Source: Candidatus Heimdallarchaeum aukensis
GTDB taxonomy: Archaea > Asgardarchaeota > Heimdallarchaeia > Heimdallarchaeales > Heimdallarchaeaceae
Length of the DNA: 64,000 bases
Assembly (NCBI GenBank): GCA_021513695.1
Contig: CP084166.1
Location: 1,568,001-1,632,000 of the forward strand
Reading direction: 5' to 3'
In this document: one piece after another, positions 1-64,000 of the stretch
Layout: each line of letters opens with the position of its first letter
Position numbering within the stretch: position 1 is the stretch's first letter
Program-made: the position numbers and the translations under genes
The notes under the pieces: model-generated
What the model saw: the letters and a program-made list of their open reading frames with translations, nothing else
What the model was told of the DNA's origin: nothing
Databases searched by the model: none

Positions 1-283
1 CTCCACCAGTTAAACCTAAGAATGCAAGATCAAAATCATATGTAACAGTAAGAGTACCTATAAAGACTATCCATTCTTCATTCTTTATATTAACTTTAAT
101 ACCTAATTTGTCCAAATATTGAGCAATGTAAAGACCATAATCAGGAAGATAACCACTACCACTAACTTTAAGGGTTAATACCGCAATTATATCAGCTTCA
201 GCTTTTGTATTTAAAGCATAAAATGAACTAGTTATCAAAAGAGTAGAGAGCAGAATTAGATTGTACAATTTTTTTTTCATTTT
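1..283 (-). CDS. N-terminal part of a secreted solute-binding-like protein (gene continues beyond the window start)
   Basis: Reverse-strand ATG at 280..278 followed by MKKKLYNLILLSTLLITSSFYALNT..., a signal-peptide-like hydrophobic segment. It is followed by ...YIAQYLDKLGIKVNIKNEEW...YDFDLAFLGLTGG, resembling solute-binding-protein motifs. Open to the window edge. Confidence 0.3.
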
Positions 284-945
284 TATACCTCTATTTTATT
301 TATCTATTGATGTAAGGTTAAAATTACTAATCAATAATTACAACCCTTCTTCTCTACAAAATATAGAATTTTAACCGATACATCGTCAACTTATATCCAA
401 AGACACTTATAATAATATCGACAAATAGGTATTTTTTGAAAAGAATCATTTTTTATGTAGAAAAAAATTAAATAAATTTTAACAAAGATAAGCAAACAAA
501 AATGATAGAACTAACCAACAATTTTTAGTTTGCCTTTAAAAATAAAAATACTACCTATTCCAGAGATTACCAGCATAAATAAAGCTCCGATAAACCAATC
601 AAAATTTGTTGTATCTTTTAGATATTGTAACAAGAAGATGACAAAAAGAGTACTAAATACTGCATCAAACAAGACCATATTCAAGAAGATGTTACTAAAA
701 CTAGGTTTCTGGGAATCGTTTCCTAATGAATCTTTCTTTAACTCATTCATAGTTTTCACTTCCTAAGGAAAGGTTTTTCGTCTCTTCTTCTATTGAAGCG
801 TAAAACTATTAATTATTTTCTGTGAAAATATTAATGAAAAATTAAATTATTGCTTGGTTTCATTAATTTCATGTTTGAGCGAGAAAAGTAATGGTAGTGG
901 TTTCTTCTTTATGTAAATTGTATCTCTAACAATAATTCTATGATT

Positions 946-2148
946 TCATTTTTTTAGTGTTTTAATAATTGTTACAGGAAGATGGTAGAGTACTTTTCTT
1001 AAAAACCTTCCATAGTCTAATATTCCCATTATCATCTTACCTACTAAGTCAGCTAATTTATCATCTTTAATAGCTAAATTGACAATTAGCTCCATTCTTC
1101 TCAAAGTTTTATATAGAAAGTTTTGGAGAAATAGCCCTGTTTTGCTTAAATCTTTACCAAAATCTTTCATCCACTTTTTCTGATAAGCTTTCAACGGTTT
1201 ACCATATTTTTTATTGTTGTATATAGCTTCTGCAGCAAATTTTCCTCCAGAAATACAATAATATAGTCCTTCACCTGTTACTGGACTAACAAATCCTGCA
1301 GCATCACCTACTAGCAAGAGTTTATGAAAAACGGATTTTTTTACAGGTTTCTTAAAAACTAGTGTATAGGACTTTGCTTTGGCTAATTTGATACCAGAGG
1401 GAATAAGATTCATTCCTTTTAACTGTTCAACAAATCGTTCATATACATTTTTTGGGCCAGTTTCTTTAATATCGACCCATGTAGCTCCAATACCGATGTT
1501 GATGTAACCTTTTTTGATGAAATACCACCCATACCCTCTGGGAACAACTCCAAAAAAGATTTGCAAGCTAGTCTTTTCTATACCTAAATCAGCTAATAAT
1601 TTCTGTTCGATTTCAGTTTCTGAATTAACACATATAGCGAGATAACCCTCTGGCCAGCGAGATCTAATACCCAGAGAACGAATTAACTTATTATTTTGAA
1701 CTCCTGTGGCAAGAATAACATAATTTGCAGTGATTATTCTTTTTGTGGTGACAATAGTGTATATATCATTATTGGAATCATGTTTTATTTCTAGAACTGC
1801 TTCACCATCAAAAATTATAACACCTTGTTCTTGAGCGTCACGAGCCATAGCTTCATCAAACTGTTCTCTAATAACAAAATAACCTTTGTTGCCCCTATTA
1901 ATGAAATGTTTAAGAGACGGTGAATAGATAGTAATATTGTCTATTGAACAATTAATAGACTGTTTGGCTTTTTCACCTAATAAGGATAAAGTTCTATAAG
2001 ATAAAGCTCCACCACAAGGTTTGTCTCTGGGATAAGCCTTTTTTTCAAATAAAATGGTTTTCAGGCCCATTTTTGCACAATAATAAGCTGATGAAGAACC
2101 AGCAGGCCCTCCTCCAATAATCGCAACATCATATAATTCGTTTGACAC
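946..2148 (-). CDS. FAD-dependent geranylgeranyl reductase family (archaeal lipid saturase)
   Basis: N-terminal dinucleotide-binding motif YDVAIIGGGPAGSSSA plus the KPCGGALS motif typical of digeranylgeranylglycerophospholipid reductases. About 400 aa. Confidence 0.85.
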   Translation of the reverse strand: MSNELYDVAIIGGGPAGSSSAYYCAKMGLKTILFEKKAYPRDKPCGGALSYRTLSLLGEKAKQSINCSIDNITIYSPSLKHFINRGNKGYFVIREQFDEAMARDAQEQGVIIFDGEAVLEIKHDSNNDIYTIVTTKRIITANYVILATGVQNNKLIRSLGIRSRWPEGYLAICVNSETEIEQKLLADLGIEKTSLQIFFGVVPRGYGWYFIKKGYINIGIGATWVDIKETGPKNVYERFVEQLKGMNLIPSGIKLAKAKSYTLVFKKPVKKSVFHKLLLVGDAAGFVSPVTGEGLYYCISGGKFAAEAIYNNKKYGKPLKAYQKKWMKDFGKDLSKTGLFLQNFLYKTLRRMELIVNLAIKDDKLADLVGKMIMGILDYGRFLRKVLYHLPVTIIKTLKK

Positions 2149-2592
2149 ACACTCAAAAAAAGCTAATATTTAAAAAAATTTGCTGTAACCAAAAGTAATT
2201 TCTAATTGATTATTGTTTCATGTTTTGTACAATAGATTAATCACTGTTGGGCAGGGTATTACAAAAACATTTACTTATACAGTTAAAATTAAGGTAAATG
2301 ATTATCTTGAATTGAAAGTTAAGCTTTCCTCTATCAGGGATTAAAATGGAATGCAGTTGCAAAGTTACATACGGAATTGTTTACTCTTATACAACTAAAT
2401 TATATATCAAAGACACTACACAAGACCTCGAATTCTATATTGAATCTGATGATATGCTGACATCCTCGTTTATCAATGACCCAATCTTCTGGTTTAGTCC
2501 AATGGAATAAAACAGCAGAGGTGATATAAATTAAGAAGAGATTAGAGTTCTTCATTTTTTTCTTTCTTTTATTATTTGCTTATAGTAGTAGT

Positions 2593-4575
2593 ATGAACAT
2601 GAGCAGAATTAATAGTCTTTATAAAATTGAAGGCAACAATTATAATAAATTAAAACATGAAAAGTATTCATTTATTACAGATAACAATTTTAGGGATAGT
2701 AATTATAAAGAAAAAATGAAACAAAAATTAAATAATAACCAGCTGAATAAAAAAATAAAATCAGAAATAAGTTTTGATGTGGTTTTTGATAAAGATTGGG
2801 TAATTAATGAATCAATTACAGTTGTAGGAAAAACTATATTACTAAAAGGAAATCTAATTGTAAACTCAACAGGGAATATCACAATAGAGAATTCAATTTT
2901 AATATTTAACTCTTCGTGGATAGTTAATAATGGAAATCTTGTAGAAGAAGCTTTACAGATTAGAATTCTTGGAGGTAAAACTATTTTTATTAATACTACA
3001 ATATCAGTTTTAGTTCCATTTGTAGAATTAAGTTATAATCAAATACGTAATAATTACTTTACGATAAGCGCAGAAAAATCTTCCCAGTTGTACTTTATAA
3101 ACAGCGAATTGAAACATTTAGGAATTATAGATAACATAAATAGTGGGATAAATGTTAACCAAATAAGTGAGTTAAAACTAGAAAATTGTAATATTAATGC
3201 ATTATGGGGAATTCTTTATGCTAATAATACAGACAGAATCGTAATCAATAATTGCAAATTAAACTCAAGCTTGAGGGGAGATATGAGATTTGGAACAAAT
3301 TATACCATGGTAACTCTAAATGGTGGAATTGAACATATAATTACACACAACAATTTCTTTAGAAATGAGGAAACAAAGTCTATAGAATATTCAGAAGAAA
3401 AAATAGACAGGCTTGTTATCTTGAATTCAAAGAACAGTATTATTTCAGAAAACACATTTAAACAAGCAAGATCTTATGATAATTCCTTTGGTCTAAATGT
3501 TAGAAACTGCACTTCAACGATAATTAATAACAATAAGGGACCATCAATGCACATGCATTTAAAAGATTCTAGAAATATTACAATAACACAAAATCACTTT
3601 GGGCAACTAATGGTTCATAATACCTGCGAATTGTTACTTAAATTCAACATAGCTGAAAATCTGGAACTCGCTAACTGTTCTTATATAAACGTCAATTACA
3701 ATATTTTTAATGCTACAAAGGAAAGAATCTATGATATAGGATCTTGCGTTTTTCTAATGGGTTCAAATGAATATATTAATATTTCATGTAACATTAATGC
3801 AGTACCTATTTTGGAAAGTTCATTTTATACAATAACAGCAGAAATAAAGAACAGTTTCTTTTATATGAATAATCAAGTTGGCCCCATATATATAAATGAT
3901 TATCCAGATTTCTATGAGAAAGTGTTTAATTTCTCAATAGAAAATAAAAGAGAAATAGTAATAGAATACCCAAAACTATCAGTAAATCAATATTACAGTT
4001 ATAACAGTCAAGGTAATTTCTATTCAGCCGATATACAAGCAAGTTTAGAAAATATATTAGAAGATTTTAACAACGATGGTATAGGAGATGCATCCTTTCC
4101 AGTATCGTCCGTTCCTATAATAATGGATGAAAATCCATTAATGTTCCCCATTACGTTTAATAATAATTTCGATCAAAAAGCCCCAACTCTTAATCATAAA
4201 AATTATTTTCCAGGGGGCGATAATTCTATTTATGATACCATCTATGCTAGTGTAACTGACAATTTTATGTTGGCTACAATTGTAGTAGCTTATGATTTAG
4301 GTTCATCTGGTTCATGGACTTTTAAGACTATGATAAAGGATGAATTTACAGGAGAATTTATTGCAAAAATTCCTAAATTGACACAAGGGATAAATCAATA
4401 CTACTTTATTGTATGTGATATTTTTGGTAACGAAGCGAAAAGCGAAATTTATACTTATAAGGTTCCAATTATTACTTCACAGATTTCATGGCAAATCTTG
4501 AATTCCTTTCTAGGAGTATTACTTTTGATTTTTTATCTGAAAAAAACTAAACTCAAAAGGGTTCAAAAATGTTAA
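2593..4575 (+). CDS. Right-handed parallel beta-helix repeat surface protein with a C-terminal transmembrane anchor
   Basis: Many N-x-S/T sequons and repeated hydrophobic-Asn-rich beta-helix-like repeats. C-terminal hydrophobic stretch LGVLLLIFYL followed by basic residues. No enzyme motif recognised. Confidence 0.4.
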   Translation: MNMSRINSLYKIEGNNYNKLKHEKYSFITDNNFRDSNYKEKMKQKLNNNQLNKKIKSEISFDVVFDKDWVINESITVVGKTILLKGNLIVNSTGNITIENSILIFNSSWIVNNGNLVEEALQIRILGGKTIFINTTISVLVPFVELSYNQIRNNYFTISAEKSSQLYFINSELKHLGIIDNINSGINVNQISELKLENCNINALWGILYANNTDRIVINNCKLNSSLRGDMRFGTNYTMVTLNGGIEHIITHNNFFRNEETKSIEYSEEKIDRLVILNSKNSIISENTFKQARSYDNSFGLNVRNCTSTIINNNKGPSMHMHLKDSRNITITQNHFGQLMVHNTCELLLKFNIAENLELANCSYINVNYNIFNATKERIYDIGSCVFLMGSNEYINISCNINAVPILESSFYTITAEIKNSFFYMNNQVGPIYINDYPDFYEKVFNFSIENKREIVIEYPKLSVNQYYSYNSQGNFYSADIQASLENILEDFNNDGIGDASFPVSSVPIIMDENPLMFPITFNNNFDQKAPTLNHKNYFPGGDNSIYDTIYASVTDNFMLATIVVAYDLGSSGSWTFKTMIKDEFTGEFIAKIPKLTQGINQYYFIVCDIFGNEAKSEIYTYKVPIITSQISWQILNSFLGVLLLIFYLKKTKLKRVQKC

Positions 4576-4825
4576 ACATTTTATTTTTTTCTCTTAGACA
4601 GAACAATAAGAAAGAAAACTCAAACTCTTCAAGGTTAAGATGAATTGCGTAGTAAGCATACTAAAAGATTCATATAATATAATAAAGAAACAGCAGACTC
4701 TCCACCAATAATCCAACATCTAATTCATTTGTCATAAACCCAAAAAAAGTTATGGAAAAATTGTTATAAATAAAAATTACTAGTTAATCATTGTTTCACA
4801 ATTTTATGTTATAGATTTTGTTAGA

Positions 4826-5425
4826 TTAAGTTAAATGATCGGTATTATTGAATTGGCTAATATAAAAGAGACCATTCTCATAAACTATCTTTGAGATTGA
4901 ACTTGGTTTAGGGTAAACTCGCCAAAAGTTGGATGGGTGAGTTCTAGTAATATAAACAAATATTAAATTTATTACTGCTCCGTGAGTAACGAGAACAACA
5001 ACTTTTTCGTCTTGTTTTTCAAGTCGCTTAAACAATCTGTGAATTCGATCTAAAACTGTGTAAAATGTTTCTCCATTAGGAATAATAAAATCGTGTGGAT
5101 TAGAAAACCATTTTTCTTTCTCTTCTCCTACAAAAATTTCATCAAAGGTTTTTCCTTCCCAATCACCAAAAGACATGTCTAACAAATAAGGCTCTTCCTT
5201 AAAAATAGCTTTAGGATGATGGACTTTTATTTTCTCTGCTGACACTCTTGTTCTAGAAAGTTTACTATAATAAATAGCTTCTACAGGAACTTTAGCAAGA
5301 GCTTGTCCTGTTTCTTCTGCATGTTTAATTCCTAATTCAGATAGTGGGATGTCTTTTCTCCCTCTAAATCTAATAGCACCGACATTATAATCTGTTTCCC
5401 CGTGTCTTACTACGTATATTTCCAT
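4826..5425 (-). CDS. Histidine phosphatase superfamily (phosphoglycerate mutase-like) protein
   Basis: N-terminal VVRHGETDYN (RHG catalytic motif) and later VTHGAVI. About 200 aa. Confidence 0.8.
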   Translation of the reverse strand: MEIYVVRHGETDYNVGAIRFRGRKDIPLSELGIKHAEETGQALAKVPVEAIYYSKLSRTRVSAEKIKVHHPKAIFKEEPYLLDMSFGDWEGKTFDEIFVGEEKEKWFSNPHDFIIPNGETFYTVLDRIHRLFKRLEKQDEKVVVLVTHGAVINLIFVYITRTHPSNFWRVYPKPSSISKIVYENGLFYISQFNNTDHLT

Positions 5426-5616
5426 TTTTAACGCAATTATTCAGAATATGCAATAGAAAAATGTTTCTCACCGAGTATTAACCAAATGGTTAAAGCTAAG
5501 AAAAACCATATACCTTCTTATATATAGACCCATCTAATAACTTACATTATTAGATGATAGGCGAACTTATGTCTACAACAATTAAGTTAAAATTATGAAG
5601 AGATAAAGAATTTCAC

Positions 5617-6045
5617 ATGGGAAAATATCGATTGCTTGAAGAGGAGACCACTGGTGATTTTGCATTTGAAGCATATGGTTCTTCTTTAGGAGAATTGTTT
5701 AAGTATGCAGGGTTAGCTACAATGAGTGCAATGGTCGACATTTCTCAACTTAAAGGAGACCAAGAATACTCATTCGAAATAGAATCGTCTAATCTTCAAA
5801 TGCTTCTTTATGAATTTCTCTCCGAAATAATCTTTGTTAAAGATGTGGAGATGGTATTTTTTACAGATTTTGAAATTGAGATAATAGAAAACAGTGGTTA
5901 TAAACTTCTTTGTAAAGCAAAAACAACGCCAATAGATAGTTTAAAACAAGACCACTTTACTGATGTAAAAGCTGCAACTATGCACCATTTAGTTGTAGAA
6001 AAACAGGGTACACAATGGTATTGTAAAGCAATTCTGGATCTCTAG
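5617..6045 (+). CDS. Archease (tRNA-splicing ligase/RNA-modification accessory factor)
   Basis: 142 aa. Overall pattern FEAYGSSLGELFKYAGLA...IESSNLQMLLYEFLSEII...DVKAATMHHLVVEKQGTQWYCKAILDL matches archease family conservation. Confidence 0.8.
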   Translation: MGKYRLLEEETTGDFAFEAYGSSLGELFKYAGLATMSAMVDISQLKGDQEYSFEIESSNLQMLLYEFLSEIIFVKDVEMVFFTDFEIEIIENSGYKLLCKAKTTPIDSLKQDHFTDVKAATMHHLVVEKQGTQWYCKAILDL

Positions 6046-6123
6046 TCTCAACTTTCTTATGAAATTTTATTATTTTTAAAAAATCTAGTTATTGGAACTA
6101 AAAAAGGGTAAAGAATAAGGATA

Positions 6124-6606
6124 TTACACTATCCTTTGTTTTCCTCCAGGAGGATTAATGAAAAATACTGTTAATAGTAATAGAAATATCCCTACAGATT
6201 CCTTAAATGTTACATTATTTACAATGTCTTGTGGTAATCCTTCTCTAAAGGCTGTAATTGCCTGGAAGCCAAAAAACACTATAAAGAGTTGTATAAAGAA
6301 ATATAGTATAACTGTGATAAATGCTCCTCTTATTAGATATCTCAAAAGTTTTCTATCTTCAGCTCTTCTTACTCTACTTAACAAATAATCTGTTACTAAT
6401 AATGATGAAGCTGTTAACACTATTGCACCAAATAGTGGAAAAGCAATTACTAAGCTAATATATCCTACCTGATTTAGTTGCACAATTTCACTGAGATAAT
6501 AATAGTGTGGTAATTGTGCAATCATGGATATTCCAAATAAGATTAAAATACTAGGTAAAGCTGCTTCTTTGTTCCAAAATCTTGATTGTTCACTCATAGC
6601 TTTCAT
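6124..6606 (-). CDS. Hypothetical polytopic membrane protein
   Basis: Four or more hydrophobic helices. No recognisable motif. Confidence 0.3.
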   Translation of the reverse strand: MKAMSEQSRFWNKEAALPSILILFGISMIAQLPHYYYLSEIVQLNQVGYISLVIAFPLFGAIVLTASSLLVTDYLLSRVRRAEDRKLLRYLIRGAFITVILYFFIQLFIVFFGFQAITAFREGLPQDIVNNVTFKESVGIFLLLLTVFFINPPGGKQRIV

Positions 6607-6679
6607 TCCTTAACATTAGGGATGCTTTTGCTATAATCAACAGTGTTTTTTTTAACTTTTCTGTTCAAGTTTCTATTAG

Positions 6680-8311
6680 TTAATGCATATCTTCCTCAAA
6701 AGAATAACCTTTTTCTATTCTAAATTCGCAGTAATTGTATCCTGTTCCATGACATTTTGTTTCTGTAACAATTGGTGGGTCTTTCAGCAGTAATGCTAGT
6801 CTTCCTGCAATGTATCCTGAAGTGAAGTCACACAGCGTTTCACCTTTGCTTTCTCCATCTTCGGTAAGATTTATTCCAGAGGAATAGGCATTTTCATAGA
6901 TTCTAATGTACATTTCATCTTCGTCCTCCCCATCTATGACTTCAACAAAAGAATACTCTCTTTTTAGGATATTTGTAGGATGAGTGAGATAAAGTTTCAA
7001 GATTTCAACTGCTTTTTTTAGCGATTCGATAGGTAAACTTTCTTCTTCTAGTACATCGTAAATTATTGTTTTACCTGGTCCAATTACACCCAACTCTCTT
7101 CCTGCAGAGTATAGTAGAGCTCCACAGAATTTATCTCTGAACTTAAGTGACATTATCTGTTGTTGTAAGATGCTTATATGCACGTAATCCACGTCATTTG
7201 GTCGTAAAGCGTTAGTCATAAGTAAAGATTCAAATCCATTTTGACTTGTTTCATGAATTAGTTCAAAAAACATTTGCTTACGATATTCTGATTTCGGAAG
7301 ATCTCCTAAGTACTGAATGTTCTTTTTACTTTCATCAATTTCTTTTACTTTATATGGAGCTTTTCCTGGTTCTTTTCCTATATATACCTCAATCTCAAAT
7401 TCACAGTAAGGATCGCCAAGCCCTTTGCACTTTGTTTCCACAACAGATGTAGCAGAACCAGTCATTGCTTCAACCGTACCTGCAATTTTTCCTGCAGTAA
7501 AGTGACACAAAGGTTCTCCTACGTTAATTACTCCAGAAACAGTACAAAGATCATGAATTCTAAGTGTAGCCTTATAATTTTCAATACTTGCTATATCACA
7601 GTGAGTAGCTTGATAAATTGGAACATCGCTATTATGACTATACAATTTGGCTAATGCGATTAGAACTTCTTGAAAACGTTCTTCTGGATTTACAGCTTGA
7701 ACATTAGGATTAAGCACTGTTAGATAGTAAGGGTCTGCACCATAAATCCCTAATTCTCTTCCACTTTGATAAAGTAATTGAGGTACTAATGGGTCTAAAG
7801 CGAGTAATGATAAAACAACTTGCTGATATACGCTGATATGGCAATAATCCCCGATAGTTTTTCGAACAATATTCTGAGAAATGAGAGAAGAGATGGTATT
7901 TTTTGTAAGAACCATCATACTTTCTTTTCTCTGAGTTTTTTTATCAGAAGCTACCATCAAAGGAAGAATATGACTCCACAATTTGTCTTTGATATCGTCT
8001 TCAGTTATCATCCCTTGTGCAATTACGCTGTCATTCATCATAATAACAGGTACTGACATTACATTATATTGAGAAGCAATCTCAGGTTCCTCTGTTATGT
8101 CTACTTTTGTTACACTCACAAGATTTTTTAGAGAGGTCCCTGCTACTTGCTCTACAACATGTTCTACAGATGGGCACGCAAAACATGTAGGGCTTGTAAA
8201 TAGTAATAATCGAACCTTAGATTGCATTTCTTCTTCTGACATAGTAACCGCATTTACAAATTTCTTAATACTTATTATTCGTTTATATTGAAAAAGATTT
8301 CTTCGATGCAA
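6680..8311 (-). CDS. Thioredoxin-like domain fused to two V4R (4-vinyl reductase type) ligand-binding modules
   Basis: N-terminal ...LLLFTSPTCFACPSVEH... (CxxC thioredoxin/glutaredoxin-like fold). Two repeats ending in V4R-like signatures: CHFTAGKIAGTVEAM...ETKCKGLGDPYCEFEIE and CDFTSGYIAGRLALL...ETKCHGTGYNYCEFRIE. Confidence 0.55.
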   Translation of the reverse strand: MHRRNLFQYKRIISIKKFVNAVTMSEEEMQSKVRLLLFTSPTCFACPSVEHVVEQVAGTSLKNLVSVTKVDITEEPEIASQYNVMSVPVIMMNDSVIAQGMITEDDIKDKLWSHILPLMVASDKKTQRKESMMVLTKNTISSLISQNIVRKTIGDYCHISVYQQVVLSLLALDPLVPQLLYQSGRELGIYGADPYYLTVLNPNVQAVNPEERFQEVLIALAKLYSHNSDVPIYQATHCDIASIENYKATLRIHDLCTVSGVINVGEPLCHFTAGKIAGTVEAMTGSATSVVETKCKGLGDPYCEFEIEVYIGKEPGKAPYKVKEIDESKKNIQYLGDLPKSEYRKQMFFELIHETSQNGFESLLMTNALRPNDVDYVHISILQQQIMSLKFRDKFCGALLYSAGRELGVIGPGKTIIYDVLEEESLPIESLKKAVEILKLYLTHPTNILKREYSFVEVIDGEDEDEMYIRIYENAYSSGINLTEDGESKGETLCDFTSGYIAGRLALLLKDPPIVTETKCHGTGYNYCEFRIEKGYSFEEDMH

Positions 8312-8488
8312 AAAAATCGAAAAGAAAAATAACAGACTAATCGGTCAATAAAACAATTTTTTATTATAAATAAAAAAAGACATATTTAAAATAAACATTT
8401 ATCCAATATTAATTTTAGAAATTTGAACTTTTCAGATAAAATTTTATTAATGACTAAAAAAAATGCACAAATGATTTGGTGAAAAAAC

Positions 8489-9694
8489 GTGACAGATATA
8501 ACCAAAATTGAACGAGTTGCAAAGTTGTTAAAAAGAGAAAGAAAACTGCGTCTAGCAAGATTAAATGATGTATATATGAGGCCTATTGAGGGTCCGACTG
8601 ATCGTCTTGTAACTAGCGAAAAAAAAGATTATATAATGTTAGGTAGCTATTCATATCTAGGTCTAATTAATCACCCAGAAATCAAAAAAGCAGCAAAAGA
8701 AGCTATTGATAAATATGGAACAGGGGCTGGAGGAGTAAGATTACTTACAGGAACACTGGATTTACACAAAAAACTTGAAAGAAAAATAGCTGAATTCAAG
8801 AATGCAGAGGATGCTGTAGTGTATTCAAGTGGTTATGTTACCAACGAAGCTATTTTATCTAGTATTTTTGGGAAAGGAGATCTTATTATTATTGACCGAT
8901 TTGCTCACGCAAGTATTTACAGTGGATGTACTCTTTCAAAAGCTGAATGGACAAGATTCCAACATAATGACATGGAAGATCTAGAAAGAGTTTTGAAAGA
9001 GAATAGAGAAAAATACGATAACATCGTTATTGCCGTCGATGGTGTTTACTCAATGGATGGAGATGTAGCTCATATGCCTGAAATTATCGAACTAGCAAAA
9101 GAATATGATGCTTTTACGATGGTTGATGAAGCACATGCCATTGGTGTTTTAGGTGAAACAGGAAGAGGAGTCGAAGAATATTTTGGATTGAAAAAAGATG
9201 ATATTGATATAAAAATGGGAACATTAAGTAAAGCCATTCCTTCTGTTGGCGGTTATATTACTGGAAAAAAAGAACTAATGACATTTTTAAGATACAGTTC
9301 TAATCCTTTTATTTTCTCCGCTGCTTTACCTCCACCTAGTGCTGCTGCAGCTTTAAAAGCTTTTGAAATCATAGAAAATGAACCAGAGCGAATAAAGCAG
9401 GTTCAGCATAATGCTAAAGAGTTCATAAAAGGTGTAAAAGAATTAGGCTTTGATACTCTAAAAAGCAAAGATACTGCCATTATTCCTGTTATTATAGGCC
9501 CAGAAGTAAAGACATTTCGCTTTGCACGAAAATTAGAAAAAGAAGGAATAATTGTTCCACCAGTCGTATATCCTGCTGTCCCTAGAGATGGGGGAAGATT
9601 AAGGTGCTGTGTAATGGCTACACATACAGAAGAAGACATGCAGAAAATACTAGAAAAATTTGAAAAAGTAGGAAAAGAATTAGAAGTAATATAA
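8489..9694 (+). CDS. PLP-dependent alpha-oxoamine synthase (8-amino-7-oxononanoate synthase / 2-amino-3-ketobutyrate CoA ligase family)
   Basis: 401 aa. Motifs SMDGD and GTLSKA (PLP lysine) are typical of BioF/Kbl-class enzymes. Confidence 0.85.
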   Translation: MTDITKIERVAKLLKRERKLRLARLNDVYMRPIEGPTDRLVTSEKKDYIMLGSYSYLGLINHPEIKKAAKEAIDKYGTGAGGVRLLTGTLDLHKKLERKIAEFKNAEDAVVYSSGYVTNEAILSSIFGKGDLIIIDRFAHASIYSGCTLSKAEWTRFQHNDMEDLERVLKENREKYDNIVIAVDGVYSMDGDVAHMPEIIELAKEYDAFTMVDEAHAIGVLGETGRGVEEYFGLKKDDIDIKMGTLSKAIPSVGGYITGKKELMTFLRYSSNPFIFSAALPPPSAAAALKAFEIIENEPERIKQVQHNAKEFIKGVKELGFDTLKSKDTAIIPVIIGPEVKTFRFARKLEKEGIIVPPVVYPAVPRDGGRLRCCVMATHTEEDMQKILEKFEKVGKELEVI

Positions 9695-10271
9695 ACTAAC
9701 TTTTTCTTTTCTTTAGTAATAAGTTCAGTCTACGTAAAGGAGAAGAAAAATTATTCCATTTTTTAAAGAATATACTACTTTCACCTTTTTAATTCAGATT
9801 GTAACTATCTGAATAAGCAAATAAAACAACTCCAATTGTGTTTCTAATAATTCTTCACATCTCTTTAGGTGCTTTAACACCAGTATGTCAGACATAAAAT
9901 AGGTAACAATTACAATGTCATCAATTATTAATACAGAATGGTATTTGTTATATTTCGAATTTTGCATATTAAAAAGGATTAAGTACGAAAAAATACATTT
10001 ACAAAAGACCTAATATTGACAAATGTTTTAATTGTGAAATACTGGATAACTAAAGAAAAAATCATAGAAAAACAAGAACATAATGAACTTAGTTACAAAT
10101 ATTTTTTTTATTGTAGATAACATTAGTAACGATCTAGTTACTACACAACTGGTATTTCAATGTGAGAAAAAAGTGAAAAGTATCTTTGTTTCTGTTATTT
10201 CAATTATTGAATTTGTTATCTTCATTAAACTAACTTGTAAAAAGCTCGAATATTAGAAAAAACAATTTAGT

Positions 10272-11138
10272 TTACACAAAAACTGATCGTAATTTGTAAA
10301 CTATACTAGAAAATGAAAGAACTTTTTTTCTACGAAGAATAGCTTCTCTTGTAAAAAGATCTACATAAGCAAAAAAACCATTTACTAAAGGACCAGGATT
10401 AATAAGCATAATATTTTTTTCAGTTTGAATAGCTTGTATTTCATGAATGTGCCCACAAAAAACAAAATCAAACAATAATGATTCAAAAATAAAAGAGGTG
10501 ATTTCTTGATTTCCTGCGTGATAGTTTCTTGAAGGAATTAGATCAATATGTGTATTCTTGGGGGGTTCATGGAAAAGACCAATAAATAGTTTATTTTCAT
10601 TCTTCTTTTTAAGAAGAAGAGCTTGTTCTTTTAGTTTAAGTAAATCTTTTCTTATAATGCTTATGTCTCTATTTGTAGGTGTTTGAACAGATGAGTATTC
10701 AGCTTTTTGGCAATACCCATACCCTAAAACAATAAATTTGTCATGCTCAACAATGCTTGATTCGATAAAAATTAAATTCGAATTTTGTTCTGTTTGTTTT
10801 TTAATATATGTAATTACTTCAGGAATATCTGTATTTCCGTGTGTAAAGAACACAGGTTTATTTAATCCACGCAGAAAATTCAGAATTTTCTTGGTTGTTT
10901 GTAATTGAAAATCAACAAATTCCTTATATTTTTCTCCAAATACAAGTTCCATGTATTTTTTTCTACTAATTCTTTTATATTTGATAATTGATTGAAAAAT
11001 AAGAGGTATACAAATAGTTCCTGCTATGTCTCCAGCAATAAAAATCACATCAACCTCTTCTAGTTCCTTTCTTAATCGTCTTAATAACTTTAATGACCCA
11101 TGAATATCCGCTATAACGATAGCTTTCAACTTACTCAC
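10272..11138 (-). CDS. Calcineurin-like metallophosphoesterase
   Basis: VIADIHGS...IFIAGDI... and later GHIHE metal-ligand motifs. Overlaps the hutH 3' end by 8 bp, suggesting co-transcription. Confidence 0.6.
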   Translation of the reverse strand: MSKLKAIVIADIHGSLKLLRRLRKELEEVDVIFIAGDIAGTICIPLIFQSIIKYKRISRKKYMELVFGEKYKEFVDFQLQTTKKILNFLRGLNKPVFFTHGNTDIPEVITYIKKQTEQNSNLIFIESSIVEHDKFIVLGYGYCQKAEYSSVQTPTNRDISIIRKDLLKLKEQALLLKKKNENKLFIGLFHEPPKNTHIDLIPSRNYHAGNQEITSFIFESLLFDFVFCGHIHEIQAIQTEKNIMLINPGPLVNGFFAYVDLFTREAILRRKKVLSFSSIVYKLRSVFV

Positions 11139-12663
11139 CAGAAATTGAGAGTAATTCTTCTTCTGTAAATTTTAGTAGGCCCCCTGTCTTTACTTGTTCA
11201 ATAACCCAATATACATCCTCATCATATCGTCTATCATTAGCAATAGGCGGTATTTTTTTTCTGATGTGATTATAGATTTTCATGTTCACTGGTGAGAGTT
11301 TTCTCTCTCCTCGAAATTCCAAAGCTTGACATGCAGTAAAAATTTCTATCGCAATCATTTGTGAGACTATATCTCTTATTTTGTAAACTTTTTTACTAGA
11401 AGTTAACCCCATACTTACATGGTCTTCTTGATCAGCTGAAACAGGTGTATTATCTATCGATGCAGGAGTGCTTAAAATTTTATTTTCTGCTGATAAAGCA
11501 GCGTCAGCATATTGAAGAATCATCAATCCAGAATTTAATCCTGGTTTCCCTGTTAAAAAGGCTGGAAGACCAGAAAGCGCGGTATTTAATAATTGATTAA
11601 CTCTTCTTTCAGATATTGTTCCTAATTCGGTTAAAGCAATAGAAAGAAAATCCATGACTAAAGAAATTGGTTCTCCATGAAAATTTCCACCAGAGAAAGC
11701 ATGGTTATGGTTTACTGAAATTAAAGGATTGTCAGTAGCAGAATTCATTTCTACTTCTACTACACTCTTTACATATCTAATAGTATCGAGAACTGCCCCA
11801 TGAACTTGAGGAGAACAACGTATAGAATAGGGATCTTGTACTCTCGGAGCTTTAATGTGTTCAATATCACTTCCTTTTATAAGTTTTAACACTGTATCAG
11901 CAAAGTCAGATTGCCCCTTATGTTTTCTATTTTGCATGATGAAAGGAGAAAAAGCATCAGTATTTCCATGAAGTGCTTCTAAAACTAAAGCAACCGCTAT
12001 AGCTGAATGTTTCAAAATATTTAAAGAATCATAAATCGTATGAGCTGCAAAAGAAGTAAGAACATGAGTACCATTAACTAAGGAAAGACCTTCTTTTGAT
12101 ACAGGTGAGATAGGTTCTAGCCCCAACTTTGCTAGAATTTCTTTGCCTGTTAAAATTTGATCATTGTATTTTACTTTTCCTTCTCCTATTAACACACTAG
12201 CAATATAGGATAAAGGAGCGAGATCACCACTTGCGCCTAAAGAACCAATGCTAGGAACCAGAGGAATAACGTTATTATTTACTAAATCCACATAAAGCTC
12301 GACAGTGGATAAACGTATTCCACTGCTACCTTTACAATAAGAATTAATCGCAATAACCATAGCTCCTTTAACTATTTCATCAGGAAGAAACTCACCAAAA
12401 CTTATGCTATGAGAACGAATAATATTTTCTTGTAACTGTGATTGCTCATTAATTGAAATAAGTACATTTGCTAGTTTTCCAAAACCTGTTGAGACACCGT
12501 AGATGGGATCGTTTTCGGCGATTAAATTTTCAATTGCATTACGTGATTCTCTTATTCTTTCTTTACTGTCATCACTTAGTCGGATTTTATATCCTTGTCT
12601 TGTTATTTTGATTAAATCGTTTATATTTAGAGAGTTTCCATTAAGGACAATAAAATTGCTCAT
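11131..12663 (-). CDS. hutH: Histidine ammonia-lyase
   Basis: 510 aa aromatic amino acid lyase. MIO-forming ASG triad in the GSLGASGDLAPLSY context, plus overall HAL/PAL family conservation. Confidence 0.9.
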   Translation of the reverse strand: MSNFIVLNGNSLNINDLIKITRQGYKIRLSDDSKERIRESRNAIENLIAENDPIYGVSTGFGKLANVLISINEQSQLQENIIRSHSISFGEFLPDEIVKGAMVIAINSYCKGSSGIRLSTVELYVDLVNNNVIPLVPSIGSLGASGDLAPLSYIASVLIGEGKVKYNDQILTGKEILAKLGLEPISPVSKEGLSLVNGTHVLTSFAAHTIYDSLNILKHSAIAVALVLEALHGNTDAFSPFIMQNRKHKGQSDFADTVLKLIKGSDIEHIKAPRVQDPYSIRCSPQVHGAVLDTIRYVKSVVEVEMNSATDNPLISVNHNHAFSGGNFHGEPISLVMDFLSIALTELGTISERRVNQLLNTALSGLPAFLTGKPGLNSGLMILQYADAALSAENKILSTPASIDNTPVSADQEDHVSMGLTSSKKVYKIRDIVSQMIAIEIFTACQALEFRGERKLSPVNMKIYNHIRKKIPPIANDRRYDEDVYWVIEQVKTGGLLKFTEEELLSISGE

Positions 12664-13022
12664 GGTAATTACTTTATCAAAATAAATTTAAGAATTTGGA
12701 TAGACGGATGAAATTTAAGCAAAGAAAAATTGTACGATAATCGAAGGTTCTGTAAAAATAAAAAATAGGGTATTACACCCTACTTCTTTCTAACTGGTAG
12801 AGGAACTAATGAAGAAACTCTATGCTTATAATCTTTATATGCGCTGTATTTAGAAAGCAGTCTATTCTCCATAAGATACTTTTTTACGTAAAAAACTAAA
12901 TTTTTAGTTTGTGGAGTTATTAGACTAATAACAACCAGAAACACATTTGCATTAATAAAGAATATACAATATTATGGGTGTCACAACTTTTCCGCTGTCT
13001 TTATATATTCAATTATCATTTA

Positions 13023-13210
13023 TCTAGTGTCTTGAGCTAGATGCTTAAAGACGTAGGTTTCATTCCTACGACACCCGGTCTTCCCTGTGGGAGTGATGAG
13101 TGCCCGGGATCAGGAGATGAACCCCTTAGAGAACTCACTTAAGACTGTGTCTTTCATGTTCTCTTAACCCAGTCTTCACAACTTTCGCTATGTTTGTTGA
13201 CTGGTTGGGT
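13023..13210. ncRNA. Candidate structured non-coding RNA (GC-rich multi-hairpin island, class unknown)
   Basis: The intergenic region 12664..13314 has no ORF. It contains 4-5 consecutive stem-loops: tctag/ctaga (13023-13041), cgtagg/cctacg (13052-13070), cccgg/ccggg with nested ttccc/gggag (13074-13108), and cttagagaac/gttctcttaa with nested aagac/gtctt (13125-13167). GUGAUGA and CUGA C/D-box-like words are present. Local GC is well above the genome background. Confidence 0.3.
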
Positions 13211-13314
13211 AGAGTCCTGAAGAAATTACGTAAAATTTCAACTCATAAGAGGGATGCTAATAAATATAAACAGCAGCGAAATAGAGATTGGCCCAATAAT
13301 CATCCACCAATTGC

Positions 13315-14049
13315 TTAAAGAAGAACCAAGTGCGAAGAAATATAATCCCCACCAGAAGGATATTTCTCCAAAATAGTTAGGATGGCGAGAATACTTCCAA
13401 AGTCCGATATAATTATTTCTCCTTCTCTTCTTCTTTTAGCAAAAACTCTTCGTTGTTCATCAGAGATTGCTTCAATCGCAATTGCAGCTATTGTGATAAC
13501 TATGCCTATGATATCTAGATAATTAAATTGTTCATTTTTAACGTTCACGGAAGGATAAATCGATAAACAACCTAGAAAAACTAGGACAGTGGGAAGCATC
13601 TGTAATCCTGAAAGATTAATCAATTCAAAAATAAACCTCGAGTGTTTTTTTCGATACAAAGTATATCTCCAATCTTCATCAGTTAAACCTTTCCATCCTC
13701 TTAACCAATTAACTGTTAATCTAATTCCCCAAATAGAAACAAGGATAGCAACAATTAACGGTTTTAAATAGATATCATTCGAGTTATTAATAAATAGCCA
13801 ATAAAAAGCGATAAATATAGGAATAACACTCCAGTAAGGGTCGTATACACTTGTATTTGCAAAGAGAACACTGAACAAGTAGACAATTATAGTAGCCAAT
13901 ACATCAGCAATAAAAGTTCTCCAAATAATGGAGATTGACCAATTAACATAATGAAGAAAACTCCAACCAGCAAAAATTGCTATGGCATAGACTAAAAAAA
14001 CACTCAATAATGAGGTCCAGTATTTAGTTTTAATAACCTTCAAACTCAT
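13315..14049 (-). CDS. DUF1295-like (steroid 5-alpha-reductase/ICMT-like) membrane protein
   Basis: Multi-pass membrane protein with the motifs SVYDPYWSVIPIF and EDWRY, which recur in the DUF1295 family. Confidence 0.45.
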   Translation of the reverse strand: MSLKVIKTKYWTSLLSVFLVYAIAIFAGWSFLHYVNWSISIIWRTFIADVLATIIVYLFSVLFANTSVYDPYWSVIPIFIAFYWLFINNSNDIYLKPLIVAILVSIWGIRLTVNWLRGWKGLTDEDWRYTLYRKKHSRFIFELINLSGLQMLPTVLVFLGCLSIYPSVNVKNEQFNYLDIIGIVITIAAIAIEAISDEQRRVFAKRRREGEIIISDFGSILAILTILEKYPSGGDYISSHLVLL

Positions 14050-14218
14050 AAATGGAAGAGATTTAAGGCAGTTTATAAAGATTTATTCAAAAATTTTGTA
14101 AATGGAAGTAAAAAAGAATAATGGTTAAAGTATTGGAAAATTCTATTTATCGGGATTAGAAATCAAAACAAGTTTTTTACAAAAAAAATAAATTAAAGTA
14201 CATAAAAGTTAAACTGAA

Positions 14219-15490
14219 ATGTTCCATGAAGAAAAAGAAGGAATTATTATTGCAAATATAGCTGAGCTTTTTTTAGGCGAAGTAAAAAAATATGAACCAT
14301 CTTATCCCAACGAGAAACCTGACGCTCTCGTTATAAAAAATGGAAAGATAGAAGCTATTGGTGAAACTGGGAGAATACTAGCTGACTACAATAGAACAGA
14401 TTATGAATATATTAATTGCAATAATGAACAGAGTGTTTGCCCAGGTTTTGTAGATTCCCACACACATCTTGTATTTGCTGGAAATAGATCCCATGAGCTA
14501 GAAATGAAAATTCAAGGAATAAGTTATAGTGAGATAGCTGCGAAAGGAGGAGGAATAAATTATACAGTTAGAGAGACTAGAAATGCATTAAAAAAAGAGT
14601 TGAAAGAAGCTGCATTAAAGGTATTAAATAAAATGTTATTACACGGAACAACAACTATTGAAGCAAAATCAGGATATGGATTAAACCACGAAAGTGAACT
14701 AAAAATATTGGAAGTAATTAATGAATTAAATGAAGAACATCCGATTGAGATAGTTCCAACATTTTTAGGCTGCCATATCAAACCTGAGGACTTCATGGGT
14801 AACACATATGAATACATCGAAACAATGATGTATTTGCTCCCTGAGATAAAGAGAAGAAATTTAGCTGAATATGTAGATATATGGACTGATTTAGGAGCAT
14901 TTACAGTAGAAGAATCAGAATTTTTCCTTAAAGAAGCAATAAAGCAGGGATTCAAAATAAGAGTTCATGCTGACGAAATGGACAATGTTGGAGCAGGAAT
15001 CATGGCTGCAAATCTGGGAGCAGTATCAGCAGATCATTTACTAAAATCGGAAGCTATAACTGCAGAAGCAATGGCAGAGAAAGAAGTTGTAGCAAATTTA
15101 TTACCAGGAACACCATTTGTTTTGATGAGTAAAAAATATGCTAATTATAGAATGTTTAGAGATGCAAATTGTACAGTTGCATTGAGCACCGATTTCAATC
15201 CCAATTGTTATATTCTAAACATGCAAACTATCCTAACACTGGGAACATATATGATGAAGATGACACCAAAAGAAGCTCTGAAAGCAGGAACATTTGGTGG
15301 AGCAAAAGCACTTAATAGAGAAAAAAGGATTGGATCTTTAGATCTAGGAATGCAAGCAGATGTCCTAATCTTAGACGTACCCTCAATAGACGATTTAGTT
15401 TATCAATTTGGAACAAATAATGTTTCAACAGTAATAAAGGAAGGAAAAATACTAGTAAAAGATAGAGAGATAGTTACAGAAACAAAATAA
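14219..15490 (+). CDS. hutI: Imidazolonepropionase
   Basis: 423 aa amidohydrolase. GFVDSHTHLVFAG metal-binding motif and overall HutI architecture. Confidence 0.85.
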   Translation: MFHEEKEGIIIANIAELFLGEVKKYEPSYPNEKPDALVIKNGKIEAIGETGRILADYNRTDYEYINCNNEQSVCPGFVDSHTHLVFAGNRSHELEMKIQGISYSEIAAKGGGINYTVRETRNALKKELKEAALKVLNKMLLHGTTTIEAKSGYGLNHESELKILEVINELNEEHPIEIVPTFLGCHIKPEDFMGNTYEYIETMMYLLPEIKRRNLAEYVDIWTDLGAFTVEESEFFLKEAIKQGFKIRVHADEMDNVGAGIMAANLGAVSADHLLKSEAITAEAMAEKEVVANLLPGTPFVLMSKKYANYRMFRDANCTVALSTDFNPNCYILNMQTILTLGTYMMKMTPKEALKAGTFGGAKALNREKRIGSLDLGMQADVLILDVPSIDDLVYQFGTNNVSTVIKEGKILVKDREIVTETK

Positions 15491-15520
15491 GAAAAAAAGT
15501 GCTGTAAACCTTAATTTGAT

Positions 15521-15542
15521 ATGTCGAGAAAAAACTCGACAT
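15521..15542 (+). terminator. Perfect 8-bp stem hairpin 30 nt after the hutI stop (possible terminator/processing signal)
   Basis: atgtcgag aaaaaa ctcgacat. Confidence 0.25.
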
Positions 15543-15833
15543 CAACTTTCAATTGTCGAAGTTTTATTAGACACTAACAAAAGTAGAATACACAAGAGTT
15601 CTTAAACGAATATATTACAGATAGCCATTTTTCTCCCAGAATTTTTACAAAATTAAGTAAAGTTGACTGACCGTTAATTTTATATATCAGTCTAAGTCGA
15701 ATTTTTACGGAAATTGTTTCTCGTGTAATAAAAAACAAAGAAAAAAATACAATTAAAGCAATTATCAAGTAAGAAATTCTAAAAAATAATAAATTATAAC
15801 ACAGAGAAATAAAAAACTAAAGGTGAAAAAAAA

Positions 15834-17498
15834 ATGTATGGGCAAGGCCAAGTACCAGTGATAGTCCTAAAAGAAGGAACAGAAAGGACAAAAGGAAAAG
15901 ATGCACAGAGAAATAACATAATGGCAGCACAAGTAGTAGCTGAAACAATTAAGACCACCCTAGGTCCAAAGGGTATGGATAAAATGCTCGTTGACGGGCT
16001 AGGAGATATTTTGATATCTAATGATGGTAAAACAATTCTTGACGAAATTGACGTCAAGCATCCTGCAGCAAAGATGATGGTTGAAGTAGCAAAAGCTCAA
16101 GACCAAGAAACAGGAGATGGTACCACTTCAAGTGTTACCCTTGCTGGAGAATTGCTAAAAAACGCTACTGATCTTTTAGACAAACAGATTCATCCTTCAA
16201 TAATTGTTGAAGGCTATAAAGCAGCTGCTGAAAAAGCTGAAGAGATCTTACAAGAATTAGCCAAGCAATTTGATCCTTTTGGCGATGAACAAATTCTGTT
16301 CAAGATTGCTAATACTTCATTAAACAGCAAATCTGTATCTGGCGCTAAAGAGCACATTGCTCAACTAGCAATTAACGCTGTAAAGAAGGTTGCAGATGAA
16401 GATAATGGCAATCATATCGTTGATCTTGATAACATTAAGATTTTACAAAAATCAGGTAAGAGTTTAGCCGAGTCTGAACTTATTGAAGGAGTAATTATTG
16501 ATAAAGAAGTTGTTCACCCTGGTATGCCAAAGCAAGTTAAAGAGGCAAAGATTCTTCTACTCAATCAAAACATTGAGATCGAAAAAGGAGAATTTGACAA
16601 AGAAATTAGAATTAGCGACCCTCTACAGATGCAAAGTTTCTTAGAAAATGAAGAAGCTATGTTAAGAGAGATGGTTGAGCAGATAGCTACTACAGGAGCC
16701 AATGTTTTAATCTGTCAGAAAGGAATCGATGACATGGCCCAATATTTCCTTGCAAAGAAGGGTATTATGGCTGTTCGTCGCGTTAAAAAATCTGACATGG
16801 AGAAACTTTCACGTGCTACAGGAGGAAAAGTAATTAGTAATTACAAAGACGCTAAAGCTGAGGATCTTGGCTATGCTGGACTAGTTGAAGAAGTCAAAAT
16901 TGGTGATGATGATCACGTTTTTGTTCGTGAATGTAAGAATCCTAAAAGCGTTTCTATTATTCTCCGTGGAGCTACAAAATACGTTACTGATGAAGCTGAA
17001 CGTGCTCTTCATGATGCTCTATGTGTAGCTCGTAATGCTGTTGAAGACAAAACCTATTTACCTGGTGGAGGAGCTACTTATCTTGAGCTTGCTAAACAGC
17101 TAAATGTTTTCGCTGAAGAGTTCAAAGACAAACGTCAAATGGCAGTTAAGGCTTTTGCTCAAGCTCTTGAGGTTATTCCTACCACTTTAATTGAAAATGC
17201 AGGTTTAGATCCTATTTCAATCATGAACGAATTAAAAGCTGCACATGCTTCTGAAAACGGTGTTTCTATGGGTCTAAATCTTTTTAAGAATGGTCAAGTT
17301 CTTGACATGTTTGCTGAAGGAATAATTGAACCTCTTCGAGTAGTTAGTCAAGCTGTTAAGTCAGCTTCTGAATCAGCTATAATGATTCTAAGAATCGATG
17401 ATGTAATTGTCGCTAAGGCTTCCTCTCCACAAGGTCCACCTGGCGGTGGTGGAATGGGCGGCATGGGCGGCATGGGCGGCATGCCTGGTATGATGTAA
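15834..17498 (+). CDS. ths: Thermosome subunit (group II chaperonin)
   Basis: 554 aa. N-terminal TRP-like motifs (GPKGMDKML), ATP-binding TGDGTTS and the C-terminal GGMGGMGGM repeat are hallmarks of archaeal thermosomes. GC-richer codon usage is consistent with high expression. Followed by an oligo-T tract (17499-17530). Confidence 0.95.
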
Positions 17499-17577
17499 TT
17501 TTTTTCTTATCAATTTTTTTTATTAACTTTGATTTTTCATTTTCTTACTTTGTTTATTCTTTGGGAAAATACTTTTA

Positions 17578-17904
17578 TTGTTCCTCTCTCACAATGTAGA
17601 TATGACCAAGCAAAATAAATCAAAATTTGATCGCATTACTTGGATTGTCACAGAGTTGATTATTGGCTTTGCTGCCGCAGGTTATGGAGTTTATGGTTTA
17701 TTTAAAGGTTTACCAGAACAAAAGATTGTCCACATAATTATTGCTTCTATTGGTGGGGTTCTATTATTACTTGCTTTTAGTCAGATTCTTATATTAAGAG
17801 GTAAAAAGAAAAGAACTAAAGAAATCAAGCATTGCCCCAAATGTGGAGCTGAAGTCCAAAAAGGAGATGAACACTGCAGAAAATGTGGAGAAAAATTAAA
17901 ATAA
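17578..17904 (+). CDS. Small membrane protein with a C-terminal zinc-ribbon
   Basis: Two TM helices, then CPKCGAEVQKGDEHCRKCGEKL (CxxC...CxxC). Confidence 0.35.
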   Translation: MFLSHNVDMTKQNKSKFDRITWIVTELIIGFAAAGYGVYGLFKGLPEQKIVHIIIASIGGVLLLLAFSQILILRGKKKRTKEIKHCPKCGAEVQKGDEHCRKCGEKLK

Positions 17905-17922
17905 TAATTATTTGCTCTTTTC

Positions 17923-18309
17923 TTATTTCCAAACTTTTAGAAACTCTGGCATTTCTTCGAAGTTTACAATTGGTATTGATACGGGCCATCTAGCATCACT
18001 TACTTCATCAGCGAATTCGAACTCTTCCTTTGGACTTGTTCTATATCTTATAAATGATCCTGCAGGAGGTTCATCATTTTCTATCCAGACCACTATTGGA
18101 AGAGCTCTTAAGTTATAGTATCCTAAGCTAGTGTTGAACATGAAAAAAATATTCCTATTCGCTTCTTTTTCATAAAAATATCCAATATAACCAGTCACTC
18201 TATCTGATAAAGTTGAAGCAATGAGTTTTATTATATCTGATAATCCCTTAAGTTTTATTGACGCAGCTTTTTTTATATTATCTACTATTTCATCCATATT
18301 AACCACCAA
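17923..18309 (-). CDS. Hypothetical protein (alpha+beta, 128 aa)
   Basis: ORF only. Predicted long N-terminal helix then beta-rich core. Not recognisably profilin, roadblock or longin. Confidence 0.25.
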   Translation of the reverse strand: MVVNMDEIVDNIKKAASIKLKGLSDIIKLIASTLSDRVTGYIGYFYEKEANRNIFFMFNTSLGYYNLRALPIVVWIENDEPPAGSFIRYRTSPKEEFEFADEVSDARWPVSIPIVNFEEMPEFLKVWK

Positions 18310-18328
18310 AAATAAAAAAATAAGAAGT

Positions 18329-18634
18329 TTAGAAGATTAATAGAATAGCTACAAGTAGACCATAAATTGCTACTGCTTCAATAAGCACGATGAACAAGAA
18401 GATTTTACCAAAAATCTCTGGTTTTTCAACTAATGCGCCTATACCAGCCGAACCAGCTGAACCCATTCCGAGTGCACTACCGATTCCTGCTAGACCTATT
18501 GCTAGAGCAGCGCCTATAGGTCTCATATCTCCTTCTTCACCTAGAGGAATTTCTGCAGCGAATGTACCTTTTGCGGTTATAATGATAAGCGCAACAATTG
18601 CTAGTAGTCCAATAATCAGATCATTTTTTTTCAT
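18329..18634 (-). CDS. atpK: A/V-type ATPase proteolipid subunit c (K)
   Basis: The ORF track starts at 18730, but the probable start is the internal Met (MKKNDLIIGLLAIV...). GAALAIGLAGIGSALGMGSAGSAGIGA glycine-zipper helix and a second helix with the conserved carboxylate (LIEAVAIYGLLVAILL). Confidence 0.8.
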   Translation of the reverse strand: MKKNDLIIGLLAIVALIIITAKGTFAAEIPLGEEGDMRPIGAALAIGLAGIGSALGMGSAGSAGIGALVEKPEIFGKIFLFIVLIEAVAIYGLLVAILLIF

Positions 18635-18834
18635 AATACGTCCCTTTTTCACGTGTTTAAAATTACAAATCATCGTTTCTTTATTAGTTTTTTGTATTGG
18701 ATACTTTTTAATATTGAATACTTTTTTCAATAAAAAAGTTTTAAGAATAACATATTTTATATTTCATGTATAAGTAAGAAAGCAAACCTATAATAAATGG
18801 GAAAACTTTATGATTATTAAGAAAAGATTCTATC

Positions 18835-19452
18835 GTGAGTAAAATGTTTGGAAACTTTATGAGATGGTTATTAGGAACTCAAAAATCAAGTAGAGACCAT
18901 ATAGTAAACCTTAAACTAACTATTCGCAGACTAGAAAGAGCTCAAAGGAAACTGGAGAGAGATGAATCAAGAATACAACTAAAAATGCGAACAGCTATTC
19001 AGCGTGGTGATTTAGAAGGTGCCCGTCTTTATGCTACAGATATTGTTCGTTCTCGTAAGTGGGTTTTAGGTTACCAGCGTTTAGTTTCTCGTATTAATGG
19101 TCTTATTTTTAAACTAGAACGAGCTGATTCTGCTGCTAACTTGGCAGCTGAAATGCATTCTATTGCAGGAGCTCTTCGACAAGCTAACGCTCAATTAAAT
19201 GTTCCTGATTTAGATCATGTTATTCAAGACATGGAACGTAGTATTGATGGAATTGAGGATTCAACTGAAACAATTGAAGATGGAATTGATGATCTTCTTA
19301 TTGCTGATACCGACCCAGCTGAAGTCGATAGGTTAATTGACCAAACAGCTACAGAGATGGGTGTTAGTGTAGGAGGAGAACTCCCTTCAGTAAGCGCTGT
19401 TGCAACAGACGATCTCGAGGAAGAGATTCAAAAATTAAGGAAAAAAGAGTAA
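18835..19452 (+). CDS. ESCRT-III, Vps2/24/46-like (Snf7 family)
   Basis: 205 aa. Basic N-terminal helical hairpin (RRLERAQRKLERDESRIQLKMRTAIQRGDLEGARLYA) and acidic C-terminal half, the CHMP2/3-like pattern. Immediately upstream of a second Snf7 paralog and Vps4. Confidence 0.8.
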   Translation: MSKMFGNFMRWLLGTQKSSRDHIVNLKLTIRRLERAQRKLERDESRIQLKMRTAIQRGDLEGARLYATDIVRSRKWVLGYQRLVSRINGLIFKLERADSAANLAAEMHSIAGALRQANAQLNVPDLDHVIQDMERSIDGIEDSTETIEDGIDDLLIADTDPAEVDRLIDQTATEMGVSVGGELPSVSAVATDDLEEEIQKLRKKE

Positions 19453-19467
19453 ATATGAGGTGTTTAT

Positions 19468-20127
19468 ATGGGTATGAAAAACTGGTTATTTGGAACCAAA
19501 CGCAAGGATGATGCTGAAGCTTTAGCTACACTCAAAGCTCAGATCAATCGATATGAGCACGAGTCCCGCAATTTAGAACGTCAAGCTGATGAACAAAAAT
19601 CTTTAGCTGCTAAGATGTTAAAGTCGGGTAATAAAGCTGGAGCTAAACAAGCTCTTAAGCGTCGAGCTATTTATATGAAACGTTTAAATCAGGTTCAAAA
19701 TATGCTAATGAACCTTCAGAGTCAGATTGATAGTATTCAAACTGCAACCTCTACTGTTGAAACAGTAAAGGCAATGGAGTTAGGTACGAAAGTTGTCAAG
19801 ACGAAGATGCAAGAAGTTGATGTAGAGAAAACTGAACGTGTAATGGATGAAGTTATGAGTCAACGTGATGAAATTGAAATGATGACAGAAGCTTTATCTG
19901 ATACTGCACTAAGTGAGAGCATTTTAGATTACGAAGATGATGTCGCAATTGATGATCAACTTGCTCAATTAGAAGCCGAGATGAATCTTGGTAAAACAGA
20001 AGAATTACCAGATCTTTCAGATCTTCCTTCAACTCCATCAGAAAAACCGACTGAAAAAGAAGAAGATACTTCTGACCTTGAAGCCGAATTAGCTTCTCTT
20101 AAGAAGAAGTTAAGTGATGACAAATAA
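19468..20127 (+). CDS. ESCRT-III, Vps20/32/60-like (Snf7 family)
   Basis: 219 aa. AKQALKRRAIYMKRLNQ Snf7-like helix, acidic C-terminus with a terminal MIM-like DLEAELASLKKKL. Confidence 0.8.
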   Translation: MGMKNWLFGTKRKDDAEALATLKAQINRYEHESRNLERQADEQKSLAAKMLKSGNKAGAKQALKRRAIYMKRLNQVQNMLMNLQSQIDSIQTATSTVETVKAMELGTKVVKTKMQEVDVEKTERVMDEVMSQRDEIEMMTEALSDTALSESILDYEDDVAIDDQLAQLEAEMNLGKTEELPDLSDLPSTPSEKPTEKEEDTSDLEAELASLKKKLSDDK

Positions 20128-20254
20128 TAATAATCAAATTCTTTTTTCAATTCTTTTTTTCATCATTTTAGAAACGAACAGTTTTTTAACGATAATGATG
20201 TTACTAGTTTAGTAATTCAATTAATAGGATTATTCAGTTAGAGAGGTTAAAGAA

Positions 20255-21400
20255 TTGAGCGCGCAAGGACTGATTGAACACGCACGTAAATTTGCAAAAA
20301 AAGCTTATGAACTTGATAAGGCAAAACAATACAATGAGGCAATACCACTTTATCTCGACGCTGCAGAAGCTCTAATGAAAGCAATAAAATTTGAAAGAAA
20401 TCCACAAGTGGGAAAGACATTAAAGAAAAAAGCAGAGATGTACATTGAACGAGCAAAAGATCTAAAAGAAATTATTGAGAAAAAAGCTGAAAAGGGGGCA
20501 GAAACAGGGTCAGACGAAGAATCTGATAAATTAGAAGGAGCAATTAGCGATATCATAGTTACAGAAAAGCCATCAGTTACTTTGGATGATATTGCAGGAC
20601 TAGAAGAAGCAAAACGGAATCTTCGAGAAGCAATAGTGTTACCTCTTGTAAGACCAGACTTATTTAGTGGTGCAAGAAGACCATGGAAAGGGATTTTACT
20701 TTTTGGCCCCCCAGGATGTGGAAAAACTCTTTTAGCAAAAGCAACAGCTGCAGAAGTAGAAGCTACGTTTTTTAATGTTAGTGCGTCCGCGGTTATATCC
20801 AAATGGTTAGGAGAATCTGAAAAATTAGTTAATACATTATTTAAAATTGCTCGTGAAAGGCAACCAAGTATAATTTTCATAGATGAAGTAGATGCTCTTA
20901 CCGGAGCACGTGGTGGCGAGCATGATGCTATGCGCAGAGTTAAAACTGAATTATTAACTTCTATGGATGGTTTATCTAGCTCTGCTCAAGATCGTCTTGT
21001 AGTTATTGGGGCTACTAACCTTCCTGAGTCTATTGATGGAGCTTTTCGCCGTCGTTTTGAGCGTCGTATTTACATTAAGCTTCCAGATTTTGAAGCGCGT
21101 AAAGCTATCTTTCAACTAAATGTCAAAGGAGTGGACTTAGCTCCCGATGTTGATTTTGAATCTTTAGCAGAGATTACAGAAGGTTATTCTGGAGCAGATA
21201 TTGCTATGGTTTGTCGCGATGCTATTATGACTCCTATTCGTGAACTTGATTTATCAGGAGACATTCATGACCCCAATATTAAAGCCAGACCAGTTACACA
21301 AAAAGATTTTCTTGAGTCTATTCAGTCAGTTAATCCTTCTGTAAGTGCAGAAGAAATCGAGAAATATGAGAAATGGAATGAAGAATTTGGTTCAGCGTAA
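20255..21400 (+). CDS. vps4: Vps4 AAA+ ATPase (MIT domain + AAA module)
   Basis: N-terminal MIT three-helix bundle (AKKAYELDKAKQYNEAIPLYLDAAEALMKA). Walker A GILLFGPPGCGKTLLAKA, Walker B IIFIDEVDAL, second region of homology, and C-terminal Vps4 helix. Confidence 0.95.
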   Translation: MSAQGLIEHARKFAKKAYELDKAKQYNEAIPLYLDAAEALMKAIKFERNPQVGKTLKKKAEMYIERAKDLKEIIEKKAEKGAETGSDEESDKLEGAISDIIVTEKPSVTLDDIAGLEEAKRNLREAIVLPLVRPDLFSGARRPWKGILLFGPPGCGKTLLAKATAAEVEATFFNVSASAVISKWLGESEKLVNTLFKIARERQPSIIFIDEVDALTGARGGEHDAMRRVKTELLTSMDGLSSSAQDRLVVIGATNLPESIDGAFRRRFERRIYIKLPDFEARKAIFQLNVKGVDLAPDVDFESLAEITEGYSGADIAMVCRDAIMTPIRELDLSGDIHDPNIKARPVTQKDFLESIQSVNPSVSAEEIEKYEKWNEEFGSA

Positions 21401-21412
21401 AAGGGTGTTTTT

Positions 21413-21705
21413 ATGATTTACCTTTTTACGTAAGTTTTTCGCACTCGGTCTTTCAAGGGAGAAAACAGGAGTTTCATCACTTGATAACTCAACCACAACA
21501 TACAATGAAAGGAAACGTGGTTAAGACAGACGTCATACACGAATCGTGGGAATCATAAAGAAGGAAAAGAAAAAAGTAAGAAAGGAGAAAAGAAAGGAGG
21601 TTATCTCCTTCTTTATTCTACTTTCTTTTCTTTCCTTCACTCCACGAGAGACGAAAAAACAAACAAATAATCCTCTAACAAGAGAGAATGTAAGTTTATA
21701 TTTTC
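21413..21705 (-). ncRNA. Candidate TnpB omega-RNA (reRNA) scaffold / right-end region
   Basis: Non-coding segment between the tnpB stop and the element terminus. Blocks are conserved with the paralog (e.g. acatacaatgaa...gacagacRtcatacacgaatcgtgggaatcataaagaag and ttccttcactccacgagagac) despite indels elsewhere. Confidence 0.4.
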
Positions 21706-21707
21706 AT

Positions 21708-23161
21708 CTACTGGGGCTGCAACCAATGGCTGAGCCCTTGGCAAACAGTGAAATGAGTGAGACTAAATTTACGACCAGTGAGTAGATCAGTAATAGTTGT
21801 TGCACGGGGGCGGAAAAGAGAACTAAGGAGCAGACGAGCGATATTCATTGCTCCTGTTAGATCAGAGTGGAAGGTGTAATTGCAAGAGGGACAATAAACT
21901 AACCCTCTAACGGGGCGGGTAACTTTTTTTCCGCAACGGGCACAGTGAGATGATGTTCCTCTTTCCTCTATCGTCAGAATTCGGTGAGAGGGAAAACCTC
22001 TAAGTATTAGTGCACGACGGATAAAAGAAAGAACAAGAGCATAGTTCCACTGGTGAAGTTTTCTTCGTGACTTGCGATTAGTTACTCCCTTATTTTTTTC
22101 TCGTCGAATGTATTTAGGATAACCTATAACAACGAAAAGATTATAGATCCGAGCATAAACCTCTATTGTCCACACGATAGCACTTACAAATTGATTGATA
22201 TACGCTCGTCTGACGTTTCTATACCTCCGACGGAGACGTTTGAGAAAACGGTAAACTTGGTGTTTTTTACCCGATTGGTCGTTTAAAGCTGCTTTCCTCT
22301 GAAGACGGGAAAGTTTGAGTTTATATCGATGATTAACTTTATTCCACTGTTTGGTATACTAGAACTTTATTTCTTTACTTGTTACCTTCTTTTTCGGGGT
22401 CAGTAGCACTTCTACCGCAGGAATGTTTATCCCTAGATCTATTCCCAGCACAGCTGGGGGAAGAAAAGAAGAGTCAGAAGAAAGATTATCTCCCTGAAGG
22501 AAAGAAGAAGGAAGAACTTTTGAATGAAAATATATCCACCATTCACGTGTAGAACGTTTGTATCTTATTTCTAAACTTTTTACTCTTTCTTTAATTCTTT
22601 TTGATGAAACTCGCTCATCTCTAAAGGTAACCACAATCGCTGATGAAAACGTGTTTTTCTTTTCCACCTATCTAACGAGTCTCGTATTCCTACCCACCAA
22701 CGAGAAAGAGTGTTATTCTTATCTTTTGGTAGATGGACGAGGATGAACCTTTTTTTATTAATTAATTGTCTTCTTGCTCTCTTTCTTGGAGGACGAGTAT
22801 TGTTAGGTCTATATCCTTGCTCATATAGTTGCACAGCTATATCTCTACATTCTTGAAACTCATCGTGAGAACAATAGGGAAACATTTTCTTCATATCGTG
22901 AGGAACAGTCGTTCTTCTTTCTTCCTCTTTTTTTACTCTCGAGGTCGTTAATGTCAATTCGTCTAATTTTCCTTTATGTACTTTTATTTTCCCTTCTTTT
23001 GCTTTAATACCTATTTTTTTTCTGTTATGGTGTATAATTCTCACATACTTTTCTATTATTCTAGTATCTCTCCCCGTTATTCTCCTTAACTTTTCTTTTT
23101 TTCTCGTCGTCAATACTTCATTCTTCACTCTCACCTTTAACGTTTTGACGACGTCCTCCAT
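21708..23161 (-). pseudogene. tnpB: tnpB pseudogene (frameshifted; fragments 22580-23161, 22359-22667, 21708-22175)
   Basis: Three ORF fragments in different frames together cover the 484-aa intact paralog, from the N-terminus MEDVVKTLKVRVKNEV... to the C-terminus ...HCARCGKKV...CPSCNYTFHSDLTGAMNIA. At least two frameshifts were seen. Confidence 0.75.
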
Positions 23162-23240
23162 CCTTTTTTTCTCCTCTTATTTTACTCTCTCTTTTTTTCT
23201 ATTTTTTTCTCTTCTTTTACTTCTTCTCTTCCTCATTATA

Positions 23241-23260
23241 CTTTTTTTCCCTATAAAAAG
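23241..23260 (-). promoter_or_regulatory. Candidate TATA box for tnpB inside the left end (reads TTTTTATAGGG on the coding strand)
   Basis: The motif ctttttttccctataaaaag is conserved in both paralogous elements (also 34681-34698). A related tttttttcctatataaa lies upstream of the third tnpB (63559-63578). Confidence 0.3.
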
Positions 23261-23329
23261 TCCTTTCTTTTCTTTTTTTCTCATTATTCTTCCTCAATTT
23301 TTATATAAAGTTATGTAAAATAGTAAATC

Positions 23330-24130
23330 ATGGCTACAATGGAAAAACAAAAAGATAATGAATTTGAGCAAATTGATCTTGAAAAATTGAAAGAAGAAAA
23401 GAAAATATCAGAAGATAAGCTTAAGCTTATTGAAGCCAGTATTAAGGGATTAAAAGTTTCAGAAGAAGAACTGAAGTCCACGAAACCTATTGTTAGAGAA
23501 GAAGCAAGATTAGAACTAACAGAAGACACAAAGACGAAGCTAATTAAAGAATTTGAGCAAAGTTTACCTGATTGGGTTAACAAGCCTTGGATGTATGTCA
23601 CCCCAAAAAAGGCAAATCAAGTTGAGTCTTGGTTAGACAGTTGGTCATCAGTCATGCTTGATTATACAAAGAAATTTGTTATTCATATTGTTAATGTCAA
23701 TTCTCTTAGAGAAACTTATCCTTTTTGTAATAAGAAAATAAGAAAAGAACTTACCATCGATCAAATTCGTGATATCATCGATTTTCTTGAAACAAAGGGT
23801 TTTGCTCTTTGGATAAATGATAGGACAAAATTCTTTGAGAAACTTTTTGCAAAGATACTTGGAAAACCTTTAACAAAAAAGATCCGTGCAAAGATAGAAT
23901 GGAAAACAAAAGAAGAATTTGCTGAAGATTTACTTAAATGGATGATTGAAACCGGTAGAGTAGTTGAAGTTCACTCTTTATATGATTTAACAAAATATGA
24001 ACAACCCTGGTCTTCTTTACCTTCAGATGATTTAATCCATGTATGCAATTTACTCGTAGAAAAAGGTTCTGCTAGATGGTTAAATAGAGAAAGAACTATA
24101 ATTTCCTTTGAAGCAACAAAGGTATTCTAA
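23330..24130 (+). CDS. ESCRT-II Vps25-like protein (tandem winged helix) with an N-terminal charged coiled-coil extension
   Basis: PFCNKKIRKELTIDQIRDIIDFLETKGFALWINDRTKFFEKLF matches the Vps25 WH1 pattern (LF.N..I.R.L....I..IL..L...G.AEW). The second WH is GRVVEVHSLYDL...LIHVCNLLVEKGSARWLN. The annotated ATG overlaps the IS terminus; the real start may be the next Met. Confidence 0.65.
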   Translation: MATMEKQKDNEFEQIDLEKLKEEKKISEDKLKLIEASIKGLKVSEEELKSTKPIVREEARLELTEDTKTKLIKEFEQSLPDWVNKPWMYVTPKKANQVESWLDSWSSVMLDYTKKFVIHIVNVNSLRETYPFCNKKIRKELTIDQIRDIIDFLETKGFALWINDRTKFFEKLFAKILGKPLTKKIRAKIEWKTKEEFAEDLLKWMIETGRVVEVHSLYDLTKYEQPWSSLPSDDLIHVCNLLVEKGSARWLNRERTIISFEATKVF

Positions 24131-24183
24131 CTTTAATTTTTATTTTAATTTTATTTATTTACTATTTTTTGTGATGTAATGCT

Positions 24184-24621
24184 ATGTTTAAAAATTATAT
24201 ATTGAATAGACTTTTGAGATTTATGTCTTTAGACGATGAAGAATTACAAAGGATTCGAGAAAAAAAGGCACAACAACTTAGGCAAATTTTAGAACAGAGA
24301 AAATCAAAAATGGAACAACTTAAACAAGAGGAAACAGCGCCAAAAAGCATTACAAAAGAGGACAAGTATCGTTTAATGAATTATTTTCTAACTGATGACG
24401 CTTTTTCTTATTGGAAGAGTCTATATGAAAATCCACAAAAGCATAATACAGCAGAAACAATTTTCATTAATTTGCTCTATCTGATTAAGATTGGTTTTAT
24501 GGAAGGAAAACTTATCTCTCTTCTAGGAATTAAAAAATTAGAAAGAAAAATAGATAATATTCCTTCTAAAATCACAATAAAGAGAAAAGGAGAAAAAGAA
24601 AGATCCAAAGTTTTGGATTAA
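24184..24621 (+). CDS. PDCD5/TFAR19-like dsDNA-binding family protein
   Basis: LDDEELQRIREKKAQQLRQILEQRKSK... N-terminal helix and a C-terminal ...LLYLIKIGFMEGKLISLLGIKKLERKIDN...ITIKRKGEKE pattern typical of PDCD5-like proteins. Confidence 0.45.
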   Translation: MFKNYILNRLLRFMSLDDEELQRIREKKAQQLRQILEQRKSKMEQLKQEETAPKSITKEDKYRLMNYFLTDDAFSYWKSLYENPQKHNTAETIFINLLYLIKIGFMEGKLISLLGIKKLERKIDNIPSKITIKRKGEKERSKVLD

Positions 24622-24697
24622 TAATTGACTTTTACTTATTAGGTTACATTTATTTAGGATAATGAAAATAAAGTATTAGAAAGGAGCTGATGGATAA

Positions 24698-24934
24698 ATG
24701 AAGTTGAGTATTGTTACCGCAATAGGAGGAGGTCTTTTAGAATTAGATGTTGATAGCCATCAAACAATTGCACAACTTAAAAGAGAAGTTTCAAGAATTA
24801 AAAAGATACCTGCAAATACAGTTATTTTGGTTCATCATGGTCAACAGTTAGATGATGGTGAAACAATTAAGAGTTGCGGATTACAAGAAGGAGATAAACT
24901 CTATCTAATTGCAAGAACAAAAGGTGGACTTTAG
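24698..24934 (+). CDS. Ubiquitin-like beta-grasp protein with C-terminal Gly-Gly
   Basis: 78 aa, ends ...ARTKGGL. Embedded next to an E1-like gene and ESCRT genes. Confidence 0.75.
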   Translation: MKLSIVTAIGGGLLELDVDSHQTIAQLKREVSRIKKIPANTVILVHHGQQLDDGETIKSCGLQEGDKLYLIARTKGGL

Positions 24935-25009
24935 CTTTTCTATTTCAAAATTTTTTTAGAAGAATAGAAACTGTTTTATTACTTCTAAAAGATATTTTTG
25001 TGAAAGTGG

Positions 25010-26014
25010 ATGTCTAAAGAAGGTAGATATGCGAGACAGACTCTCATACCTGGTTGGAATCAGAAGAAACTCAACAAATCAACAGTTATTATTGTTGGTG
25101 TGGGAGCAATTGGATCATATGTATCAACGATTTTAGCTTCTTCAGGAGTAAAAAATCTCATTCTAATTGATTTTGATACTATTGAAATCTCTAATCTTAA
25201 TCGTCAATTACTATTTCGGGATGGAGATATTGGAAAATCCAAATCTGAAATTGCAGCTATGCGATTATCGGAACTAAATCCAGATATTAACATTACCTTT
25301 CATCATAAGAAGATGCAAGATTTACCTATTTCTATTTACAAAAAAGCAGATGTCATTGTGGCTTGTCTTGATACCTTCATTGGAAGAAGATGGATAAATT
25401 CACTTGCTGTAAAAATAAACAAACCTTTAATTTTAGGTGGAATGTTTGCTTTTCTAGGAGATGTTCAAGTTGTTTTACCAAAAAAAACTGCTTGCTTTGA
25501 TTGTCAACCTTTAGTTGCAGAAAGAGAACTTGCGCAAGCTTGTACTCCATTCGGAGAAGAAAGGAAGAAAAACAGAGAAGAAAAAGAGGATGAAGCGAAA
25601 TTACCATCTGTAGCCACATTGTCTGCGATTATCGGAGGAATTATGGCACAAGAAGCCTTAAAACTTCTTTTAGACATAGGTGAACCAATCAAGAATTATC
25701 TTTTCTATGATGGATTACATAATGCAACAACAATAATTGAACTTGCAAGAAGAAAAAAAGATTGTCCAACTTGTGGAGAACTATATGAGTTGGAACAAGT
25801 CGAATTTGTGGTAAATAAAGATAATACCGTCAAAGAACTATTAATCCAATTAGGTTTACAATTCGGACTTGAGAGCCCAGACATTATGATTAAAGGGAGG
25901 ATACTCCCTCACGATTCAAAAATCCAAGAACTAGGTATAAAAAATAACATGAAGGTTTTTGTAATGGACAAAAATTTAGCTTCACCAATCAAGTTAAAGT
26001 TAAAGATTGAGTGA
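25010..26014 (+). CDS. E1-like ubiquitin-activating enzyme (ThiF/MoeB/UBA family) with a C-terminal beta-grasp-like tail
   Basis: Rossmann nucleotide motif VGVGAIGSYV, ...LIDFDTIEISNLNRQ..., zinc knuckles CFDCQ and CPTCG, and a candidate catalytic Cys in a QACTP context. Confidence 0.85.
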   Translation: MSKEGRYARQTLIPGWNQKKLNKSTVIIVGVGAIGSYVSTILASSGVKNLILIDFDTIEISNLNRQLLFRDGDIGKSKSEIAAMRLSELNPDINITFHHKKMQDLPISIYKKADVIVACLDTFIGRRWINSLAVKINKPLILGGMFAFLGDVQVVLPKKTACFDCQPLVAERELAQACTPFGEERKKNREEKEDEAKLPSVATLSAIIGGIMAQEALKLLLDIGEPIKNYLFYDGLHNATTIIELARRKKDCPTCGELYELEQVEFVVNKDNTVKELLIQLGLQFGLESPDIMIKGRILPHDSKIQELGIKNNMKVFVMDKNLASPIKLKLKIE

Positions 26015-26025
26015 AAAAAGAAAAT

Positions 26026-26751
26026 TTAGGTGTGTGACAGTCCAGGGAAATAATATTTAGTTCCTTCAGCATAGGAACTATCTACTCTTGCTATACCATT
26101 TTCTTCAAAAAATGATAAGCAACGATTAATTCTTTCCTCTGCCCACCCTGTTCTAAGTAATAGATCTTCTTTTGTTACAAATCCTGTTCTTGAAGCAATG
26201 TTTAATATTACATCATGGTCGGGACTGAATTCAACAGGAGCAAATTCTACTAGTTTCACTCCAGATTCTAAAACTTTGAAAGGTGGAATTAATTTTGAAT
26301 TTATGAGTTTCTCTAATGAACGATACAAGTCATCAATTGTAACTAGTTTTCCAGGTCTAGTTTTATTTAATTGGGTAAACAATTCACCTACAGACATTAT
26401 ACCTCCATTTTCTTCTATAAGTTTTTGACCCAAATCCATGATTTCGTTTGCTAAAACATCATAGAAACCTTTTCCTGTTAATCTATCTTTTAGAGTTGGA
26501 GCTTCTTTCCATTCATATCTCCCTATTTCTGTAGGTAAGCCTAGTTCTTCTCGCAGGCCAGCAAGTTTTTCATAATATTCTTTATTTTCAACTATTTTAT
26601 CACCATATTTCTTTTCAAATTTCTTTAGTTGCTTTTTAACTTGTTTAATATTTTCCAACATTTGTTCTAATTCTTTTATCATTAATTCGGCTTCTTTAAC
26701 TTGGAAAGCTGACTTCACTTTTAATTTCTTTTCAATATCTCTTAAGCCCAA
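26026..26751 (-). CDS. ESCRT-II Vps22/Vps36-like (EAP30 family) tandem winged-helix protein
   Basis: GGIMSVGELFTQLNKTRPGKLVTIDDLYRSLEKL and ...TKEDLLLRTGWAEERINRCLSFFEENGIARVD match the EAP30 WH1/WH2 patterns. Confidence 0.75.
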   Translation of the reverse strand: MGLRDIEKKLKVKSAFQVKEAELMIKELEQMLENIKQVKKQLKKFEKKYGDKIVENKEYYEKLAGLREELGLPTEIGRYEWKEAPTLKDRLTGKGFYDVLANEIMDLGQKLIEENGGIMSVGELFTQLNKTRPGKLVTIDDLYRSLEKLINSKLIPPFKVLESGVKLVEFAPVEFSPDHDVILNIASRTGFVTKEDLLLRTGWAEERINRCLSFFEENGIARVDSSYAEGTKYYFPGLSHT

Positions 26752-26823
26752 CTTTAATCACTATTTTTTATTTGTCAGTGAGATATAAAAAATATACTAT
26801 TTAATTTCGCAATTAGCTTAGAG

Positions 26824-27132
26824 TTAAAAAAGGAGAGGAAGTCTTCTAATCCACTCTTTAATTGAATTCATAAGCTTTTTAGATTCATTTGGAGGAAGAA
26901 AAGCTGCTAGTTTGTCTTTATAGTTTTTGTATAGTTTTTGATAAACGCTGTCCATTTCATCAACAATTGAATCATTTACCAAATTGATTTTTTTAACAAG
27001 ATGTTTTATCTCTTCCAACTCTTCTAAGATGTATGAACAGTCAATTTTTATTTCTAAGAGATCCATCAACTCGAATAAACTATCTTTTGCTTTATTATAG
27101 GTATTTTCTAAAGATTTTCTCCTAGAAATCAT
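26824..27132 (-). CDS. Small all-helical protein, candidate Vps28 C-terminal-domain-like ESCRT-I component
   Basis: 102 aa predicted helical bundle, located between the Vps23-like and Vps22/36-like genes on the same strand. Assignment is by context only. Confidence 0.3.
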   Translation of the reverse strand: MISRRKSLENTYNKAKDSLFELMDLLEIKIDCSYILEELEEIKHLVKKINLVNDSIVDEMDSVYQKLYKNYKDKLAAFLPPNESKKLMNSIKEWIRRLPLLF

Positions 27133-27168
27133 GTTTACTCCTCTAAAAAGGCTGGATAAAAGATAGGA

Positions 27169-28638
27169 CTACATATCTTTTAAAATTCGTCTAAATTCGT
27201 TTAACCATCTTGATGCTTGGAATTCTAGTTTTTCACAATCGTCTTCATTTATTATTTCACTTGGTTTATAATTTGAAAGAATGTCTTTCCAGTTTTTCAT
27301 ATCGCTGAGCATCCAATGATCTTGCGGAATAGATGGAAACGAGTGCAAAACATGAATTAGCTCTTCTACGTCAGCCAACAGCAAATCAGCTCGTGCGACT
27401 GATTTAAGCCTTGTTAGATCAATTAATTCAATTGCAGCTGAAACAAAATCAGCTGTTTTTACAGGCATTTTCTTTAAGGATTCAAATGGTATCATTTCAA
27501 CATCTTTAGTTCCAGTTCCTTCAGCCATTTGTAGCAATCTCATTCCTTTGTCAAATCTATTTAGCAGATTTTCTTGCTCTATAAACGAATCGAGATCAAA
27601 TCCACCTAATTGTTCCAGTTTCATTCTTGTTTTGAAAACTGTTCTTATTAGTGATCTTAACTGCTTTTTATATGCAACTTGCTCAATCTCACCATTTTCA
27701 TACCCTCTCGCTAAATTATCTAATGTCACTATTGCTGCATATAAATCAGCTTCAAAATCTAATCTTTTATCTAAATCACTAGGCATTACTTGTCCTCCAA
27801 CATTTTCTAAATAAGCTAATTTTTTATTTGTCTTATAACTTTCCACTGAATATTTTCTATAAAGTTTCAAGTAATCAACACTTGAAAGATCTCCATCATC
27901 AAATTTCTCATTTAATAGCTCTAATAAGTCATTAGATGCTCTTGAACTTGCTTTTAAATCATCGGTTACAGAAATTGTAAGTTCTTTTAATGAATGTGAA
28001 GGCTCAGCTTTCTTGATTAGAGCAGCTCTTTTTTCCTCAATTTGTTTATTTAGTTCGTTTATCTGCTGCTGATACGCTTCTATCTCTGCTTCAATAGTAC
28101 TTTTTTCTATCGATGTTTGACTCCGTTCATTAAAGGATGGTACACTTTGCTTACGTACAGTGTGACGTGAAACTGTTCTTGGTTTCATCGGTTGAACTAC
28201 AGATCTAGACACACTCCTAGCTGTAGACATATGCTTTGTTCTTAATGGTCTTGCAGGAACATTAGCAAATAATCGCCGAATATCATTTATAACTTGATAA
28301 ATATGATAGCGTGGTTTCCATTGAGCGAGTATTTGCAAACTAAGAAAGTCATTGTCGTCAACATTAGGATGATTTACTTTAGGAGTAATTTCAACTTGAG
28401 GAGGAATTCTTGGGAACTCTGGAGAGATATATATTGTAGCATAAACAGTTATCTTCGTTCCTTGAATTATCCCTACAGGGCCTTTCCACTTTCTTAAATT
28501 GCCTCCTACTGGCTCAAATCCTTCAACATTATTATAAATTAATTGCATCTCATTAGCAAGAATCTGATCTAGAGAAATTTGTCTCACCTTTACTCTTCTA
28601 TTATTGTTATAAACTTCAAAGTTTAAAAAATATTGCAT
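27169..28638 (-). CDS. ESCRT-I Vps23/Tsg101-like protein with N-terminal UEV (inactive E2) domain
   Basis: N-terminal UBC fold with an HPN motif (KVNHPNVDDNDF...LQILAQWKPRYHIYQVINDIRRLF) but no catalytic Cys after it, which makes it a UEV domain. Followed by a Pro/Ser-rich linker, a long coiled-coil stalk and a C-terminal helical domain. Confidence 0.7.
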   Translation of the reverse strand: MQYFLNFEVYNNNRRVKVRQISLDQILANEMQLIYNNVEGFEPVGGNLRKWKGPVGIIQGTKITVYATIYISPEFPRIPPQVEITPKVNHPNVDDNDFLSLQILAQWKPRYHIYQVINDIRRLFANVPARPLRTKHMSTARSVSRSVVQPMKPRTVSRHTVRKQSVPSFNERSQTSIEKSTIEAEIEAYQQQINELNKQIEEKRAALIKKAEPSHSLKELTISVTDDLKASSRASNDLLELLNEKFDDGDLSSVDYLKLYRKYSVESYKTNKKLAYLENVGGQVMPSDLDKRLDFEADLYAAIVTLDNLARGYENGEIEQVAYKKQLRSLIRTVFKTRMKLEQLGGFDLDSFIEQENLLNRFDKGMRLLQMAEGTGTKDVEMIPFESLKKMPVKTADFVSAAIELIDLTRLKSVARADLLLADVEELIHVLHSFPSIPQDHWMLSDMKNWKDILSNYKPSEIINEDDCEKLEFQASRWLNEFRRILKDM

Positions 28639-28729
28639 TCAAAAAAAAGAGTCTTTTCTTGAGAAAAAAATATATGAAAAAAAATTGATTATAATTCTAA
28701 ATTACAATAGAACCTAGGAATAAACTCTT

Positions 28730-29272
28730 TTACTTTCTATTTTTGACTAAAAGTGTAGCTAGTTTCACAAATGCTTCTTGAACATGTTCTCCTGTAAGTG
28801 CACTTGTTTTTATGAAATCCAAACTATTGATTTTGTTTTGTAATGATTTACATTCATCATCTGATACAGCAATTTTATCTTCTAAATCATTTTTATTTCC
28901 AACTAAGATGGTAAGGGTGTTCTTTCCACAGTTTTTAACAAGTTCAGAGTTCCATTTCTCTAGATCAGTTAGTGTTGAATTCCTGGTTAAATCGAAAACC
29001 ATCAGTGCTGCTTTTGCTCCTTTAAAGAAAGTATGTCTTATAAACCTAAATCTATCTTGTCCTGCTAGATCCCAAATTGAAAGAGCTACAACTGTATTGT
29101 CCTCTAATGTAACAAATTTCTCACTCGGTTCCATACCTATTGTCATCAGATAACTTTGTTCAAAACGATTATGAACAAAACGTTGTACAAGAGATGTCTT
29201 TCCTACAGCGGCGGCACCTAATAGAAGTATTTTGAAATTGAAATCAGGACGAATTGAACGCATTATTCTCAA
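28730..29272 (-). CDS. Ras-superfamily small GTPase, Rab-like
   Basis: G1 GAAAVGKTSL, G3 WDLAGQDRF (compare Rab WDTAGQERF), G4 GNKNDL, G5 TSAL. 180 aa with no lipidation-style tail inspected. 91 bp upstream of the Vps23-like gene on the same strand. Confidence 0.9.
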   Translation of the reverse strand: MRIMRSIRPDFNFKILLLGAAAVGKTSLVQRFVHNRFEQSYLMTIGMEPSEKFVTLEDNTVVALSIWDLAGQDRFRFIRHTFFKGAKAALMVFDLTRNSTLTDLEKWNSELVKNCGKNTLTILVGNKNDLEDKIAVSDDECKSLQNKINSLDFIKTSALTGEHVQEAFVKLATLLVKNRK

Positions 29273-29275
29273 CTT

Positions 29276-29572
29276 TTACATTTTTTTTGCTTTTACAAGC
29301 TCTTCTTTTAAACTTTTAAGATAGTATGTTTCAAAATTTTCTTCTGCGCGTTTAATAGTAGTAAGAGAAATACAGAGATCTAATATGAATTCATATTGTT
29401 CTTTTTTCTCTTTCTGTGGTTTGAATGCTTTAAATTTTTTTAATAAATACTCGGCTAACTTTGACGCTTCTTTTTTTGTTAATGTTCCTTGCTCATATAA
29501 ATTAATAATTAACTCCATTTTCTCTATAGTAATATCATTGTTAATCTCTTTTAACGACAAAATTTTACTCAT
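29276..29572 (-). CDS. Hypothetical helical protein translationally coupled to the Rab-like GTPase gene
   Basis: 98 aa. Its stop is 3 nt before the GTPase start. Confidence 0.3.
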   Translation of the reverse strand: MSKILSLKEINNDITIEKMELIINLYEQGTLTKKEASKLAEYLLKKFKAFKPQKEKKEQYEFILDLCISLTTIKRAEENFETYYLKSLKEELVKAKKM

Positions 29573-29791
29573 ATGCTATCTATTCATTTTTTTCGGTTAA
29601 TATATGTTTTGCTGTTAAACTGGTTAGAAAATTGCTATCAGGGACTTATAATTAGATCAATAAATCAGATATTATATTTAAAATTGAGTAAGAAATTTCA
29701 ACAAGGATAACCTTTAGAAAAAGATAAAATAACCAAATAACTATTTTTGGGAGAAATATAAATTTAAAAATGGAAAAAAAAAATAATTTTA

Positions 29792-30499
29792 ATGACAAAA
29801 AAAACAATACTTGCTTGTTTTGCCCATCCTGATGATGAATTGGGTTGTGTTGGAACATTAGCAAACCATGCAAAAAATGGAGATAGAGTTGTAATTGCAT
29901 GGACTACTAGTGGTGAGATGGCTTCTTTTTTTGAAGGGATGAGTTTTGAAGAAGTAAAAGATATTAGAGAAAAACAAGGAAGAGAAATCGGTAAAATCAT
30001 AGGAAGTAATGTAGAAACTATTTTCTTAGGTTATGGTGACACAGAAGTCATTCCTACTAGGGAAAATGCTATTAAAATGGCAAAAATAATTGCTAAAATT
30101 AAGCCAGATGCCGTTATTAGTTGGGGATTTAATAATCGACACCCAGATCATAGAGGAACAGTACAATTATTGTATGATGCTATGACATATGCTAGAATCC
30201 CAAGAATAACAAGTCCTGACCCTCCTCACAGACCTCCATTTCATATACCCATGTTCTTATATTATGAGAAAATCAGCCCTTTACGAACAGTTTACGTAGA
30301 TATTAGTGAAACTTATCCTCAGGTAGAAAAAGCGTTTAGACTTTACGCTGATTTCTATGGATGGTCGGTAAGTGATTGGATTCATGTAAGAAGAAGAACA
30401 GATGGAATGGATTGCGGAGTAAAATTCGCAGAGAAATTTAATGTTTTTTCAAGATATGAGCCATATTCATCTTTATTACCAATAAATAATGATGCATAG
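29792..30499 (+). CDS. LmbE/PIG-L family N-acetylglucosaminyl deacetylase
   Basis: CFAHPDDELGCVG and HPDH zinc-binding motifs. Confidence 0.8.
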   Translation: MTKKTILACFAHPDDELGCVGTLANHAKNGDRVVIAWTTSGEMASFFEGMSFEEVKDIREKQGREIGKIIGSNVETIFLGYGDTEVIPTRENAIKMAKIIAKIKPDAVISWGFNNRHPDHRGTVQLLYDAMTYARIPRITSPDPPHRPPFHIPMFLYYEKISPLRTVYVDISETYPQVEKAFRLYADFYGWSVSDWIHVRRRTDGMDCGVKFAEKFNVFSRYEPYSSLLPINNDA

Positions 30500-30538
30500 A
30501 AAAATCTAGAAAAAATCCAGTGCTGATTTACTTTTTTA

Positions 30539-31162
30539 TTATTTTTCATCATCAGTTTGCTTCTCTTCTTTTTCTTCTTCATTTTCTTCTTCAAAGAAGT
30601 CATCATCAAACATTAATACACTGTCTAAAACAGAGTCAAGGGAAGGTCTTTCAGGAGGAGTTAATGGTATATCTGCTTTATCTGCAACAGAAATATCTAA
30701 AGATGAAAGATCTGCTCTCGCTCTTCTTCTCGTTGTTGGAGTCGTACTAACATATTGAATATTCTTTAACATTGATTTAACAGAACTGATTTCTTCTTTC
30801 AAATCTTTCAGAGAACTGAGTGCATTAATTTTTTCTAAAAGCTCATCTACTTTCTCTAACTCTCTTTTGGTTTTCTCTTCAAACTTTTTACTTGTTTCAG
30901 TTATCTTTGCAAACTGGCCTTCAGTTATGTTTATTCTTCTAGGAATTGAGGGTTCAGTGGGTGGAAAAAACAATGCAGGAGATGCTTTTAATTCTTCAAG
31001 AGAACCAAATTTTTCACTATGGTGTGCCTTGATTGACGCAAGAATTGCAGTTATAGGGTTTCCATATTCCGTCATTAAATCTTCAATCATATCCCATATT
31101 GCTATAGGAATTGGTACTTCTATTATTCTAGCTATCCTTTGCTTCTTTTTTTGAGAATACAT
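30539..31162 (-). CDS. Hypothetical protein: possible N-terminal ribbon-helix-helix-like segment, coiled coil, and strongly acidic C-terminal tail
   Basis: KQRIARIIEVPIPIAIWDMIEDLMTEYG... then a helical region, ending ...MFDDDFFEEENEEEKEEKQTDDEK. Confidence 0.3.
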   Translation of the reverse strand: MYSQKKKQRIARIIEVPIPIAIWDMIEDLMTEYGNPITAILASIKAHHSEKFGSLEELKASPALFFPPTEPSIPRRINITEGQFAKITETSKKFEEKTKRELEKVDELLEKINALSSLKDLKEEISSVKSMLKNIQYVSTTPTTRRRARADLSSLDISVADKADIPLTPPERPSLDSVLDSVLMFDDDFFEEENEEEKEEKQTDDEK

Positions 31163-31397
31163 TATTTTCTACCAGATTAATTAGTAATTTGAGTATTTAA
31201 TTAAAGACCACTACTTTACACATCTCTGATAATACTTCTCTGTATATAAATATACTTTTTAATCTACTAAAATCAAAGAATGATAAATATTAGACAATAA
31301 TAGGAATTTTAACCTAATTAAAAAACAAACTGTTAAAATAAGAAGATAAGGTAGAAAGGAAAGATCCTTTCTCTCTCTCCCTTTTAATAGAATTTTC

Positions 31398-31670
31398 TTA
31401 TGCAGTGTCTGTTACTTTGCTTTCTTCTTGTAGGAACTCAAAAGTTTCACGTAACTCAGGAGCTAAGTAATAATAGACCGACCGCATATCTGATAGATTA
31501 GACATTTTCTTTAAAATGCCTTTTTCTAGAAGGCGTCTAATACCATAACGAACTGTTCGTTCTGGTTGTTCTACAGATGCTAAGATCTGTTTCTGTGTCA
31601 TTGGTCCTTTTTCGTCCAATACTTTTATTATATCTTCTCCGCCTCGGGGTAATTTTCGTCTTTTCATCAT
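31398..31670 (-). CDS. Small winged-helix DNA-binding protein (putative transcriptional regulator)
   Basis: 90 aa. MTQKQILASVEQPERTVRYGIRRLLEKGIL is an HTH plus wing pattern. Confidence 0.5.
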   Translation of the reverse strand: MMKRRKLPRGGEDIIKVLDEKGPMTQKQILASVEQPERTVRYGIRRLLEKGILKKMSNLSDMRSVYYYLAPELRETFEFLQEESKVTDTA

Positions 31671-31689
31671 GATTCACCTTTTTTTTGTT

Positions 31690-31860
31690 CATCTAGTGTT
31701 TTACACTAGCTTTAACACATGCATATTGAGCGTAACTCAATCAAACTACTGGGTTTATAAACTTTTGCCTAGTCCGAGAGCATCTCTGCTAATGCAATGA
31801 ATACGTATCATTGTTGCGTATGTTTATCCATACACACAACGCGGACTTAGGAATTCGCCC
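31690..31860. promoter_or_regulatory. Palindrome-rich upstream region of the wHTH gene (candidate operator/promoter; alternatively a structured RNA)
   Basis: Inverted repeats ctagtg-ttttacactag, attgag-cgtaa-ctcaat, the atacgtat palindrome, and a longer-range cctagtccg / cggacttagg pair. Confidence 0.3.
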
Positions 31861-31964
31861 AAACCCCAAATTTATTGAAGTTACTGTTACTCAGTATTTA
31901 CTATTCTCATCTAAGTATATAATGATTTCTATGTAACAAAATAAAAAAATTATATATATTTAAC

Positions 31965-32867
31965 CTATAAATTATTTAAAAAATCTCTTATTCTTTGAAG
32001 AGCAAGTCTACTTTCTGGCAACATTTTTCCAAAGAGAGTGAAACAGTGTGTCATTTCTTCCCAAATATCTAGCTCCACATTTACACCTTGTTCTAGTGCT
32101 TTTTTTGCGAATCTTATTGAATCATCGAGTAAAATTTCAGAGGTTCCAACTTGGATAAATATTGAAGGTAGACCACGAAGGTCACCAAACAAAGGGGACA
32201 CTAAGGGGTTTCTAGGATTTTGTCCTTGTAGATACATTTCGGCGGCAAATTCTAGATTCTTTTTTGATAACTGGGGATCTTCATCTTCTTTAGTAAGAAC
32301 TGATTCACCAGATAAGGTTAAGTCAGTCCAGGGAGAGATACATATTCCTGCCCTAGGAAGAGGTTTTCTTAATGATTTCAAGTTGAGCATTGTAGATAGT
32401 GTCAATCCTCCTCCTGCAGAGTCACCCATTATGATTACTTTTTTTGGGTTAAGTTCCAGATCGCCTATCAAGTTCAAATATGCTTTTGTTGCATCTTCAA
32501 GAGCTGCAGGAAAAGGAAATTCTGGAGCTAAACGATAATCAAGAAGTAGTACTTGCGTTTCAGTTATCAGTGAAAATCTTCCTGCAAAAGCTCTATGCGT
32601 TTTTGGAGATCCAATTACATATGCTCCCCCATGTAAATATAAAATAGTATATTCAGATTTCATGTAACCGATCTTTGTTGGATATAACCATTCTGCATTT
32701 AAATTATTTATTTCAGTTTTTTCAACAGTTATTGCTTTTGGTACTTTTAAAATAGAAAGAGTTCTCTCTAAAATGTGCCTTTTTCTTTCTACACTCCTGT
32801 CTCCAGTAGATTTTACGGGCAGAGAACGTAAAAGATTTAACAAAATTTTTGCTTTACGACTAACCAC
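31965..32867 (-). CDS. Alpha/beta hydrolase, HSL-type esterase/lipase
   Basis: HGGAY oxyanion-hole motif and GDSAGG nucleophile elbow. Confidence 0.85.
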   Translation of the reverse strand: MVSRKAKILLNLLRSLPVKSTGDRSVERKRHILERTLSILKVPKAITVEKTEINNLNAEWLYPTKIGYMKSEYTILYLHGGAYVIGSPKTHRAFAGRFSLITETQVLLLDYRLAPEFPFPAALEDATKAYLNLIGDLELNPKKVIIMGDSAGGGLTLSTMLNLKSLRKPLPRAGICISPWTDLTLSGESVLTKEDEDPQLSKKNLEFAAEMYLQGQNPRNPLVSPLFGDLRGLPSIFIQVGTSEILLDDSIRFAKKALEQGVNVELDIWEEMTHCFTLFGKMLPESRLALQRIRDFLNNL

Positions 32868-32912
32868 AATAACAAAGAATTACTACATAAAACATAAATG
32901 TTTTCTTTGGAC

Positions 32913-33171
32913 ATGATTTACTTTTTTCCGTAAGTTTTTCGCACTCGGTCTTTCAAGAGAGAAAAACAATAAAATAGCTTAATCGCTTGGTAACTCAACC
33001 TAAACATACAATGAATGGGAGTGGTTGAGACAGACATCATACACGAATCGTGGGAATCATAAAGAAGAAAGGAAGAAAAAAGTAAAACCTTTTTTCTTTT
33101 TTCCTTCACTCCACGAGAGACAAAAAAGAAAGACTAACTCTAACACAAGAGGATAGAATTAGTTTCTTTTC
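32913..33171 (-). ncRNA. Candidate TnpB omega-RNA scaffold / right-end region
   Basis: Conserved with 21413-21705 (see there). Lies 3' of the tnpB stop and runs to the element terminus. Confidence 0.4.
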
Positions 33172-33173
33172 GT

Positions 33174-34628
33174 CTACTGGGGCTGCAACCAATGGCTGAG
33201 CCCTCGGCAAACAGTGAAATGAGTGAGACTGAATTTCTGACCAGTGAGGTAATCAGTAATGGTGTTACATCGAGGACGGAAAAGATATCCAAGGAACTTA
33301 CGAGCGATATTCATTCCCCTTGTTAGATCAGAATGAAAAGTGTAGTTACAGGAAGAACAATGAACTAACCCTCTAACGGGACGGGAAACTTTCCTCCCGC
33401 AACGAGCACAGTGAGAAGATGTCCCTCTTTCCTCTATTGTTAATATTCGGTGAGATTCAAAGCCTCGAAGTATAAGTGCCCGACGGAGAAGAGAGAGAAC
33501 AAGAGAAAAATTCCACTGATGAAGTTTTCTGCGAAACTTACGATTACTTTTTTCTTTTTCTTTTCCTTCTCGAACATGTTTGGGGTAACCTACAACAACG
33601 AAAAGGTCATACACTTGTGCATAACTCTCTATCGTCTGCACAACATCGCTTATAAATTGGTGAATATACGCGCGTTTAACGTTTCTATACCTCCGACGAA
33701 GAAGACCAAGAAAACGGTAAACTTGGTGCTTTTTACCTAACTGGTCGTTTAAAGCTGCTTTCCTCTGAAGACGGGAAAGTTTGAGTTTATATCTATGATT
33801 GATTCTATTCCACTGTTTAGTATACCAGAATTTTATCTCTTTTTTTGTTAACTTCTTTTTAGGAGTCAGTAACACTCCTGCAGCAGGAATGTTTATCCCT
33901 AGATCTATTCCCAGCACAGCTGGGGGAAGAGAAGAAGAATTATCTCCTTGACTTGTGAGATAAAAGGAAGAAGGAGGAAGAACTTTTAATTGGAAATACA
34001 CCCACCATTCACGTGTAGAACGTTTGTATCTTAGTTCTAGACTTTTCACCCTCCCTTTCTTTAACTCTTTCTGGTGAAAATCGCTCATCTCTAAAGGTAA
34101 CCACAACTTCTGATGATAAGGTGTCTTTCTCTTCCAGGTATCTAACGAGTCTCTTATTCCTACCCACCAACGAGTAAGTGTATTATTCTTCTCTTTTGGT
34201 AGATGGACAAGAATGAACCTTTTTCCATTAATTAATTGCCTTCTTGCTCTCTTTATTGGAGGACGAGTAGGACGGGGTCTATACCCTTGTTCATATAATT
34301 GTACAGCTATATCTCTACACTCTTGGAATTCATTGTGAGAACAATAGGGAAACATTTTCTTCAAGTCGTGAGGAACAGTCTTTCTCCTCTCTTCTTCTTT
34401 TACTCTTGAAGTAGTCAGTGTCAACTCGTCTAATTTTCCTCTATGTACTCTTATTTTCCCTTTTTTTGTTCTTATACTTATTTTTCTTCTGTTGTGGTGT
34501 ATAATTCTCACATATTTTTCTATTATTCTCGTGTCTCTCCCCGTTATTCTCCTTAATCTTTCCTTTTTTCTCGTCGTCAATACCTCATTCTTTATTCTCA
34601 CTTTTAATGTTTTGACGACGTCCTCCAT
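33174..34628 (-). CDS. tnpB: TnpB (RuvC-like RNA-guided nuclease family, IS200/IS605 OrfB)
   Basis: RuvC-I LGIDLG, C-terminal zinc finger HCARCGRKV...CSSCNYTF and RuvC-III HSDLTRGMNIA. The canonical RuvC-II glutamate is not evident: the sequence reads LFVVVGYPK where the third TnpB in the window has AIVIEEIS. Confidence 0.85.
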   Translation of the reverse strand: MEDVVKTLKVRIKNEVLTTRKKERLRRITGRDTRIIEKYVRIIHHNRRKISIRTKKGKIRVHRGKLDELTLTTSRVKEEERRKTVPHDLKKMFPYCSHNEFQECRDIAVQLYEQGYRPRPTRPPIKRARRQLINGKRFILVHLPKEKNNTLTRWWVGIRDSLDTWKRKTPYHQKLWLPLEMSDFHQKELKKGRVKSLELRYKRSTREWWVYFQLKVLPPSSFYLTSQGDNSSSLPPAVLGIDLGINIPAAGVLLTPKKKLTKKEIKFWYTKQWNRINHRYKLKLSRLQRKAALNDQLGKKHQVYRFLGLLRRRYRNVKRAYIHQFISDVVQTIESYAQVYDLFVVVGYPKHVREGKEKEKSNRKFRRKLHQWNFSLVLSLLRRALILRGFESHRILTIEERGTSSHCARCGRKVSRPVRGLVHCSSCNYTFHSDLTRGMNIARKFLGYLFRPRCNTITDYLTGQKFSLTHFTVCRGLSHWLQPQ

Positions 34629-34947
34629 CTTTCTTTCCTCTTTTCTTATTCTAAACTTTTTTCTTCTCCTTTAATTATACTTTTTTTCCCTATAAAAATT
34701 CCTCACTTTTTCTTCTCTCCCTCCCTCTTCCTTCCTTCTTTCCTTTCTTTTTTCGTTGCACTCTTCCTCAATTTTTATAAATTTACGTAAAAAAGTAAGT
34801 CATTTATTATGCTTTTCTTTAAAGTTTTTACAGTAAGTGCTGAATGTTTCTATTTCATTTATCCCTGAAAGAGGACAATAGTATAAAAAAGTGTAAAAAA
34901 CAATAATTAAGAAAATATTTATAGTTTAACAAAAATAAAAAACATCA

Positions 34948-35895
34948 ATGTGCTGCAAGATAAAAGAAGTTCATGCAAAAATAAGACAATATATCAACAA
35001 AACTCCAGTGATGACTTCAACTACACTAAATAAACTAACTAAAGCGGAATGCTACTTAAAGTGTGAAAACTTCCAAAAAATGGGTGCATTTAAGATTAGG
35101 GGAGCAGTTAATGCCATACTAAATCTAACTGAAGAACAAAAAAAGAAAGGAGTAATAACGCACAGTTCAGGAAATCATGCTCAGGCCTTATCTCTTGCAG
35201 CTTCTTTTTTTAATGTTAAAGCCACAATTGTTATGCCTGAAAATGCACCAAAGGTTAAAATTGAAGCAACCAGAAATTACGGCGGAGAAGTTATTTTTTG
35301 TGGAAACAAACCCTTGGATAGAGAAAAGAAAACAGAAGAATTAATTAAGCAACACGATTATACATTAATTCATCCTTCAAATAATTGGGACATTATTCGT
35401 GGAGCGGGAACAGCAGCCTATGAATTGATACATGAGATCCAAGATCTAGATTATGTTTTTGCTCCTGTTGGAGGAGGAGGGCTATTAAGTGGAACATCTT
35501 TAGCAGTTAAAGAATTATCACCAAAAACAAAAGTGATTGGTGTTGAACCTGAAAAAGCAGATGATGCTTTTAGATCTATAAGAGACAATAAGATTTACCC
35601 CTCAATTAATCCAGACACAATAGCAGATGGCCTTAGAACTTCATTAGGAAATATTACTTTTTCTGTAATAAGAGACAATGTTGATAAAATCATTTTGGTA
35701 ACAGAAGAAGAAATAGTAAAAGCAATGGAATTTCTGTGGTCTCGTATGAAATTAGTTGTTGAACCCTCTGGTGCTGTTTCATTAGCTGGATTATTAAAAC
35801 AAAAAGAAAGTATAAAAAACAAACGAGTAGGAGCAATCATTTCAGGCGGAAATATTGATTTGACCGATTTCTTTGCAAAATTTAAGGGATTGTAA
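34948..35895 (+). CDS. PLP-dependent serine/threonine dehydratase family enzyme (threonine ammonia-lyase/serine racemase-like)
   Basis: PLP-lysine motif FKIRGA, SGNHAQALS, and glycine loop GGGGLLSG of the tryptophan-synthase-beta-like fold. 315 aa, with no regulatory ACT domain. Confidence 0.8.
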   Translation: MCCKIKEVHAKIRQYINKTPVMTSTTLNKLTKAECYLKCENFQKMGAFKIRGAVNAILNLTEEQKKKGVITHSSGNHAQALSLAASFFNVKATIVMPENAPKVKIEATRNYGGEVIFCGNKPLDREKKTEELIKQHDYTLIHPSNNWDIIRGAGTAAYELIHEIQDLDYVFAPVGGGGLLSGTSLAVKELSPKTKVIGVEPEKADDAFRSIRDNKIYPSINPDTIADGLRTSLGNITFSVIRDNVDKIILVTEEEIVKAMEFLWSRMKLVVEPSGAVSLAGLLKQKESIKNKRVGAIISGGNIDLTDFFAKFKGL

Positions 35896-35909
35896 AACTA
35901 TTCAAAACA

Positions 35910-37439
35910 GTGAAAGTTATGGAAGAATCTTCAAAAAAGCCAATCGCATTTATACCTACACCAAAAGAGATAGCTTCTCTAATGGTTTCTTTGATAACAA
36001 AATCTAAAACTGACAGTATATTAGATCCGGGTTGTGGAAAAGGTATTTTCATTGAATGTTTAAAGGAACAGAACTTCACTAACATAACAGGAGTAGAATT
36101 AAACAAAGAATTGTACAATTATTGTAAAAATAAATTCTCTCAAAATAATATAGTTAACCACGATTTTCTTGATTTGAGCGAAGATAACAAATTTGATGTA
36201 ATCATCGGTAACCCACCCTATACCCATTATAATTCTCTTCCTACAAGTATGAGAGAAAAAGTTTATTCAATTACAAAAACAAGAGAAACAGATATTTATT
36301 ATGCTTTTATCATAAAAGCTGTAAAATTATTGAAGGATGAAGGCGAACTTATTTTTATTGTACCATACAGTTTTTTTTATAATACATTTGCAAAAACAGT
36401 AAGAGAGATTCTTGCAGAAAATGGTTTTTTTGAGATAATAATAGATTTAGATGAAGTAAATTTATTTGAAGGAGAGTTACCAGAAACAATAATTTTTAAG
36501 TTTAAGAAGGTAAAGGAGAAAAGAGATACAGTTGTTCTAAAGATTAAAACAAGGTTAACAAAACCAGCACAAGTTGCTGAAAGAGCACTAGAGAGTTTAG
36601 AAAAAAGAAGAGAAAATGAACTTTTTTCCTATTTCATAAAAAAATTTGATTATAAAGCAGAAACATGGTCAACTTTTCCAGATATTGAAGTCAGTTTTTT
36701 TAACAGACTATCAGAATTAGCTTTTGTTGGAGTTGGAATGGTTTCAGGCTATGATAAAGTCTTTAGACTAGAAGAAAAAACAATTAAATTACTAAACGAT
36801 GAAGAACAAAAAAGAGTTTTTCCATTTGTAAAAGGGGAAAACTGTAAGGGATATTTTATTCAAGGTTGCGTATATTATTTCCTACTAGATAATAACATAA
36901 AATCAGAGGAAGAACTATGTAAAAAATACCCCAATTTTTATTCTATGATTTTGTCTTCTAAAGAAAAAATGATTAAAAGGTATTTACCAAAAAACGGCAA
37001 ATGGTTTCATTGGCAAGCTCTTAGAAATTATGAAACATACAGAAAGAGGTTAGATGCTCCCAAGATTTTTGTTCCTACATTGGATAGAAGTAAGATAAAC
37101 CGTTTCAGCCTTACCTATGAAAAATTGTTTCCTTCAGGAGATGTTATTACAATCATTCCTTACAAAGATGTTGATCCCTTCTTCCTTCTAGGTTATTTGA
37201 ATAGTGACTTCTTTAGGAGATATTATTTTTCATATGGAGGAAAAAGAGGAAACAGAGTTTCGTATACACAACGATTATTATCTAACGCTAAAATACCCAA
37301 ATTTTCTGAGAAAATAAAAAAAATAATTTCATCTGAAGCCAAAAAGATCTTTAATCAAAAGTCATTTCAAAATTGTAGGGAAAAGATAGAAAGAACCATA
37401 CTCAAATCTTTCGAGGAAAATCTTTTTGATTCAGTATAG
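35910..37439 (+). CDS. Gamma-class N6-adenine DNA methyltransferase (TaqI/Eco57I-like) with a C-terminal target-recognition region
   Basis: Motif I LDPGCGKGIF and motif IV IIGNPPY in gamma order. 509 aa. No adjacent restriction endonuclease was recognised. Confidence 0.8.
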   Translation: MKVMEESSKKPIAFIPTPKEIASLMVSLITKSKTDSILDPGCGKGIFIECLKEQNFTNITGVELNKELYNYCKNKFSQNNIVNHDFLDLSEDNKFDVIIGNPPYTHYNSLPTSMREKVYSITKTRETDIYYAFIIKAVKLLKDEGELIFIVPYSFFYNTFAKTVREILAENGFFEIIIDLDEVNLFEGELPETIIFKFKKVKEKRDTVVLKIKTRLTKPAQVAERALESLEKRRENELFSYFIKKFDYKAETWSTFPDIEVSFFNRLSELAFVGVGMVSGYDKVFRLEEKTIKLLNDEEQKRVFPFVKGENCKGYFIQGCVYYFLLDNNIKSEEELCKKYPNFYSMILSSKEKMIKRYLPKNGKWFHWQALRNYETYRKRLDAPKIFVPTLDRSKINRFSLTYEKLFPSGDVITIIPYKDVDPFFLLGYLNSDFFRRYYFSYGGKRGNRVSYTQRLLSNAKIPKFSEKIKKIISSEAKKIFNQKSFQNCREKIERTILKSFEENLFDSV

Positions 37440-37472
37440 TAATTATTTTAAATAAAAACACATTGTGCCTAT

Positions 37473-38114
37473 ATGACCTCTAGAACTTCAACGAACGGTC
37501 TATTTTTAGTTATTGAAGGAATCGATGGTGTAGGTAAAACTACTCAAGCAAAGAAGCTAGTTGAGTTCCTAAAGTCCAAGAAGATAAAAGCTGAATATAC
37601 AACTGAGCCTACTCACTGGAGCATTTATGGAAAAAAGTTGAGAGAGAGTTTTTTTGCCCCAGAAAGACTATCTGTTGAAGAAGAATTTAGACTTTTTTTA
37701 GAAGATAGAAAGGAACATATTGCAAAAGAAGTACTACCACTTATAGAGCAAGAGACAATAGTTGTATGTGATAGATATTACTTTTCATCTGCTGCATATC
37801 AGGGATCTAGAGGACTAGATTGGAAATATATTCTAGAAGAAAATATGAAGGTTGTTCCACCTCCAGATATTACATTTTTAATTGACATTCCTGTAGAAAA
37901 AGCAATAGATAGAATATCTAATGGAAGAGCGGGAAAAATCAATACCTTTGAGAAAAGAGAGAATCTCATCAAAGTAAGGAAAATTTACCATAAGATTGCT
38001 CAAGAGTTCAGTGATTTAATAGTCGTAATAGATGGAACAGATAGTATAGAAGCAGTTCATGAGTTAATAATTAAGAACTTAAAACCTAAACTTTTGGAAA
38101 AAAACTTAATTTAA
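37473..38114 (+). CDS. tmk: Thymidylate kinase
   Basis: P-loop IEGIDGVGKTTQ, DRY motif region, and a lid with basic residues. Confidence 0.9.
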   Translation: MTSRTSTNGLFLVIEGIDGVGKTTQAKKLVEFLKSKKIKAEYTTEPTHWSIYGKKLRESFFAPERLSVEEEFRLFLEDRKEHIAKEVLPLIEQETIVVCDRYYFSSAAYQGSRGLDWKYILEENMKVVPPPDITFLIDIPVEKAIDRISNGRAGKINTFEKRENLIKVRKIYHKIAQEFSDLIVVIDGTDSIEAVHELIIKNLKPKLLEKNLI

Positions 38115-38311
38115 ATTGTTTTAGTATCACTTTAAATTTCTTAAAAAGTTTCAAAAACAAAGCATTTTTAAATAAAAAGAAATGATGCTATTTGAGGACT
38201 AATGAGTATAGGTGAATTTGTTCCGAACTTGCAGTAGCAACATTGTTTTACTTAGGAGTAGGAACAACACCTTGAAGAGTCTTTTTTCTATGAAAAAAAA
38301 TATGAGAGGAT

Positions 38312-39757
38312 GTGAAACAGTTGTCAGTTTTTACAAAGAAAAAGGATGAGCAATTCATGGCATGGTATCTTGATGTCATTCGAAGAGCAGAAATTGTAGA
38401 CACTCGAACAGGGGTAAAAGGAGCTAACGTACTTATGAGCAACGGATATGAAATCTGGAAAAGGATGCAAAACATCTTAGATGAGAAATTCTATGGAACT
38501 AATCACAAGACCATGATATTTCCTTTATTAATTCCTGAAAAGTTCTTAATGATGGAAAAAGAACACTTTGAGGGATTTGTTCCAGAAGTAGCACTCGTTA
38601 CTCACGCTGGTGAAAAAAAATTAGAAGAAAATTACGCTTTGAGACCAACATCTGAAACTATAATGTATCACTTATATAGTCAATGGATTAGAAGTTATAC
38701 GGATCTACCTTTAAAAGTAAATCAATGGTGCAACATTATTAGAATTGACACAAAGGATACTCGACCTTTACTTCGTGACAGAGAGTTTCACTGGACAGAG
38801 GCCCATACATGTCATGAAACAGCAGAAGAAGCAGAAGAACAAGTGAAAGAATCGATGTGGATTTATTCAACATTCTTTGATGAATGCTGTTTACCTTATT
38901 TAGTACTTAAACGTCCAAAACATGACACTTTTCCTGGAGCAGAATATAGCGTAGCTTATGATTGCCCTCTTCCTGATGGAAAAAGTTTACAAATTGGGAC
39001 TACACACAATCTTGCACAAGGATTTAGCAAAGTATTTAAAATCAAGTTCCAGAAAGCAGATGGTTCACATGATTTTGCTTATCAAACATGTTACGGACTA
39101 TCCACAAGAGTCATAGCTGCCGTTATTGGAGTACATGGTGATGATCGAGGACTAATCTTACCTCCATATCTAGCACCCACACAAATAGCCATTATCCCTA
39201 TTATATTCAAAGGCAAAGAAGAAAAAGTGAAAAAAACTAGTAAAGAAATATATGAGAAAATCAAGTCGTCTGGTATAAGAGTAATATTAGATGACGGTCC
39301 TAAAACTAGTGGCTGGAAGTTTAATGAATATGAACTTCGAGGGGTACCACTAAGAATAGAAGTAGGTCCAAGAGATGTAGAAAAAGGATCAGTGATTATT
39401 GTTCGTCGTGATACAAAGGAAAAGATCGAAGTCAAAAATGAAGATATAATAGAAGAGATACAAAAATTGTTTGAAGCAATTACTACAGAATTAAAACAAA
39501 GAGCCAAAACCTTATTGGAAAAATCTGTTTCCACAATAGAAACTTTAGAAGAAATTGAAGAGAAATTCAACACAAAAAAACCTGGTTTCATCAGAACAAA
39601 CTGGTGCGGAAATAAGAAATGTGCTGAATATATAAAAGAAAACTTCCGAGCTAATATTCTAGGCACAAAGTATGGTGAAGTAGAGCAAGTTTTTGGAGAT
39701 TGCCCAGTTTGCGGTGAAAAAGCTAAACATGTTGTGTATCTTTCAAGAACCTACTAG
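38312..39757 (+). CDS. proS: Prolyl-tRNA synthetase, archaeal/eukaryotic type
   Basis: 481 aa class II core with a C-terminal zinc-binding domain ending ...CPVCGEKAKHVVYLSRTY. The terminal Tyr is characteristic of archaeal-type ProRS. Confidence 0.85.
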   Translation: MKQLSVFTKKKDEQFMAWYLDVIRRAEIVDTRTGVKGANVLMSNGYEIWKRMQNILDEKFYGTNHKTMIFPLLIPEKFLMMEKEHFEGFVPEVALVTHAGEKKLEENYALRPTSETIMYHLYSQWIRSYTDLPLKVNQWCNIIRIDTKDTRPLLRDREFHWTEAHTCHETAEEAEEQVKESMWIYSTFFDECCLPYLVLKRPKHDTFPGAEYSVAYDCPLPDGKSLQIGTTHNLAQGFSKVFKIKFQKADGSHDFAYQTCYGLSTRVIAAVIGVHGDDRGLILPPYLAPTQIAIIPIIFKGKEEKVKKTSKEIYEKIKSSGIRVILDDGPKTSGWKFNEYELRGVPLRIEVGPRDVEKGSVIIVRRDTKEKIEVKNEDIIEEIQKLFEAITTELKQRAKTLLEKSVSTIETLEEIEEKFNTKKPGFIRTNWCGNKKCAEYIKENFRANILGTKYGEVEQVFGDCPVCGEKAKHVVYLSRTY

Positions 39758-39866
39758 TTTTTCACTTTCTTATTTTATTTTTTAAAATCTGTGACAAACG
39801 ATAGATTTTTTTGTTTGAAAGATAGTTTTTTAATATTAATACAGTAATTAAGAAAGGAAGAGTAAA

Positions 39867-40247
39867 ATGTCAATAAGTTTACCACCAGAAAAGAAAAAAG
39901 AATTAATTAAAATATTAAAACAAATTTCACAAGGTTGTGAATTGGAAGCTTTAGCAGTTGTAACAGATGAGGGAATTAAAGTAGCTTTTTTTGCCGAGAA
40001 AAGTGCAGACCCTGATTTACTCAGCGCTGTAAGCTCGGCTGTTCTTTCCACCGGAGAGATGGTTACAAAACAGCTTTCTCACGGTTTTTTGGAACAAGTT
40101 TTAATCCGCGGTGCTAAAGGATTTACTATCTTATCTAATTTAGATCACTATCTTTTAATTGGAGCTTCTAAGGATTTACACAGCGTTGGTTTAGCTATAC
40201 AAGTAATAAGAAGGCATAGCCCCACAATTGCAGAATTGTTAAACTAA
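39867..40247 (+). CDS. Roadblock/LC7 (MglB-like) domain protein
   Basis: 126 aa. ELEALAVVTDEGIKVAFFAEK...VSSAVLSTGEMVTKQL...LIRGAKGFTILSNLDHYLLIGASKD matches the roadblock fold pattern. Confidence 0.75.
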   Translation: MSISLPPEKKKELIKILKQISQGCELEALAVVTDEGIKVAFFAEKSADPDLLSAVSSAVLSTGEMVTKQLSHGFLEQVLIRGAKGFTILSNLDHYLLIGASKDLHSVGLAIQVIRRHSPTIAELLN

Positions 40248-40289
40248 AAAAGAATTAAAAAAAAGAACTAACTGATTAGTAAGAGAGAG

Positions 40290-41291
40290 TTAATAAAAGA
40301 GGAAACTCTTCTCTATTTCCTCTTGGCTAAAGCCAGCATTAATTCCAACAATTATTCTAATAAGATCAGAGATTTCTGCGTATTTCATTTCAAAAAAGGC
40401 AATCAATATTTTAAGATCAGTTGAAGATTTTTGACGAAATATTTTTTTCCATTTTTTGATTTGGAAACGCTCAACAGCAAATTCTATATCATGTAGAGGA
40501 ATATCATCTTTTCCCATGTAGTCAGCGAAGATTCTTTTGTATATTCCAAAATTGTACATGCTTAGGACTTCAGGAATGGAATTTGATTCTAATGCTTTTG
40601 CAATAAATGTTGTTGGTTTAATATAACGATAGGGAGCAATCCCAAGATTAATACATCTACACACCCAAATTATGTTCTTTAAGTTAACGTAGACATCAAA
40701 CTCACGAGAAATTACAGGGAGAATATAATATTCAAATTGATCTATTGCTGCGTCAACTGGTACAAAACGTCCTGTTTTCTGAAATTCAGAATAGCCTTGT
40801 TCTAATAATTGTTTGAAAGTCTGAATTTTTTCTGACTTAATGATATCAGCAATTGATGAGGAGGAAGAAAGAACTTTTTCATAATATTCATAACTGTATC
40901 TTCCAACTGGAGAAATTCTTTCTATTATTTCTTCATGAGGTTGCTTCATAAACAGTCCACGAAGAATATATCGGATATTCTCTGCATGAAATCGTTGGGA
41001 ATGAAGATCAATTATCTTTTTTGCTCTACTTGATCCCTGTTTATAAAAAGTGCTCACAGTTTGAGCAAAATGGTTCTTTAATTGTTTTGCAACTTCTGGC
41101 ATCTCTGTAACAAAATTAATATCTTGAACAATTGGACCATATTGCGTTTGCCGAAAAGCAGCTTGTAGTTCTTTAAGATTAGAAGAGGATAGAAGAAAAT
41201 TTATCTGACTTCGACTAAGTACTTTGCCTATTATTCCATGAGCTCTTCCATATAAATATCCATCTCCTGAGAACATTTCATTCACCAGCAA
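40290..41291 (-). CDS. atpC: A/V-type ATPase subunit C (homolog of eukaryotic V0 subunit d)
   Basis: 333 aa all-helical. NIRYILRGL and ILIAFFEMKYAEISDLIRIIVG patterns. Overlaps the subunit I gene by 14 bp. Confidence 0.75.
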   Translation of the reverse strand: MLVNEMFSGDGYLYGRAHGIIGKVLSRSQINFLLSSSNLKELQAAFRQTQYGPIVQDINFVTEMPEVAKQLKNHFAQTVSTFYKQGSSRAKKIIDLHSQRFHAENIRYILRGLFMKQPHEEIIERISPVGRYSYEYYEKVLSSSSSIADIIKSEKIQTFKQLLEQGYSEFQKTGRFVPVDAAIDQFEYYILPVISREFDVYVNLKNIIWVCRCINLGIAPYRYIKPTTFIAKALESNSIPEVLSMYNFGIYKRIFADYMGKDDIPLHDIEFAVERFQIKKWKKIFRQKSSTDLKILIAFFEMKYAEISDLIRIIVGINAGFSQEEIEKSFLFY

Positions 41292-44200
41292 TAGTTGTGT
41301 ATTGAATAAATTTGGTTTTCTCTAGTAATGGAGTATATTGGACACCTTCCCCTTTGTAGAACTTGGAGAAAAATTCTACCCAATGCAACCTCAGTGTCTG
41401 TAAGAATGAGAACATTCCTTCAATAGGTACAATCACAACAAGTCCCCAAACAATGCCAACAATCCAATAAATCCAAGAGGTAGCTAAAGCAGAGACGTTA
41501 TGGGTATCAACACCAGCTAAAATATATGGAAGACCACTCAAAATTGCATGGACTAGTAACATAGCTAAGATACGGCTAAAGGATAGTGTGTTAGAGAATA
41601 GAGCAATAAGATGATCTATAGCTTCCATAATCCCCTCTGTTCCTTCATGGAGATATTCGAATAGGAAAACTAGAGGAATTGAAACTAAGGCAATAATTGT
41701 AAATATTGTAGAATAGGGTTTTGGAATACTAGGAAGTGCATTTCCACCGATAAGTCGTGAAGTAGCACCAGCACCCATTAAATTATACAATACTGCAAAA
41801 AGTCCTACGTAAAAAATGGAAAGTATAATTGGAGAAATCCATGAAGCTACACCGTGACCGTATTTTTTGTTTTGTATAAATCTTAACCAGATCCCAAGTT
41901 GTATAATTACAAAACCAATAGAAATGGAAAACAATAAGAACAATGGTACTTCTTTTGTAGGCTCAATCAAAGGCAACCATTCAATATGCAAAACGTTTTC
42001 ATAAATATCAGGTAGAAATACTTCATCACCTAGAAGTGCTCCAAATAGGAAACCAAAGATAATTGAAGAAAAACCAGAAAGAGCAAGTAACTCAGAACCT
42101 TTATACAGAAATCCAGACATTGATTCATCAGGTTCAATATTCTTTTTGTTTTTCTTATAAGTTAGAAACAATCCAATCAAGAAGAGAAGTATTCCATGTC
42201 CCACATCAGCGAACATTATACCAAATATCAAGGGAAAAGTAAATTGTATAATTTTGAAGGGGTCTACTTCATGAGTTGAAGGGATACCCATTCCATCAAC
42301 TATTCCTCGAAAAACTTTAGTAACCTTATTCCCATGTTTTGTCATTGAAGGATTCGTTAATGGTACTTTTTGTTTTTCAGACATAGTTATTGGAAAATCC
42401 AATTTTTCGGTTTCTTTCTTTAAGTCTTCAACCCTATCTTTAGGAACCCAACCCCAAATTGTTGTAGTGGTTTCATCAGTTTTACATTTTTCTTCTGTTT
42501 CCAACCTTTTAATTTCTGTTTCTATTAACTCTTCTAGTGCGAAGATTTTGTCTTCTACTTTCTCCCTAATTTCATCCAATTCATGTTCTTTATGTTCTAT
42601 TTCAGTTTGAAGATTCGTGAGCTGACTTTCAATAGATTCTGAAGATATCATGCTATAGTCAATAGATAACAGCTCAAAGGAATATTCTTCTAGAACTTGT
42701 TGTATAGACTTCTTATAATCTATTAGAGACAATATGTAGACAAAGACTGTGTCACTTTTTTCTGGTTGCTCAACCTCAATGAAAATTAATTGCCCATCAG
42801 AAACTTCATTTAGGAAAAACTTTACAGCCTTAACATTCTTTTTTGGGATATTCCCCAAAAAGGTACAAGTTTCAAAATCTGGATCATCCAAGTATGGTTT
42901 AACATCAGAGCTTAAATAGGAATAAATAGGGATATATGCTTCTAATTCTGTTTTCTTCGCTTTTAATTCTTTAAGTTCGGAACTAAGATTTTCTATTTTT
43001 TCTCCATAATCTGCAATAAATTGCTCAACAAAAGATATAGCTTCATCATAGTTATCTTTTACAGCAATCTTAGAATCAGATATTGCTGGAGGAATAGATA
43101 ATCCAAGGGCTTGTTTGTATCTGCTAATTTTGGAAGATAGTAAAGTAAAATTCTGTCTTTTTTGTTTTATGTCGTTTAAAATATCTTCTGACTGTCTTCC
43201 TATCTTTTCTTGATGAAGGATACCAGTGTTATGAATAAAGGAGATTAACTTACGTGTGTGCTCCTTTGGGACTTCCATTTTAACAAACTCTACATCCTTC
43301 GGAAATAAAGCTCCTCCCTTACTGTCACCTAAATGATGATAAGGAGGAATTTCTTTTTCAATTGTTTTTTCTTCTTTCAAAGTCAAAGAACCACGATCCT
43401 TGGAAATTTTTTTAGATTTTTTATATTTCAGAGGAACATCCCTCAATTGAGTGAGTTTAACAGGAAAAGGAAGCTCTTTGAGTTCCTTTTCGAGATTAAG
43501 ATAATCATTAGGTTTAATCCAACCCCAAAGGGTGAAATTAGTTTGAGTTGTTCGACCCTGTTCTAGAATATCAAATAACTCAAGCATGAGATTAATAAAA
43601 GTGAGAAAATGCAAAAGAGTTTCACGATGTTCATCACGCAATTCTGAAATTTGAGATAAAATTTCATCGTGCTTTTCGTGCAGAAAATCATGTACATTAG
43701 CTACTGTAAGCTTGCTAGTTTCTTCATCACTGAACATATCGGCAAAAACAGACAGTTCAAAATCTATTGAAGAAAAATAGAAATTTTCTAGAATAGTCAA
43801 AACTTCATCTTGATATTCCTGGGGGGTGAGAATAAAAACCAAACGAAAATCAGGGTTAGATGATTCAATACTCCAGAAGTAATAAAGACCTTTAGTTATC
43901 TCATCAATATAAAAGGAGATAACTTTCTTATACGAATGATGGATTTCTCCAACGATAGAAAAGGTGGAAGGCCCAGAAGAAAGTAAATCTAAAGGGATAT
44001 CACCAGTCTCAAACTTATGCCGAAAATAATGAAGTTTGTCGGCAATTAGATGCTTCTTTGTTAAAGAATGATTTTCTTCAAAAAGAGAGATAAGAGAAGT
44101 TTCATGTGTATCTAAGAAAGATTTTAGTTCGGAAAGAAATCTAGAAGCATCAAAAACATCAGAGTAGTTTTTTTCTGAATATGAATAAACATCAGAAAGA

Positions 44201-44406
44201 TCTAGACCTAGTTCTTGTGATATGGTAGTAAAACGCTTTAACAAATCAGAAAAAAGCTGGCGATTATCTTCAATTTTAGCCAATTCTGAAGGAGATTGAG
44301 TATCAATTTGAACAAAATCAAAACAATCTAAATAATGTAATTTGGATACAAGAGGAAGGGAGTCGGAGGGTGACACCTGAACCTTTGAAAGTACTCTTTT
44401 TGCCAT
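41278..44406 (-). CDS. atpI: A/V-type ATPase subunit I (a), unusually long, with an apparently duplicated N-terminal cytoplasmic domain
   Basis: 1042 aa. C-terminal about 340 aa is polytopic membrane domain with the conserved Arg-containing helix region. Two copies of N-domain signatures: a start-like MAKRVLSKVQV...LHYLDCFDFVQ and a second ...FVKMEVPKEHTRKLISFIHNTGILHQEKI. Two WGW motifs: LWGWIKPNDYLNLEKELKELPFPV and IWGWVPKDRVEDLKKETEKLDFPI. Confidence 0.8.
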   Translation of the reverse strand: MAKRVLSKVQVSPSDSLPLVSKLHYLDCFDFVQIDTQSPSELAKIEDNRQLFSDLLKRFTTISQELGLDLSDVYSYSEKNYSDVFDASRFLSELKSFLDTHETSLISLFEENHSLTKKHLIADKLHYFRHKFETGDIPLDLLSSGPSTFSIVGEIHHSYKKVISFYIDEITKGLYYFWSIESSNPDFRLVFILTPQEYQDEVLTILENFYFSSIDFELSVFADMFSDEETSKLTVANVHDFLHEKHDEILSQISELRDEHRETLLHFLTFINLMLELFDILEQGRTTQTNFTLWGWIKPNDYLNLEKELKELPFPVKLTQLRDVPLKYKKSKKISKDRGSLTLKEEKTIEKEIPPYHHLGDSKGGALFPKDVEFVKMEVPKEHTRKLISFIHNTGILHQEKIGRQSEDILNDIKQKRQNFTLLSSKISRYKQALGLSIPPAISDSKIAVKDNYDEAISFVEQFIADYGEKIENLSSELKELKAKKTELEAYIPIYSYLSSDVKPYLDDPDFETCTFLGNIPKKNVKAVKFFLNEVSDGQLIFIEVEQPEKSDTVFVYILSLIDYKKSIQQVLEEYSFELLSIDYSMISSESIESQLTNLQTEIEHKEHELDEIREKVEDKIFALEELIETEIKRLETEEKCKTDETTTTIWGWVPKDRVEDLKKETEKLDFPITMSEKQKVPLTNPSMTKHGNKVTKVFRGIVDGMGIPSTHEVDPFKIIQFTFPLIFGIMFADVGHGILLFLIGLFLTYKKNKKNIEPDESMSGFLYKGSELLALSGFSSIIFGFLFGALLGDEVFLPDIYENVLHIEWLPLIEPTKEVPLFLLFSISIGFVIIQLGIWLRFIQNKKYGHGVASWISPIILSIFYVGLFAVLYNLMGAGATSRLIGGNALPSIPKPYSTIFTIIALVSIPLVFLFEYLHEGTEGIMEAIDHLIALFSNTLSFSRILAMLLVHAILSGLPYILAGVDTHNVSALATSWIYWIVGIVWGLVVIVPIEGMFSFLQTLRLHWVEFFSKFYKGEGVQYTPLLEKTKFIQYTTIAGE

Positions 44407-44867
44407 TAATTTCTCACCAGAATAGTAAGCAAGAACAATTTTAAAATCTTCCTACTGAACATAAGACAAAAAAAATAGTGAGCTTGTTACTAAAAAATAT
44501 GAGAAAATATTGGAGAAGAAACAAGAAAGAGAAGAATGAACTACAAAAACAAAGAAGAGAGTTAAAAAATTAAAAAAGAGATTTGAAAAAAGAATTGTTT
44601 GGTTTAAAAACCAGTGAAATTTTTCAATTTTATTCGAGAATAATTATTTTCAAATGGAAAAACAGTAAAAAAGAGAAACAATAACAGATATGCAAATAAT
44701 CAAAAAACAAAAGATGGAAGAAGGATTCATTTAAAAAGAATGACCTAAGAATAACAAAAAGTTTAATAACTTTCTAAAGGTAACTAAGGTCAGTAACCAA
44801 ATAGGTTAGATTTGTAAAAACAAGTCGAAAAAAATTTGAAAAAAACCAAACAATAGGTGAAAAATTT

Positions 44868-46004
44868 ATGGAAGAAATAGTATCTGATAAACCGTTGGTA
44901 ATAGACAACGGAACAGGATTCACAAAAAATGGATTCGCAGGAGAAGATCAACCAAGAAGTGTGTTCCCAACGCTAATAGGTTATCCAAAATACCAAATAA
45001 TAATGACTGATGTTGAACATTACGTAAGAGAATACTATATAGGAGAAGAAGCACTAAACTTGAGAGGAGTGCTCAAACTAGTATACCCAATAGAACATGG
45101 TCAAATAGGTGACTGGGACGCCATGGAAAGAATCTGGCATTACACCTTCTATAACGACCTTAGAGTTAATCCTAACGAGCATCCTATTTTGCTCACCGAA
45201 CCTCCTCTTAACAAGAATGTCAACAAGGAAAAGATGGCCGAATTAATGTTTGATACCTTTAATGTTCCTGCTATGTATATTAGCATGCAAGCTATTCTTT
45301 CGCTTTATGCTTCTGGTCGTACTACAGGTATTGTAGTCGACAGTGGTGATGGTGTTACACACATCGTTCCTGTTTACGAAGGTTTTGCAATTAGTCATGC
45401 TATTCGCAGAGCTGATATTGGTGGTCGTGATATTACTGACTATCTACGTCGTCTATTAAGACAAAGAGGATATTCCTTAACCAGCAGTGCAGAACGAGAA
45501 ATTGTTCGTGACATTAAGGAACGTCTTTGTTACGTAGCTTTAGATCCTGAAAAAGAACTCAAACTTGCTGAGAAAGTTTCTGGTATGGAAAAGACTTACA
45601 CCTTGCCAGATGGTGAAACTCTAAGCATTGGCGCTGAGCGCTTTATGGCTCCTGAATTGTTCTTCAATCCTGGTGCCATCGGTTCTGAAGAACTTCCTTT
45701 GGATGAACAGATCTATCAAGCTATCACTGATTGTGATGTCGATCTTCGTAGAGATCTTTATTCCAACATTGTTCTTTCTGGTGGATCCACCATGTTCCCA
45801 GGTTTGAAGGAGAGATTACACAAGGAACTTACTGAACTAGTCCCCGAAACTATGGAGGTTAAGATTATCGCTCCACCAGAACGTCGTTACAGTGTTTGGA
45901 TAGGAGGAAGCATCCTCAGTAGTCTTAAGACCTTTACCAAACTTTGGGTGACTAAGAAAGAGTATAAAGAAACTGGTCCTACCGCAGTTTATCGTTGTAT
46001 CTAA
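44868..46004 (+). CDS. Actin (Asgard lokiactin-type, eukaryote-like)
   Basis: 378 aa. [32 protein letters not shown], ...[47 protein letters not shown], ...[10 protein letters not shown] and C-terminal ...[16 protein letters not shown] are near-canonical actin motifs. Confidence 0.95.
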
Positions 46005-46185
46005 TTTAACTTGATTGAAATTTATTTAATTCAATCTTTTTTCTTCATTTTTGTGTTTTTCTGTTTTTCTTTTTTCCTATTGGTAAAGTCTTTTCTTCAA
46101 TATTCTCAAATTTTTTTCATTAATTTTTATCGGGTTGAGAAAACTTTATTTTATTCTTTGAGTATACATTCTTTTAGGGGGTATA

Positions 46186-47124
46186 TTGTTGGACGTCAAT
46201 TTACTCAGATCTTATTTATCTGAGCCTAACTATCGCGCTGTTTTATCGGAGATTATACATTCCCATCGTAGCCGTTCTATTGACGAACTTTCTTCTCTTT
46301 TTCCTTCTTTAACTAGTAACTACTCTTTAACTAAAATTTTGAAGAAGTTTGTAGATATAGGTATTATTAAAAGCAAGAAAATTTCCCTTGGTTCTCAAGA
46401 GCGTGAATTTTATTTTCCCAATCGGGAACTTTTACGAAGTAATTTTTATCAAGATTTGCTTTTAGAATATGAAGATCTAAATTATCCAGCCAAACTAGAT
46501 CTGGAATTTACTTATCTTTGGGAAGATTGGCCTCAGTGCCTTGTTGATAATGGTTCTTTAACCCTGTATATTGTCACCAGTACTTATTTACCTGAAAATG
46601 TAGATATTTCACACCTAACAAAGCTTCTTACTGTTTGGGCTTTAAAATATGCAAAACTATCTATTGAAAACATTCATATTTCTAATATTGTTGATATTAA
46701 AGCAACACCAGTTAAAACTAATAATCTAATAGTTATTGGTTCTGGAGAAGTCAACAAGGTTACTGCCGATATTTTATCTCTTTATGGTGACTCTTTACCT
46801 ATTCGTTTTCAATCTAAATCAATATATAGTTCCTTGACTTCCAAAAATTATTCTTCTACAAAAGGTTCTATTGTAGGTTTACTTCCAAATCCCTGGAATC
46901 CTAGCAAAATTGCTTTAATCTGTTCTAGTATGAGTTATTTTGGAACTAATATTTCACTTAAAGCTTTAATTGATGATCTTGATTCAATTATCCATCAAGA
47001 ACCCAGAATTTTATCTAATCACTCTGTTTATTCTGAAATCCCCATTCGTGTTCTTGCATCAGAAGAAAACAACAAGAATAAAGAAAAACTTGAAGGACTG
47101 AAATCTTACACTTTCAAAGAATGA
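46186..47124 (+). CDS. Hypothetical protein with N-terminal winged-helix-like domain, directly downstream of actin
   Basis: 312 aa. N-terminus LSEPNYRAVLSEIIHSHRSRSIDELSSLF...KILKKFVDIGIIKSK looks like HTH. The remainder is unassigned. Confidence 0.3.
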   Translation: MLDVNLLRSYLSEPNYRAVLSEIIHSHRSRSIDELSSLFPSLTSNYSLTKILKKFVDIGIIKSKKISLGSQEREFYFPNRELLRSNFYQDLLLEYEDLNYPAKLDLEFTYLWEDWPQCLVDNGSLTLYIVTSTYLPENVDISHLTKLLTVWALKYAKLSIENIHISNIVDIKATPVKTNNLIVIGSGEVNKVTADILSLYGDSLPIRFQSKSIYSSLTSKNYSSTKGSIVGLLPNPWNPSKIALICSSMSYFGTNISLKALIDDLDSIIHQEPRILSNHSVYSEIPIRVLASEENNKNKEKLEGLKSYTFKE

Positions 47125-47269
47125 CTTCTATGATACTGTTCAAATATACCCCCCTTTTTTTACTATTTCTGCTTTCTTCTTCATATTTTAATTTTCTATT
47201 AAATAATGTAAATCTTAAAGAGGGTTTATAAAAAAAGAGAAACTGAAGTTAACATTTTTAGTTATTTGT

Positions 47270-48058
47270 TCATTTTCCTACATTAACTTCCAGCTTTGGT
47301 AGTTCACCTATTTTCAGTGAAACTATATCCCCCAAATTTATTTTTCCTACTCCCTCAGGTGTTCCTGTTGCAATAATATCTCCTGGCTCTAAAGTCATCA
47401 CTTCTGAGACATATTCTATCATTCTTTCTGGTGGAAAAATCATTTTCTTCGTGTTACTATTTTGTTTTAATTCTCCGTTTACAAATGTTTGAATACTTAA
47501 GTTTTTTACTCGAGTAGTCAAGTCTATCCACGGGCCTAAAGGTCCAAAGGTGTCGAACCCTTTCGCTCTTGTCCACAATCTATCTTTTTTCTGTAAATCT
47601 CTAGCAGTTATATCCAAAAAACCAGTCCAAGCATAATAATCTTCTGGCCATTGTGCTATATCTTCTGCTTTTTCACCTCTTATTTTTCTTCTTATTACTA
47701 GAGCTAGCTCCCCTTCAAAATCCACATGGTTTGACAAAGAAGGATAAATTATTCTTCCCTTGTGAGGAAGTAGAGAACTTGGAGGTTTTAAAAAGATTAT
47801 TGGCTCTTCTGGTACTTCATTACCCAATTCTTTTGCGTGTTCACTATAATTTCTTCCTACACAAACAATTTTTGTTGGAGTTATTGGAATATCAATTTTT
47901 ACCTTTTCTATCTCAATGCCTATTGGATCAAGGTCTATCTCTTCGTGATTTTTTAAGACTTCCTCAATAGGAGATAATATTTCATACACTTTTTCCTCTT
48001 TTTGATCAAATAGCACGTTAAATTTTCTATTTTTATAAATGACCTTTCCTATTAACAA
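47270..48058 (-). CDS. Fumarylacetoacetate hydrolase (FAH) family protein
   Basis: 262 aa with FAH-fold metal-binding pattern (EGELALVI..., ...DITARDLQ..., GTPEGVG). Confidence 0.85.
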   Translation of the reverse strand: MLIGKVIYKNRKFNVLFDQKEEKVYEILSPIEEVLKNHEEIDLDPIGIEIEKVKIDIPITPTKIVCVGRNYSEHAKELGNEVPEEPIIFLKPPSSLLPHKGRIIYPSLSNHVDFEGELALVIRRKIRGEKAEDIAQWPEDYYAWTGFLDITARDLQKKDRLWTRAKGFDTFGPLGPWIDLTTRVKNLSIQTFVNGELKQNSNTKKMIFPPERMIEYVSEVMTLEPGDIIATGTPEGVGKINLGDIVSLKIGELPKLEVNVGK

Positions 48059-48079
48059 AATAATCCCTTTTTTACTTTT

Positions 48080-49636
48080 TCATTTTTTATGTTTTGTTTT
48101 CTCTTTATTTTTTGTTTTAAATAATTCAAACTTTTCTGGTCGTAATAACATATAAGTTAGCATTCCAATTACTATCATTAATGCTGCAATATAAAAGGTT
48201 ACTCTGTATGAATAAGCATCAGAATTTCCCCCTGAACTTATCCAGTTAGCTATTTTTTGTGAGAACAGAAAGGCAACAATTACAGAAAACACAAAAGAGA
48301 TACTAAAGGATGACATCTGAATACCTTTTGTTTTATTTAACTTGAAATAAGAAATAAAGAATGTAGCTAACCACATACATACGCTTACAATGAAGAATCC
48401 AACATATATTGAAAGAGTCACTAGATTTACGTCAACTATGCTATCTGCAACTGGGCCAGTTATTAATGTCCCCCCTAATCCCCATGACAAATAAAAAGCG
48501 GCATTATAGTAGCCCATCATTTTCCCTCTTATTTCAAGTGGGATAATCTTCGTTATCATTGAATAAGAGATAGTCTGTATCCACACCCTAGATAATCCTA
48601 AAAGAGCCATATAAACAAAGATAAGTACAATAGACGGTGCAAAAGGTAGAATTAATGTTCCAATAAACAAAAAACTAAATCCAACTAACAATAGTGTATG
48701 ATCACTGAAATGTTTAGTTAAAAAACCAACAAGTAATCCACCAATTATTATTGCAATACTACTTGTATTTCTTAATTGAGCAACAATTACATCTGAAGCA
48801 GCAAAAGTTGACGGTAATCTTATGTAAATACTTACCATTTGATTAATGCTATTTCCTCCAATATTTACAATTCCAAGAACTACTAAAATCCACACAAATA
48901 ATTGCCATTCCCAACGTATTTTTTGAGGATTCTCGACAGTGTTATTTTTTCCTTTATTCTCCATACCCTCTTCATTTTTATTCAAAATCGCGTTGTTAAT
49001 TGGCACTACACCACTATCTTCCAGTTCAGCATAAGATTCAGGTATAAGGAACAAGGCTATAATACTGAAAACCATTATTCCTGAAGAAATAAAAAACAGA
49101 TTTCCATTGGAAAATCCCTCTCCACCTAAGTATAAAAATCCACTCGCTGTAACGCCCAATATATTTCCTATTCCTCCAATAAATTGGAGTCTACCCATTA
49201 TTTTTCCTCTTTCAGTTTCTTTTGTTAGATCTGCAATTAATGCAGTCCACCCTAGGTTACTACTACTCCATCCAGCTTCTATTATTGTGAAACCTATGAT
49301 TATTGTATAAGCTGCTGCATGAAGACTCTTGTTTATGGCCATGTTCTTGTGAATGAAATAAACTACAATATAGCCCACAGCGGCGTATAATTCTCCAAAA
49401 ATAATTAATAATCTCCTTTTTTGGAATTTGTCAGAGATTCTCCCCCAAACTGCTGATTGAGTTAAAATGTTAGCAACCATTGGCAATGTTGCATAAAGTG
49501 TCATTTCTGTGTTACTTACACCCAGATTCTCTTTCAAATATATACTTAGAAAAAAATAGAAGATTCCTCTCCTAAACATAGCCATTATCTGAAATATAGA
49601 CAAGCTTACAAAATGCTTATTTCTCAAAGGTTTCAC
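48080..49636 (-). CDS. Major facilitator superfamily transporter
   Basis: 518 aa with about 12-14 TM segments in two 6-helix halves separated by a cytoplasmic loop. Confidence 0.7.
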   Translation of the reverse strand: MKPLRNKHFVSLSIFQIMAMFRRGIFYFFLSIYLKENLGVSNTEMTLYATLPMVANILTQSAVWGRISDKFQKRRLLIIFGELYAAVGYIVVYFIHKNMAINKSLHAAAYTIIIGFTIIEAGWSSSNLGWTALIADLTKETERGKIMGRLQFIGGIGNILGVTASGFLYLGGEGFSNGNLFFISSGIMVFSIIALFLIPESYAELEDSGVVPINNAILNKNEEGMENKGKNNTVENPQKIRWEWQLFVWILVVLGIVNIGGNSINQMVSIYIRLPSTFAASDVIVAQLRNTSSIAIIIGGLLVGFLTKHFSDHTLLLVGFSFLFIGTLILPFAPSIVLIFVYMALLGLSRVWIQTISYSMITKIIPLEIRGKMMGYYNAAFYLSWGLGGTLITGPVADSIVDVNLVTLSIYVGFFIVSVCMWLATFFISYFKLNKTKGIQMSSFSISFVFSVIVAFLFSQKIANWISSGGNSDAYSYRVTFYIAALMIVIGMLTYMLLRPEKFELFKTKNKEKTKHKK

Positions 49637-49875
49637 TCCAAGGAATAATTTACTTTTCGTCGTTTTGCTTTTTTTTGTAACGAATAAATAGTTTGTGTTT
49701 TGCCTATTTTTGTAATAAAAAAATTAAGTTAAAGTAAACTTTTTTATATCGGTGCAATTTTCCTCTTTTGAGGACAATGAATCCTGGTGAATATGAAACA
49801 ATACAGTAAAATGCTTTCTTTTGGTTTAGTAGTTTATCTTTGTCCTCTTGGGAAAAAATGTTTTAAGGTGGAAAG

Positions 49876-51801
49876 ATGGTAGAAGTAAAAGTAAAATTAC
49901 CTGATAACAACGAGATTACCATTGAAAAGGGTAAAACAGTATTGGATTTAGCCAATAAAATAAGCCCTAATTTAGCAAAAGCATCTTTAGCAGCAAAAGT
50001 AGATGATAAATTAGTGGATCTTACTTACCCAATTGAACAAGATTGCAAAGTAGAATTAATTACAGCCAGATCAGATGAAGCTTTTCATATTCTAAATCAC
50101 AGTGCGGCTCACGTATTAGCTAGTGCTGTCGTCGAATTGTTTCCTGAAGCGAAGCCAACTATTGGACCCTCTGTTGATGAGGGATTTTATTACGATTTCG
50201 AGGTAAAAAAGCCCTTTTCTCAAGAGGATTTGGAAAAAATAGAAAAGAAAATGATAGAGATAATAGAAGAAGATACTCCGTTTATTAGAGAAGAAGTTCC
50301 AATTCAAGAAGCCATTAAGTACTATAAAACAGTTGAAAAAAACAAATTCAAAGTAGAAATATTGGAAGAGATGCCAGATGTTGGCACCGTTTCTTTTTAC
50401 TCTCATCGAAACGGTAAATTCAAAGATCTTTGTAGAGGACCACATGTTCCATCAACGAAAAAAATTAAAGCTGTAAAAGTGTTAAACGCTTCTTCTGCAT
50501 TCTGGAGAGGAGATGCAAAAAGAGAATCTCTTCAACGAGTATATGGTATTGCTTTTACTGACGCTAAAAAACTAAAGAAGCACTTGAAAATGCTTGAAGA
50601 AGCAAAGAAACGTGATCATAGAATTTTAGGTCCTCAACTTGACCTATTCGATACTGCAGATGAATGGGGGCCTGGGATGCCATTAATCTATCCTAAAGGC
50701 ACAATCCTTCTAGATACAATCAAAGAGTTTTGGAAAAAAGAACACAAAAAAGCAGGGTATAAGGTTGTTCAAACTCCTCATCTGTTCAAAGAGATAGTTT
50801 GGAAAACGAGTGGGCATCTAGACTACTACATTGAAAACATGTATCCAGTTGACGCTAGAGGTGAACGTTGGTATGTTAAACCTATGAATTGTCCAGGACA
50901 TATGATGATCTTTAATAGAAAAACATATTCCTACAGAGAATTACCTGAAAAAATTGCAGAAATGGGTACTGTATATAGATACGAACTTTCAGGAGTACTT
51001 CATGGTTTATTCAGAATTCGAGGTTTTACCCAAGATGATAGTCACATTTTCATGCTTCCGGAGCAACTAGAAGACGAGATAGTAAAGATTATTGAAATGG
51101 TTAATCATTTTTATAAAGTGTTTGGATTCAAAGAGTGGGAATTTTTCATTAGTACAAGACCAGAGAAGTCTATTGGAACTGACGAAGGCTGGGAACACGC
51201 CACCAAATCTTTAATGAATGCTATAGAAAGAGTTGGAATCAAATACAAGGTTAAGCAAGGAGATGGAGCTTTCTATGGACCAAAGATTGATGTTGATGTT
51301 AAAGATGCAATTGGAAGACGTTGGCAATTAGCAACTATACAAGTAGATTTTAACTTACCTGAGAGATTTGATATAAATTACATAGGAGAAGATGGTCAAA
51401 AACATAGACCATTTGTTATTCACAGAGTCATATACGGTGCCTTAGAACGGTTTTTAGCTATATTAGTCGAGCATTATGCAGGAAAATTGCCAATATGGTT
51501 GAGCCCTGTACAAGCAATTGTTATTCCTATTACTGATGAACATATAGAATATGCAAAAATGGTTGCAACGGCACTTGATAATGAAGGAATTAGAGCAGAA
51601 GCTGATCTTTCTGGAGAGCGAATGGAGTACAAAATAAGACAAGCTACTCTTCAAAAAATACCTTACATTATTAACGTTGGTGGAAAAGAAATAGAGAACA
51701 ACACTATAGCTGTTCGTGATCGAACAAATAAAGTAAGATTTGGCGTTAAGATTGAAGAATTCGTTAAAGAAGTCAAAGAAAAAATAGCAAATTATGAATA
51801 A
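49876..51801 (+). CDS. thrS: Threonyl-tRNA synthetase
   Basis: 641 aa. N-terminal TGS and second additional domain with HSAAH..., class II catalytic core (motif 2 FRRE-like YRYELSGVLHGLFRIRGFTQDD), and C-terminal anticodon-binding domain. Confidence 0.9.
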   Translation: MVEVKVKLPDNNEITIEKGKTVLDLANKISPNLAKASLAAKVDDKLVDLTYPIEQDCKVELITARSDEAFHILNHSAAHVLASAVVELFPEAKPTIGPSVDEGFYYDFEVKKPFSQEDLEKIEKKMIEIIEEDTPFIREEVPIQEAIKYYKTVEKNKFKVEILEEMPDVGTVSFYSHRNGKFKDLCRGPHVPSTKKIKAVKVLNASSAFWRGDAKRESLQRVYGIAFTDAKKLKKHLKMLEEAKKRDHRILGPQLDLFDTADEWGPGMPLIYPKGTILLDTIKEFWKKEHKKAGYKVVQTPHLFKEIVWKTSGHLDYYIENMYPVDARGERWYVKPMNCPGHMMIFNRKTYSYRELPEKIAEMGTVYRYELSGVLHGLFRIRGFTQDDSHIFMLPEQLEDEIVKIIEMVNHFYKVFGFKEWEFFISTRPEKSIGTDEGWEHATKSLMNAIERVGIKYKVKQGDGAFYGPKIDVDVKDAIGRRWQLATIQVDFNLPERFDINYIGEDGQKHRPFVIHRVIYGALERFLAILVEHYAGKLPIWLSPVQAIVIPITDEHIEYAKMVATALDNEGIRAEADLSGERMEYKIRQATLQKIPYIINVGGKEIENNTIAVRDRTNKVRFGVKIEEFVKEVKEKIANYE

Positions 51802-51814
51802 TTTTTTATATTTT

Positions 51815-52960
51815 TTATTTTTCTTTAAATAGTTCAACAATTGTTTTGAACAACAAATTTGAATAAGTCACGACCTCATCCTTTAATGTATATTCATCAG
51901 TCACATGTAATTTATCCAATCTACCAGGACCAAAAATCACAAAATCAGTATTGTTAGGTGGAACCAATACTGCACCATCTGTACCGTAGGTAACACCTAT
52001 TACTTCCAAAATGCCTTTTTCTTTGAGTTTTTCTTTTAATTTGTCTAAAAATGCTATTTCTGAATTTGATTCAATTGGAGGAATAACATGTACTTCTTCA
52101 AACTCTGCTCGTGCATCCTCTTTAGAATTAAACTGATCTAATACTCTATTTATTTTCATTCTTATTTCATTATAATCGACAGAAGGAACAACTCTATAGT
52201 CTAGAGTAAATTCACAATATTCAGGAACAACGTTGAAAGAAGTCCCCCCGCTTATTTTACCAATATTAAGAGTTGAGTTGTTTAAAAGAGGATGCTTAGT
52301 TGATGGTATAGTTTTCTTAATTTTGGCTATTAATTCAGCAGCTTTCTCTATAGCATTAACTCCCAACTCAGGAGTTGAGCCATGAGCTGACTTGCCGTAT
52401 ACCTTTATTTTTGCCCAATATACACCTTTTTGAGCTATTGAAAGTTTTAATTCTGTTGGCTCACCTATTATAAGAAAGTGAGTCGAATCCATTATATCAG
52501 TGTTTAAAGCAGCTTTAGCACCCCCCATTCCTACTTCTTCATCACTTGTTATTAACAACTTAATTTTTTTTGTTAACTTTATGTTCTTTTCTTTTAATTT
52601 TAACAAAATTGCTATATATGACGCAATAGAGCCTTTCATGTCTGTTGCTCCTCGCCCATATATTCGTCCATTATGCTCAATCCCTTCAAAAGGATTAAAA
52701 GTCCATTTTTCTTCATCTCCAGGGGGAACAACATCAATATGTCCACATAGTACTATGCTTTCTTTACCAGATCCATATTCCGCAAAAAGATTGGCTCGAT
52801 CTTCTGAATACTTTTGAATTTCACATTGTATGCCTTTTTCAGAAAGAATTTTTTTCACATAATTAATCGCGTTTATTGTTTTTCCAGGAGGATTTACTGT
52901 TTTAAACTGGATGAGTTTTTGCAATATTGGAATTACTTCTTTTTCTTTTATTTCATTCAT
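51815..52960 (-). CDS. M20 family metallopeptidase (ArgE/DapE-like deacylase)
   Basis: LCGHIDVVP, GRGATDMKG and ...SDEEVG... metal-ligand motifs. Confidence 0.85.
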   Translation of the reverse strand: MNEIKEKEVIPILQKLIQFKTVNPPGKTINAINYVKKILSEKGIQCEIQKYSEDRANLFAEYGSGKESIVLCGHIDVVPPGDEEKWTFNPFEGIEHNGRIYGRGATDMKGSIASYIAILLKLKEKNIKLTKKIKLLITSDEEVGMGGAKAALNTDIMDSTHFLIIGEPTELKLSIAQKGVYWAKIKVYGKSAHGSTPELGVNAIEKAAELIAKIKKTIPSTKHPLLNNSTLNIGKISGGTSFNVVPEYCEFTLDYRVVPSVDYNEIRMKINRVLDQFNSKEDARAEFEEVHVIPPIESNSEIAFLDKLKEKLKEKGILEVIGVTYGTDGAVLVPPNNTDFVIFGPGRLDKLHVTDEYTLKDEVVTYSNLLFKTIVELFKEK

Positions 52961-53139
52961 TATTGTTCTTGAGGAATTGAAGCCCCTTCTATAAAATTTT
53001 TTTCTATTGATGTTCTTTAGATTCTCAATGTTTTAAAAACGAAAATTTGCACCTAAAAATAAGATACTTGTAATCAAATTTTCCAGATATTACATTCATT
53101 TTAAAAACCCCTCATAATTGTGTTGTTGGTTGAACCATC

Positions 53140-54558
53140 TTGTTAGTATTATCAAGTTGTCAATATTGTGGTAATAAAGCTCAATATTATTGTACAAATT
53201 GTGGAAAATTACTATGTTCAGAACATGCGACTGAAGCCCACACAGTCTACTATTGTAAAAACTGTGATTTAGAAGTGTATGAAAAGCAATGTCACAAGTG
53301 TGGAAACAAAACAGAATTTTCTAGAAATGATAATGTTCTCCTGTGCGAATGGTGCAAAACTCCTACAGTAGTAGATGGCTATGCCTATCATCAACAATTA
53401 CCTGAAAAAATATTTAGTTCAATACTTAGAATAAATAAAAAGATAGCTGATTTGCTTTACCTAACAGATAGATATCACAAATTAGTTGACGAAATTCTAA
53501 AAGTGCGATATGCTAAAATAAAATTATTTCCAGAAATTGAAGATGATCTCTCCATTCTAAGAACAAAAATAGACAACTTAATCAAAAAACTAAGAATCAT
53601 CAGTGATAGCTTATTTTTGAAAATAAACAAAAAGTTACAATCATTAAACTACCTTAGATCCCCAAACTTAAACAACCTTGAACCAGCTGAAGAATTAATC
53701 AATTATTTAGACAAAAACTATGAATCTTTAGGATATAGCTTACATTTAAAAATTGAGCAAATAGAAGAATACTTTGCCTCCATTGGCAAAAAAGTTGATT
53801 TTCTGAATTATCAATATACTCTTTTGAAGATAATATACCGACTTATTCCTGAAGTTGAAGGAGAGGAATTAATTGCTATCATTCCTAGAATGTGGATAAA
53901 AAAAAGTTATAAGCTCCCTAAGCGTCATGTTTTTGTTTTAACAAACAAGAACATCTACCTCTTAAGAGAAAAAGGCCTATTTCGTACAATGTTAAAATTA
54001 AAAGAGAAAATCGATCTCTCTAATGTAAGATTAGTTTCAGAATCCCAAACATTATTGAAAGGAAAGGTTGTAAAAATTTCAACATTACTTTCACAATATT
54101 CATTGTTTGGTAGAGATATAGCTATTTCAGAGTTATCAAAATATTTCAGTATCTATTATGAATACTTCAAATATTCTACAAGTGACCTCACAGTAATTAA
54201 TGAATTTAAATATTATAATTTATCTGTAAAAGATTTACGAGAAGCAATAAATAAATACCTCAACAACCTCCGTGTTTCTCTTCTTAAAAAGAGAGAAATA
54301 AAAAGAGAAATAATGTATAAAAATAGTTTAGTAGCAAGACGACAGCAGATATTACAACGATTAGCAAATATAAGACGTAAAATCCAAGAAATAACGCAAT
54401 CTAGAACAGGAAGATATCAAAGTCCTAAAGTTTTCAACAACCTGTTACAGAGACTTATGGAAGAGCAATCTCGTTTAGAAAAAGAAATAAGAATAAATGA
54501 CGCAAAAATCAGAGAGATAGATGAATTGTGGGGTGTTTTTTATGATCAAGTTTCTTAA
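53140..54558 (+). CDS. Zinc-finger (HIT/MYND-like cross-brace plus a second zinc ribbon) protein with a long coiled-coil
   Basis: N-terminus CQYCGNKAQYYCTNCGKLLCSEHATEAHTVYYC (C-x2-C-x7-C-x2-C-x4-C-x2-H-x4-H-x4-C) then CKNC...CHKCGN...CEWC. Residues from about 100 to 470 are heptad-rich. Confidence 0.4.
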   Translation: MLVLSSCQYCGNKAQYYCTNCGKLLCSEHATEAHTVYYCKNCDLEVYEKQCHKCGNKTEFSRNDNVLLCEWCKTPTVVDGYAYHQQLPEKIFSSILRINKKIADLLYLTDRYHKLVDEILKVRYAKIKLFPEIEDDLSILRTKIDNLIKKLRIISDSLFLKINKKLQSLNYLRSPNLNNLEPAEELINYLDKNYESLGYSLHLKIEQIEEYFASIGKKVDFLNYQYTLLKIIYRLIPEVEGEELIAIIPRMWIKKSYKLPKRHVFVLTNKNIYLLREKGLFRTMLKLKEKIDLSNVRLVSESQTLLKGKVVKISTLLSQYSLFGRDIAISELSKYFSIYYEYFKYSTSDLTVINEFKYYNLSVKDLREAINKYLNNLRVSLLKKREIKREIMYKNSLVARRQQILQRLANIRRKIQEITQSRTGRYQSPKVFNNLLQRLMEEQSRLEKEIRINDAKIREIDELWGVFYDQVS

Positions 54559-54641
54559 CCCCCTTTTCCTTTCCTATTACTATAGAAAAACTAATAAGGA
54601 CTGTAATTAACTCTATTTTAGTTAATTCAAGAGTTGAAAAA

Positions 54642-55790
54642 ATGAATCCAATTCCTGTTGTAGATGTGAATATTAATGAAAAAGAGTTAGAAGCGGTAAA
54701 AAAAGTAATTGAAAGCAAGTATCTTGTAGAAGGTAAGAACGCGAGAGAATTTGAAAAGAAATTTGCTAAATTCACTGGTGCTAAATATGTTACTACTGTT
54801 GTAAACGGTACAGCCGCGCTTCATCTTGCAATGACCGCTTTGGATATTGGTCCTGGAGATGAAGTTATAACTACACCATTTACTTTTATTGCTTCTTCAA
54901 ATGCTATCCTATTTAATGGTGGAGTACCGATTTTTGTTGATGTTGATAAAGAGACTTTTAACATAGACCCAGAGAAAATTGAAGAAGCAATTACTGAAAA
55001 AACAAAAGCTATTCTTCCCGTACATATTTTCGGAAACCCGTGTGACATGAAAGCAATATCTGATATCGCTGAAGATCACAATTTAATAGTAATTGAAGAT
55101 TGTGCTCAAGCACATGATGCGCGAATAGATGGTGTTCATACTGGAAATTTTGGACAGATTGGTTCATTCTCTTTCTATGGAACGAAGAACCTTATTGGTG
55201 GAGAAGGTGGGGCAGTAATCTGTAATGATGAAGAACTTTTCGAAAAAATAAAAAGTATAAAAAATCACGGAAGAAGTCCAAAAGGAGGGTATTATCACTA
55301 TAGAATAGGGTTTAACTATCGAACAACAGATATATCTGCTGCCATCATGAATGTACAAATGGATAGAGCTCAAGAAATTTTAGAAAGAAGGCATAAGAAT
55401 GGAGAACTTTATAGAAAATTACTTTCTGAACAAGAAAATTTAATGATACAAAAAGTTCTTCCAGGCCATCAGCATAGTGACTATATAATGACACCAATAA
55501 TACTAAATGAAAAAGTGAAAACTGAAGAAATTATTAGTTACCTTAAGAAGAATGGCATCTCATCAAGAACAATTTACTCAATACTTTCTTACGAACAACC
55601 ATCTTATACTGATCTTTCAAATTGGCACATGTCTCGTGTTGTTAACTATCCAGATTATTCGAAAGTTTCTTGCCCTAATGCAGAATTTTTAGCAAGAAAC
55701 CACTTCGAAATACCTATGGTATCCACACTTTCAGATGAAGAAATTACTTTCATTGTAGAAAAAATAAATGATTTCTTCAAAAAAAAGTAA
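54642..55790 (+). CDS. DegT/DnrJ/EryC1/StrS family sugar aminotransferase
   Basis: 382 aa. ...VNGTAALHLA..., the PLP lysine region (FSFYGTKNL), and overall family pattern. Confidence 0.9.
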   Translation: MNPIPVVDVNINEKELEAVKKVIESKYLVEGKNAREFEKKFAKFTGAKYVTTVVNGTAALHLAMTALDIGPGDEVITTPFTFIASSNAILFNGGVPIFVDVDKETFNIDPEKIEEAITEKTKAILPVHIFGNPCDMKAISDIAEDHNLIVIEDCAQAHDARIDGVHTGNFGQIGSFSFYGTKNLIGGEGGAVICNDEELFEKIKSIKNHGRSPKGGYYHYRIGFNYRTTDISAAIMNVQMDRAQEILERRHKNGELYRKLLSEQENLMIQKVLPGHQHSDYIMTPIILNEKVKTEEIISYLKKNGISSRTIYSILSYEQPSYTDLSNWHMSRVVNYPDYSKVSCPNAEFLARNHFEIPMVSTLSDEEITFIVEKINDFFKKK

Positions 55791-55913
55791 TATAGACTTA
55801 AAAAAAATCTTTTTCTTTTCTTATAGATTCTATCATTTTACTTGGAACTTAAAAAAATGAATATTCAATCTTTTTCCAAAACATTTTTTTGCTCTTACTG
55901 ACAAGAATAAACA

Positions 55914-56846
55914 ATGAGTAACTTACCATTAGAATTTCCTTTGTATCTTAGTAATATTTCAGTAAAAGAAAAAGACACTCCAGAATTAGTTTTAACTTAT
56001 GAGGGAGATGAAACCCTTGTTGATAAATTGCTTCTAATTGGGAAGAATAATGGCTTACCTGACAACATTAATGCGGCCTTACCTTTTGAGCAAAAGAAAG
56101 TAAAAGGGAGAGTAGTTTTTGAGATTACTATCCCTATTTATGAGGACGGAGAATTTCAAGCTGTTGTGGAGTATGAAGACGAATATATTTATGAACCAGG
56201 GCAAGCTCATAATATAGTCTTTAGAGGTAAAGGTATTTTTTTGGATTTCAGAAAAATATTCCATCTTCAAAAAGAAGTTGTAAGACCAAAAGGAGCACCT
56301 AAACCTACCAAAAAAGAAACAGAACTCGAGGAAAAAATTGAAATTAAGAAAGAAGAGGATAAGCTTACTCCGTCTATTGAAAAGAAGAAAGATTTGACTC
56401 CTATTGCGGATAAAGATAACCTGCTAAAGGTTCAGCCTAAGGATTTTAGAAACTTTGATGAAAACCTTAAAACAAAACTTCTTCAGATATTGGATTATTT
56501 AGCAAATGAAAAAAGTAAAAAACTTGTTCTTGACACCATTATTCTGCCAGATATCTCTAGAACACTCAAAAGGCTAATTCTAGAAGAAATGAGGAAAAGC
56601 GTCTACGAAGCATGTTTTCCTGTAATTGTGTTGATCGAGAAGGCTCTGATATTAGGTGGTATGGTTTTTCAAGCTGTTTTTACTGATGAAACATTTGAAG
56701 AATATAAAAAAGAGGTTGTAGAAAAAATCCCAAAAATAAAAGAAAAAATCAATAGAATTGAGTTTGAACCCACAAATACTATGATAAAAGTAAAATACGA
56801 TAAAGACAAGCATTCATTTAAGAAAATGTTATATCATCAGATATAA
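55914..56846 (+). CDS. Hypothetical two-domain protein (N-terminal beta-rich, Lys/Glu-rich linker, C-terminal helical)
   Basis: ORF only. Confidence 0.25.
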   Translation: MSNLPLEFPLYLSNISVKEKDTPELVLTYEGDETLVDKLLLIGKNNGLPDNINAALPFEQKKVKGRVVFEITIPIYEDGEFQAVVEYEDEYIYEPGQAHNIVFRGKGIFLDFRKIFHLQKEVVRPKGAPKPTKKETELEEKIEIKKEEDKLTPSIEKKKDLTPIADKDNLLKVQPKDFRNFDENLKTKLLQILDYLANEKSKKLVLDTIILPDISRTLKRLILEEMRKSVYEACFPVIVLIEKALILGGMVFQAVFTDETFEEYKKEVVEKIPKIKEKINRIEFEPTNTMIKVKYDKDKHSFKKMLYHQI

Positions 56847-56882
56847 TTTTACTTTTTAATTATTGAAAAAATAAAAAAATGA

Positions 56883-58073
56883 TTAGGATTTATCTAGTTT
56901 TACTTTTTTTACTTTGTACTGGTGGTAAGCTGTTAACACTCTAATGAAACCATTATTTAATTCAGGAATATTCACTTCACCGTTTAAGTCAATTTTTATG
57001 CTTTCAATTGTTTGAACCTTTGAACTTGTTGAGACAACAATAAGATCAACTTTTTTACAACCATTGATTACTCTTGCGCTTATTTGTTGATTTCCTCTAC
57101 CTAATAGAAATCCTTGGCCCCCTATTGGTGAAAGAAGAATTTTAACTTCTTTATCTTTCGCTAGATTATATAATGTCTCTTCGTCAACATCCTCTGCAAT
57201 AATTTTTCCATTTTCCATAAAGTCTACGCCTAAAAGAGTTTTGTTAAAACCCAAATATTTCATCACTTGATAAACTGTACTCCCTGTACCTAAGATAACG
57301 GATCCATTCAATATATCATAACTAAATTTCAGATCCTCTGCAATAGATTCATACTCAATTTCATCACTATGTCCAGTGGGAATTTTTCCTCCTTGCATTA
57401 AGCCACCCTTTACTGGAGTTAAAACAGAGCCAAAATAATTTGCTGAAACTTGCCCATTTCTGAAGAGTTCTTCGTCAACGTCAAGAACATCTTCTAAAGT
57501 ATATTGAATCTCACCACTTTCTATTGCCTTGATTATCTCACCAAGATAAGTAGGATATTGCAGGAAACATCCACTGAACATTTTCACTCCAGAGGGTATA
57601 CCTACAATAGGAACTTCTTGGTTAACCACTGTTAATATATCTCTAGCTGTTCCATCTCCTCCAACAAAAACAATTAAATCAACTTTTTTATCTAGGAACA
57701 ATTTACATGCATTTTTCGTGTCTTCAGCTGTCGTTTGATCTTTTGCAAATGAATACACTAATTCTTTTTTAAAAGGATAGTTTTGTAGAATCGATTCACC
57801 CATTGGATCTGAACAATAATAGAAGAAAAGTGATTTTGAGTCAGAAATTGAAGATAGAGCTTTTTCAACTCTTTCATATGCATATTTCTCTTTTTCGAAA
57901 ATAGTCCAAGCTTCTTCTATTCCATCAGTTCCCTTCCAAGCTCTTTTTCCTCCAATTCCTGCAATTGGATTAACAATAAAACCAATTTTAATCGTCATTG
58001 AAAAGGAATAAAGTATAAGAAATTTTAATTTTCCGCATAAGCAAAAAATAGAAAAAAGTAGACAATTGAACAA
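56883..58073 (-). CDS. ATP-NAD kinase-like family protein (COG3199-type)
   Basis: GFIVNPIAGIGG near the N-terminus and DLIVFVGGDGTARDIL (GGDG motif). The real start is probably the internal MTIKIGFIVNP. Confidence 0.55.
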   Translation of the reverse strand: MFNCLLFSIFCLCGKLKFLILYSFSMTIKIGFIVNPIAGIGGKRAWKGTDGIEEAWTIFEKEKYAYERVEKALSSISDSKSLFFYYCSDPMGESILQNYPFKKELVYSFAKDQTTAEDTKNACKLFLDKKVDLIVFVGGDGTARDILTVVNQEVPIVGIPSGVKMFSGCFLQYPTYLGEIIKAIESGEIQYTLEDVLDVDEELFRNGQVSANYFGSVLTPVKGGLMQGGKIPTGHSDEIEYESIAEDLKFSYDILNGSVILGTGSTVYQVMKYLGFNKTLLGVDFMENGKIIAEDVDEETLYNLAKDKEVKILLSPIGGQGFLLGRGNQQISARVINGCKKVDLIVVSTSSKVQTIESIKIDLNGEVNIPELNNGFIRVLTAYHQYKVKKVKLDKS

Positions 58074-58134
58074 GTTATTTTATTTGAAAGTTACACATTA
58101 AAAAAACTTAAAACAATATCAAAAAAGTTATCTT

Positions 58135-58506
58135 GTGATTACCTTAAAGAAAAAAGACTTGTTGAAATATTATGGAGGAGCTTATTTATTAGTTGCCATC
58201 CTTGAAACATTATTATTTACCGCTATTCACGGAGATTGGAGCTTTAGGAGTATAATACTTAGCTTTAGCATTTGGGGAATTATCTGGTTAATATCAATGT
58301 TCGCATACCCTTCACTGATTACTGATGCAAACTATGAAATGCTAGCATTATCGCCATATCTATCACTTCTAGGATATGTAATAATCATTTTAGTTTTCTA
58401 TATTGTTTTCCGAGTTCATAAGCAAAAGGTAGAAAAAAAATTAGGAAAAAAATTAACTTTTGGGAAACTAATGGATTTATACTTTCCAATCAAAGAAGAA
58501 ACTTGA
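58135..58506 (+). CDS. Small membrane protein
   Basis: 3 predicted TM helices. Confidence 0.3.
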   Translation: MITLKKKDLLKYYGGAYLLVAILETLLFTAIHGDWSFRSIILSFSIWGIIWLISMFAYPSLITDANYEMLALSPYLSLLGYVIIILVFYIVFRVHKQKVEKKLGKKLTFGKLMDLYFPIKEET

Positions 58507-58730
58507 ACCCTTCTTTATATTGTTCAGAACAAAATTTCTTTCTTTTTGAATTAAAATATAGCAATAATGTTATTCAAGTTAGTATCTTTGATCTTACTCT
58601 TATTGCTTTTTCTAATCTTTCTTTACTCCCTTTCACACCTATTACTTGAATTTTTCTTTTTTTTCTATAAAATTCTCAATTATTTTTCTTCTTTCCTAAA
58701 CTTTATAAAAATTATACAAAAAATTCAATC

Positions 58731-59936
58731 ATGAAAATATCAAGTCGAGCTTCTAGTTTTAGTTATGCAATCAGAGACATTCTATCGGTAGCTAAAGAAG
58801 TGGAAGAAAAAGGTCATAAATTAATAAAATTAAATATCGGAGACCCTATTAAGTATGACTTTAAAACTCCTGATATCTTAACTGAACAATTAAAATTTGC
58901 AAAAACAGAAAATTATAATTTTTATGCTGATTCTCAGGGTTTGCTTGAATTTAGAGAGCAAATTGCGAATTATGAAAATAGAAAACATGGATTAAATGTT
59001 TCAGAAGAAAACGTGTTAGCTACTTCAGGGGTAAGTGAAGGCATTGCTTTTACATTTATGGCCTTCACAAATGAGGGAGATGATGTTTTAATTCCAGGAA
59101 TACATTATCCTAGTTATTCTGGAAATTCTTCAATCTATGGCACTAATTCAATATTTTATAAGACGGTAGTTGAAGAAAACTTTTATCCTGACCCAGATGA
59201 GATTCGTTCTCTCATGACAGAAAAAACGAAATTGGTATTTCTTAATACGCCTAATAATCCTACTGGAAGTGTTTATCCTGAAAAAGTAATTAAAGAGATT
59301 GTTGATATAGTTGGAGAATATGACGCGTGTATCGTCTCTGACGAAACTTACGATCAACTAATCTTAGATGATGGACTCAAACACATTCCAACTGCAAAAG
59401 TGGCAAAAGATGTTCCAGTAATAGCTTACAATGGTTTTAGCAAAGTTTTTTTGGCTCCAGGATGGAGATTGGGGTATCTTTACGTTCATGACCCAGAAGG
59501 AAAGATAGAAGAACCTTGGGAAGGAATAAATAAGTTAGCTAGAATTCGTTTATGTGCTTCAACCCCCTTGCAAAAAGCAGGAGCAGAGGCCTTAAAAATT
59601 GACCAAAGCGTTTACTTACCAGAAGTCATCCAAGATTTAAGAAAAAGAAGAGATTTAATGTATAATCGATTAAAAGAAATGGATGGTGTTTCTGTTTATA
59701 AACCCCAAGCAGCGTTTTACATCTTTCCTGTACTTGATATGGAACAATTCACATGGAAAAATGATAAAGAGTTTGTAATAGATTTTCTAAAAAAGAAACA
59801 TGTGTTAACAGTCTTTGGAACTGGTTTTGGTCCTTATGGAAAAAATGGTTTCCGTATGGTCTTTTTGCCTACACCAGAAGAGATAGACGAATCAATGAAC
59901 AGGCTTGAGGAATTGTTAAAAGAAAATAGAAAATAA
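58731..59936 (+). CDS. Class I/II PLP-dependent aminotransferase (aspartate aminotransferase-like)
   Basis: 401 aa. ...LNTPNNPTG... and NGFSKVF (PLP lysine) then ...GWRLGY. Confidence 0.85.
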   Translation: MKISSRASSFSYAIRDILSVAKEVEEKGHKLIKLNIGDPIKYDFKTPDILTEQLKFAKTENYNFYADSQGLLEFREQIANYENRKHGLNVSEENVLATSGVSEGIAFTFMAFTNEGDDVLIPGIHYPSYSGNSSIYGTNSIFYKTVVEENFYPDPDEIRSLMTEKTKLVFLNTPNNPTGSVYPEKVIKEIVDIVGEYDACIVSDETYDQLILDDGLKHIPTAKVAKDVPVIAYNGFSKVFLAPGWRLGYLYVHDPEGKIEEPWEGINKLARIRLCASTPLQKAGAEALKIDQSVYLPEVIQDLRKRRDLMYNRLKEMDGVSVYKPQAAFYIFPVLDMEQFTWKNDKEFVIDFLKKKHVLTVFGTGFGPYGKNGFRMVFLPTPEEIDESMNRLEELLKENRK

Positions 59937-59946
59937 GAGAATACCT

Positions 59947-60903
59947 TTATTCTTTATCTACTTCTTCTTTTGTTTTTTTCAAATTTTGTGAAACAGATGT
60001 TAAACCGATACCTATTATCACAATTAGAGCATAAGCAAGTGTGATTATTTCTGGAATTTGATCTAGAAAAATTATGCCTAATATAGTAGCTCCAATAGGT
60101 TCTGCAACTATAACAGTTCCTACAATAAAAGCGGGGATTTTTCTAAGAGAATAGTTATATGTAGCATGACCAATAAGTGATGGTCCTAAAGCCATTAGGA
60201 CTATAAATAAAAATGCTTTTCCTGAAAAAACAAAACTATTACGTTGAATTAGATTATAAATCATTAACGCGACTGCAGAAACGATGTTTACAACTCCAAA
60301 ATAAGCCCATAGCGGAGAATCTTTTAATATTTTTTTTCCTATTAAGAAATAAAAACTTACAGTGATTGCTCCTATTATAGCTAAAATTCCACCTAATAAA
60401 GGGTTAAGCAAATCAGAAGACTGAGATGTTGAGAGTGTTAGTAAAACACTACCAACAATTGCTATAACAATCCCGGTAACACCTATCCAGTTAACCCTTT
60501 CTCGAAAGAATAAATAGCCAAAAATAGCCATAAAAATTGGTACAGTGTCGACCAATGTTGTGGAGATTGCAACAGAGATAAATCGTAGGGATAAGAACCA
60601 AGTTGCGAAATGAATAGCTAATAGTATACCAGAGAGAATTATCCAGTGATATCTCCTTCTAGTTTTTTCTGATTTTAGCCATTTAACATCTTTATTAATC
60701 GTTGAAATAGTGAGAGCACCAATTCCAGCAAAGAAGGTTCGATACATTGCCACAATTTCAGAAGAAACATTGTATTCTTGAATTAAAACAACGAGAGGAG
60801 CAGCAAATGAAACGGCAATTATTGCTATGAATAAAAGAATAAAAGGGGTGTATTTTTTTATCCACGAGTTATTTCTAATTTTTTTCATTTGCACCAATTC
60901 CAA
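59947..60903 (-). CDS. EamA/DMT-superfamily transporter
   Basis: 10 TM helices in two EamA repeats. Confidence 0.8.
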   Translation of the reverse strand: MELVQMKKIRNNSWIKKYTPFILLFIAIIAVSFAAPLVVLIQEYNVSSEIVAMYRTFFAGIGALTISTINKDVKWLKSEKTRRRYHWIILSGILLAIHFATWFLSLRFISVAISTTLVDTVPIFMAIFGYLFFRERVNWIGVTGIVIAIVGSVLLTLSTSQSSDLLNPLLGGILAIIGAITVSFYFLIGKKILKDSPLWAYFGVVNIVSAVALMIYNLIQRNSFVFSGKAFLFIVLMALGPSLIGHATYNYSLRKIPAFIVGTVIVAEPIGATILGIIFLDQIPEIITLAYALIVIIGIGLTSVSQNLKKTKEEVDKE

Positions 60904-60936
60904 TACTCCTCACTGTCAATAAAGTAATATAGTGTT

Positions 60937-62172
60937 TTAAGCTCCAAACTTTTCTACCAAGTGCAACTCATTTAATAACACTTTCATTAGATGTTTTCCT
61001 TTAATTCTTCCTAATCCACCATTATACGCATAACGTTCTCCAAAATACTTAACATTATCTTTTACGCAAGTTGGAGAATAAACAATTAGTGGAACTGGAT
61101 CAGCAGAGTGGTCTTTAAAGGAACAAGGAGTACTATGATCCCCAGAAATCATTACAACTAATTCTTCATCAAAGTTTTCAGGAAGAAATCTGTAAAGCTC
61201 TTTGTCAACTTTTTCAATGAATTCGACTTTTCCGTTATAATTTCCATCGTGCCCATAATTATCTGTTCCCTTAAAATGTAAAAATATGAAATCATGAGTT
61301 TTTAGAAGGTTAAAAGCAGTTTCAGCTTTTAAACGTACATCAGTGTTTGTTCCTCCTGTCATTCCATCTTTTTCAACTATTTCCATTCCGAGCATTCGAG
61401 CAACACCTTTGTAAAGACCTCCACCCGCTACACATGCTGTTTGCAACCCATATTCTTTTTCAAAGTTTGGCAATTTAGGGACTCTTCCAGCACCTCTGAT
61501 TAGCAAGTAATTTGCAGGTAATTTACCGGCTTCAATTCTTTGTTCATTTAGGGGGGAATGAGACAAAATTTCGTGAGATTTCCTTGCAAACTCAGATAAC
61601 ACCCTAGCAGTTTTTTGTGCTGATTCTGAATCATCTAAAGCTTTAAACGAATAAGGAGCTTTTCCTTCTACTTTAGGATCATTTGCTGAAACTTTATCTG
61701 ATAGATTTTCACCACGAAGAACTAGCGCAGCCCTATGTTCAGTACCTGCTTTCATGAGAAATTGAACATCTTCTATCTTCATTCCATTTAATTGCTTAAT
61801 GAACTCTTCTGTTCCTTCTTTTATACGCCCAGCACGACGATCAATAATAATTCCTTTTTCATCCATCGTGGCAAAATTCACTCTAAAAGCAATATCTCCC
61901 TCTTTTACAGTCAAACCAACACCTGAAGCTTCAAAAGGTCCGCGTCCTGTATAATACTGAAAAGGATCAACTCCAAATAGTGCAAGATGAGCAGTATCAC
62001 TTCCTGGCGTCTGTCCAGTTTCAATTACGTCCATGATTCCAGTTACACCCAGTTCAGCAAACTTATCCATATTTGGTGTTTTTGCATACTCTAAGGGAGT
62101 TTTACCGTCTAATTCAGGAATTGGACGATCACCTAATCCATCAAGGATAATAAATAATAATTTTCCAGTCAT
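60937..62172 (-). CDS. apgM: 2,3-bisphosphoglycerate-independent phosphoglycerate mutase, archaeal type
   Basis: N-terminus [36 protein letters not shown] and C-terminus ...ISGDHSTPC...DHSADPVP, typical of archaeal cofactor-independent PGM. Confidence 0.9.
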
Positions 62173-62246
62173 TAATCAACTTGATTTTTGTACAAAAATA
62201 AATTTTGTGCAAGAATCTTGCTCTCGGAAAGCACTAAAAGAAACTA

Positions 62247-63545
62247 TCACGAAGGAGAGTTTAGATTAGGCGAACCGGTCATAGAGCCAGAGGAGAGAGT
62301 TGATAAACCCTCGACCACGGAAACTGGAAAAAAGAACTTTTTCCGCTCACGTGGGACAGGAAAATAAGAAAAAAAGGAAGAAGAGAGAGGGAGAGGAAGA
62401 GAACCAAAAAAGAGAAGAGAAAGGTTGCGAGAGGCGTTGCGGTCAGAGTGAACTTCAAAACCACAAGAAACGCAACGAAAAAGGTCACGAGTGACACGGG
62501 AGGAAGGAGAAACGTGACCGCAACGAGAGCAACGTTGACTGGTATAATGAGGGGGGACAGGAAGAACAGGAATATGCTTTTCTTCAGCAAGAGAGGTCAA
62601 GAAAGAGAGGAAAAAGCGATAAGACCAGCGGTTGAGAGAGCGACGAATACGTTCTCTTCCTCTAAAATTCTTTTTAGTCCATTTTTTTCTTATTTTACTA
62701 ATTTCTTCAATTACTATCGCAGAGCGTGTAACTACTGCTAAATCTACAATCTCGTGAGCTATTTGCTCACATCGGGTTTTGTTATAATTTTTTTCTTTAT
62801 TTTTCAATCTTTTTAACGCACGCCGTGCTTTTTCACTTCCTTTATCAGCATACGATTGTAGCTTTCTTCTTCTTTCATTAAACTTATGTTGTTTCCAGGC
62901 AAGATCTTTTCCGAGGTAACGTTCAATTAGAGTAAAAGAGGGATGATTAAGTGTTATTGCGGCAGCTATCTTTCTACCTACGTCTACTCCTATCGTTCCT
63001 TCTACTTGTTGAGGAGGAAAAAGGTTAAGTTCTTTACGTAAAATTATGTGCTCTACCCACTTTCTTTCCCGTTTAAAGACTTTACAACTATGCTCTTTCC
63101 ATCCTTCTCTGCGGTATGCTTCTACTCTTCTCCATCCTCCATCTAGTTTGATAGGTATAGCTATCCTTTCTTTCATCGGAGAAATAGCTAAAACAGGGTT
63201 CCCTCTCTCTGTTTCTTTTATTCCTCCACTCCTGGGAAAGTTGAACTCCAACGGTAAATTATCGAACTTTTTCACTTTCCTTGCCGCATAAACTCTTCTC
63301 TGTACCGCTTCTTGCACTTGACTGTGTAACTTCACATATTTGAACCTCTTATATACTAAATGATGGAACTCTTTTCCTGATTTCGCTTTTTCCTTGAACA
63401 CTATTATTTTATTTGCCATCTCTGTCGCTTTTTTCTGTGCTCTCTGCATGTATGCTCTTTTTCTTCTACTCGGGAGAATATTCACTTTTACTGTTTTTTC
63501 TTTCCACTTCCTTTTCTTTCCTTTTCTTCTCCCTTTCGTTTTCAT
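62247..63545 (-). CDS. tnpB: TnpB (second, unrelated family; IS200/IS605 OrfB-type RuvC-like nuclease)
   Basis: RuvC-I IGVDVGRK, RuvC-II AIVIEEIS, zinc finger CSRCGHVS...CVSCGFEV, RuvC-III HSDRNASRN. The low-complexity C-terminal tail (62247-62430) may be non-coding omega-RNA sequence read through in frame. Confidence 0.8.
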   Translation of the reverse strand: MKTKGRRKGKKRKWKEKTVKVNILPSRRKRAYMQRAQKKATEMANKIIVFKEKAKSGKEFHHLVYKRFKYVKLHSQVQEAVQRRVYAARKVKKFDNLPLEFNFPRSGGIKETERGNPVLAISPMKERIAIPIKLDGGWRRVEAYRREGWKEHSCKVFKRERKWVEHIILRKELNLFPPQQVEGTIGVDVGRKIAAAITLNHPSFTLIERYLGKDLAWKQHKFNERRRKLQSYADKGSEKARRALKRLKNKEKNYNKTRCEQIAHEIVDLAVVTRSAIVIEEISKIRKKWTKKNFRGRERIRRSLNRWSYRFFLSFLTSLAEEKHIPVLPVPPHYTSQRCSRCGHVSPSSRVTRDLFRCVSCGFEVHSDRNASRNLSLLFFGSLPLPLSSSFFSYFPVPRERKKFFFPVSVVEGLSTLSSGSMTGSPNLNSPS

Positions 63546-64000
63546 TCCTTCTTCTTACTTTTTTTTCCTATATAAACCCCTCTCCTCTCTCTTTCCTTTT
63601 CTTTTCTTTCCTCTTTTTTTACAAAAAACTTGTTCATGAGAAAAATTAGTGAATACAAATAAATGTTGCTTTAAATCAATAATTCTTTTTGAAACTACTT
63701 TATTTTTCTTATTAAGAATTTAAAAACGGAGAATCTGCTCTGTTTAATATTAAGCTGAAAAATTTTGCTTGGTGTTAAATCAGATTATTCTAAAAGAAAT
63801 AAAATGAAAGAACACAAATAGCTATCGAAACAGATGAGATAAAGAAATCTTTTATTCTAAATCTCCTACTGATGCTATATTTTCGTTTGATGGAGGGGTT
63901 ATATCCTTTTATAACTAAAGTTTCGGCAAATAGGATACTATTATTGATAGCTCTAATAAATACTGTTTTCAACATTTTTTTTAGGATGGAAAATTGATTT

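Follow-up and report, generated by a model that had tools for sequence, protein, structure and literature searches.

A TnpB-only element family of Heimdall-group Asgard archaea with long terminal inverted repeats that probably does not move like textbook TnpB elements

Introduction

TnpB-only elements are very abundant and how they move is unsettled, the usual assumption being that a Y1 TnpA acts on them in trans; Y1 is also the commonest partner of TnpB (PMC10691335). According to published descriptions, IS200/IS605, IS607 and TnpB-only elements all lack terminal inverted repeats and target duplications (PMC3627910, PMC6188088), and the premise of a preliminary description of the DNA analyzed here, i.e. 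that IS200/IS605 elements have no terminal inverted repeats, is correct according to the same sources. A fixed base in the right flank is regarded as a mark of IS607-type elements and not of IS200/IS605, where this base is variable (PMC10711439). Solo TnpBs with inverted terminal repeats, mobilized in trans, have been reported for DDE-linked branches, and some solo TnpBs share their ends with transposase-bearing elements (PMC10691335). Fanzor1 elements, e.g. SPu-1, are about 2.1 kb long and have one ORF, 33-bp repeats and a 2-bp duplication (PMC3627910).

Here we describe two copies of a TnpB-only element, designated A and B, in a window of 64,000 nucleotides from Candidatus Heimdallarchaeum aukensis (contig CP084166.1), together with their relatives. 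We found no description of the ends of this family in the literature. With about as much confidence as doubt, we interpret the element as one of a family of non-autonomous transposons from Heimdall-group Asgard archaea, carrying TnpB and its own predicted guide-RNA scaffold.

Results

Element boundaries and copies

The two copies in the window are the following:

32913..34803, minus strand: copy B, whole element, 1891 bp with the outer AT of both ends counted, delimited by the limits of similarity to copy A and 13 other full copies
21413..23331, minus strand: copy A, whole element, 1919 bp, decayed, delimited by the limits of similarity and by a site that is empty in related strains

The preliminary description had both copies ending in inverted 9-mers, and these were indeed found in place, namely ATGATTTAC at 32913-32921 and GTAAGTCAT at 34795-34803 in copy B, and ATGATTTAC at 21413-21421 and GTAAATCAT at 23323-23331 in copy A. 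The two copies are about 85% identical, and their similarity is bounded exactly by the outer edges of the left and right 9-mers. Alignment of the ends of further copies, as the same description had proposed, confirmed the termini in 13 related full copies, with the same boundaries in each of the 15 full copies, which come from the window, H. endolithica and a JGI metagenome. The element reads (C)AT/G... to ...C/AT(G), the slashes setting off the outer AT, and tnpB is its sole gene. A size of about 1.9 kb, a lone tnpB and the lack of a transposase in cis are features shared with IS1341-type elements (IS200/IS605).

The TnpB protein

33174..34628, minus strand: copy B tnpB, intact, 484 aa, identified by its ORF, PF07282, NCBIfam guided_TnpB and a comparison of the family profile with solved chains
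21708..23161, minus strand: copy A tnpB pseudogene, in three ORF pieces (193, 102 and 155 aa)

The copy B protein matched PF07282 with 27.5 bits (cut-off 26.3) and NCBIfam guided_TnpB at E 8e-21, in the latter case with a score under the cut-off. When compared with solved structures, the family profile identified Cas12f and TnpB chains at E 5e-18, and no special similarity to Fanzor was found in that search. Among 15 diverse relatives, D242, D434 and four zinc-finger cysteines are invariant, while the usual RuvC-II glutamate, in a departure from IS1341-type elements, is replaced by an invariant glycine (G347), an alternative invariant glutamate (E400) being found in an ExxTS motif. The TnpB clade comprises 255 proteins from Asgard archaea only, and a second protein search with the profile yielded further Asgard relatives and no other hosts. 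The clade represents a divergent, probably active TnpB, with VCAT as its predicted short target-adjacent motif.

Upstream region and structured 3' region

34629..34777, minus strand: region upstream of copy B tnpB, holding the conserved block TTTTTATAGGGAAAAAAAGTA, from the upstream alignment
32913..33240, minus strand: conserved structured 3' region, presumed omega/reRNA scaffold, overlapping the ORF end and reaching the last base of the right end

In the upstream alignment, the block TTTTTATAGGGAAAAAAAGTA is present in most copies and absent from copy L009 through a deletion; it is a probable archaeal TATA-type promoter. At the other end of the gene, 330 nt are conserved, with 68 predicted pairs and 98.5% of the alignment cells paired. 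Compensatory changes occur in 7 pairs (28 cells), a cell count that was reached by none of 500 shuffles. A search of the region against Rfam gave no family matches. The region is presumably a guide-RNA scaffold with the right-end 9-mer as its 3' end, and the predicted RNA ends in a sequence exactly complementary to the left-end repeat. In having about 260 nt of conserved, structured sequence from the gene to the right end, the family again resembles IS1341-type elements. The position of the right repeat inside the guide-RNA scaffold, with the nuclease gene ending about 260 bp or less from the element end, is also seen in DDE-linked TnpB branches (e.g. IS630-TnpB) and in Fanzor1 (SPu-1 and the SfAV element).

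Terminal inverted repeats

34778..34803, minus strand: copy B left-end inverted repeat, reading ATGACTTACTTTTTTACGTAAATTTA in the orientation of TnpB; 19 of the first 21 positions equal the reverse complement of the right end
32913..32938, minus strand: copy B right-end inverted repeat, with GTAAATCAT as its final 9 nt, a 9-mer constant in all aligned right ends
23306..23331, minus strand: copy A left-end inverted repeat, abutting the ATG start codon of an ESCRT-II gene (23330-24130)
21413..21438, minus strand: copy A right-end inverted repeat, 12 nt past the Vps4 stop codon

In the 15 full copies, the terminal inverted repeats were imperfect and longer than 9 bp, i.e. about 22-26 bp in subfamily 1 and about 36 bp in subfamily 2. 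The left and right arms match over 23-27 aligned positions in the former and at 30-31 of 38 in the latter; over the first 21 positions, the arms agree at 19 in copy B and 18 in copy A. The right-end 9-mer GTAAATCAT was identical in 16 of 16 aligned right ends. Among the 13 related full copies the left-end 9-mer is variable (ATGCTTCTA, ATGCATTTA, ATGAGTCTA, ATGTTTCAC and others), yet neither the boundary nor the inner repeat block is lost. The two subfamilies differ in their repeat, each with its own form at both ends (TTTTTTACGTAA versus TTTTTGCG(T)AA...CGAAC), and the two types were described by the patterns ATGNTTNNNTTTTTTACGTAA and ATGNTTTACTTTTTGYG. One copy, L003, is chimeric, with a left end of subfamily 1 and a right end of subfamily 2, which weakens the argument for co-varying ends. 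A relative whose TnpB is 43% identical has 31-nt repeats (CATGGTTGTTTTTCCCC.../...GGGGAAAATAACTCATG), likewise starting CATG. Because the repeats span 22-36 bp, exist in subfamily-specific versions at both ends and recur in this distant relative, the aligned sequences indicate that the bulk of the end sequence is a genuine inverted repeat and not a palindromic cleavage site.

The repeats, together with the lack of detected subterminal hairpins, distinguish the family from IS1341-type elements. IS607 elements do have short repeated motifs inside their ends and imperfect inverted repeats near them (PMC6188088), and this family resembles them in that respect; here, however, long and symmetric repeats sit precisely at the termini.

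Could the 9-mers instead be coincidental features of an ordinary IS1341-type TnpB-only element, produced by AT-rich sequence or by a palindromic target? The genome is 67% A+T, and the bare 9-mer occurs five times in the window against about 1.2 expected by chance, two of these occurrences lying away from the ends, at 28369 and 28843; these two look like chance matches. The 21-nt pattern ATGAYTTACYWTTTTMCRTAA, however, was found at all four element ends in the window with no mismatches, where 0.15 matches were expected even at up to three mismatches. With the repeats present again in another 13 full copies and in the 43%-identity relative, and with boundaries confirmed by an empty site (see below), we regard coincidence as refuted, with practically no probability left to it.

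Target site and flanks

The preliminary description had also suggested looking for empty sites, and one was found: the site of copy A is empty in one or more related strains, with one ATG kept there. The empty site reads GGTGTTTTT-ATG-GCG, as compared to the occupied junctions ...TTTTT-ATG-ATTTAC and GTAAATC-ATG-GCT, and it contains exactly one CAT in the orientation of TnpB. The outer AT of copy A is formed by the A and T of the ESCRT-II start codon. No further empty site was obtained by synteny between the H. endolithica flanks and the window.

Only AT is common to the junctions of copies A and B. It is present at both junctions in 15 of 15 full copies and, as it is single in the empty site, the outer AT behaves like a 2-bp repeat or a shared crossover; the junction being palindromic, a 2-bp duplication and a shared overlap look the same. 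The earlier statement that there is no flanking direct repeat thus holds beyond the termini, with the exception of this AT. Other divisions of the junctions were ruled out: an ATG...CAT belonging entirely to the element, with no shared bases, since one ATG is left in the empty site; a 3-bp duplication, since no one trinucleotide suits copies A and B alike if the ends are constant; and a crossover at CA or TG, since each is absent from one junction of copy A or B. A 4-bp CATG duplication is disfavored, since the empty site has TATG and the right junction CATG.

The flanks of 19 copies follow the consensus V-C-AT-G. C precedes the left end in 18 of them (P 1e-13), and G follows the right end in 14 (74%, P 5e-8). 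The second base to the left of the element is never T, while T occupies the mirrored position on the right in nine copies (Fisher 0.001). A left flank of V-C-A-T, present in 18 of the 19, and the single CAT of the empty site fit insertion 3' of a motif and a 2-bp AT overlap or duplication alike. Start codons were hit in only three of the 19 insertions, ruling out a general preference for them. The idea that the 9-mers are palindromic cleavage or TAM-proximal sites applies to the outermost bases, which are junction or cleavage-site sequence shared with the target, as indicated by the one ATG of the empty site and the flanking C and G; it does not extend to the remainder, i.e. the 22-36 bp inverted repeat.

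The absence of duplication past the junction bases and the short motif in the left flank are again as in IS1341-type elements; the mostly fixed G in the right flank is not. IS607 shares the occurrence of one dinucleotide at each junction and singly in the target, the lack of real duplication, and the fixed right-flank base; there the overlap is GG, whereas here it would be the palindromic AT. A nuclease-only, non-autonomous unit with inverted repeats and a putative 2-bp junction repeat recalls the DDE-linked TnpB branches and Fanzor1; differences are the Asgard archaeal host, a junction of AT and not TA, and the TnpB/Cas12f-like protein.

Truncated copies

Four 5'-truncated copies were found. 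All of them keep the right end, and each restarts as C/ATG at an internal CATG-like site, beginning with G after a flanking CAT; the internal sites are CTAT/G, ACAT/G, TTAT/G and TCGT/G. No repeat-like sequence adjoins the new left junctions. In the copy on L111, the restart falls at a position that is CGTG in every full copy, leaving no AT for a serine-type 2-bp exchange.

These copies bear on the possibility that an HUH enzyme acting in trans, either a Y1 TnpA (IS200/IS605) or a rolling-circle Y2 (IS91- or Helitron-like), nicks one strand at each end, just past CAT. Of the two cuts, the left one would fall in the flank (V-C-A-T/G) and the right one within the element (T-C-A-T/), with insertion 3' of VCAT, no duplication, and the inverted repeat as a binding feature or as something incidental. 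IS91 one-ended transposition stops at target-like tetranucleotides, and the truncated copies, with their constant right end and their start after CAT, resemble its products. The lack of duplication, the short target motif at one end, the one end that is always kept and the copies ending at target-like internal sites are likenesses to IS91 and Helitron elements, from which the family differs by its pair of matching long inverted repeats, one per end, and by the lack of any observed Rep/HUH gene. The one CAT of the empty site, the one-sided 4-nt motif in the left flank, whose first position is never T and which is not mirrored on the right, a right end terminating in TCAT, close to the target motif, and the rank of Y1 among the partners of TnpB (PMC10691335) also favor an HUH enzyme. 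Still, we consider it rather unlikely: what is conserved in the repeats is 22-36 bp of linear sequence, the right-flank G is too constant for IS200/IS605, where the base varies (PMC10711439), neither stable nor conserved hairpins were detected near the ends, and a Y1 or Y2 gene was absent from every locus examined.

Hairpins and the search for a transposase

Folding of the 70-nt ends revealed no consistent DNA hairpins (minimum free energies -1.7 to -7.4 kcal/mol, z about 0 in five of six folds); possible stems of 4-6 bp are weak and shifted in register between the subfamilies.

No transposase gene was found near the copies or their relatives at about 27 loci examined. A Y1 HUH tnpA with matching ends, which the preliminary description had proposed to look for, was not found at these loci, and there was none in cis in the 15 full copies or at the loci of relatives. 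Nor did any locus examined contain a serine recombinase tnpA, a Y2 gene or a DDE gene. The relatives P0029, P0053, P0110, P0074, P0011 and P0154 are all solo, with no transposase in their context. Paralogs among flanking ORFs (all-against-all comparison, then Pfam) were radical SAM, NosD-like and ABC proteins and included no transposase. An end-motif scan of about 270 kb of Heimdall-group loci gave no DDE-bearing unit with the same repeats. A metagenome scan with the loose pattern ATGNTTNNNTTTTTTACGTAA matched at least 120 loci, mostly at random, and among the matches listed there was no convincing inverted partner and no DDE relative, real element pieces being limited to L044, L111 and L133. 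Given the looseness of the pattern, this is weak evidence against a DDE-bearing relative. Viral contigs scanned with the right end CGTAAAAAAGTAAATCAT gave four matches, all by chance.

Discussion

With its long inverted repeats at both ends and its C-AT-G insertion sites, the family probably does not move like textbook TnpB elements, and the earlier suggestion that it mobilizes differently appears likely to be right. The explanation that we prefer, at roughly even confidence, is that an enzyme supplied in trans moves the element, binding its repeats and carrying out strand exchange at AT. It is favored by the long repeats, the near-symmetric flanks, the lack of consistent hairpins and the absence of a transposase in cis. 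The enzyme would bind the double-stranded repeats at both ends with two-fold symmetry, and DNA would be broken and joined at the central AT. Circularization would bring the right end, AT and the left end together in a perfect palindrome (...AAAAAGTAAATC-AT-GATTTACTTTTT...), with ...AAAAAGTAAATCATGATTTACTTTTT... as the predicted junction sequence containing a single AT. This would have the shape of a recombinase crossover site, the core of which would be mimicked by the target C-AT-G. The right-end repeat would also form the 3' terminus of the guide-RNA scaffold, a double role that may explain its invariance. Using a guide from the right flank, TnpB would cut empty V-C-A-T sites so that the element is restored, while occupied sites would be protected by the T of TCAT at the right end itself. 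That no partner enzyme was found at the loci examined counts against the preferred explanation. So does the one-sided flank (T in none of 19 copies on the left, nine on the right), as it suits an HUH-type target motif, but could have come from selection for the target-adjacent motif of TnpB.

Whether the trans-acting enzyme is a serine recombinase or a DDE transposase, the two jointly have about an even chance. The favored candidate, if a tentative one, is an IS607-type serine recombinase acting via a circle; it is weakened by the description of IS607 ends as asymmetric with a GG overlap. Next comes a DDE transposase (IS30- or IS630-like, or IS5-like), which we hold to be doubtful. As a special case of movement in trans, it would bind the repeats and make a 2-bp staggered cut at AT in a preferred palindromic CATG, by cut-and-paste or copy-out, giving an AT target duplication with TnpB as a passenger. 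The 22-36 bp repeats, the AT that is single in the empty site and present at both occupied junctions, the palindromic target preference, and the inverted terminal repeats of all six DDE-linked TnpB branches (PMC10691335) are in keeping with this. The truncated copies fit DDE cut-and-paste poorly, as they keep the right end and restart at internal C/ATG sites, with a precise left junction and no repeat-like sequence beside it. Moreover, the target mimics the terminal bases of the element, a resemblance that a DDE enzyme would not need; between copies there is wide variation in the first 9 nt of the left end; and no DDE gene was seen at the loci examined. We are also unaware of a DDE family with an AT duplication, which weakens the case further.

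Very improbably, there is no transposase partner at all, and the TnpB with its rearranged RuvC-II and its own RNA would perform or direct cleavage after CAT at both ends. In keeping with this are the exact complementarity of the RNA 3' end to the left-end repeat and the fact that the RNA-encoding right end is the only part always kept in truncated copies. If true, TnpB itself would be carrying out RNA-guided transposition, and would do so in the closest archaeal relatives of eukaryotes.

For testing the assumption of Y1 in trans, the family offers landmarks, namely exact ends, long repeats, a 4-bp palindromic target, a polymorphic empty site and precise truncated junctions. Lastly, an architecture like that of Fanzor1, i.e. 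a nuclease-only element with inverted repeats, 2-bp junction bases and a repeat within the scaffold, is here found in Heimdall-group archaea, which bears on how TnpB came onto repeat-bounded transposons.

Termini of the TnpB element and its inverted repeats

The TnpB-only elements of the window had been credited in the preliminary description with 9-bp terminal inverted repeats, and these are indeed present in copy B, as ATGATTTAC at 32913-32921 and GTAAGTCAT at 34795-34803, while copy A terminates in ATGATTTAC and GTAAATCAT.

Features of the window
17500-29300: complete Asgard ESCRT and ubiquitin cluster of a typical kind, identifying the host, with its Heimdallarchaeum-like genome, as a Heimdall-group archaeon (two Snf7, Vps4, ESCRT-II, ubiquitin, ThiF-type E1, EAP30, UEV/Vps28 fusion)
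21413-23331, minus strand: copy A, decayed element of 1919 bp
32913-34803, minus strand: copy B, intact element of 1891 bp
33174-34628, minus strand: tnpB ORF of copy B, intact, 484 aa, the only ORF of the element

The two copies are ~85% identical. Their similarity is bounded exactly by the outermost bases of the left and right 9-mers, and their flanks are unrelated to each other. Five occurrences of the 9-mer were observed in the window against about 1.2 expected by chance, those at 28369 and 28843 looking like chance matches. The inverted repeat extends beyond 9 bp: a 21-nt pattern, ATGAYTTACYWTTTTMCRTAA, is exact at all four ends, with 0.15 matches expected even when three mismatches are tolerated.

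Twelve full and two truncated copies were found in Ca. Heimdallarchaeum endolithica, and one more full copy in a JGI metagenome. Read in TnpB orientation, all full copies open with (C)ATG and close with GTAAATCAT(G). Of the two proposed 9-mers, the right one was thus retained, without variation in 16 of 16 aligned right ends and with the same sequence in a further JGI copy, whereas the left one proved variable (ATGCTTCTA, ATGCATTTA, ATGAGTCTA, ATGTTTCAC, ATGCTTTAC and others), the conserved part of this end being ATG plus an inner block. Two subfamilies can be told apart. In one, both ends carry TTTTTTACGTAA and the arms agree along about 22-26 nt; in the other, both ends carry TTTTTGCG(T)AA...TTTG(T)CGAAC and the arms agree at 30-31 of 38 aligned positions. 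At locus L003 (3838-5696), a chimeric copy joins the left end of subfamily 1 to the right end of subfamily 2, which implies that the subfamilies have recombined. Another Heimdall genome contains a relative, 43% identical at the protein level, that carries a 31-nt inverted repeat with CATG at start and end; a convincing repeat was not found at the relatives' loci L023 and L149, nor was any found around the gene at L024. From the ends of the additional copies and the repeat of the 43%-identity relative, we conclude that the inverted repeats are real and, in at least part of the TnpB clade, a trait of the family. According to published descriptions, TnpB-only elements have neither inverted repeats nor duplications (PMC3627910); the present element differs from these by its true inverted repeats. 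In six DDE-linked branches TnpB is reported to be flanked by inverted repeats, and Asgard Cas1-TnpB loci by repeats (PMC10691335). No description of the ends, CATG target or truncated copies of the Asgard TnpB clade was found in the literature searched.

Several sequences resembling element ends were also encountered. An intergenic 34-nt degenerate palindrome at 12871-12904, ATAAGATACTTTTTTACGTAAAAAACTAAATTTT, looks like a left repeat joined to a right repeat at their common ACGT core; it could be due to chance, or a deletion between the two repeats could have left it as a relic mini-element. A decayed solo right end of ~100 nt, ending in GTAAATAAT (L005 130-250, minus strand, and L111 2859-2960), has the same 337-aa gene as its neighbor both in H. 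endolithica and in a marine-sediment metagenome contig, and is therefore an old fixed remnant. Among the matches listed in the metagenome pattern scan, for which the pattern proved too loose, four contigs (L047 at 347, L112, L123 and L140) have in common an AT-rich AAATGTTTATATTTTTTACGTAAC; roughly 900 nt from it lies a weak inverted partner that ends in AAATCAT. This sequence is probably unrelated to the family.

Insertion site and target

Empty sites, suggested earlier as a check, were found for copy A in contigs of related strains, where an identical 266-aa ESCRT-II protein follows immediately after Vps4 with no element in between.

Junctions of copy A
Empty site: GGTGTTTTT-ATG-GCG
Occupied site, left junction: GGTGTTTTT-ATG-ATTTAC
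Occupied site, right junction: GTAAATC-ATG-GCT

Since the empty site contains a single ATG, one ATG at the junction is target sequence, which excludes assigning the whole of ATG...CAT to the element. Read in TnpB orientation, copy A has CAT in common between its own two junctions and copy B ATG, so that AT represents the only junction bases common to both copies. A 4-bp target duplication is unlikely, because the empty site reads TATG and the right junction CATG. The junction sequences fit three readings alike, namely duplication of the 2 bp AT, crossover at these 2 bp, and insertion 3' of CAT, the inserted element in this last case itself terminating in CAT.

Flank composition of 19 copies (15 full and 4 truncated)
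Base preceding left ATG: C in 18/19 (P 1e-13)
Base following right CAT: G in 14/19 (P 5e-8)
Left flank, one base further out: T in 0/19 (C 8, A 8, G 3)
Mirrored right-flank position: T in 9/19 (C 0); left vs right, Fisher 0.001

The target is accordingly a near-palindromic C-AT-G, with one more constrained position in the left flank, giving V-C-A-T.

The insertion point of copy A (21401-23332; L015 3990-4003) falls precisely within the ESCRT-II start codon ATG, 12 nt downstream of the Vps4 stop; the element parts a tight gene pair by 1.9 kb and recreates the ATG. The left repeat of this copy places TTTATATAAA about 25-30 nt upstream of this ATG, where it might act as an outward promoter. Further start-codon insertions (L155 5443-7308 and L011 5688) concern an enolase gene and a 264-aa ORF; with copy A included, 3 of the 19 insertions lie exactly on start codons with ATG preserved. 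A borderline Rfam match to the C/D-box snoRNA family SNORD36 within a Snf7 coding region (19239-19313, plus strand; 31.9 bits against a cut-off of 30, E 0.38) is probably due to chance.

The TnpB protein and the presumed 3' structured RNA

The 484-aa protein, whose gene is split into three pieces in copy A, is a divergent TnpB. It scores slightly over the cut-off for PF07282, and matches NCBIfam guided_TnpB with an E of 8e-21 at a score under the cut-off. A single-sequence search of solved structures gave no convincing match, and a profile built from 15 relatives matched Cas12f and TnpB chains at E 5e-18. Invariant in the alignment of these relatives are D242, D434 and a CxxC...CxxC zinc finger, while the position of the usual RuvC-II glutamate is occupied by an invariant glycine (G347), an alternative invariant glutamate being E400 in an ExxTS motif. 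"RuvC-II rearranged" TnpB types have been described (PMC10691335); judging from the alignment, the present protein would belong to these and is probably active. All detectable relatives (255/255) are from Asgard archaea, distributed over the Heimdall, Thor and Promethearchaeota groups. In Thorarchaeota (L024 1-6740; L157-L159), a related TnpB of about 580 aa with a C-terminal extension occupies one fixed position. A gene encoding about 1598 aa, without Pfam match, is oriented divergently from it, and the next gene begins within 10-40 nt of the stop of TnpB. This TnpB looks immobile and is perhaps domesticated.

The last 330 nt of the element have a conserved predicted structure of 68 pairs (98.5% of cells paired), seven of which are changed on both sides between subfamilies. 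One putative helix would join GUUUGC at the ORF end to GUAAAU of the right 9-mer, both invariant. As modeled, the right repeat thus lies inside the presumed guide-RNA scaffold, as in Fanzor1 elements (PMC10711439), which would explain its invariance.

Truncated copies and movement

The element is non-autonomous in gene content. No transposase gene adjoins the 15 full copies, the four truncated copies or six more distant relatives (about 27 loci), and none was found among paralogous flanking genes of copies. An enzyme supplied in trans would bind the repeats and exchange strands at AT. Folded as single-stranded DNA (70 nt), the ends gave no consistent stable hairpins; candidate stems of 4-6 bp shift register between subfamilies, while the linear repeat is conserved. 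This fits poorly with an HUH enzyme, and so do the length of the repeats and the fixed base on the right flank; such a mover appears rather doubtful, even though it is compatible with the motif confined to the left side, with the right terminus TCAT and with the truncated copies.

These four independent 5'-truncated copies (L013, L014, L111 and L133, the last two from metagenome pattern-scan matches) retain the right end intact, and each of them begins again at C/ATG.

Junctions of the truncated copies
L013, 4007-4713: ...gtcc/ATGCTCAAATG; full copies there have T/ATG
L014, 4000-4660: ...cca/CATGTTCGAG; full copies there have the element's sole internal CATG
L133, 838-986: ...tta/CATGATTCC; full copies there have T/ATG
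L111, 2087-2273: ...gcgc/ATGGAGTG; full copies there have C/GTG

The internal restart sites are CATG-like positions of the element, the probability of CATG at a random junction being 0.003. No 3'-truncated copies were seen among the matches listed, with search patterns able to detect them.

In a circular form, the joined ends would make a perfect palindrome centered on AT, the core of which is copied by the target C-AT-G. This is the shape of a serine recombinase site, and such an enzyme is a tentative candidate for the mover. IS607 transposases assemble on one end and then capture a second, unbound DNA (PMC6188088), which could explain truncated copies keeping the right end; however, IS607 elements have asymmetric ends and a GG overlap, and AT is absent from one of the truncation sites. 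The repeats and a 2-bp duplication would be accommodated by an IS30- or IS630-like DDE enzyme. There is precedent in the DDE-linked TnpB branches (PMC10691335), but the truncated copies fit poorly and the target's mimicry of the element's own terminal bases is left without a reason, making a DDE mover similarly questionable. Something else, including the Asgard Cas1-like transposases (PMC10691335), seems still less probable.

By analogy to characterized systems, TnpB would be expected to cut empty V-C-A-T sites, guided by the right flank. Occupied sites would be shielded from it by the T in the TCAT with which the element itself ends, which may be why left flanks never show T at that position.

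Follow-up and report, generated by a model that had tools for sequence, protein, structure and literature searches.

The window, i.e., the whole stretch of 64,000 nucleotides that was analysed, carries on its minus strand the gene atpI (41278..44406), which encodes a complete V/A-ATPase subunit I (a) of 1042 amino acids with a tandem-duplicated cytoplasmic domain. A subunit I of this length had been proposed at this place from the letters alone, and the open reading frame, with an ATG start, was found to be exact; its product matched Pfam V_ATPase_I with E=5e-48, and orthologues with two N-domains are 1042-1067 aa long. The protein begins with N1 (residues 1-330; 43417..44406, minus strand), an extra, diverged copy of an aNT-type hairpin domain. 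A flexible linker of about 35-40 residues (residues 331-365; 43312..43416, minus strand), which is charged or proline-rich and predicted to be disordered on the basis of AF2 pLDDT, connects N1 to N2 (residues 366-690; 42337..43311, minus strand), the orthodox N-terminal domain and counterpart of the single N-domain in ordinary I subunits. An intact membrane (ion-channel) domain follows (residues 691-1042 plus the stop codon; 41278..42336, minus strand), as assigned by Pfam and by a profile search against the PDB.

Directly downstream of atpI and in the same operon lies atpC (40290..41276, minus strand; 328 aa; Pfam PF01992 E=1.8e-32; NCBIfam AhaC), whose product, subunit C of A-type enzymes, corresponds to eukaryotic subunit d. 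A probable atpK (18329..18634, minus strand), for which an internal Met was chosen as the start, is located 22.6 kb from atpI and encodes a single-hairpin proteolipid c/K subunit (Pfam PF00137 E=1.6e-19; NCBIfam subunit K E=1.4e-20); like that of atpI, its product is part of the membrane sector. V1 genes, including those for E and H, were absent from the ORFs scanned in the 64-kb window.

Scanned as a whole, the atpI product scored 164.1 bits against Pfam PF01496 (V_ATPase_I; cut-off 30.7), and the membrane domain scanned alone matched the Pfam V_ATPase_I family with E=1.5e-38. In the PDB profile search, the membrane domain aligned with the a subunits of eukaryotes, and the alignment takes in the LSFSRILAMLLVHA and LRLHWVEFFSKFYKGEG motifs. 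R945 (codon at 41572..41574, minus strand; coordinate verified), the arginine that is conserved and essential in the proton path, aligned with the Arg in the SYLRLWALSLAHA motif of Stv1, while LRLHWVEFFSKFYKGEG aligned with LRLHWVEAMSKFFEGEG (RLHWVEF region); both were invariant in 10 sequences. The product of the window gene is a genuine I/a stator subunit of a rotary ATPase of the A/V type, and apart from the duplication the enzyme is intact, with R945 and the RLHWVEF motif in place, atpC adjacent and atpK within the window. All nine NCBIfam equivalog models for 'V-type ATP synthase subunit I' (NF004427-NF004435) remained below their cut-offs, the best score being 231.9 bits vs 766 (NF004428); the window protein is a divergent subunit I that none of the curated NCBIfam equivalog groups includes. 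It also departs from the canonical single-aNT architecture of prokaryotes (about 600-750 aa), which leaves its Pfam family membership unaffected. In the pipeline annotation the protein is recorded only as 'V-type ATPase 116kDa subunit family protein', and the duplication is unremarked there.

The sequence-only reading had held the soluble N-terminal domain to be internally duplicated, and on this point self-alignment, profile-profile comparison, an NCBIfam match to N1, and structure prediction with fold search agree. Self-alignment, one of the checks it had put forward, detected the internal repeat and showed N1 and N2 to be homologous end to end. Residues 8-326 of N1 aligned with residues 376-683 of N2 at 22% identity (blastp E=3e-19 with default statistics; E=5e-26 and 94 bits without composition correction); none of the 258 shuffled copies of N2 that were scored exceeded 29.6 bits (mean 19.3, sd 2.7). 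Profile-profile comparison of N1 with N2 by hhalign gave a probability of 100% and E=1.6e-45 over 312 columns. Both signatures that had been noticed twice are indeed repeated: the start-region signature occurs as MAKRVLSKVQV at residue 1 and as LFPKDVEFVKMEV at residue 367, each of which aligns with the beginning of ordinary I subunits, and the WGW-type motif occurs as FTLWGWIKPNDYLNLEKELKELPFPV at 291-316 and TTIWGWVPKDRVEDLKKETEKLDFPI at 648-673. The WGW residues themselves, at residues 294-296 of N1 (43519..43527, minus strand) and 651-653 of N2 (42448..42456, minus strand), are invariant in all N1 and all N2 copies and in nearly all single-domain relatives. The expectation of two N-domain matches to the Pfam V_ATPase_I profile did not hold, as N1 was missed entirely and N2 alone gave E=0.0013. 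NCBIfam subunit-I models matched N1 scanned alone with E=1e-6, so that N1 was detected by NCBIfam profiles only, not by Pfam. That the domain is duplicated is all but certain. The two halves of atpI show no similarity as DNA; the duplication is therefore old, and a recent event was ruled out.

The cytoplasmic hairpin domain, in which a coiled coil connects a proximal and a distal alpha/beta lobe, is present twice, with the same order of secondary structure elements in N1 and N2 and with fold matches to solved aNT and I_NT structures. In N1 the chain passes from the proximal lobe through a coiled coil into a distal ferredoxin-like lobe and returns through a coiled coil to the proximal lobe. An AF2 model of N1 alone reached a pLDDT of 86 and a pTM of 0.71; since the underlying alignment included N2 and ordinary N-domains, this model leans towards the aNT fold. 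Foldseek matched N1 to the N-terminal domains of a/I subunits from mammals, yeast and Thermus (E 1e-12 to 1e-9), and the structure prediction called for by the earlier reading returned an aNT fold for N1 in both the AF2 model and the fold search. The fold match of N1 to subunit C had a TM score of 0.28, vs 0.5-0.63 to aNT, and Pfam V-ATPase_C matched neither N1 alone (E<=10) nor the whole protein (E<=1). The source of N1 is clearly the aNT of its own lineage and not a C-like gene. The full-length AF2 model had a pTM of 0.33, at which the N1-N2 orientation and the membrane domain are untrustworthy. Across residues 324-370 the AF2 pLDDT was about 30. The linker measures 35-40 aa in all orthologues and is variable in sequence (lengths and composition compared in seven orthologues), and in alignments it falls on the K-rich leader at the N-terminus of single-domain relatives.

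Word-indexed protein searches, run with the single sequence and with a profile, returned nine matches only, and depth came from an exhaustive search that yielded about 6,500 family members, of which the best 150 were examined. Within these best 150 of about 6,500, single-domain relatives were 625-740 aa long, in line with the earlier statement that an ordinary subunit I is shorter; the nearest relatives (about 670-720 aa) possess a single N-domain, which aligns with N2. The two-N-domain architecture was present in at least five clusters at 50% identity, reaching down to 36% identity to the window protein, and every name given for these clusters was Heimdallarchaeaceae or Heimdallarchaeota. The internal repeat was recovered in six of six other long proteins (E 1e-12 to 6e-29) and was absent from single-domain controls. 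Ca. Heimdallarchaeum endolithica PR6, which has a closed genome, carries the same architecture at 97% identity; it was the sole match when genome contigs were scanned with N1-specific patterns.

That the long open reading frame is an artefact, i.e., two adjacent genes fused by misassembly or by a sequencing error, is practically impossible. The short database fragments P0013, P0014 and P0042 resemble split genes at first sight, but they are frameshifted or truncated copies of full-length members, and the same continuous open reading frame is found in the closed genome, in independent NCBI, JGI, ENA and Logan assemblies and in diverged orthologues. The occurrence of the architecture in the closed PR6 genome and in the other clusters argues against misassembly, and the misassembled fusion that the sequence-only reading had named as its own alternative is excluded by a continuous architecture of 1042-1067 aa in a closed genome and several diverged lineages. 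Stand-alone N1 genes were considered and rejected: besides the three fragments above, P0051 is apparently an incomplete copy of another long protein. None of the short database entries examined (P0014, P0042, P0051) was a stand-alone N1, and every orthologue has N1 covalently fused to the membrane subunit. A conserved internal start yielding a protein of normal length was likewise rejected, Met377 not being conserved among orthologues.

The N1 copies, the N2 copies, and N1 and N2 together were each monophyletic in 100/100 bootstraps. N1 and N2 form sister clades, which argues for a single old intragenic duplication, and their subtrees mirror one another. The tandem duplication took place within the gene in an ancestor from which a clade of Heimdallarchaeaceae descends, and it copied the whole aNT along with its short leader.

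The two copies differ in their likeness to ordinary subunits. Single-domain relatives match the profile from about position 363-370 onward, i.e., over N2, and blastp against ordinary I subunits gave E=1e-8 to 1e-9 for N2 and 0.1 for N1; hhalign of N2 with single N-domains gave E=1.5e-39. The ancestral residues R17, D172, E269, E274 and P298 (aligned-N1 numbering) are kept in N2, where they are shared with single-domain relatives, and lost in N1. N1 has a conserved set of its own (D35, P39, E41, A43, Y159, Y210, Y328 and K330) and a conserved basic motif in its tail, DVPxxY(K/R)K. This loss, together with the new conserved set, suggests that N1 has acquired a different partner instead of merely repeating the stalk site. 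Both N copies are folded two-lobed hairpins under purifying selection, with dN/dS values of 0.135 and 0.173 (26-29 synonymous vs 14-20 non-synonymous differences) and mean identities of 33% among N1 and 35% among N2 copies. In known enzymes the distal lobe is one site of EG binding (PMC3470569); conservation peaks there in N1 (2.41) and likewise in N2 (2.47). We regard it as very improbable that N1 is a functionless remnant or spacer that has slowly decayed since the duplication. Such a fate would agree with the greater divergence of N1 than of N2 from ordinary N-domains and with its going unrecognised by the Pfam profile, but it is largely refuted by the low dN/dS of 0.13-0.17, by the retention of full-length N1 with no notable indels across lineages down to 36% overall identity, by a conservation among orthologues equal to that of N2, and by the confident fold prediction for N1.

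The atpI-atpC pair was found in all related loci. It is adjoined by a divergently oriented actin gene in the window and in loci L001, L002, L004, L008 and L009, and by a Roadblock/LC7 gene in the window, L001-L004 and L006; in L008 and L009 Roadblock is absent beside the pair. At L006, atpK, two Snf7 genes and Vps4 lie at a distance of about 7 kb from the pair. I-C-K operons occur in single-domain relatives, and the genes of the Vo sector (I, C, K) are kept separate from those of V1 in this clade.

As both chain ends of the aNT fold lie in the proximal lobe, N1 should be tethered by its proximal lobe beside the proximal lobe of N2. From there N1 could reach round the central stalk in the opposite direction and turn a half-collar into a nearly closed collar. 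Given this placement of the tether, the most likely function of N1 is that of a second collar arm with an extra docking surface for stator components, to which we assign a probability of roughly 0.4; a plausible partner would be a third E-H stalk that extends to the third B subunit, which is otherwise left unoccupied. The regional conservation of N1, which mirrors that of N2 and is highest in the distal lobe, fits the retention of a similar kind of interaction. Anchoring of a third stalk by N1 would be the job that a separate, similarly dumbbell-shaped subunit C (with H) performs in eukaryotic V-ATPases. That the Heimdallarchaeaceae A/V-ATPase is in fact a three-stalk enzyme, its third E-H peripheral stalk anchored by N1, seems unlikely on present indications. 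The altered peripheral-stalk geometry that the first description had foreseen may follow from the doubled arm as a predicted consequence.

N1 might instead have been neofunctionalised to serve partners outside the ATPase as a platform for docking or regulation, a possibility we hold to be real if somewhat doubtful. By analogy with eukaryotic aNT isoforms, which act in targeting and regulation, candidate partners would be the cytoskeleton, small-GTPase or Roadblock-type regulators, membrane-remodelling machinery or lipids. The flexible linker and the conserved residues of N1 that differ from the ancestral set of N2, including DVPxxY(K/R)K, are compatible with such a platform, as are the conserved actin neighbour, the Roadblock/LC7 neighbour at several loci and, at L006, the proximity of the pair to atpK, the two Snf7 genes and Vps4. 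Synteny within one family is a weak sign of functional linkage, however, two loci lack the Roadblock neighbour, and the conservation pattern of N1 resembles that of N2 with its maximum in the distal lobe. It is quite unlikely that N1 serves as a regulatory or assembly element inside the enzyme, be it an autoinhibitory arm acting on subunit C(d) or the rotor or a conditional replacement of N2 at the stalks. A flexible tether would permit the large movements required, the separation of Vo-sector from V1 genes is compatible with separate assembly of the sectors, and aNT-d contacts occur in the autoinhibited eukaryotic Vo; yet this proposal is pure analogy, with no specific sequence feature in its favour, and we know of no reversible dissociation in prokaryotic enzymes.

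A second collar arm could change how the motor head is held. The Asgard class to which Heimdallarchaeum belongs includes the closest known relatives of eukaryotes, and we are aware of no account of how the eukaryotic collar arose. If N1 does hold a stalk or another stator element, it would represent a natural intermediate-like or convergent design. Were the enzyme to have three stalks, it would be an archaeal answer to a problem for which eukaryotes use subunits C and H; duplication of aNT would then be shown capable of enlarging a collar with aNT-like dumbbell modules, and an origin of eukaryotic subunit C by aNT duplication would become a testable hypothesis. If N1 binds other cell components, the roles of eukaryotic aNT in targeting and regulation would have a precedent in archaea. 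Our literature search on duplication of ATPase subunit I in Asgard or Heimdall archaea, on three-stalk archaeal enzymes and on homology between subunit C and aNT returned nothing specific, and the supplements of the PR6 genome paper contain no ATPase annotation; the doubled collar arm is a conserved architecture that is so far undescribed.

The number of peripheral stalks is the textbook divide between prokaryotic A/V-ATPases, which have two and a collar formed by subunit a alone in the A-type, and eukaryotic V-ATPases, which have three and a collar of aNT, C and H (PMC3639240, PMC6131620). Prokaryotic subunit I, as in Thermus thermophilus I/a (PDB 5GAR, 6QUM) and Meiothermus ruber I_NT (PDB 3RRK), has one N-domain in about 650 aa, to which two stalks are anchored, whereas the window protein has two N-domains in tandem. 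The extra length of eukaryotic subunit a (yeast Vph1/Stv1, mammalian a1-a4; about 820-870 aa) consists of insertions and not of a second aNT, and the collar is completed there by the separate subunits C and H. Eukaryotic subunit C (Vma5p, PDB 1U7L) is a separate soluble polypeptide, whereas N1 is fused to the membrane subunit. Double-hairpin V-type proteolipids and the 13-hairpin K subunit of Methanopyrus kandleri likewise arose by tandem duplication of a motor module within a gene (PMC3639240); those duplications concern the rotor ring and the ion-to-ATP ratio, whereas the one in the window concerns the stator collar.

The gene atpI (41278-44406, minus strand) encodes a V/A-ATPase subunit I of 1042 aa, as the sequence-only reading had claimed; the length of the ORF and its Pfam match to PF01496 (164 bits, E=5e-48) agree on this. 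All features tested fit the subunit I/a family except the single-domain architecture, and judged by its sequence the product is a member of that family. It scores far below all NCBIfam equivalog cut-offs, and its database labels are generic only. Among solved structures, eukaryotic a subunits are nearest in sequence, with Stv1 ranked at E=1e-29 in a PDB profile search, compared to 1e-15 for E. hirae and 1e-8 for Thermus. Directly downstream lies atpC (40290-41276; PF01992, E=1.8e-32), encoding A-type subunit C, which corresponds to eukaryotic subunit d. The window is AT-rich, with a G+C content of ~28-38%.

The cytoplasmic N-terminal domain (aNT) had further been claimed to be internally duplicated, and this was borne out by self-alignment, shuffled controls and profile comparison. 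The self-alignment pairs residues 8-326 with 376-683 at 22% identity (E=3e-19 with composition correction; E=5e-26 and 94 bits without), while the maximum among 258 scored controls with a shuffled second half was 29.6 bits. Profile-profile comparison of seven sequences of the first copy (N1) against seven of the second (N2) gave a probability of 100% and E=1.6e-45 over 312 columns. In a 21-sequence alignment, N1, N2 and ordinary single N-domains match end to end with few gaps and have K8, T148, G153 and W294-G295-W296 in common. A search for two separate N-domain matches was answered in part: the Pfam profile misses N1 scanned alone and finds N2 alone only at E=0.0013, whereas the NCBIfam subunit-I models detect N1 alone at E=1e-6 and at the corresponding profile positions. 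No similarity was found between the two halves at the DNA level, and the duplication is therefore old.

Along the protein, N1 (residues 1-330) is followed by a linker (331-365), N2 (366-690) and the membrane domain (691-1042). The linker is charged or proline-rich and variable in sequence (pLDDT ~30), with a length of 35-40 aa in every orthologue. Its counterpart in single-domain relatives is, by alignment, the K-rich leader in front of their 'LFP' start motif at the N-terminus, so the duplicated unit comprised the leader and aNT. The membrane domain carries the conserved arginine R945 (LSFSRILAMLLVHA) and the LRLHWVEFFSKFYKGEG motif; in alignment both correspond to the essential region of yeast Stv1, and they are invariant in 10/10 sequences.

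The full-length AF2 model was poor (pLDDT 61.7, pTM 0.33), but with the same order of elements in both halves. N1 modelled alone on the 21-sequence domain alignment reached pLDDT 86 and pTM 0.71, although the inclusion of N2 and ordinary N-domains, justified by sequence homology, biases this model to their fold. The predicted order is beta-alpha-beta, long helix, ferredoxin-like lobe, long helix, beta-alpha-beta, the same as in the aNT hairpin of proximal lobe, coiled coil and distal lobe (PMC3470569). The best Foldseek matches were the mammalian, yeast and Thermus a/I N-terminal domains (E 1e-12 to 1e-9, TM 0.5-0.63). N1 is thus predicted to take an aNT-type fold, in a model that leans on the alignment with N2 and ordinary N-domains.

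To determine the distribution of this architecture, 1.84 billion representatives were searched exhaustively by profile. Among the best 150 of ~6,500 matches, only P0003 (the cluster of the window protein itself), P0010 (1065 aa), P0011 (1051 aa) and P0012 (1067 aa) cover the full length (profile positions 1-1043); the cluster P0013 also qualifies through its member P0159 (1066 aa). Named sources of long proteins are always Heimdallarchaeaceae or Heimdallarchaeota. Although just 36-38% identical to the window protein, these long relatives all carry the repeat within them (E 1e-12 to 6e-29), which single-domain controls lack. Short database matches to N1 only, considered as stand-alone N1 genes, proved to be frameshifted or truncated copies. 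The window protein has 97% identity to the copy in the closed Ca. Heimdallarchaeum endolithica genome PR6 (CP084167.1) and 98% to an NCBI protein labelled Heimdallarchaeaceae archaeon. A misassembled fusion of two genes, or a long ORF that is otherwise an artefact, has a negligible probability, as the full-length architecture recurs in the closed PR6 genome and in the diverged relatives.

The next-best matches (P0015-P0030, ~670-720 aa) cover the profile only from position ~363-370 on, and therefore N2 is the standard domain and N1 the copy that was added. In agreement, blastp against ordinary I subunits gave E 1e-8 to 1e-9 for N2 and 0.1 for N1. A neighbour-joining tree recovers N1, N2 and N1+N2 each as a monophyletic group in 100/100 bootstraps, with N1 and N2 subtrees that mirror one another. 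This topology indicates that a single duplication took place in this clade's ancestor once it had split from the sampled single-domain relatives. The architecture is conserved, under selection and specific to this lineage: in Heimdallarchaeaceae the collar domain of the stator has been doubled. Literature searches on subunit I duplication in Asgard or Heimdall archaea found no paper describing two N-domains.

Comparison with two strains gave 26-29 synonymous and 14-20 non-synonymous differences in N1; the resulting dN/dS of 0.135 and 0.173 is comparable to that of N2 (0.176) and the membrane domain (0.07-0.16). Mean identity among orthologues is 33% for N1 and 35% for N2, and regional conservation runs in parallel, the distal lobe being highest in both (2.41 and 2.47). 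R17, D172, E269, E274 and P298 (aligned N1 numbering) are common to N2 and single-domain relatives, and N1 has an invariant set of its own (D35, P39, E41, A43, Y159, Y210 and a basic tail DVPxxY(K/R)K). Selection, conservation and this residue set together argue that N1 is a constrained, partly neofunctionalised copy. That N1 is a decaying remnant is contradicted by the selection data and very improbable. Against the JGI strain carrying a 98%-identical protein (L004), dS is uneven (N1 0.13, N2 0.005, membrane domain 0.04), which suggests recombination between strains inside the gene.

In A-type enzymes the collar is subunit a alone, holding both E-G(H) stalks, one per lobe; the eukaryotic V-ATPase has three stalks and a collar of aNT, C and H (PMC6131620, PMC3639240, PMC3470569). 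Both chain ends of the aNT hairpin would sit in the proximal lobe, so N1 would be tethered beside the N2 proximal lobe via 35-40 flexible residues. From there it could reach the other way round the central stalk, toward the third B subunit, which would be stalk-free in two-stalk enzymes. On this reading, the likeliest of the roles considered for N1 is that of a second collar arm (probability roughly 0.4) with extra putative docking sites, which a third stalk might use; N1 would then be a covalently attached equivalent of subunit C in function. The window protein is no member of the subunit C family (no sequence match, a fold match weaker than to aNT, and an N1 that is part of a fusion instead of a free protein), yet N1 may work like it. 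Somewhat less probable is a putative docking platform for non-ATPase partners, suggested by the N1-specific conserved residues and by the recurrence of actin and Roadblock/LC7 genes as neighbours. We consider it unlikely that N1 serves inside the enzyme as an element of regulation or assembly.

A divergent actin gene (44868-46004, plus strand; PF00022, E=3e-132) lies upstream of atpI, and a convergent Roadblock/LC7 gene (39867-40247, plus strand) after atpC. Among related loci, the actin neighbour is kept in L001, L002, L004, L008 and L009, and the Roadblock neighbour in L001-L004 and L006, while L008 and L009 lack it. A 312-aa ORF adjoining actin (46186-47124, plus strand) is also kept in L001, L002 and L004; like the plus-strand ORFs 2593-4575 (660 aa) and 55914-56846 (310 aa), it matches no Pfam family.

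In the nearest single-domain relatives, atpI-atpC-atpK form a three-gene operon (L007 10001-13607; L010 583-4119; L012 10001-13552) of membrane-sector genes only, with no V1 genes nearby. Vo-type and V1-type genes thus appear to be organised separately in this clade, in contrast to the usual single archaeal atp operon. In the window, the single-hairpin proteolipid gene atpK (18329-18634, minus strand; PF00137) lies 22.6 kb from atpI-atpC. It is adjoined divergently by 18835-19452, 19468-20127 and 20255-21400 (plus strand), which putatively encode two paralogues of Snf7 (ESCRT-III) and one AAA ATPase of Vps4-like type, assigned by lengths and order matched to L006, where the K, Snf7, Snf7, Vps4 arrangement lies ~7 kb from atpI-atpC. 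The gene directly after atpK (17923-18309, minus strand) encodes a 128-aa protein that matches neither Pfam nor NCBIfam; since atpK of L006 is likewise followed by a gene of about this length (124 aa), the partnership with the proteolipid gene may be conserved.

A ubiquitin/ESCRT cluster spans 23330-29272, with genes for an ESCRT-II Vps25-like protein (23330-24130), a ThiF/E1-like protein (25010-26014), an EAP30/Vps22-36-like protein (26026-26751), a fusion of UEV/UBC-like domain, Vps23-core and Vps28 (27169-28638) and a Ras/Rab-like small GTPase (28730-29272). Scattered minus-strand TnpB/Cas12f-like ORFs (PF07282, OrfB_IS605), two full-length (33174-34628 and 62247-63545) and one short (21708-22175), indicate IS200/IS605-type elements.
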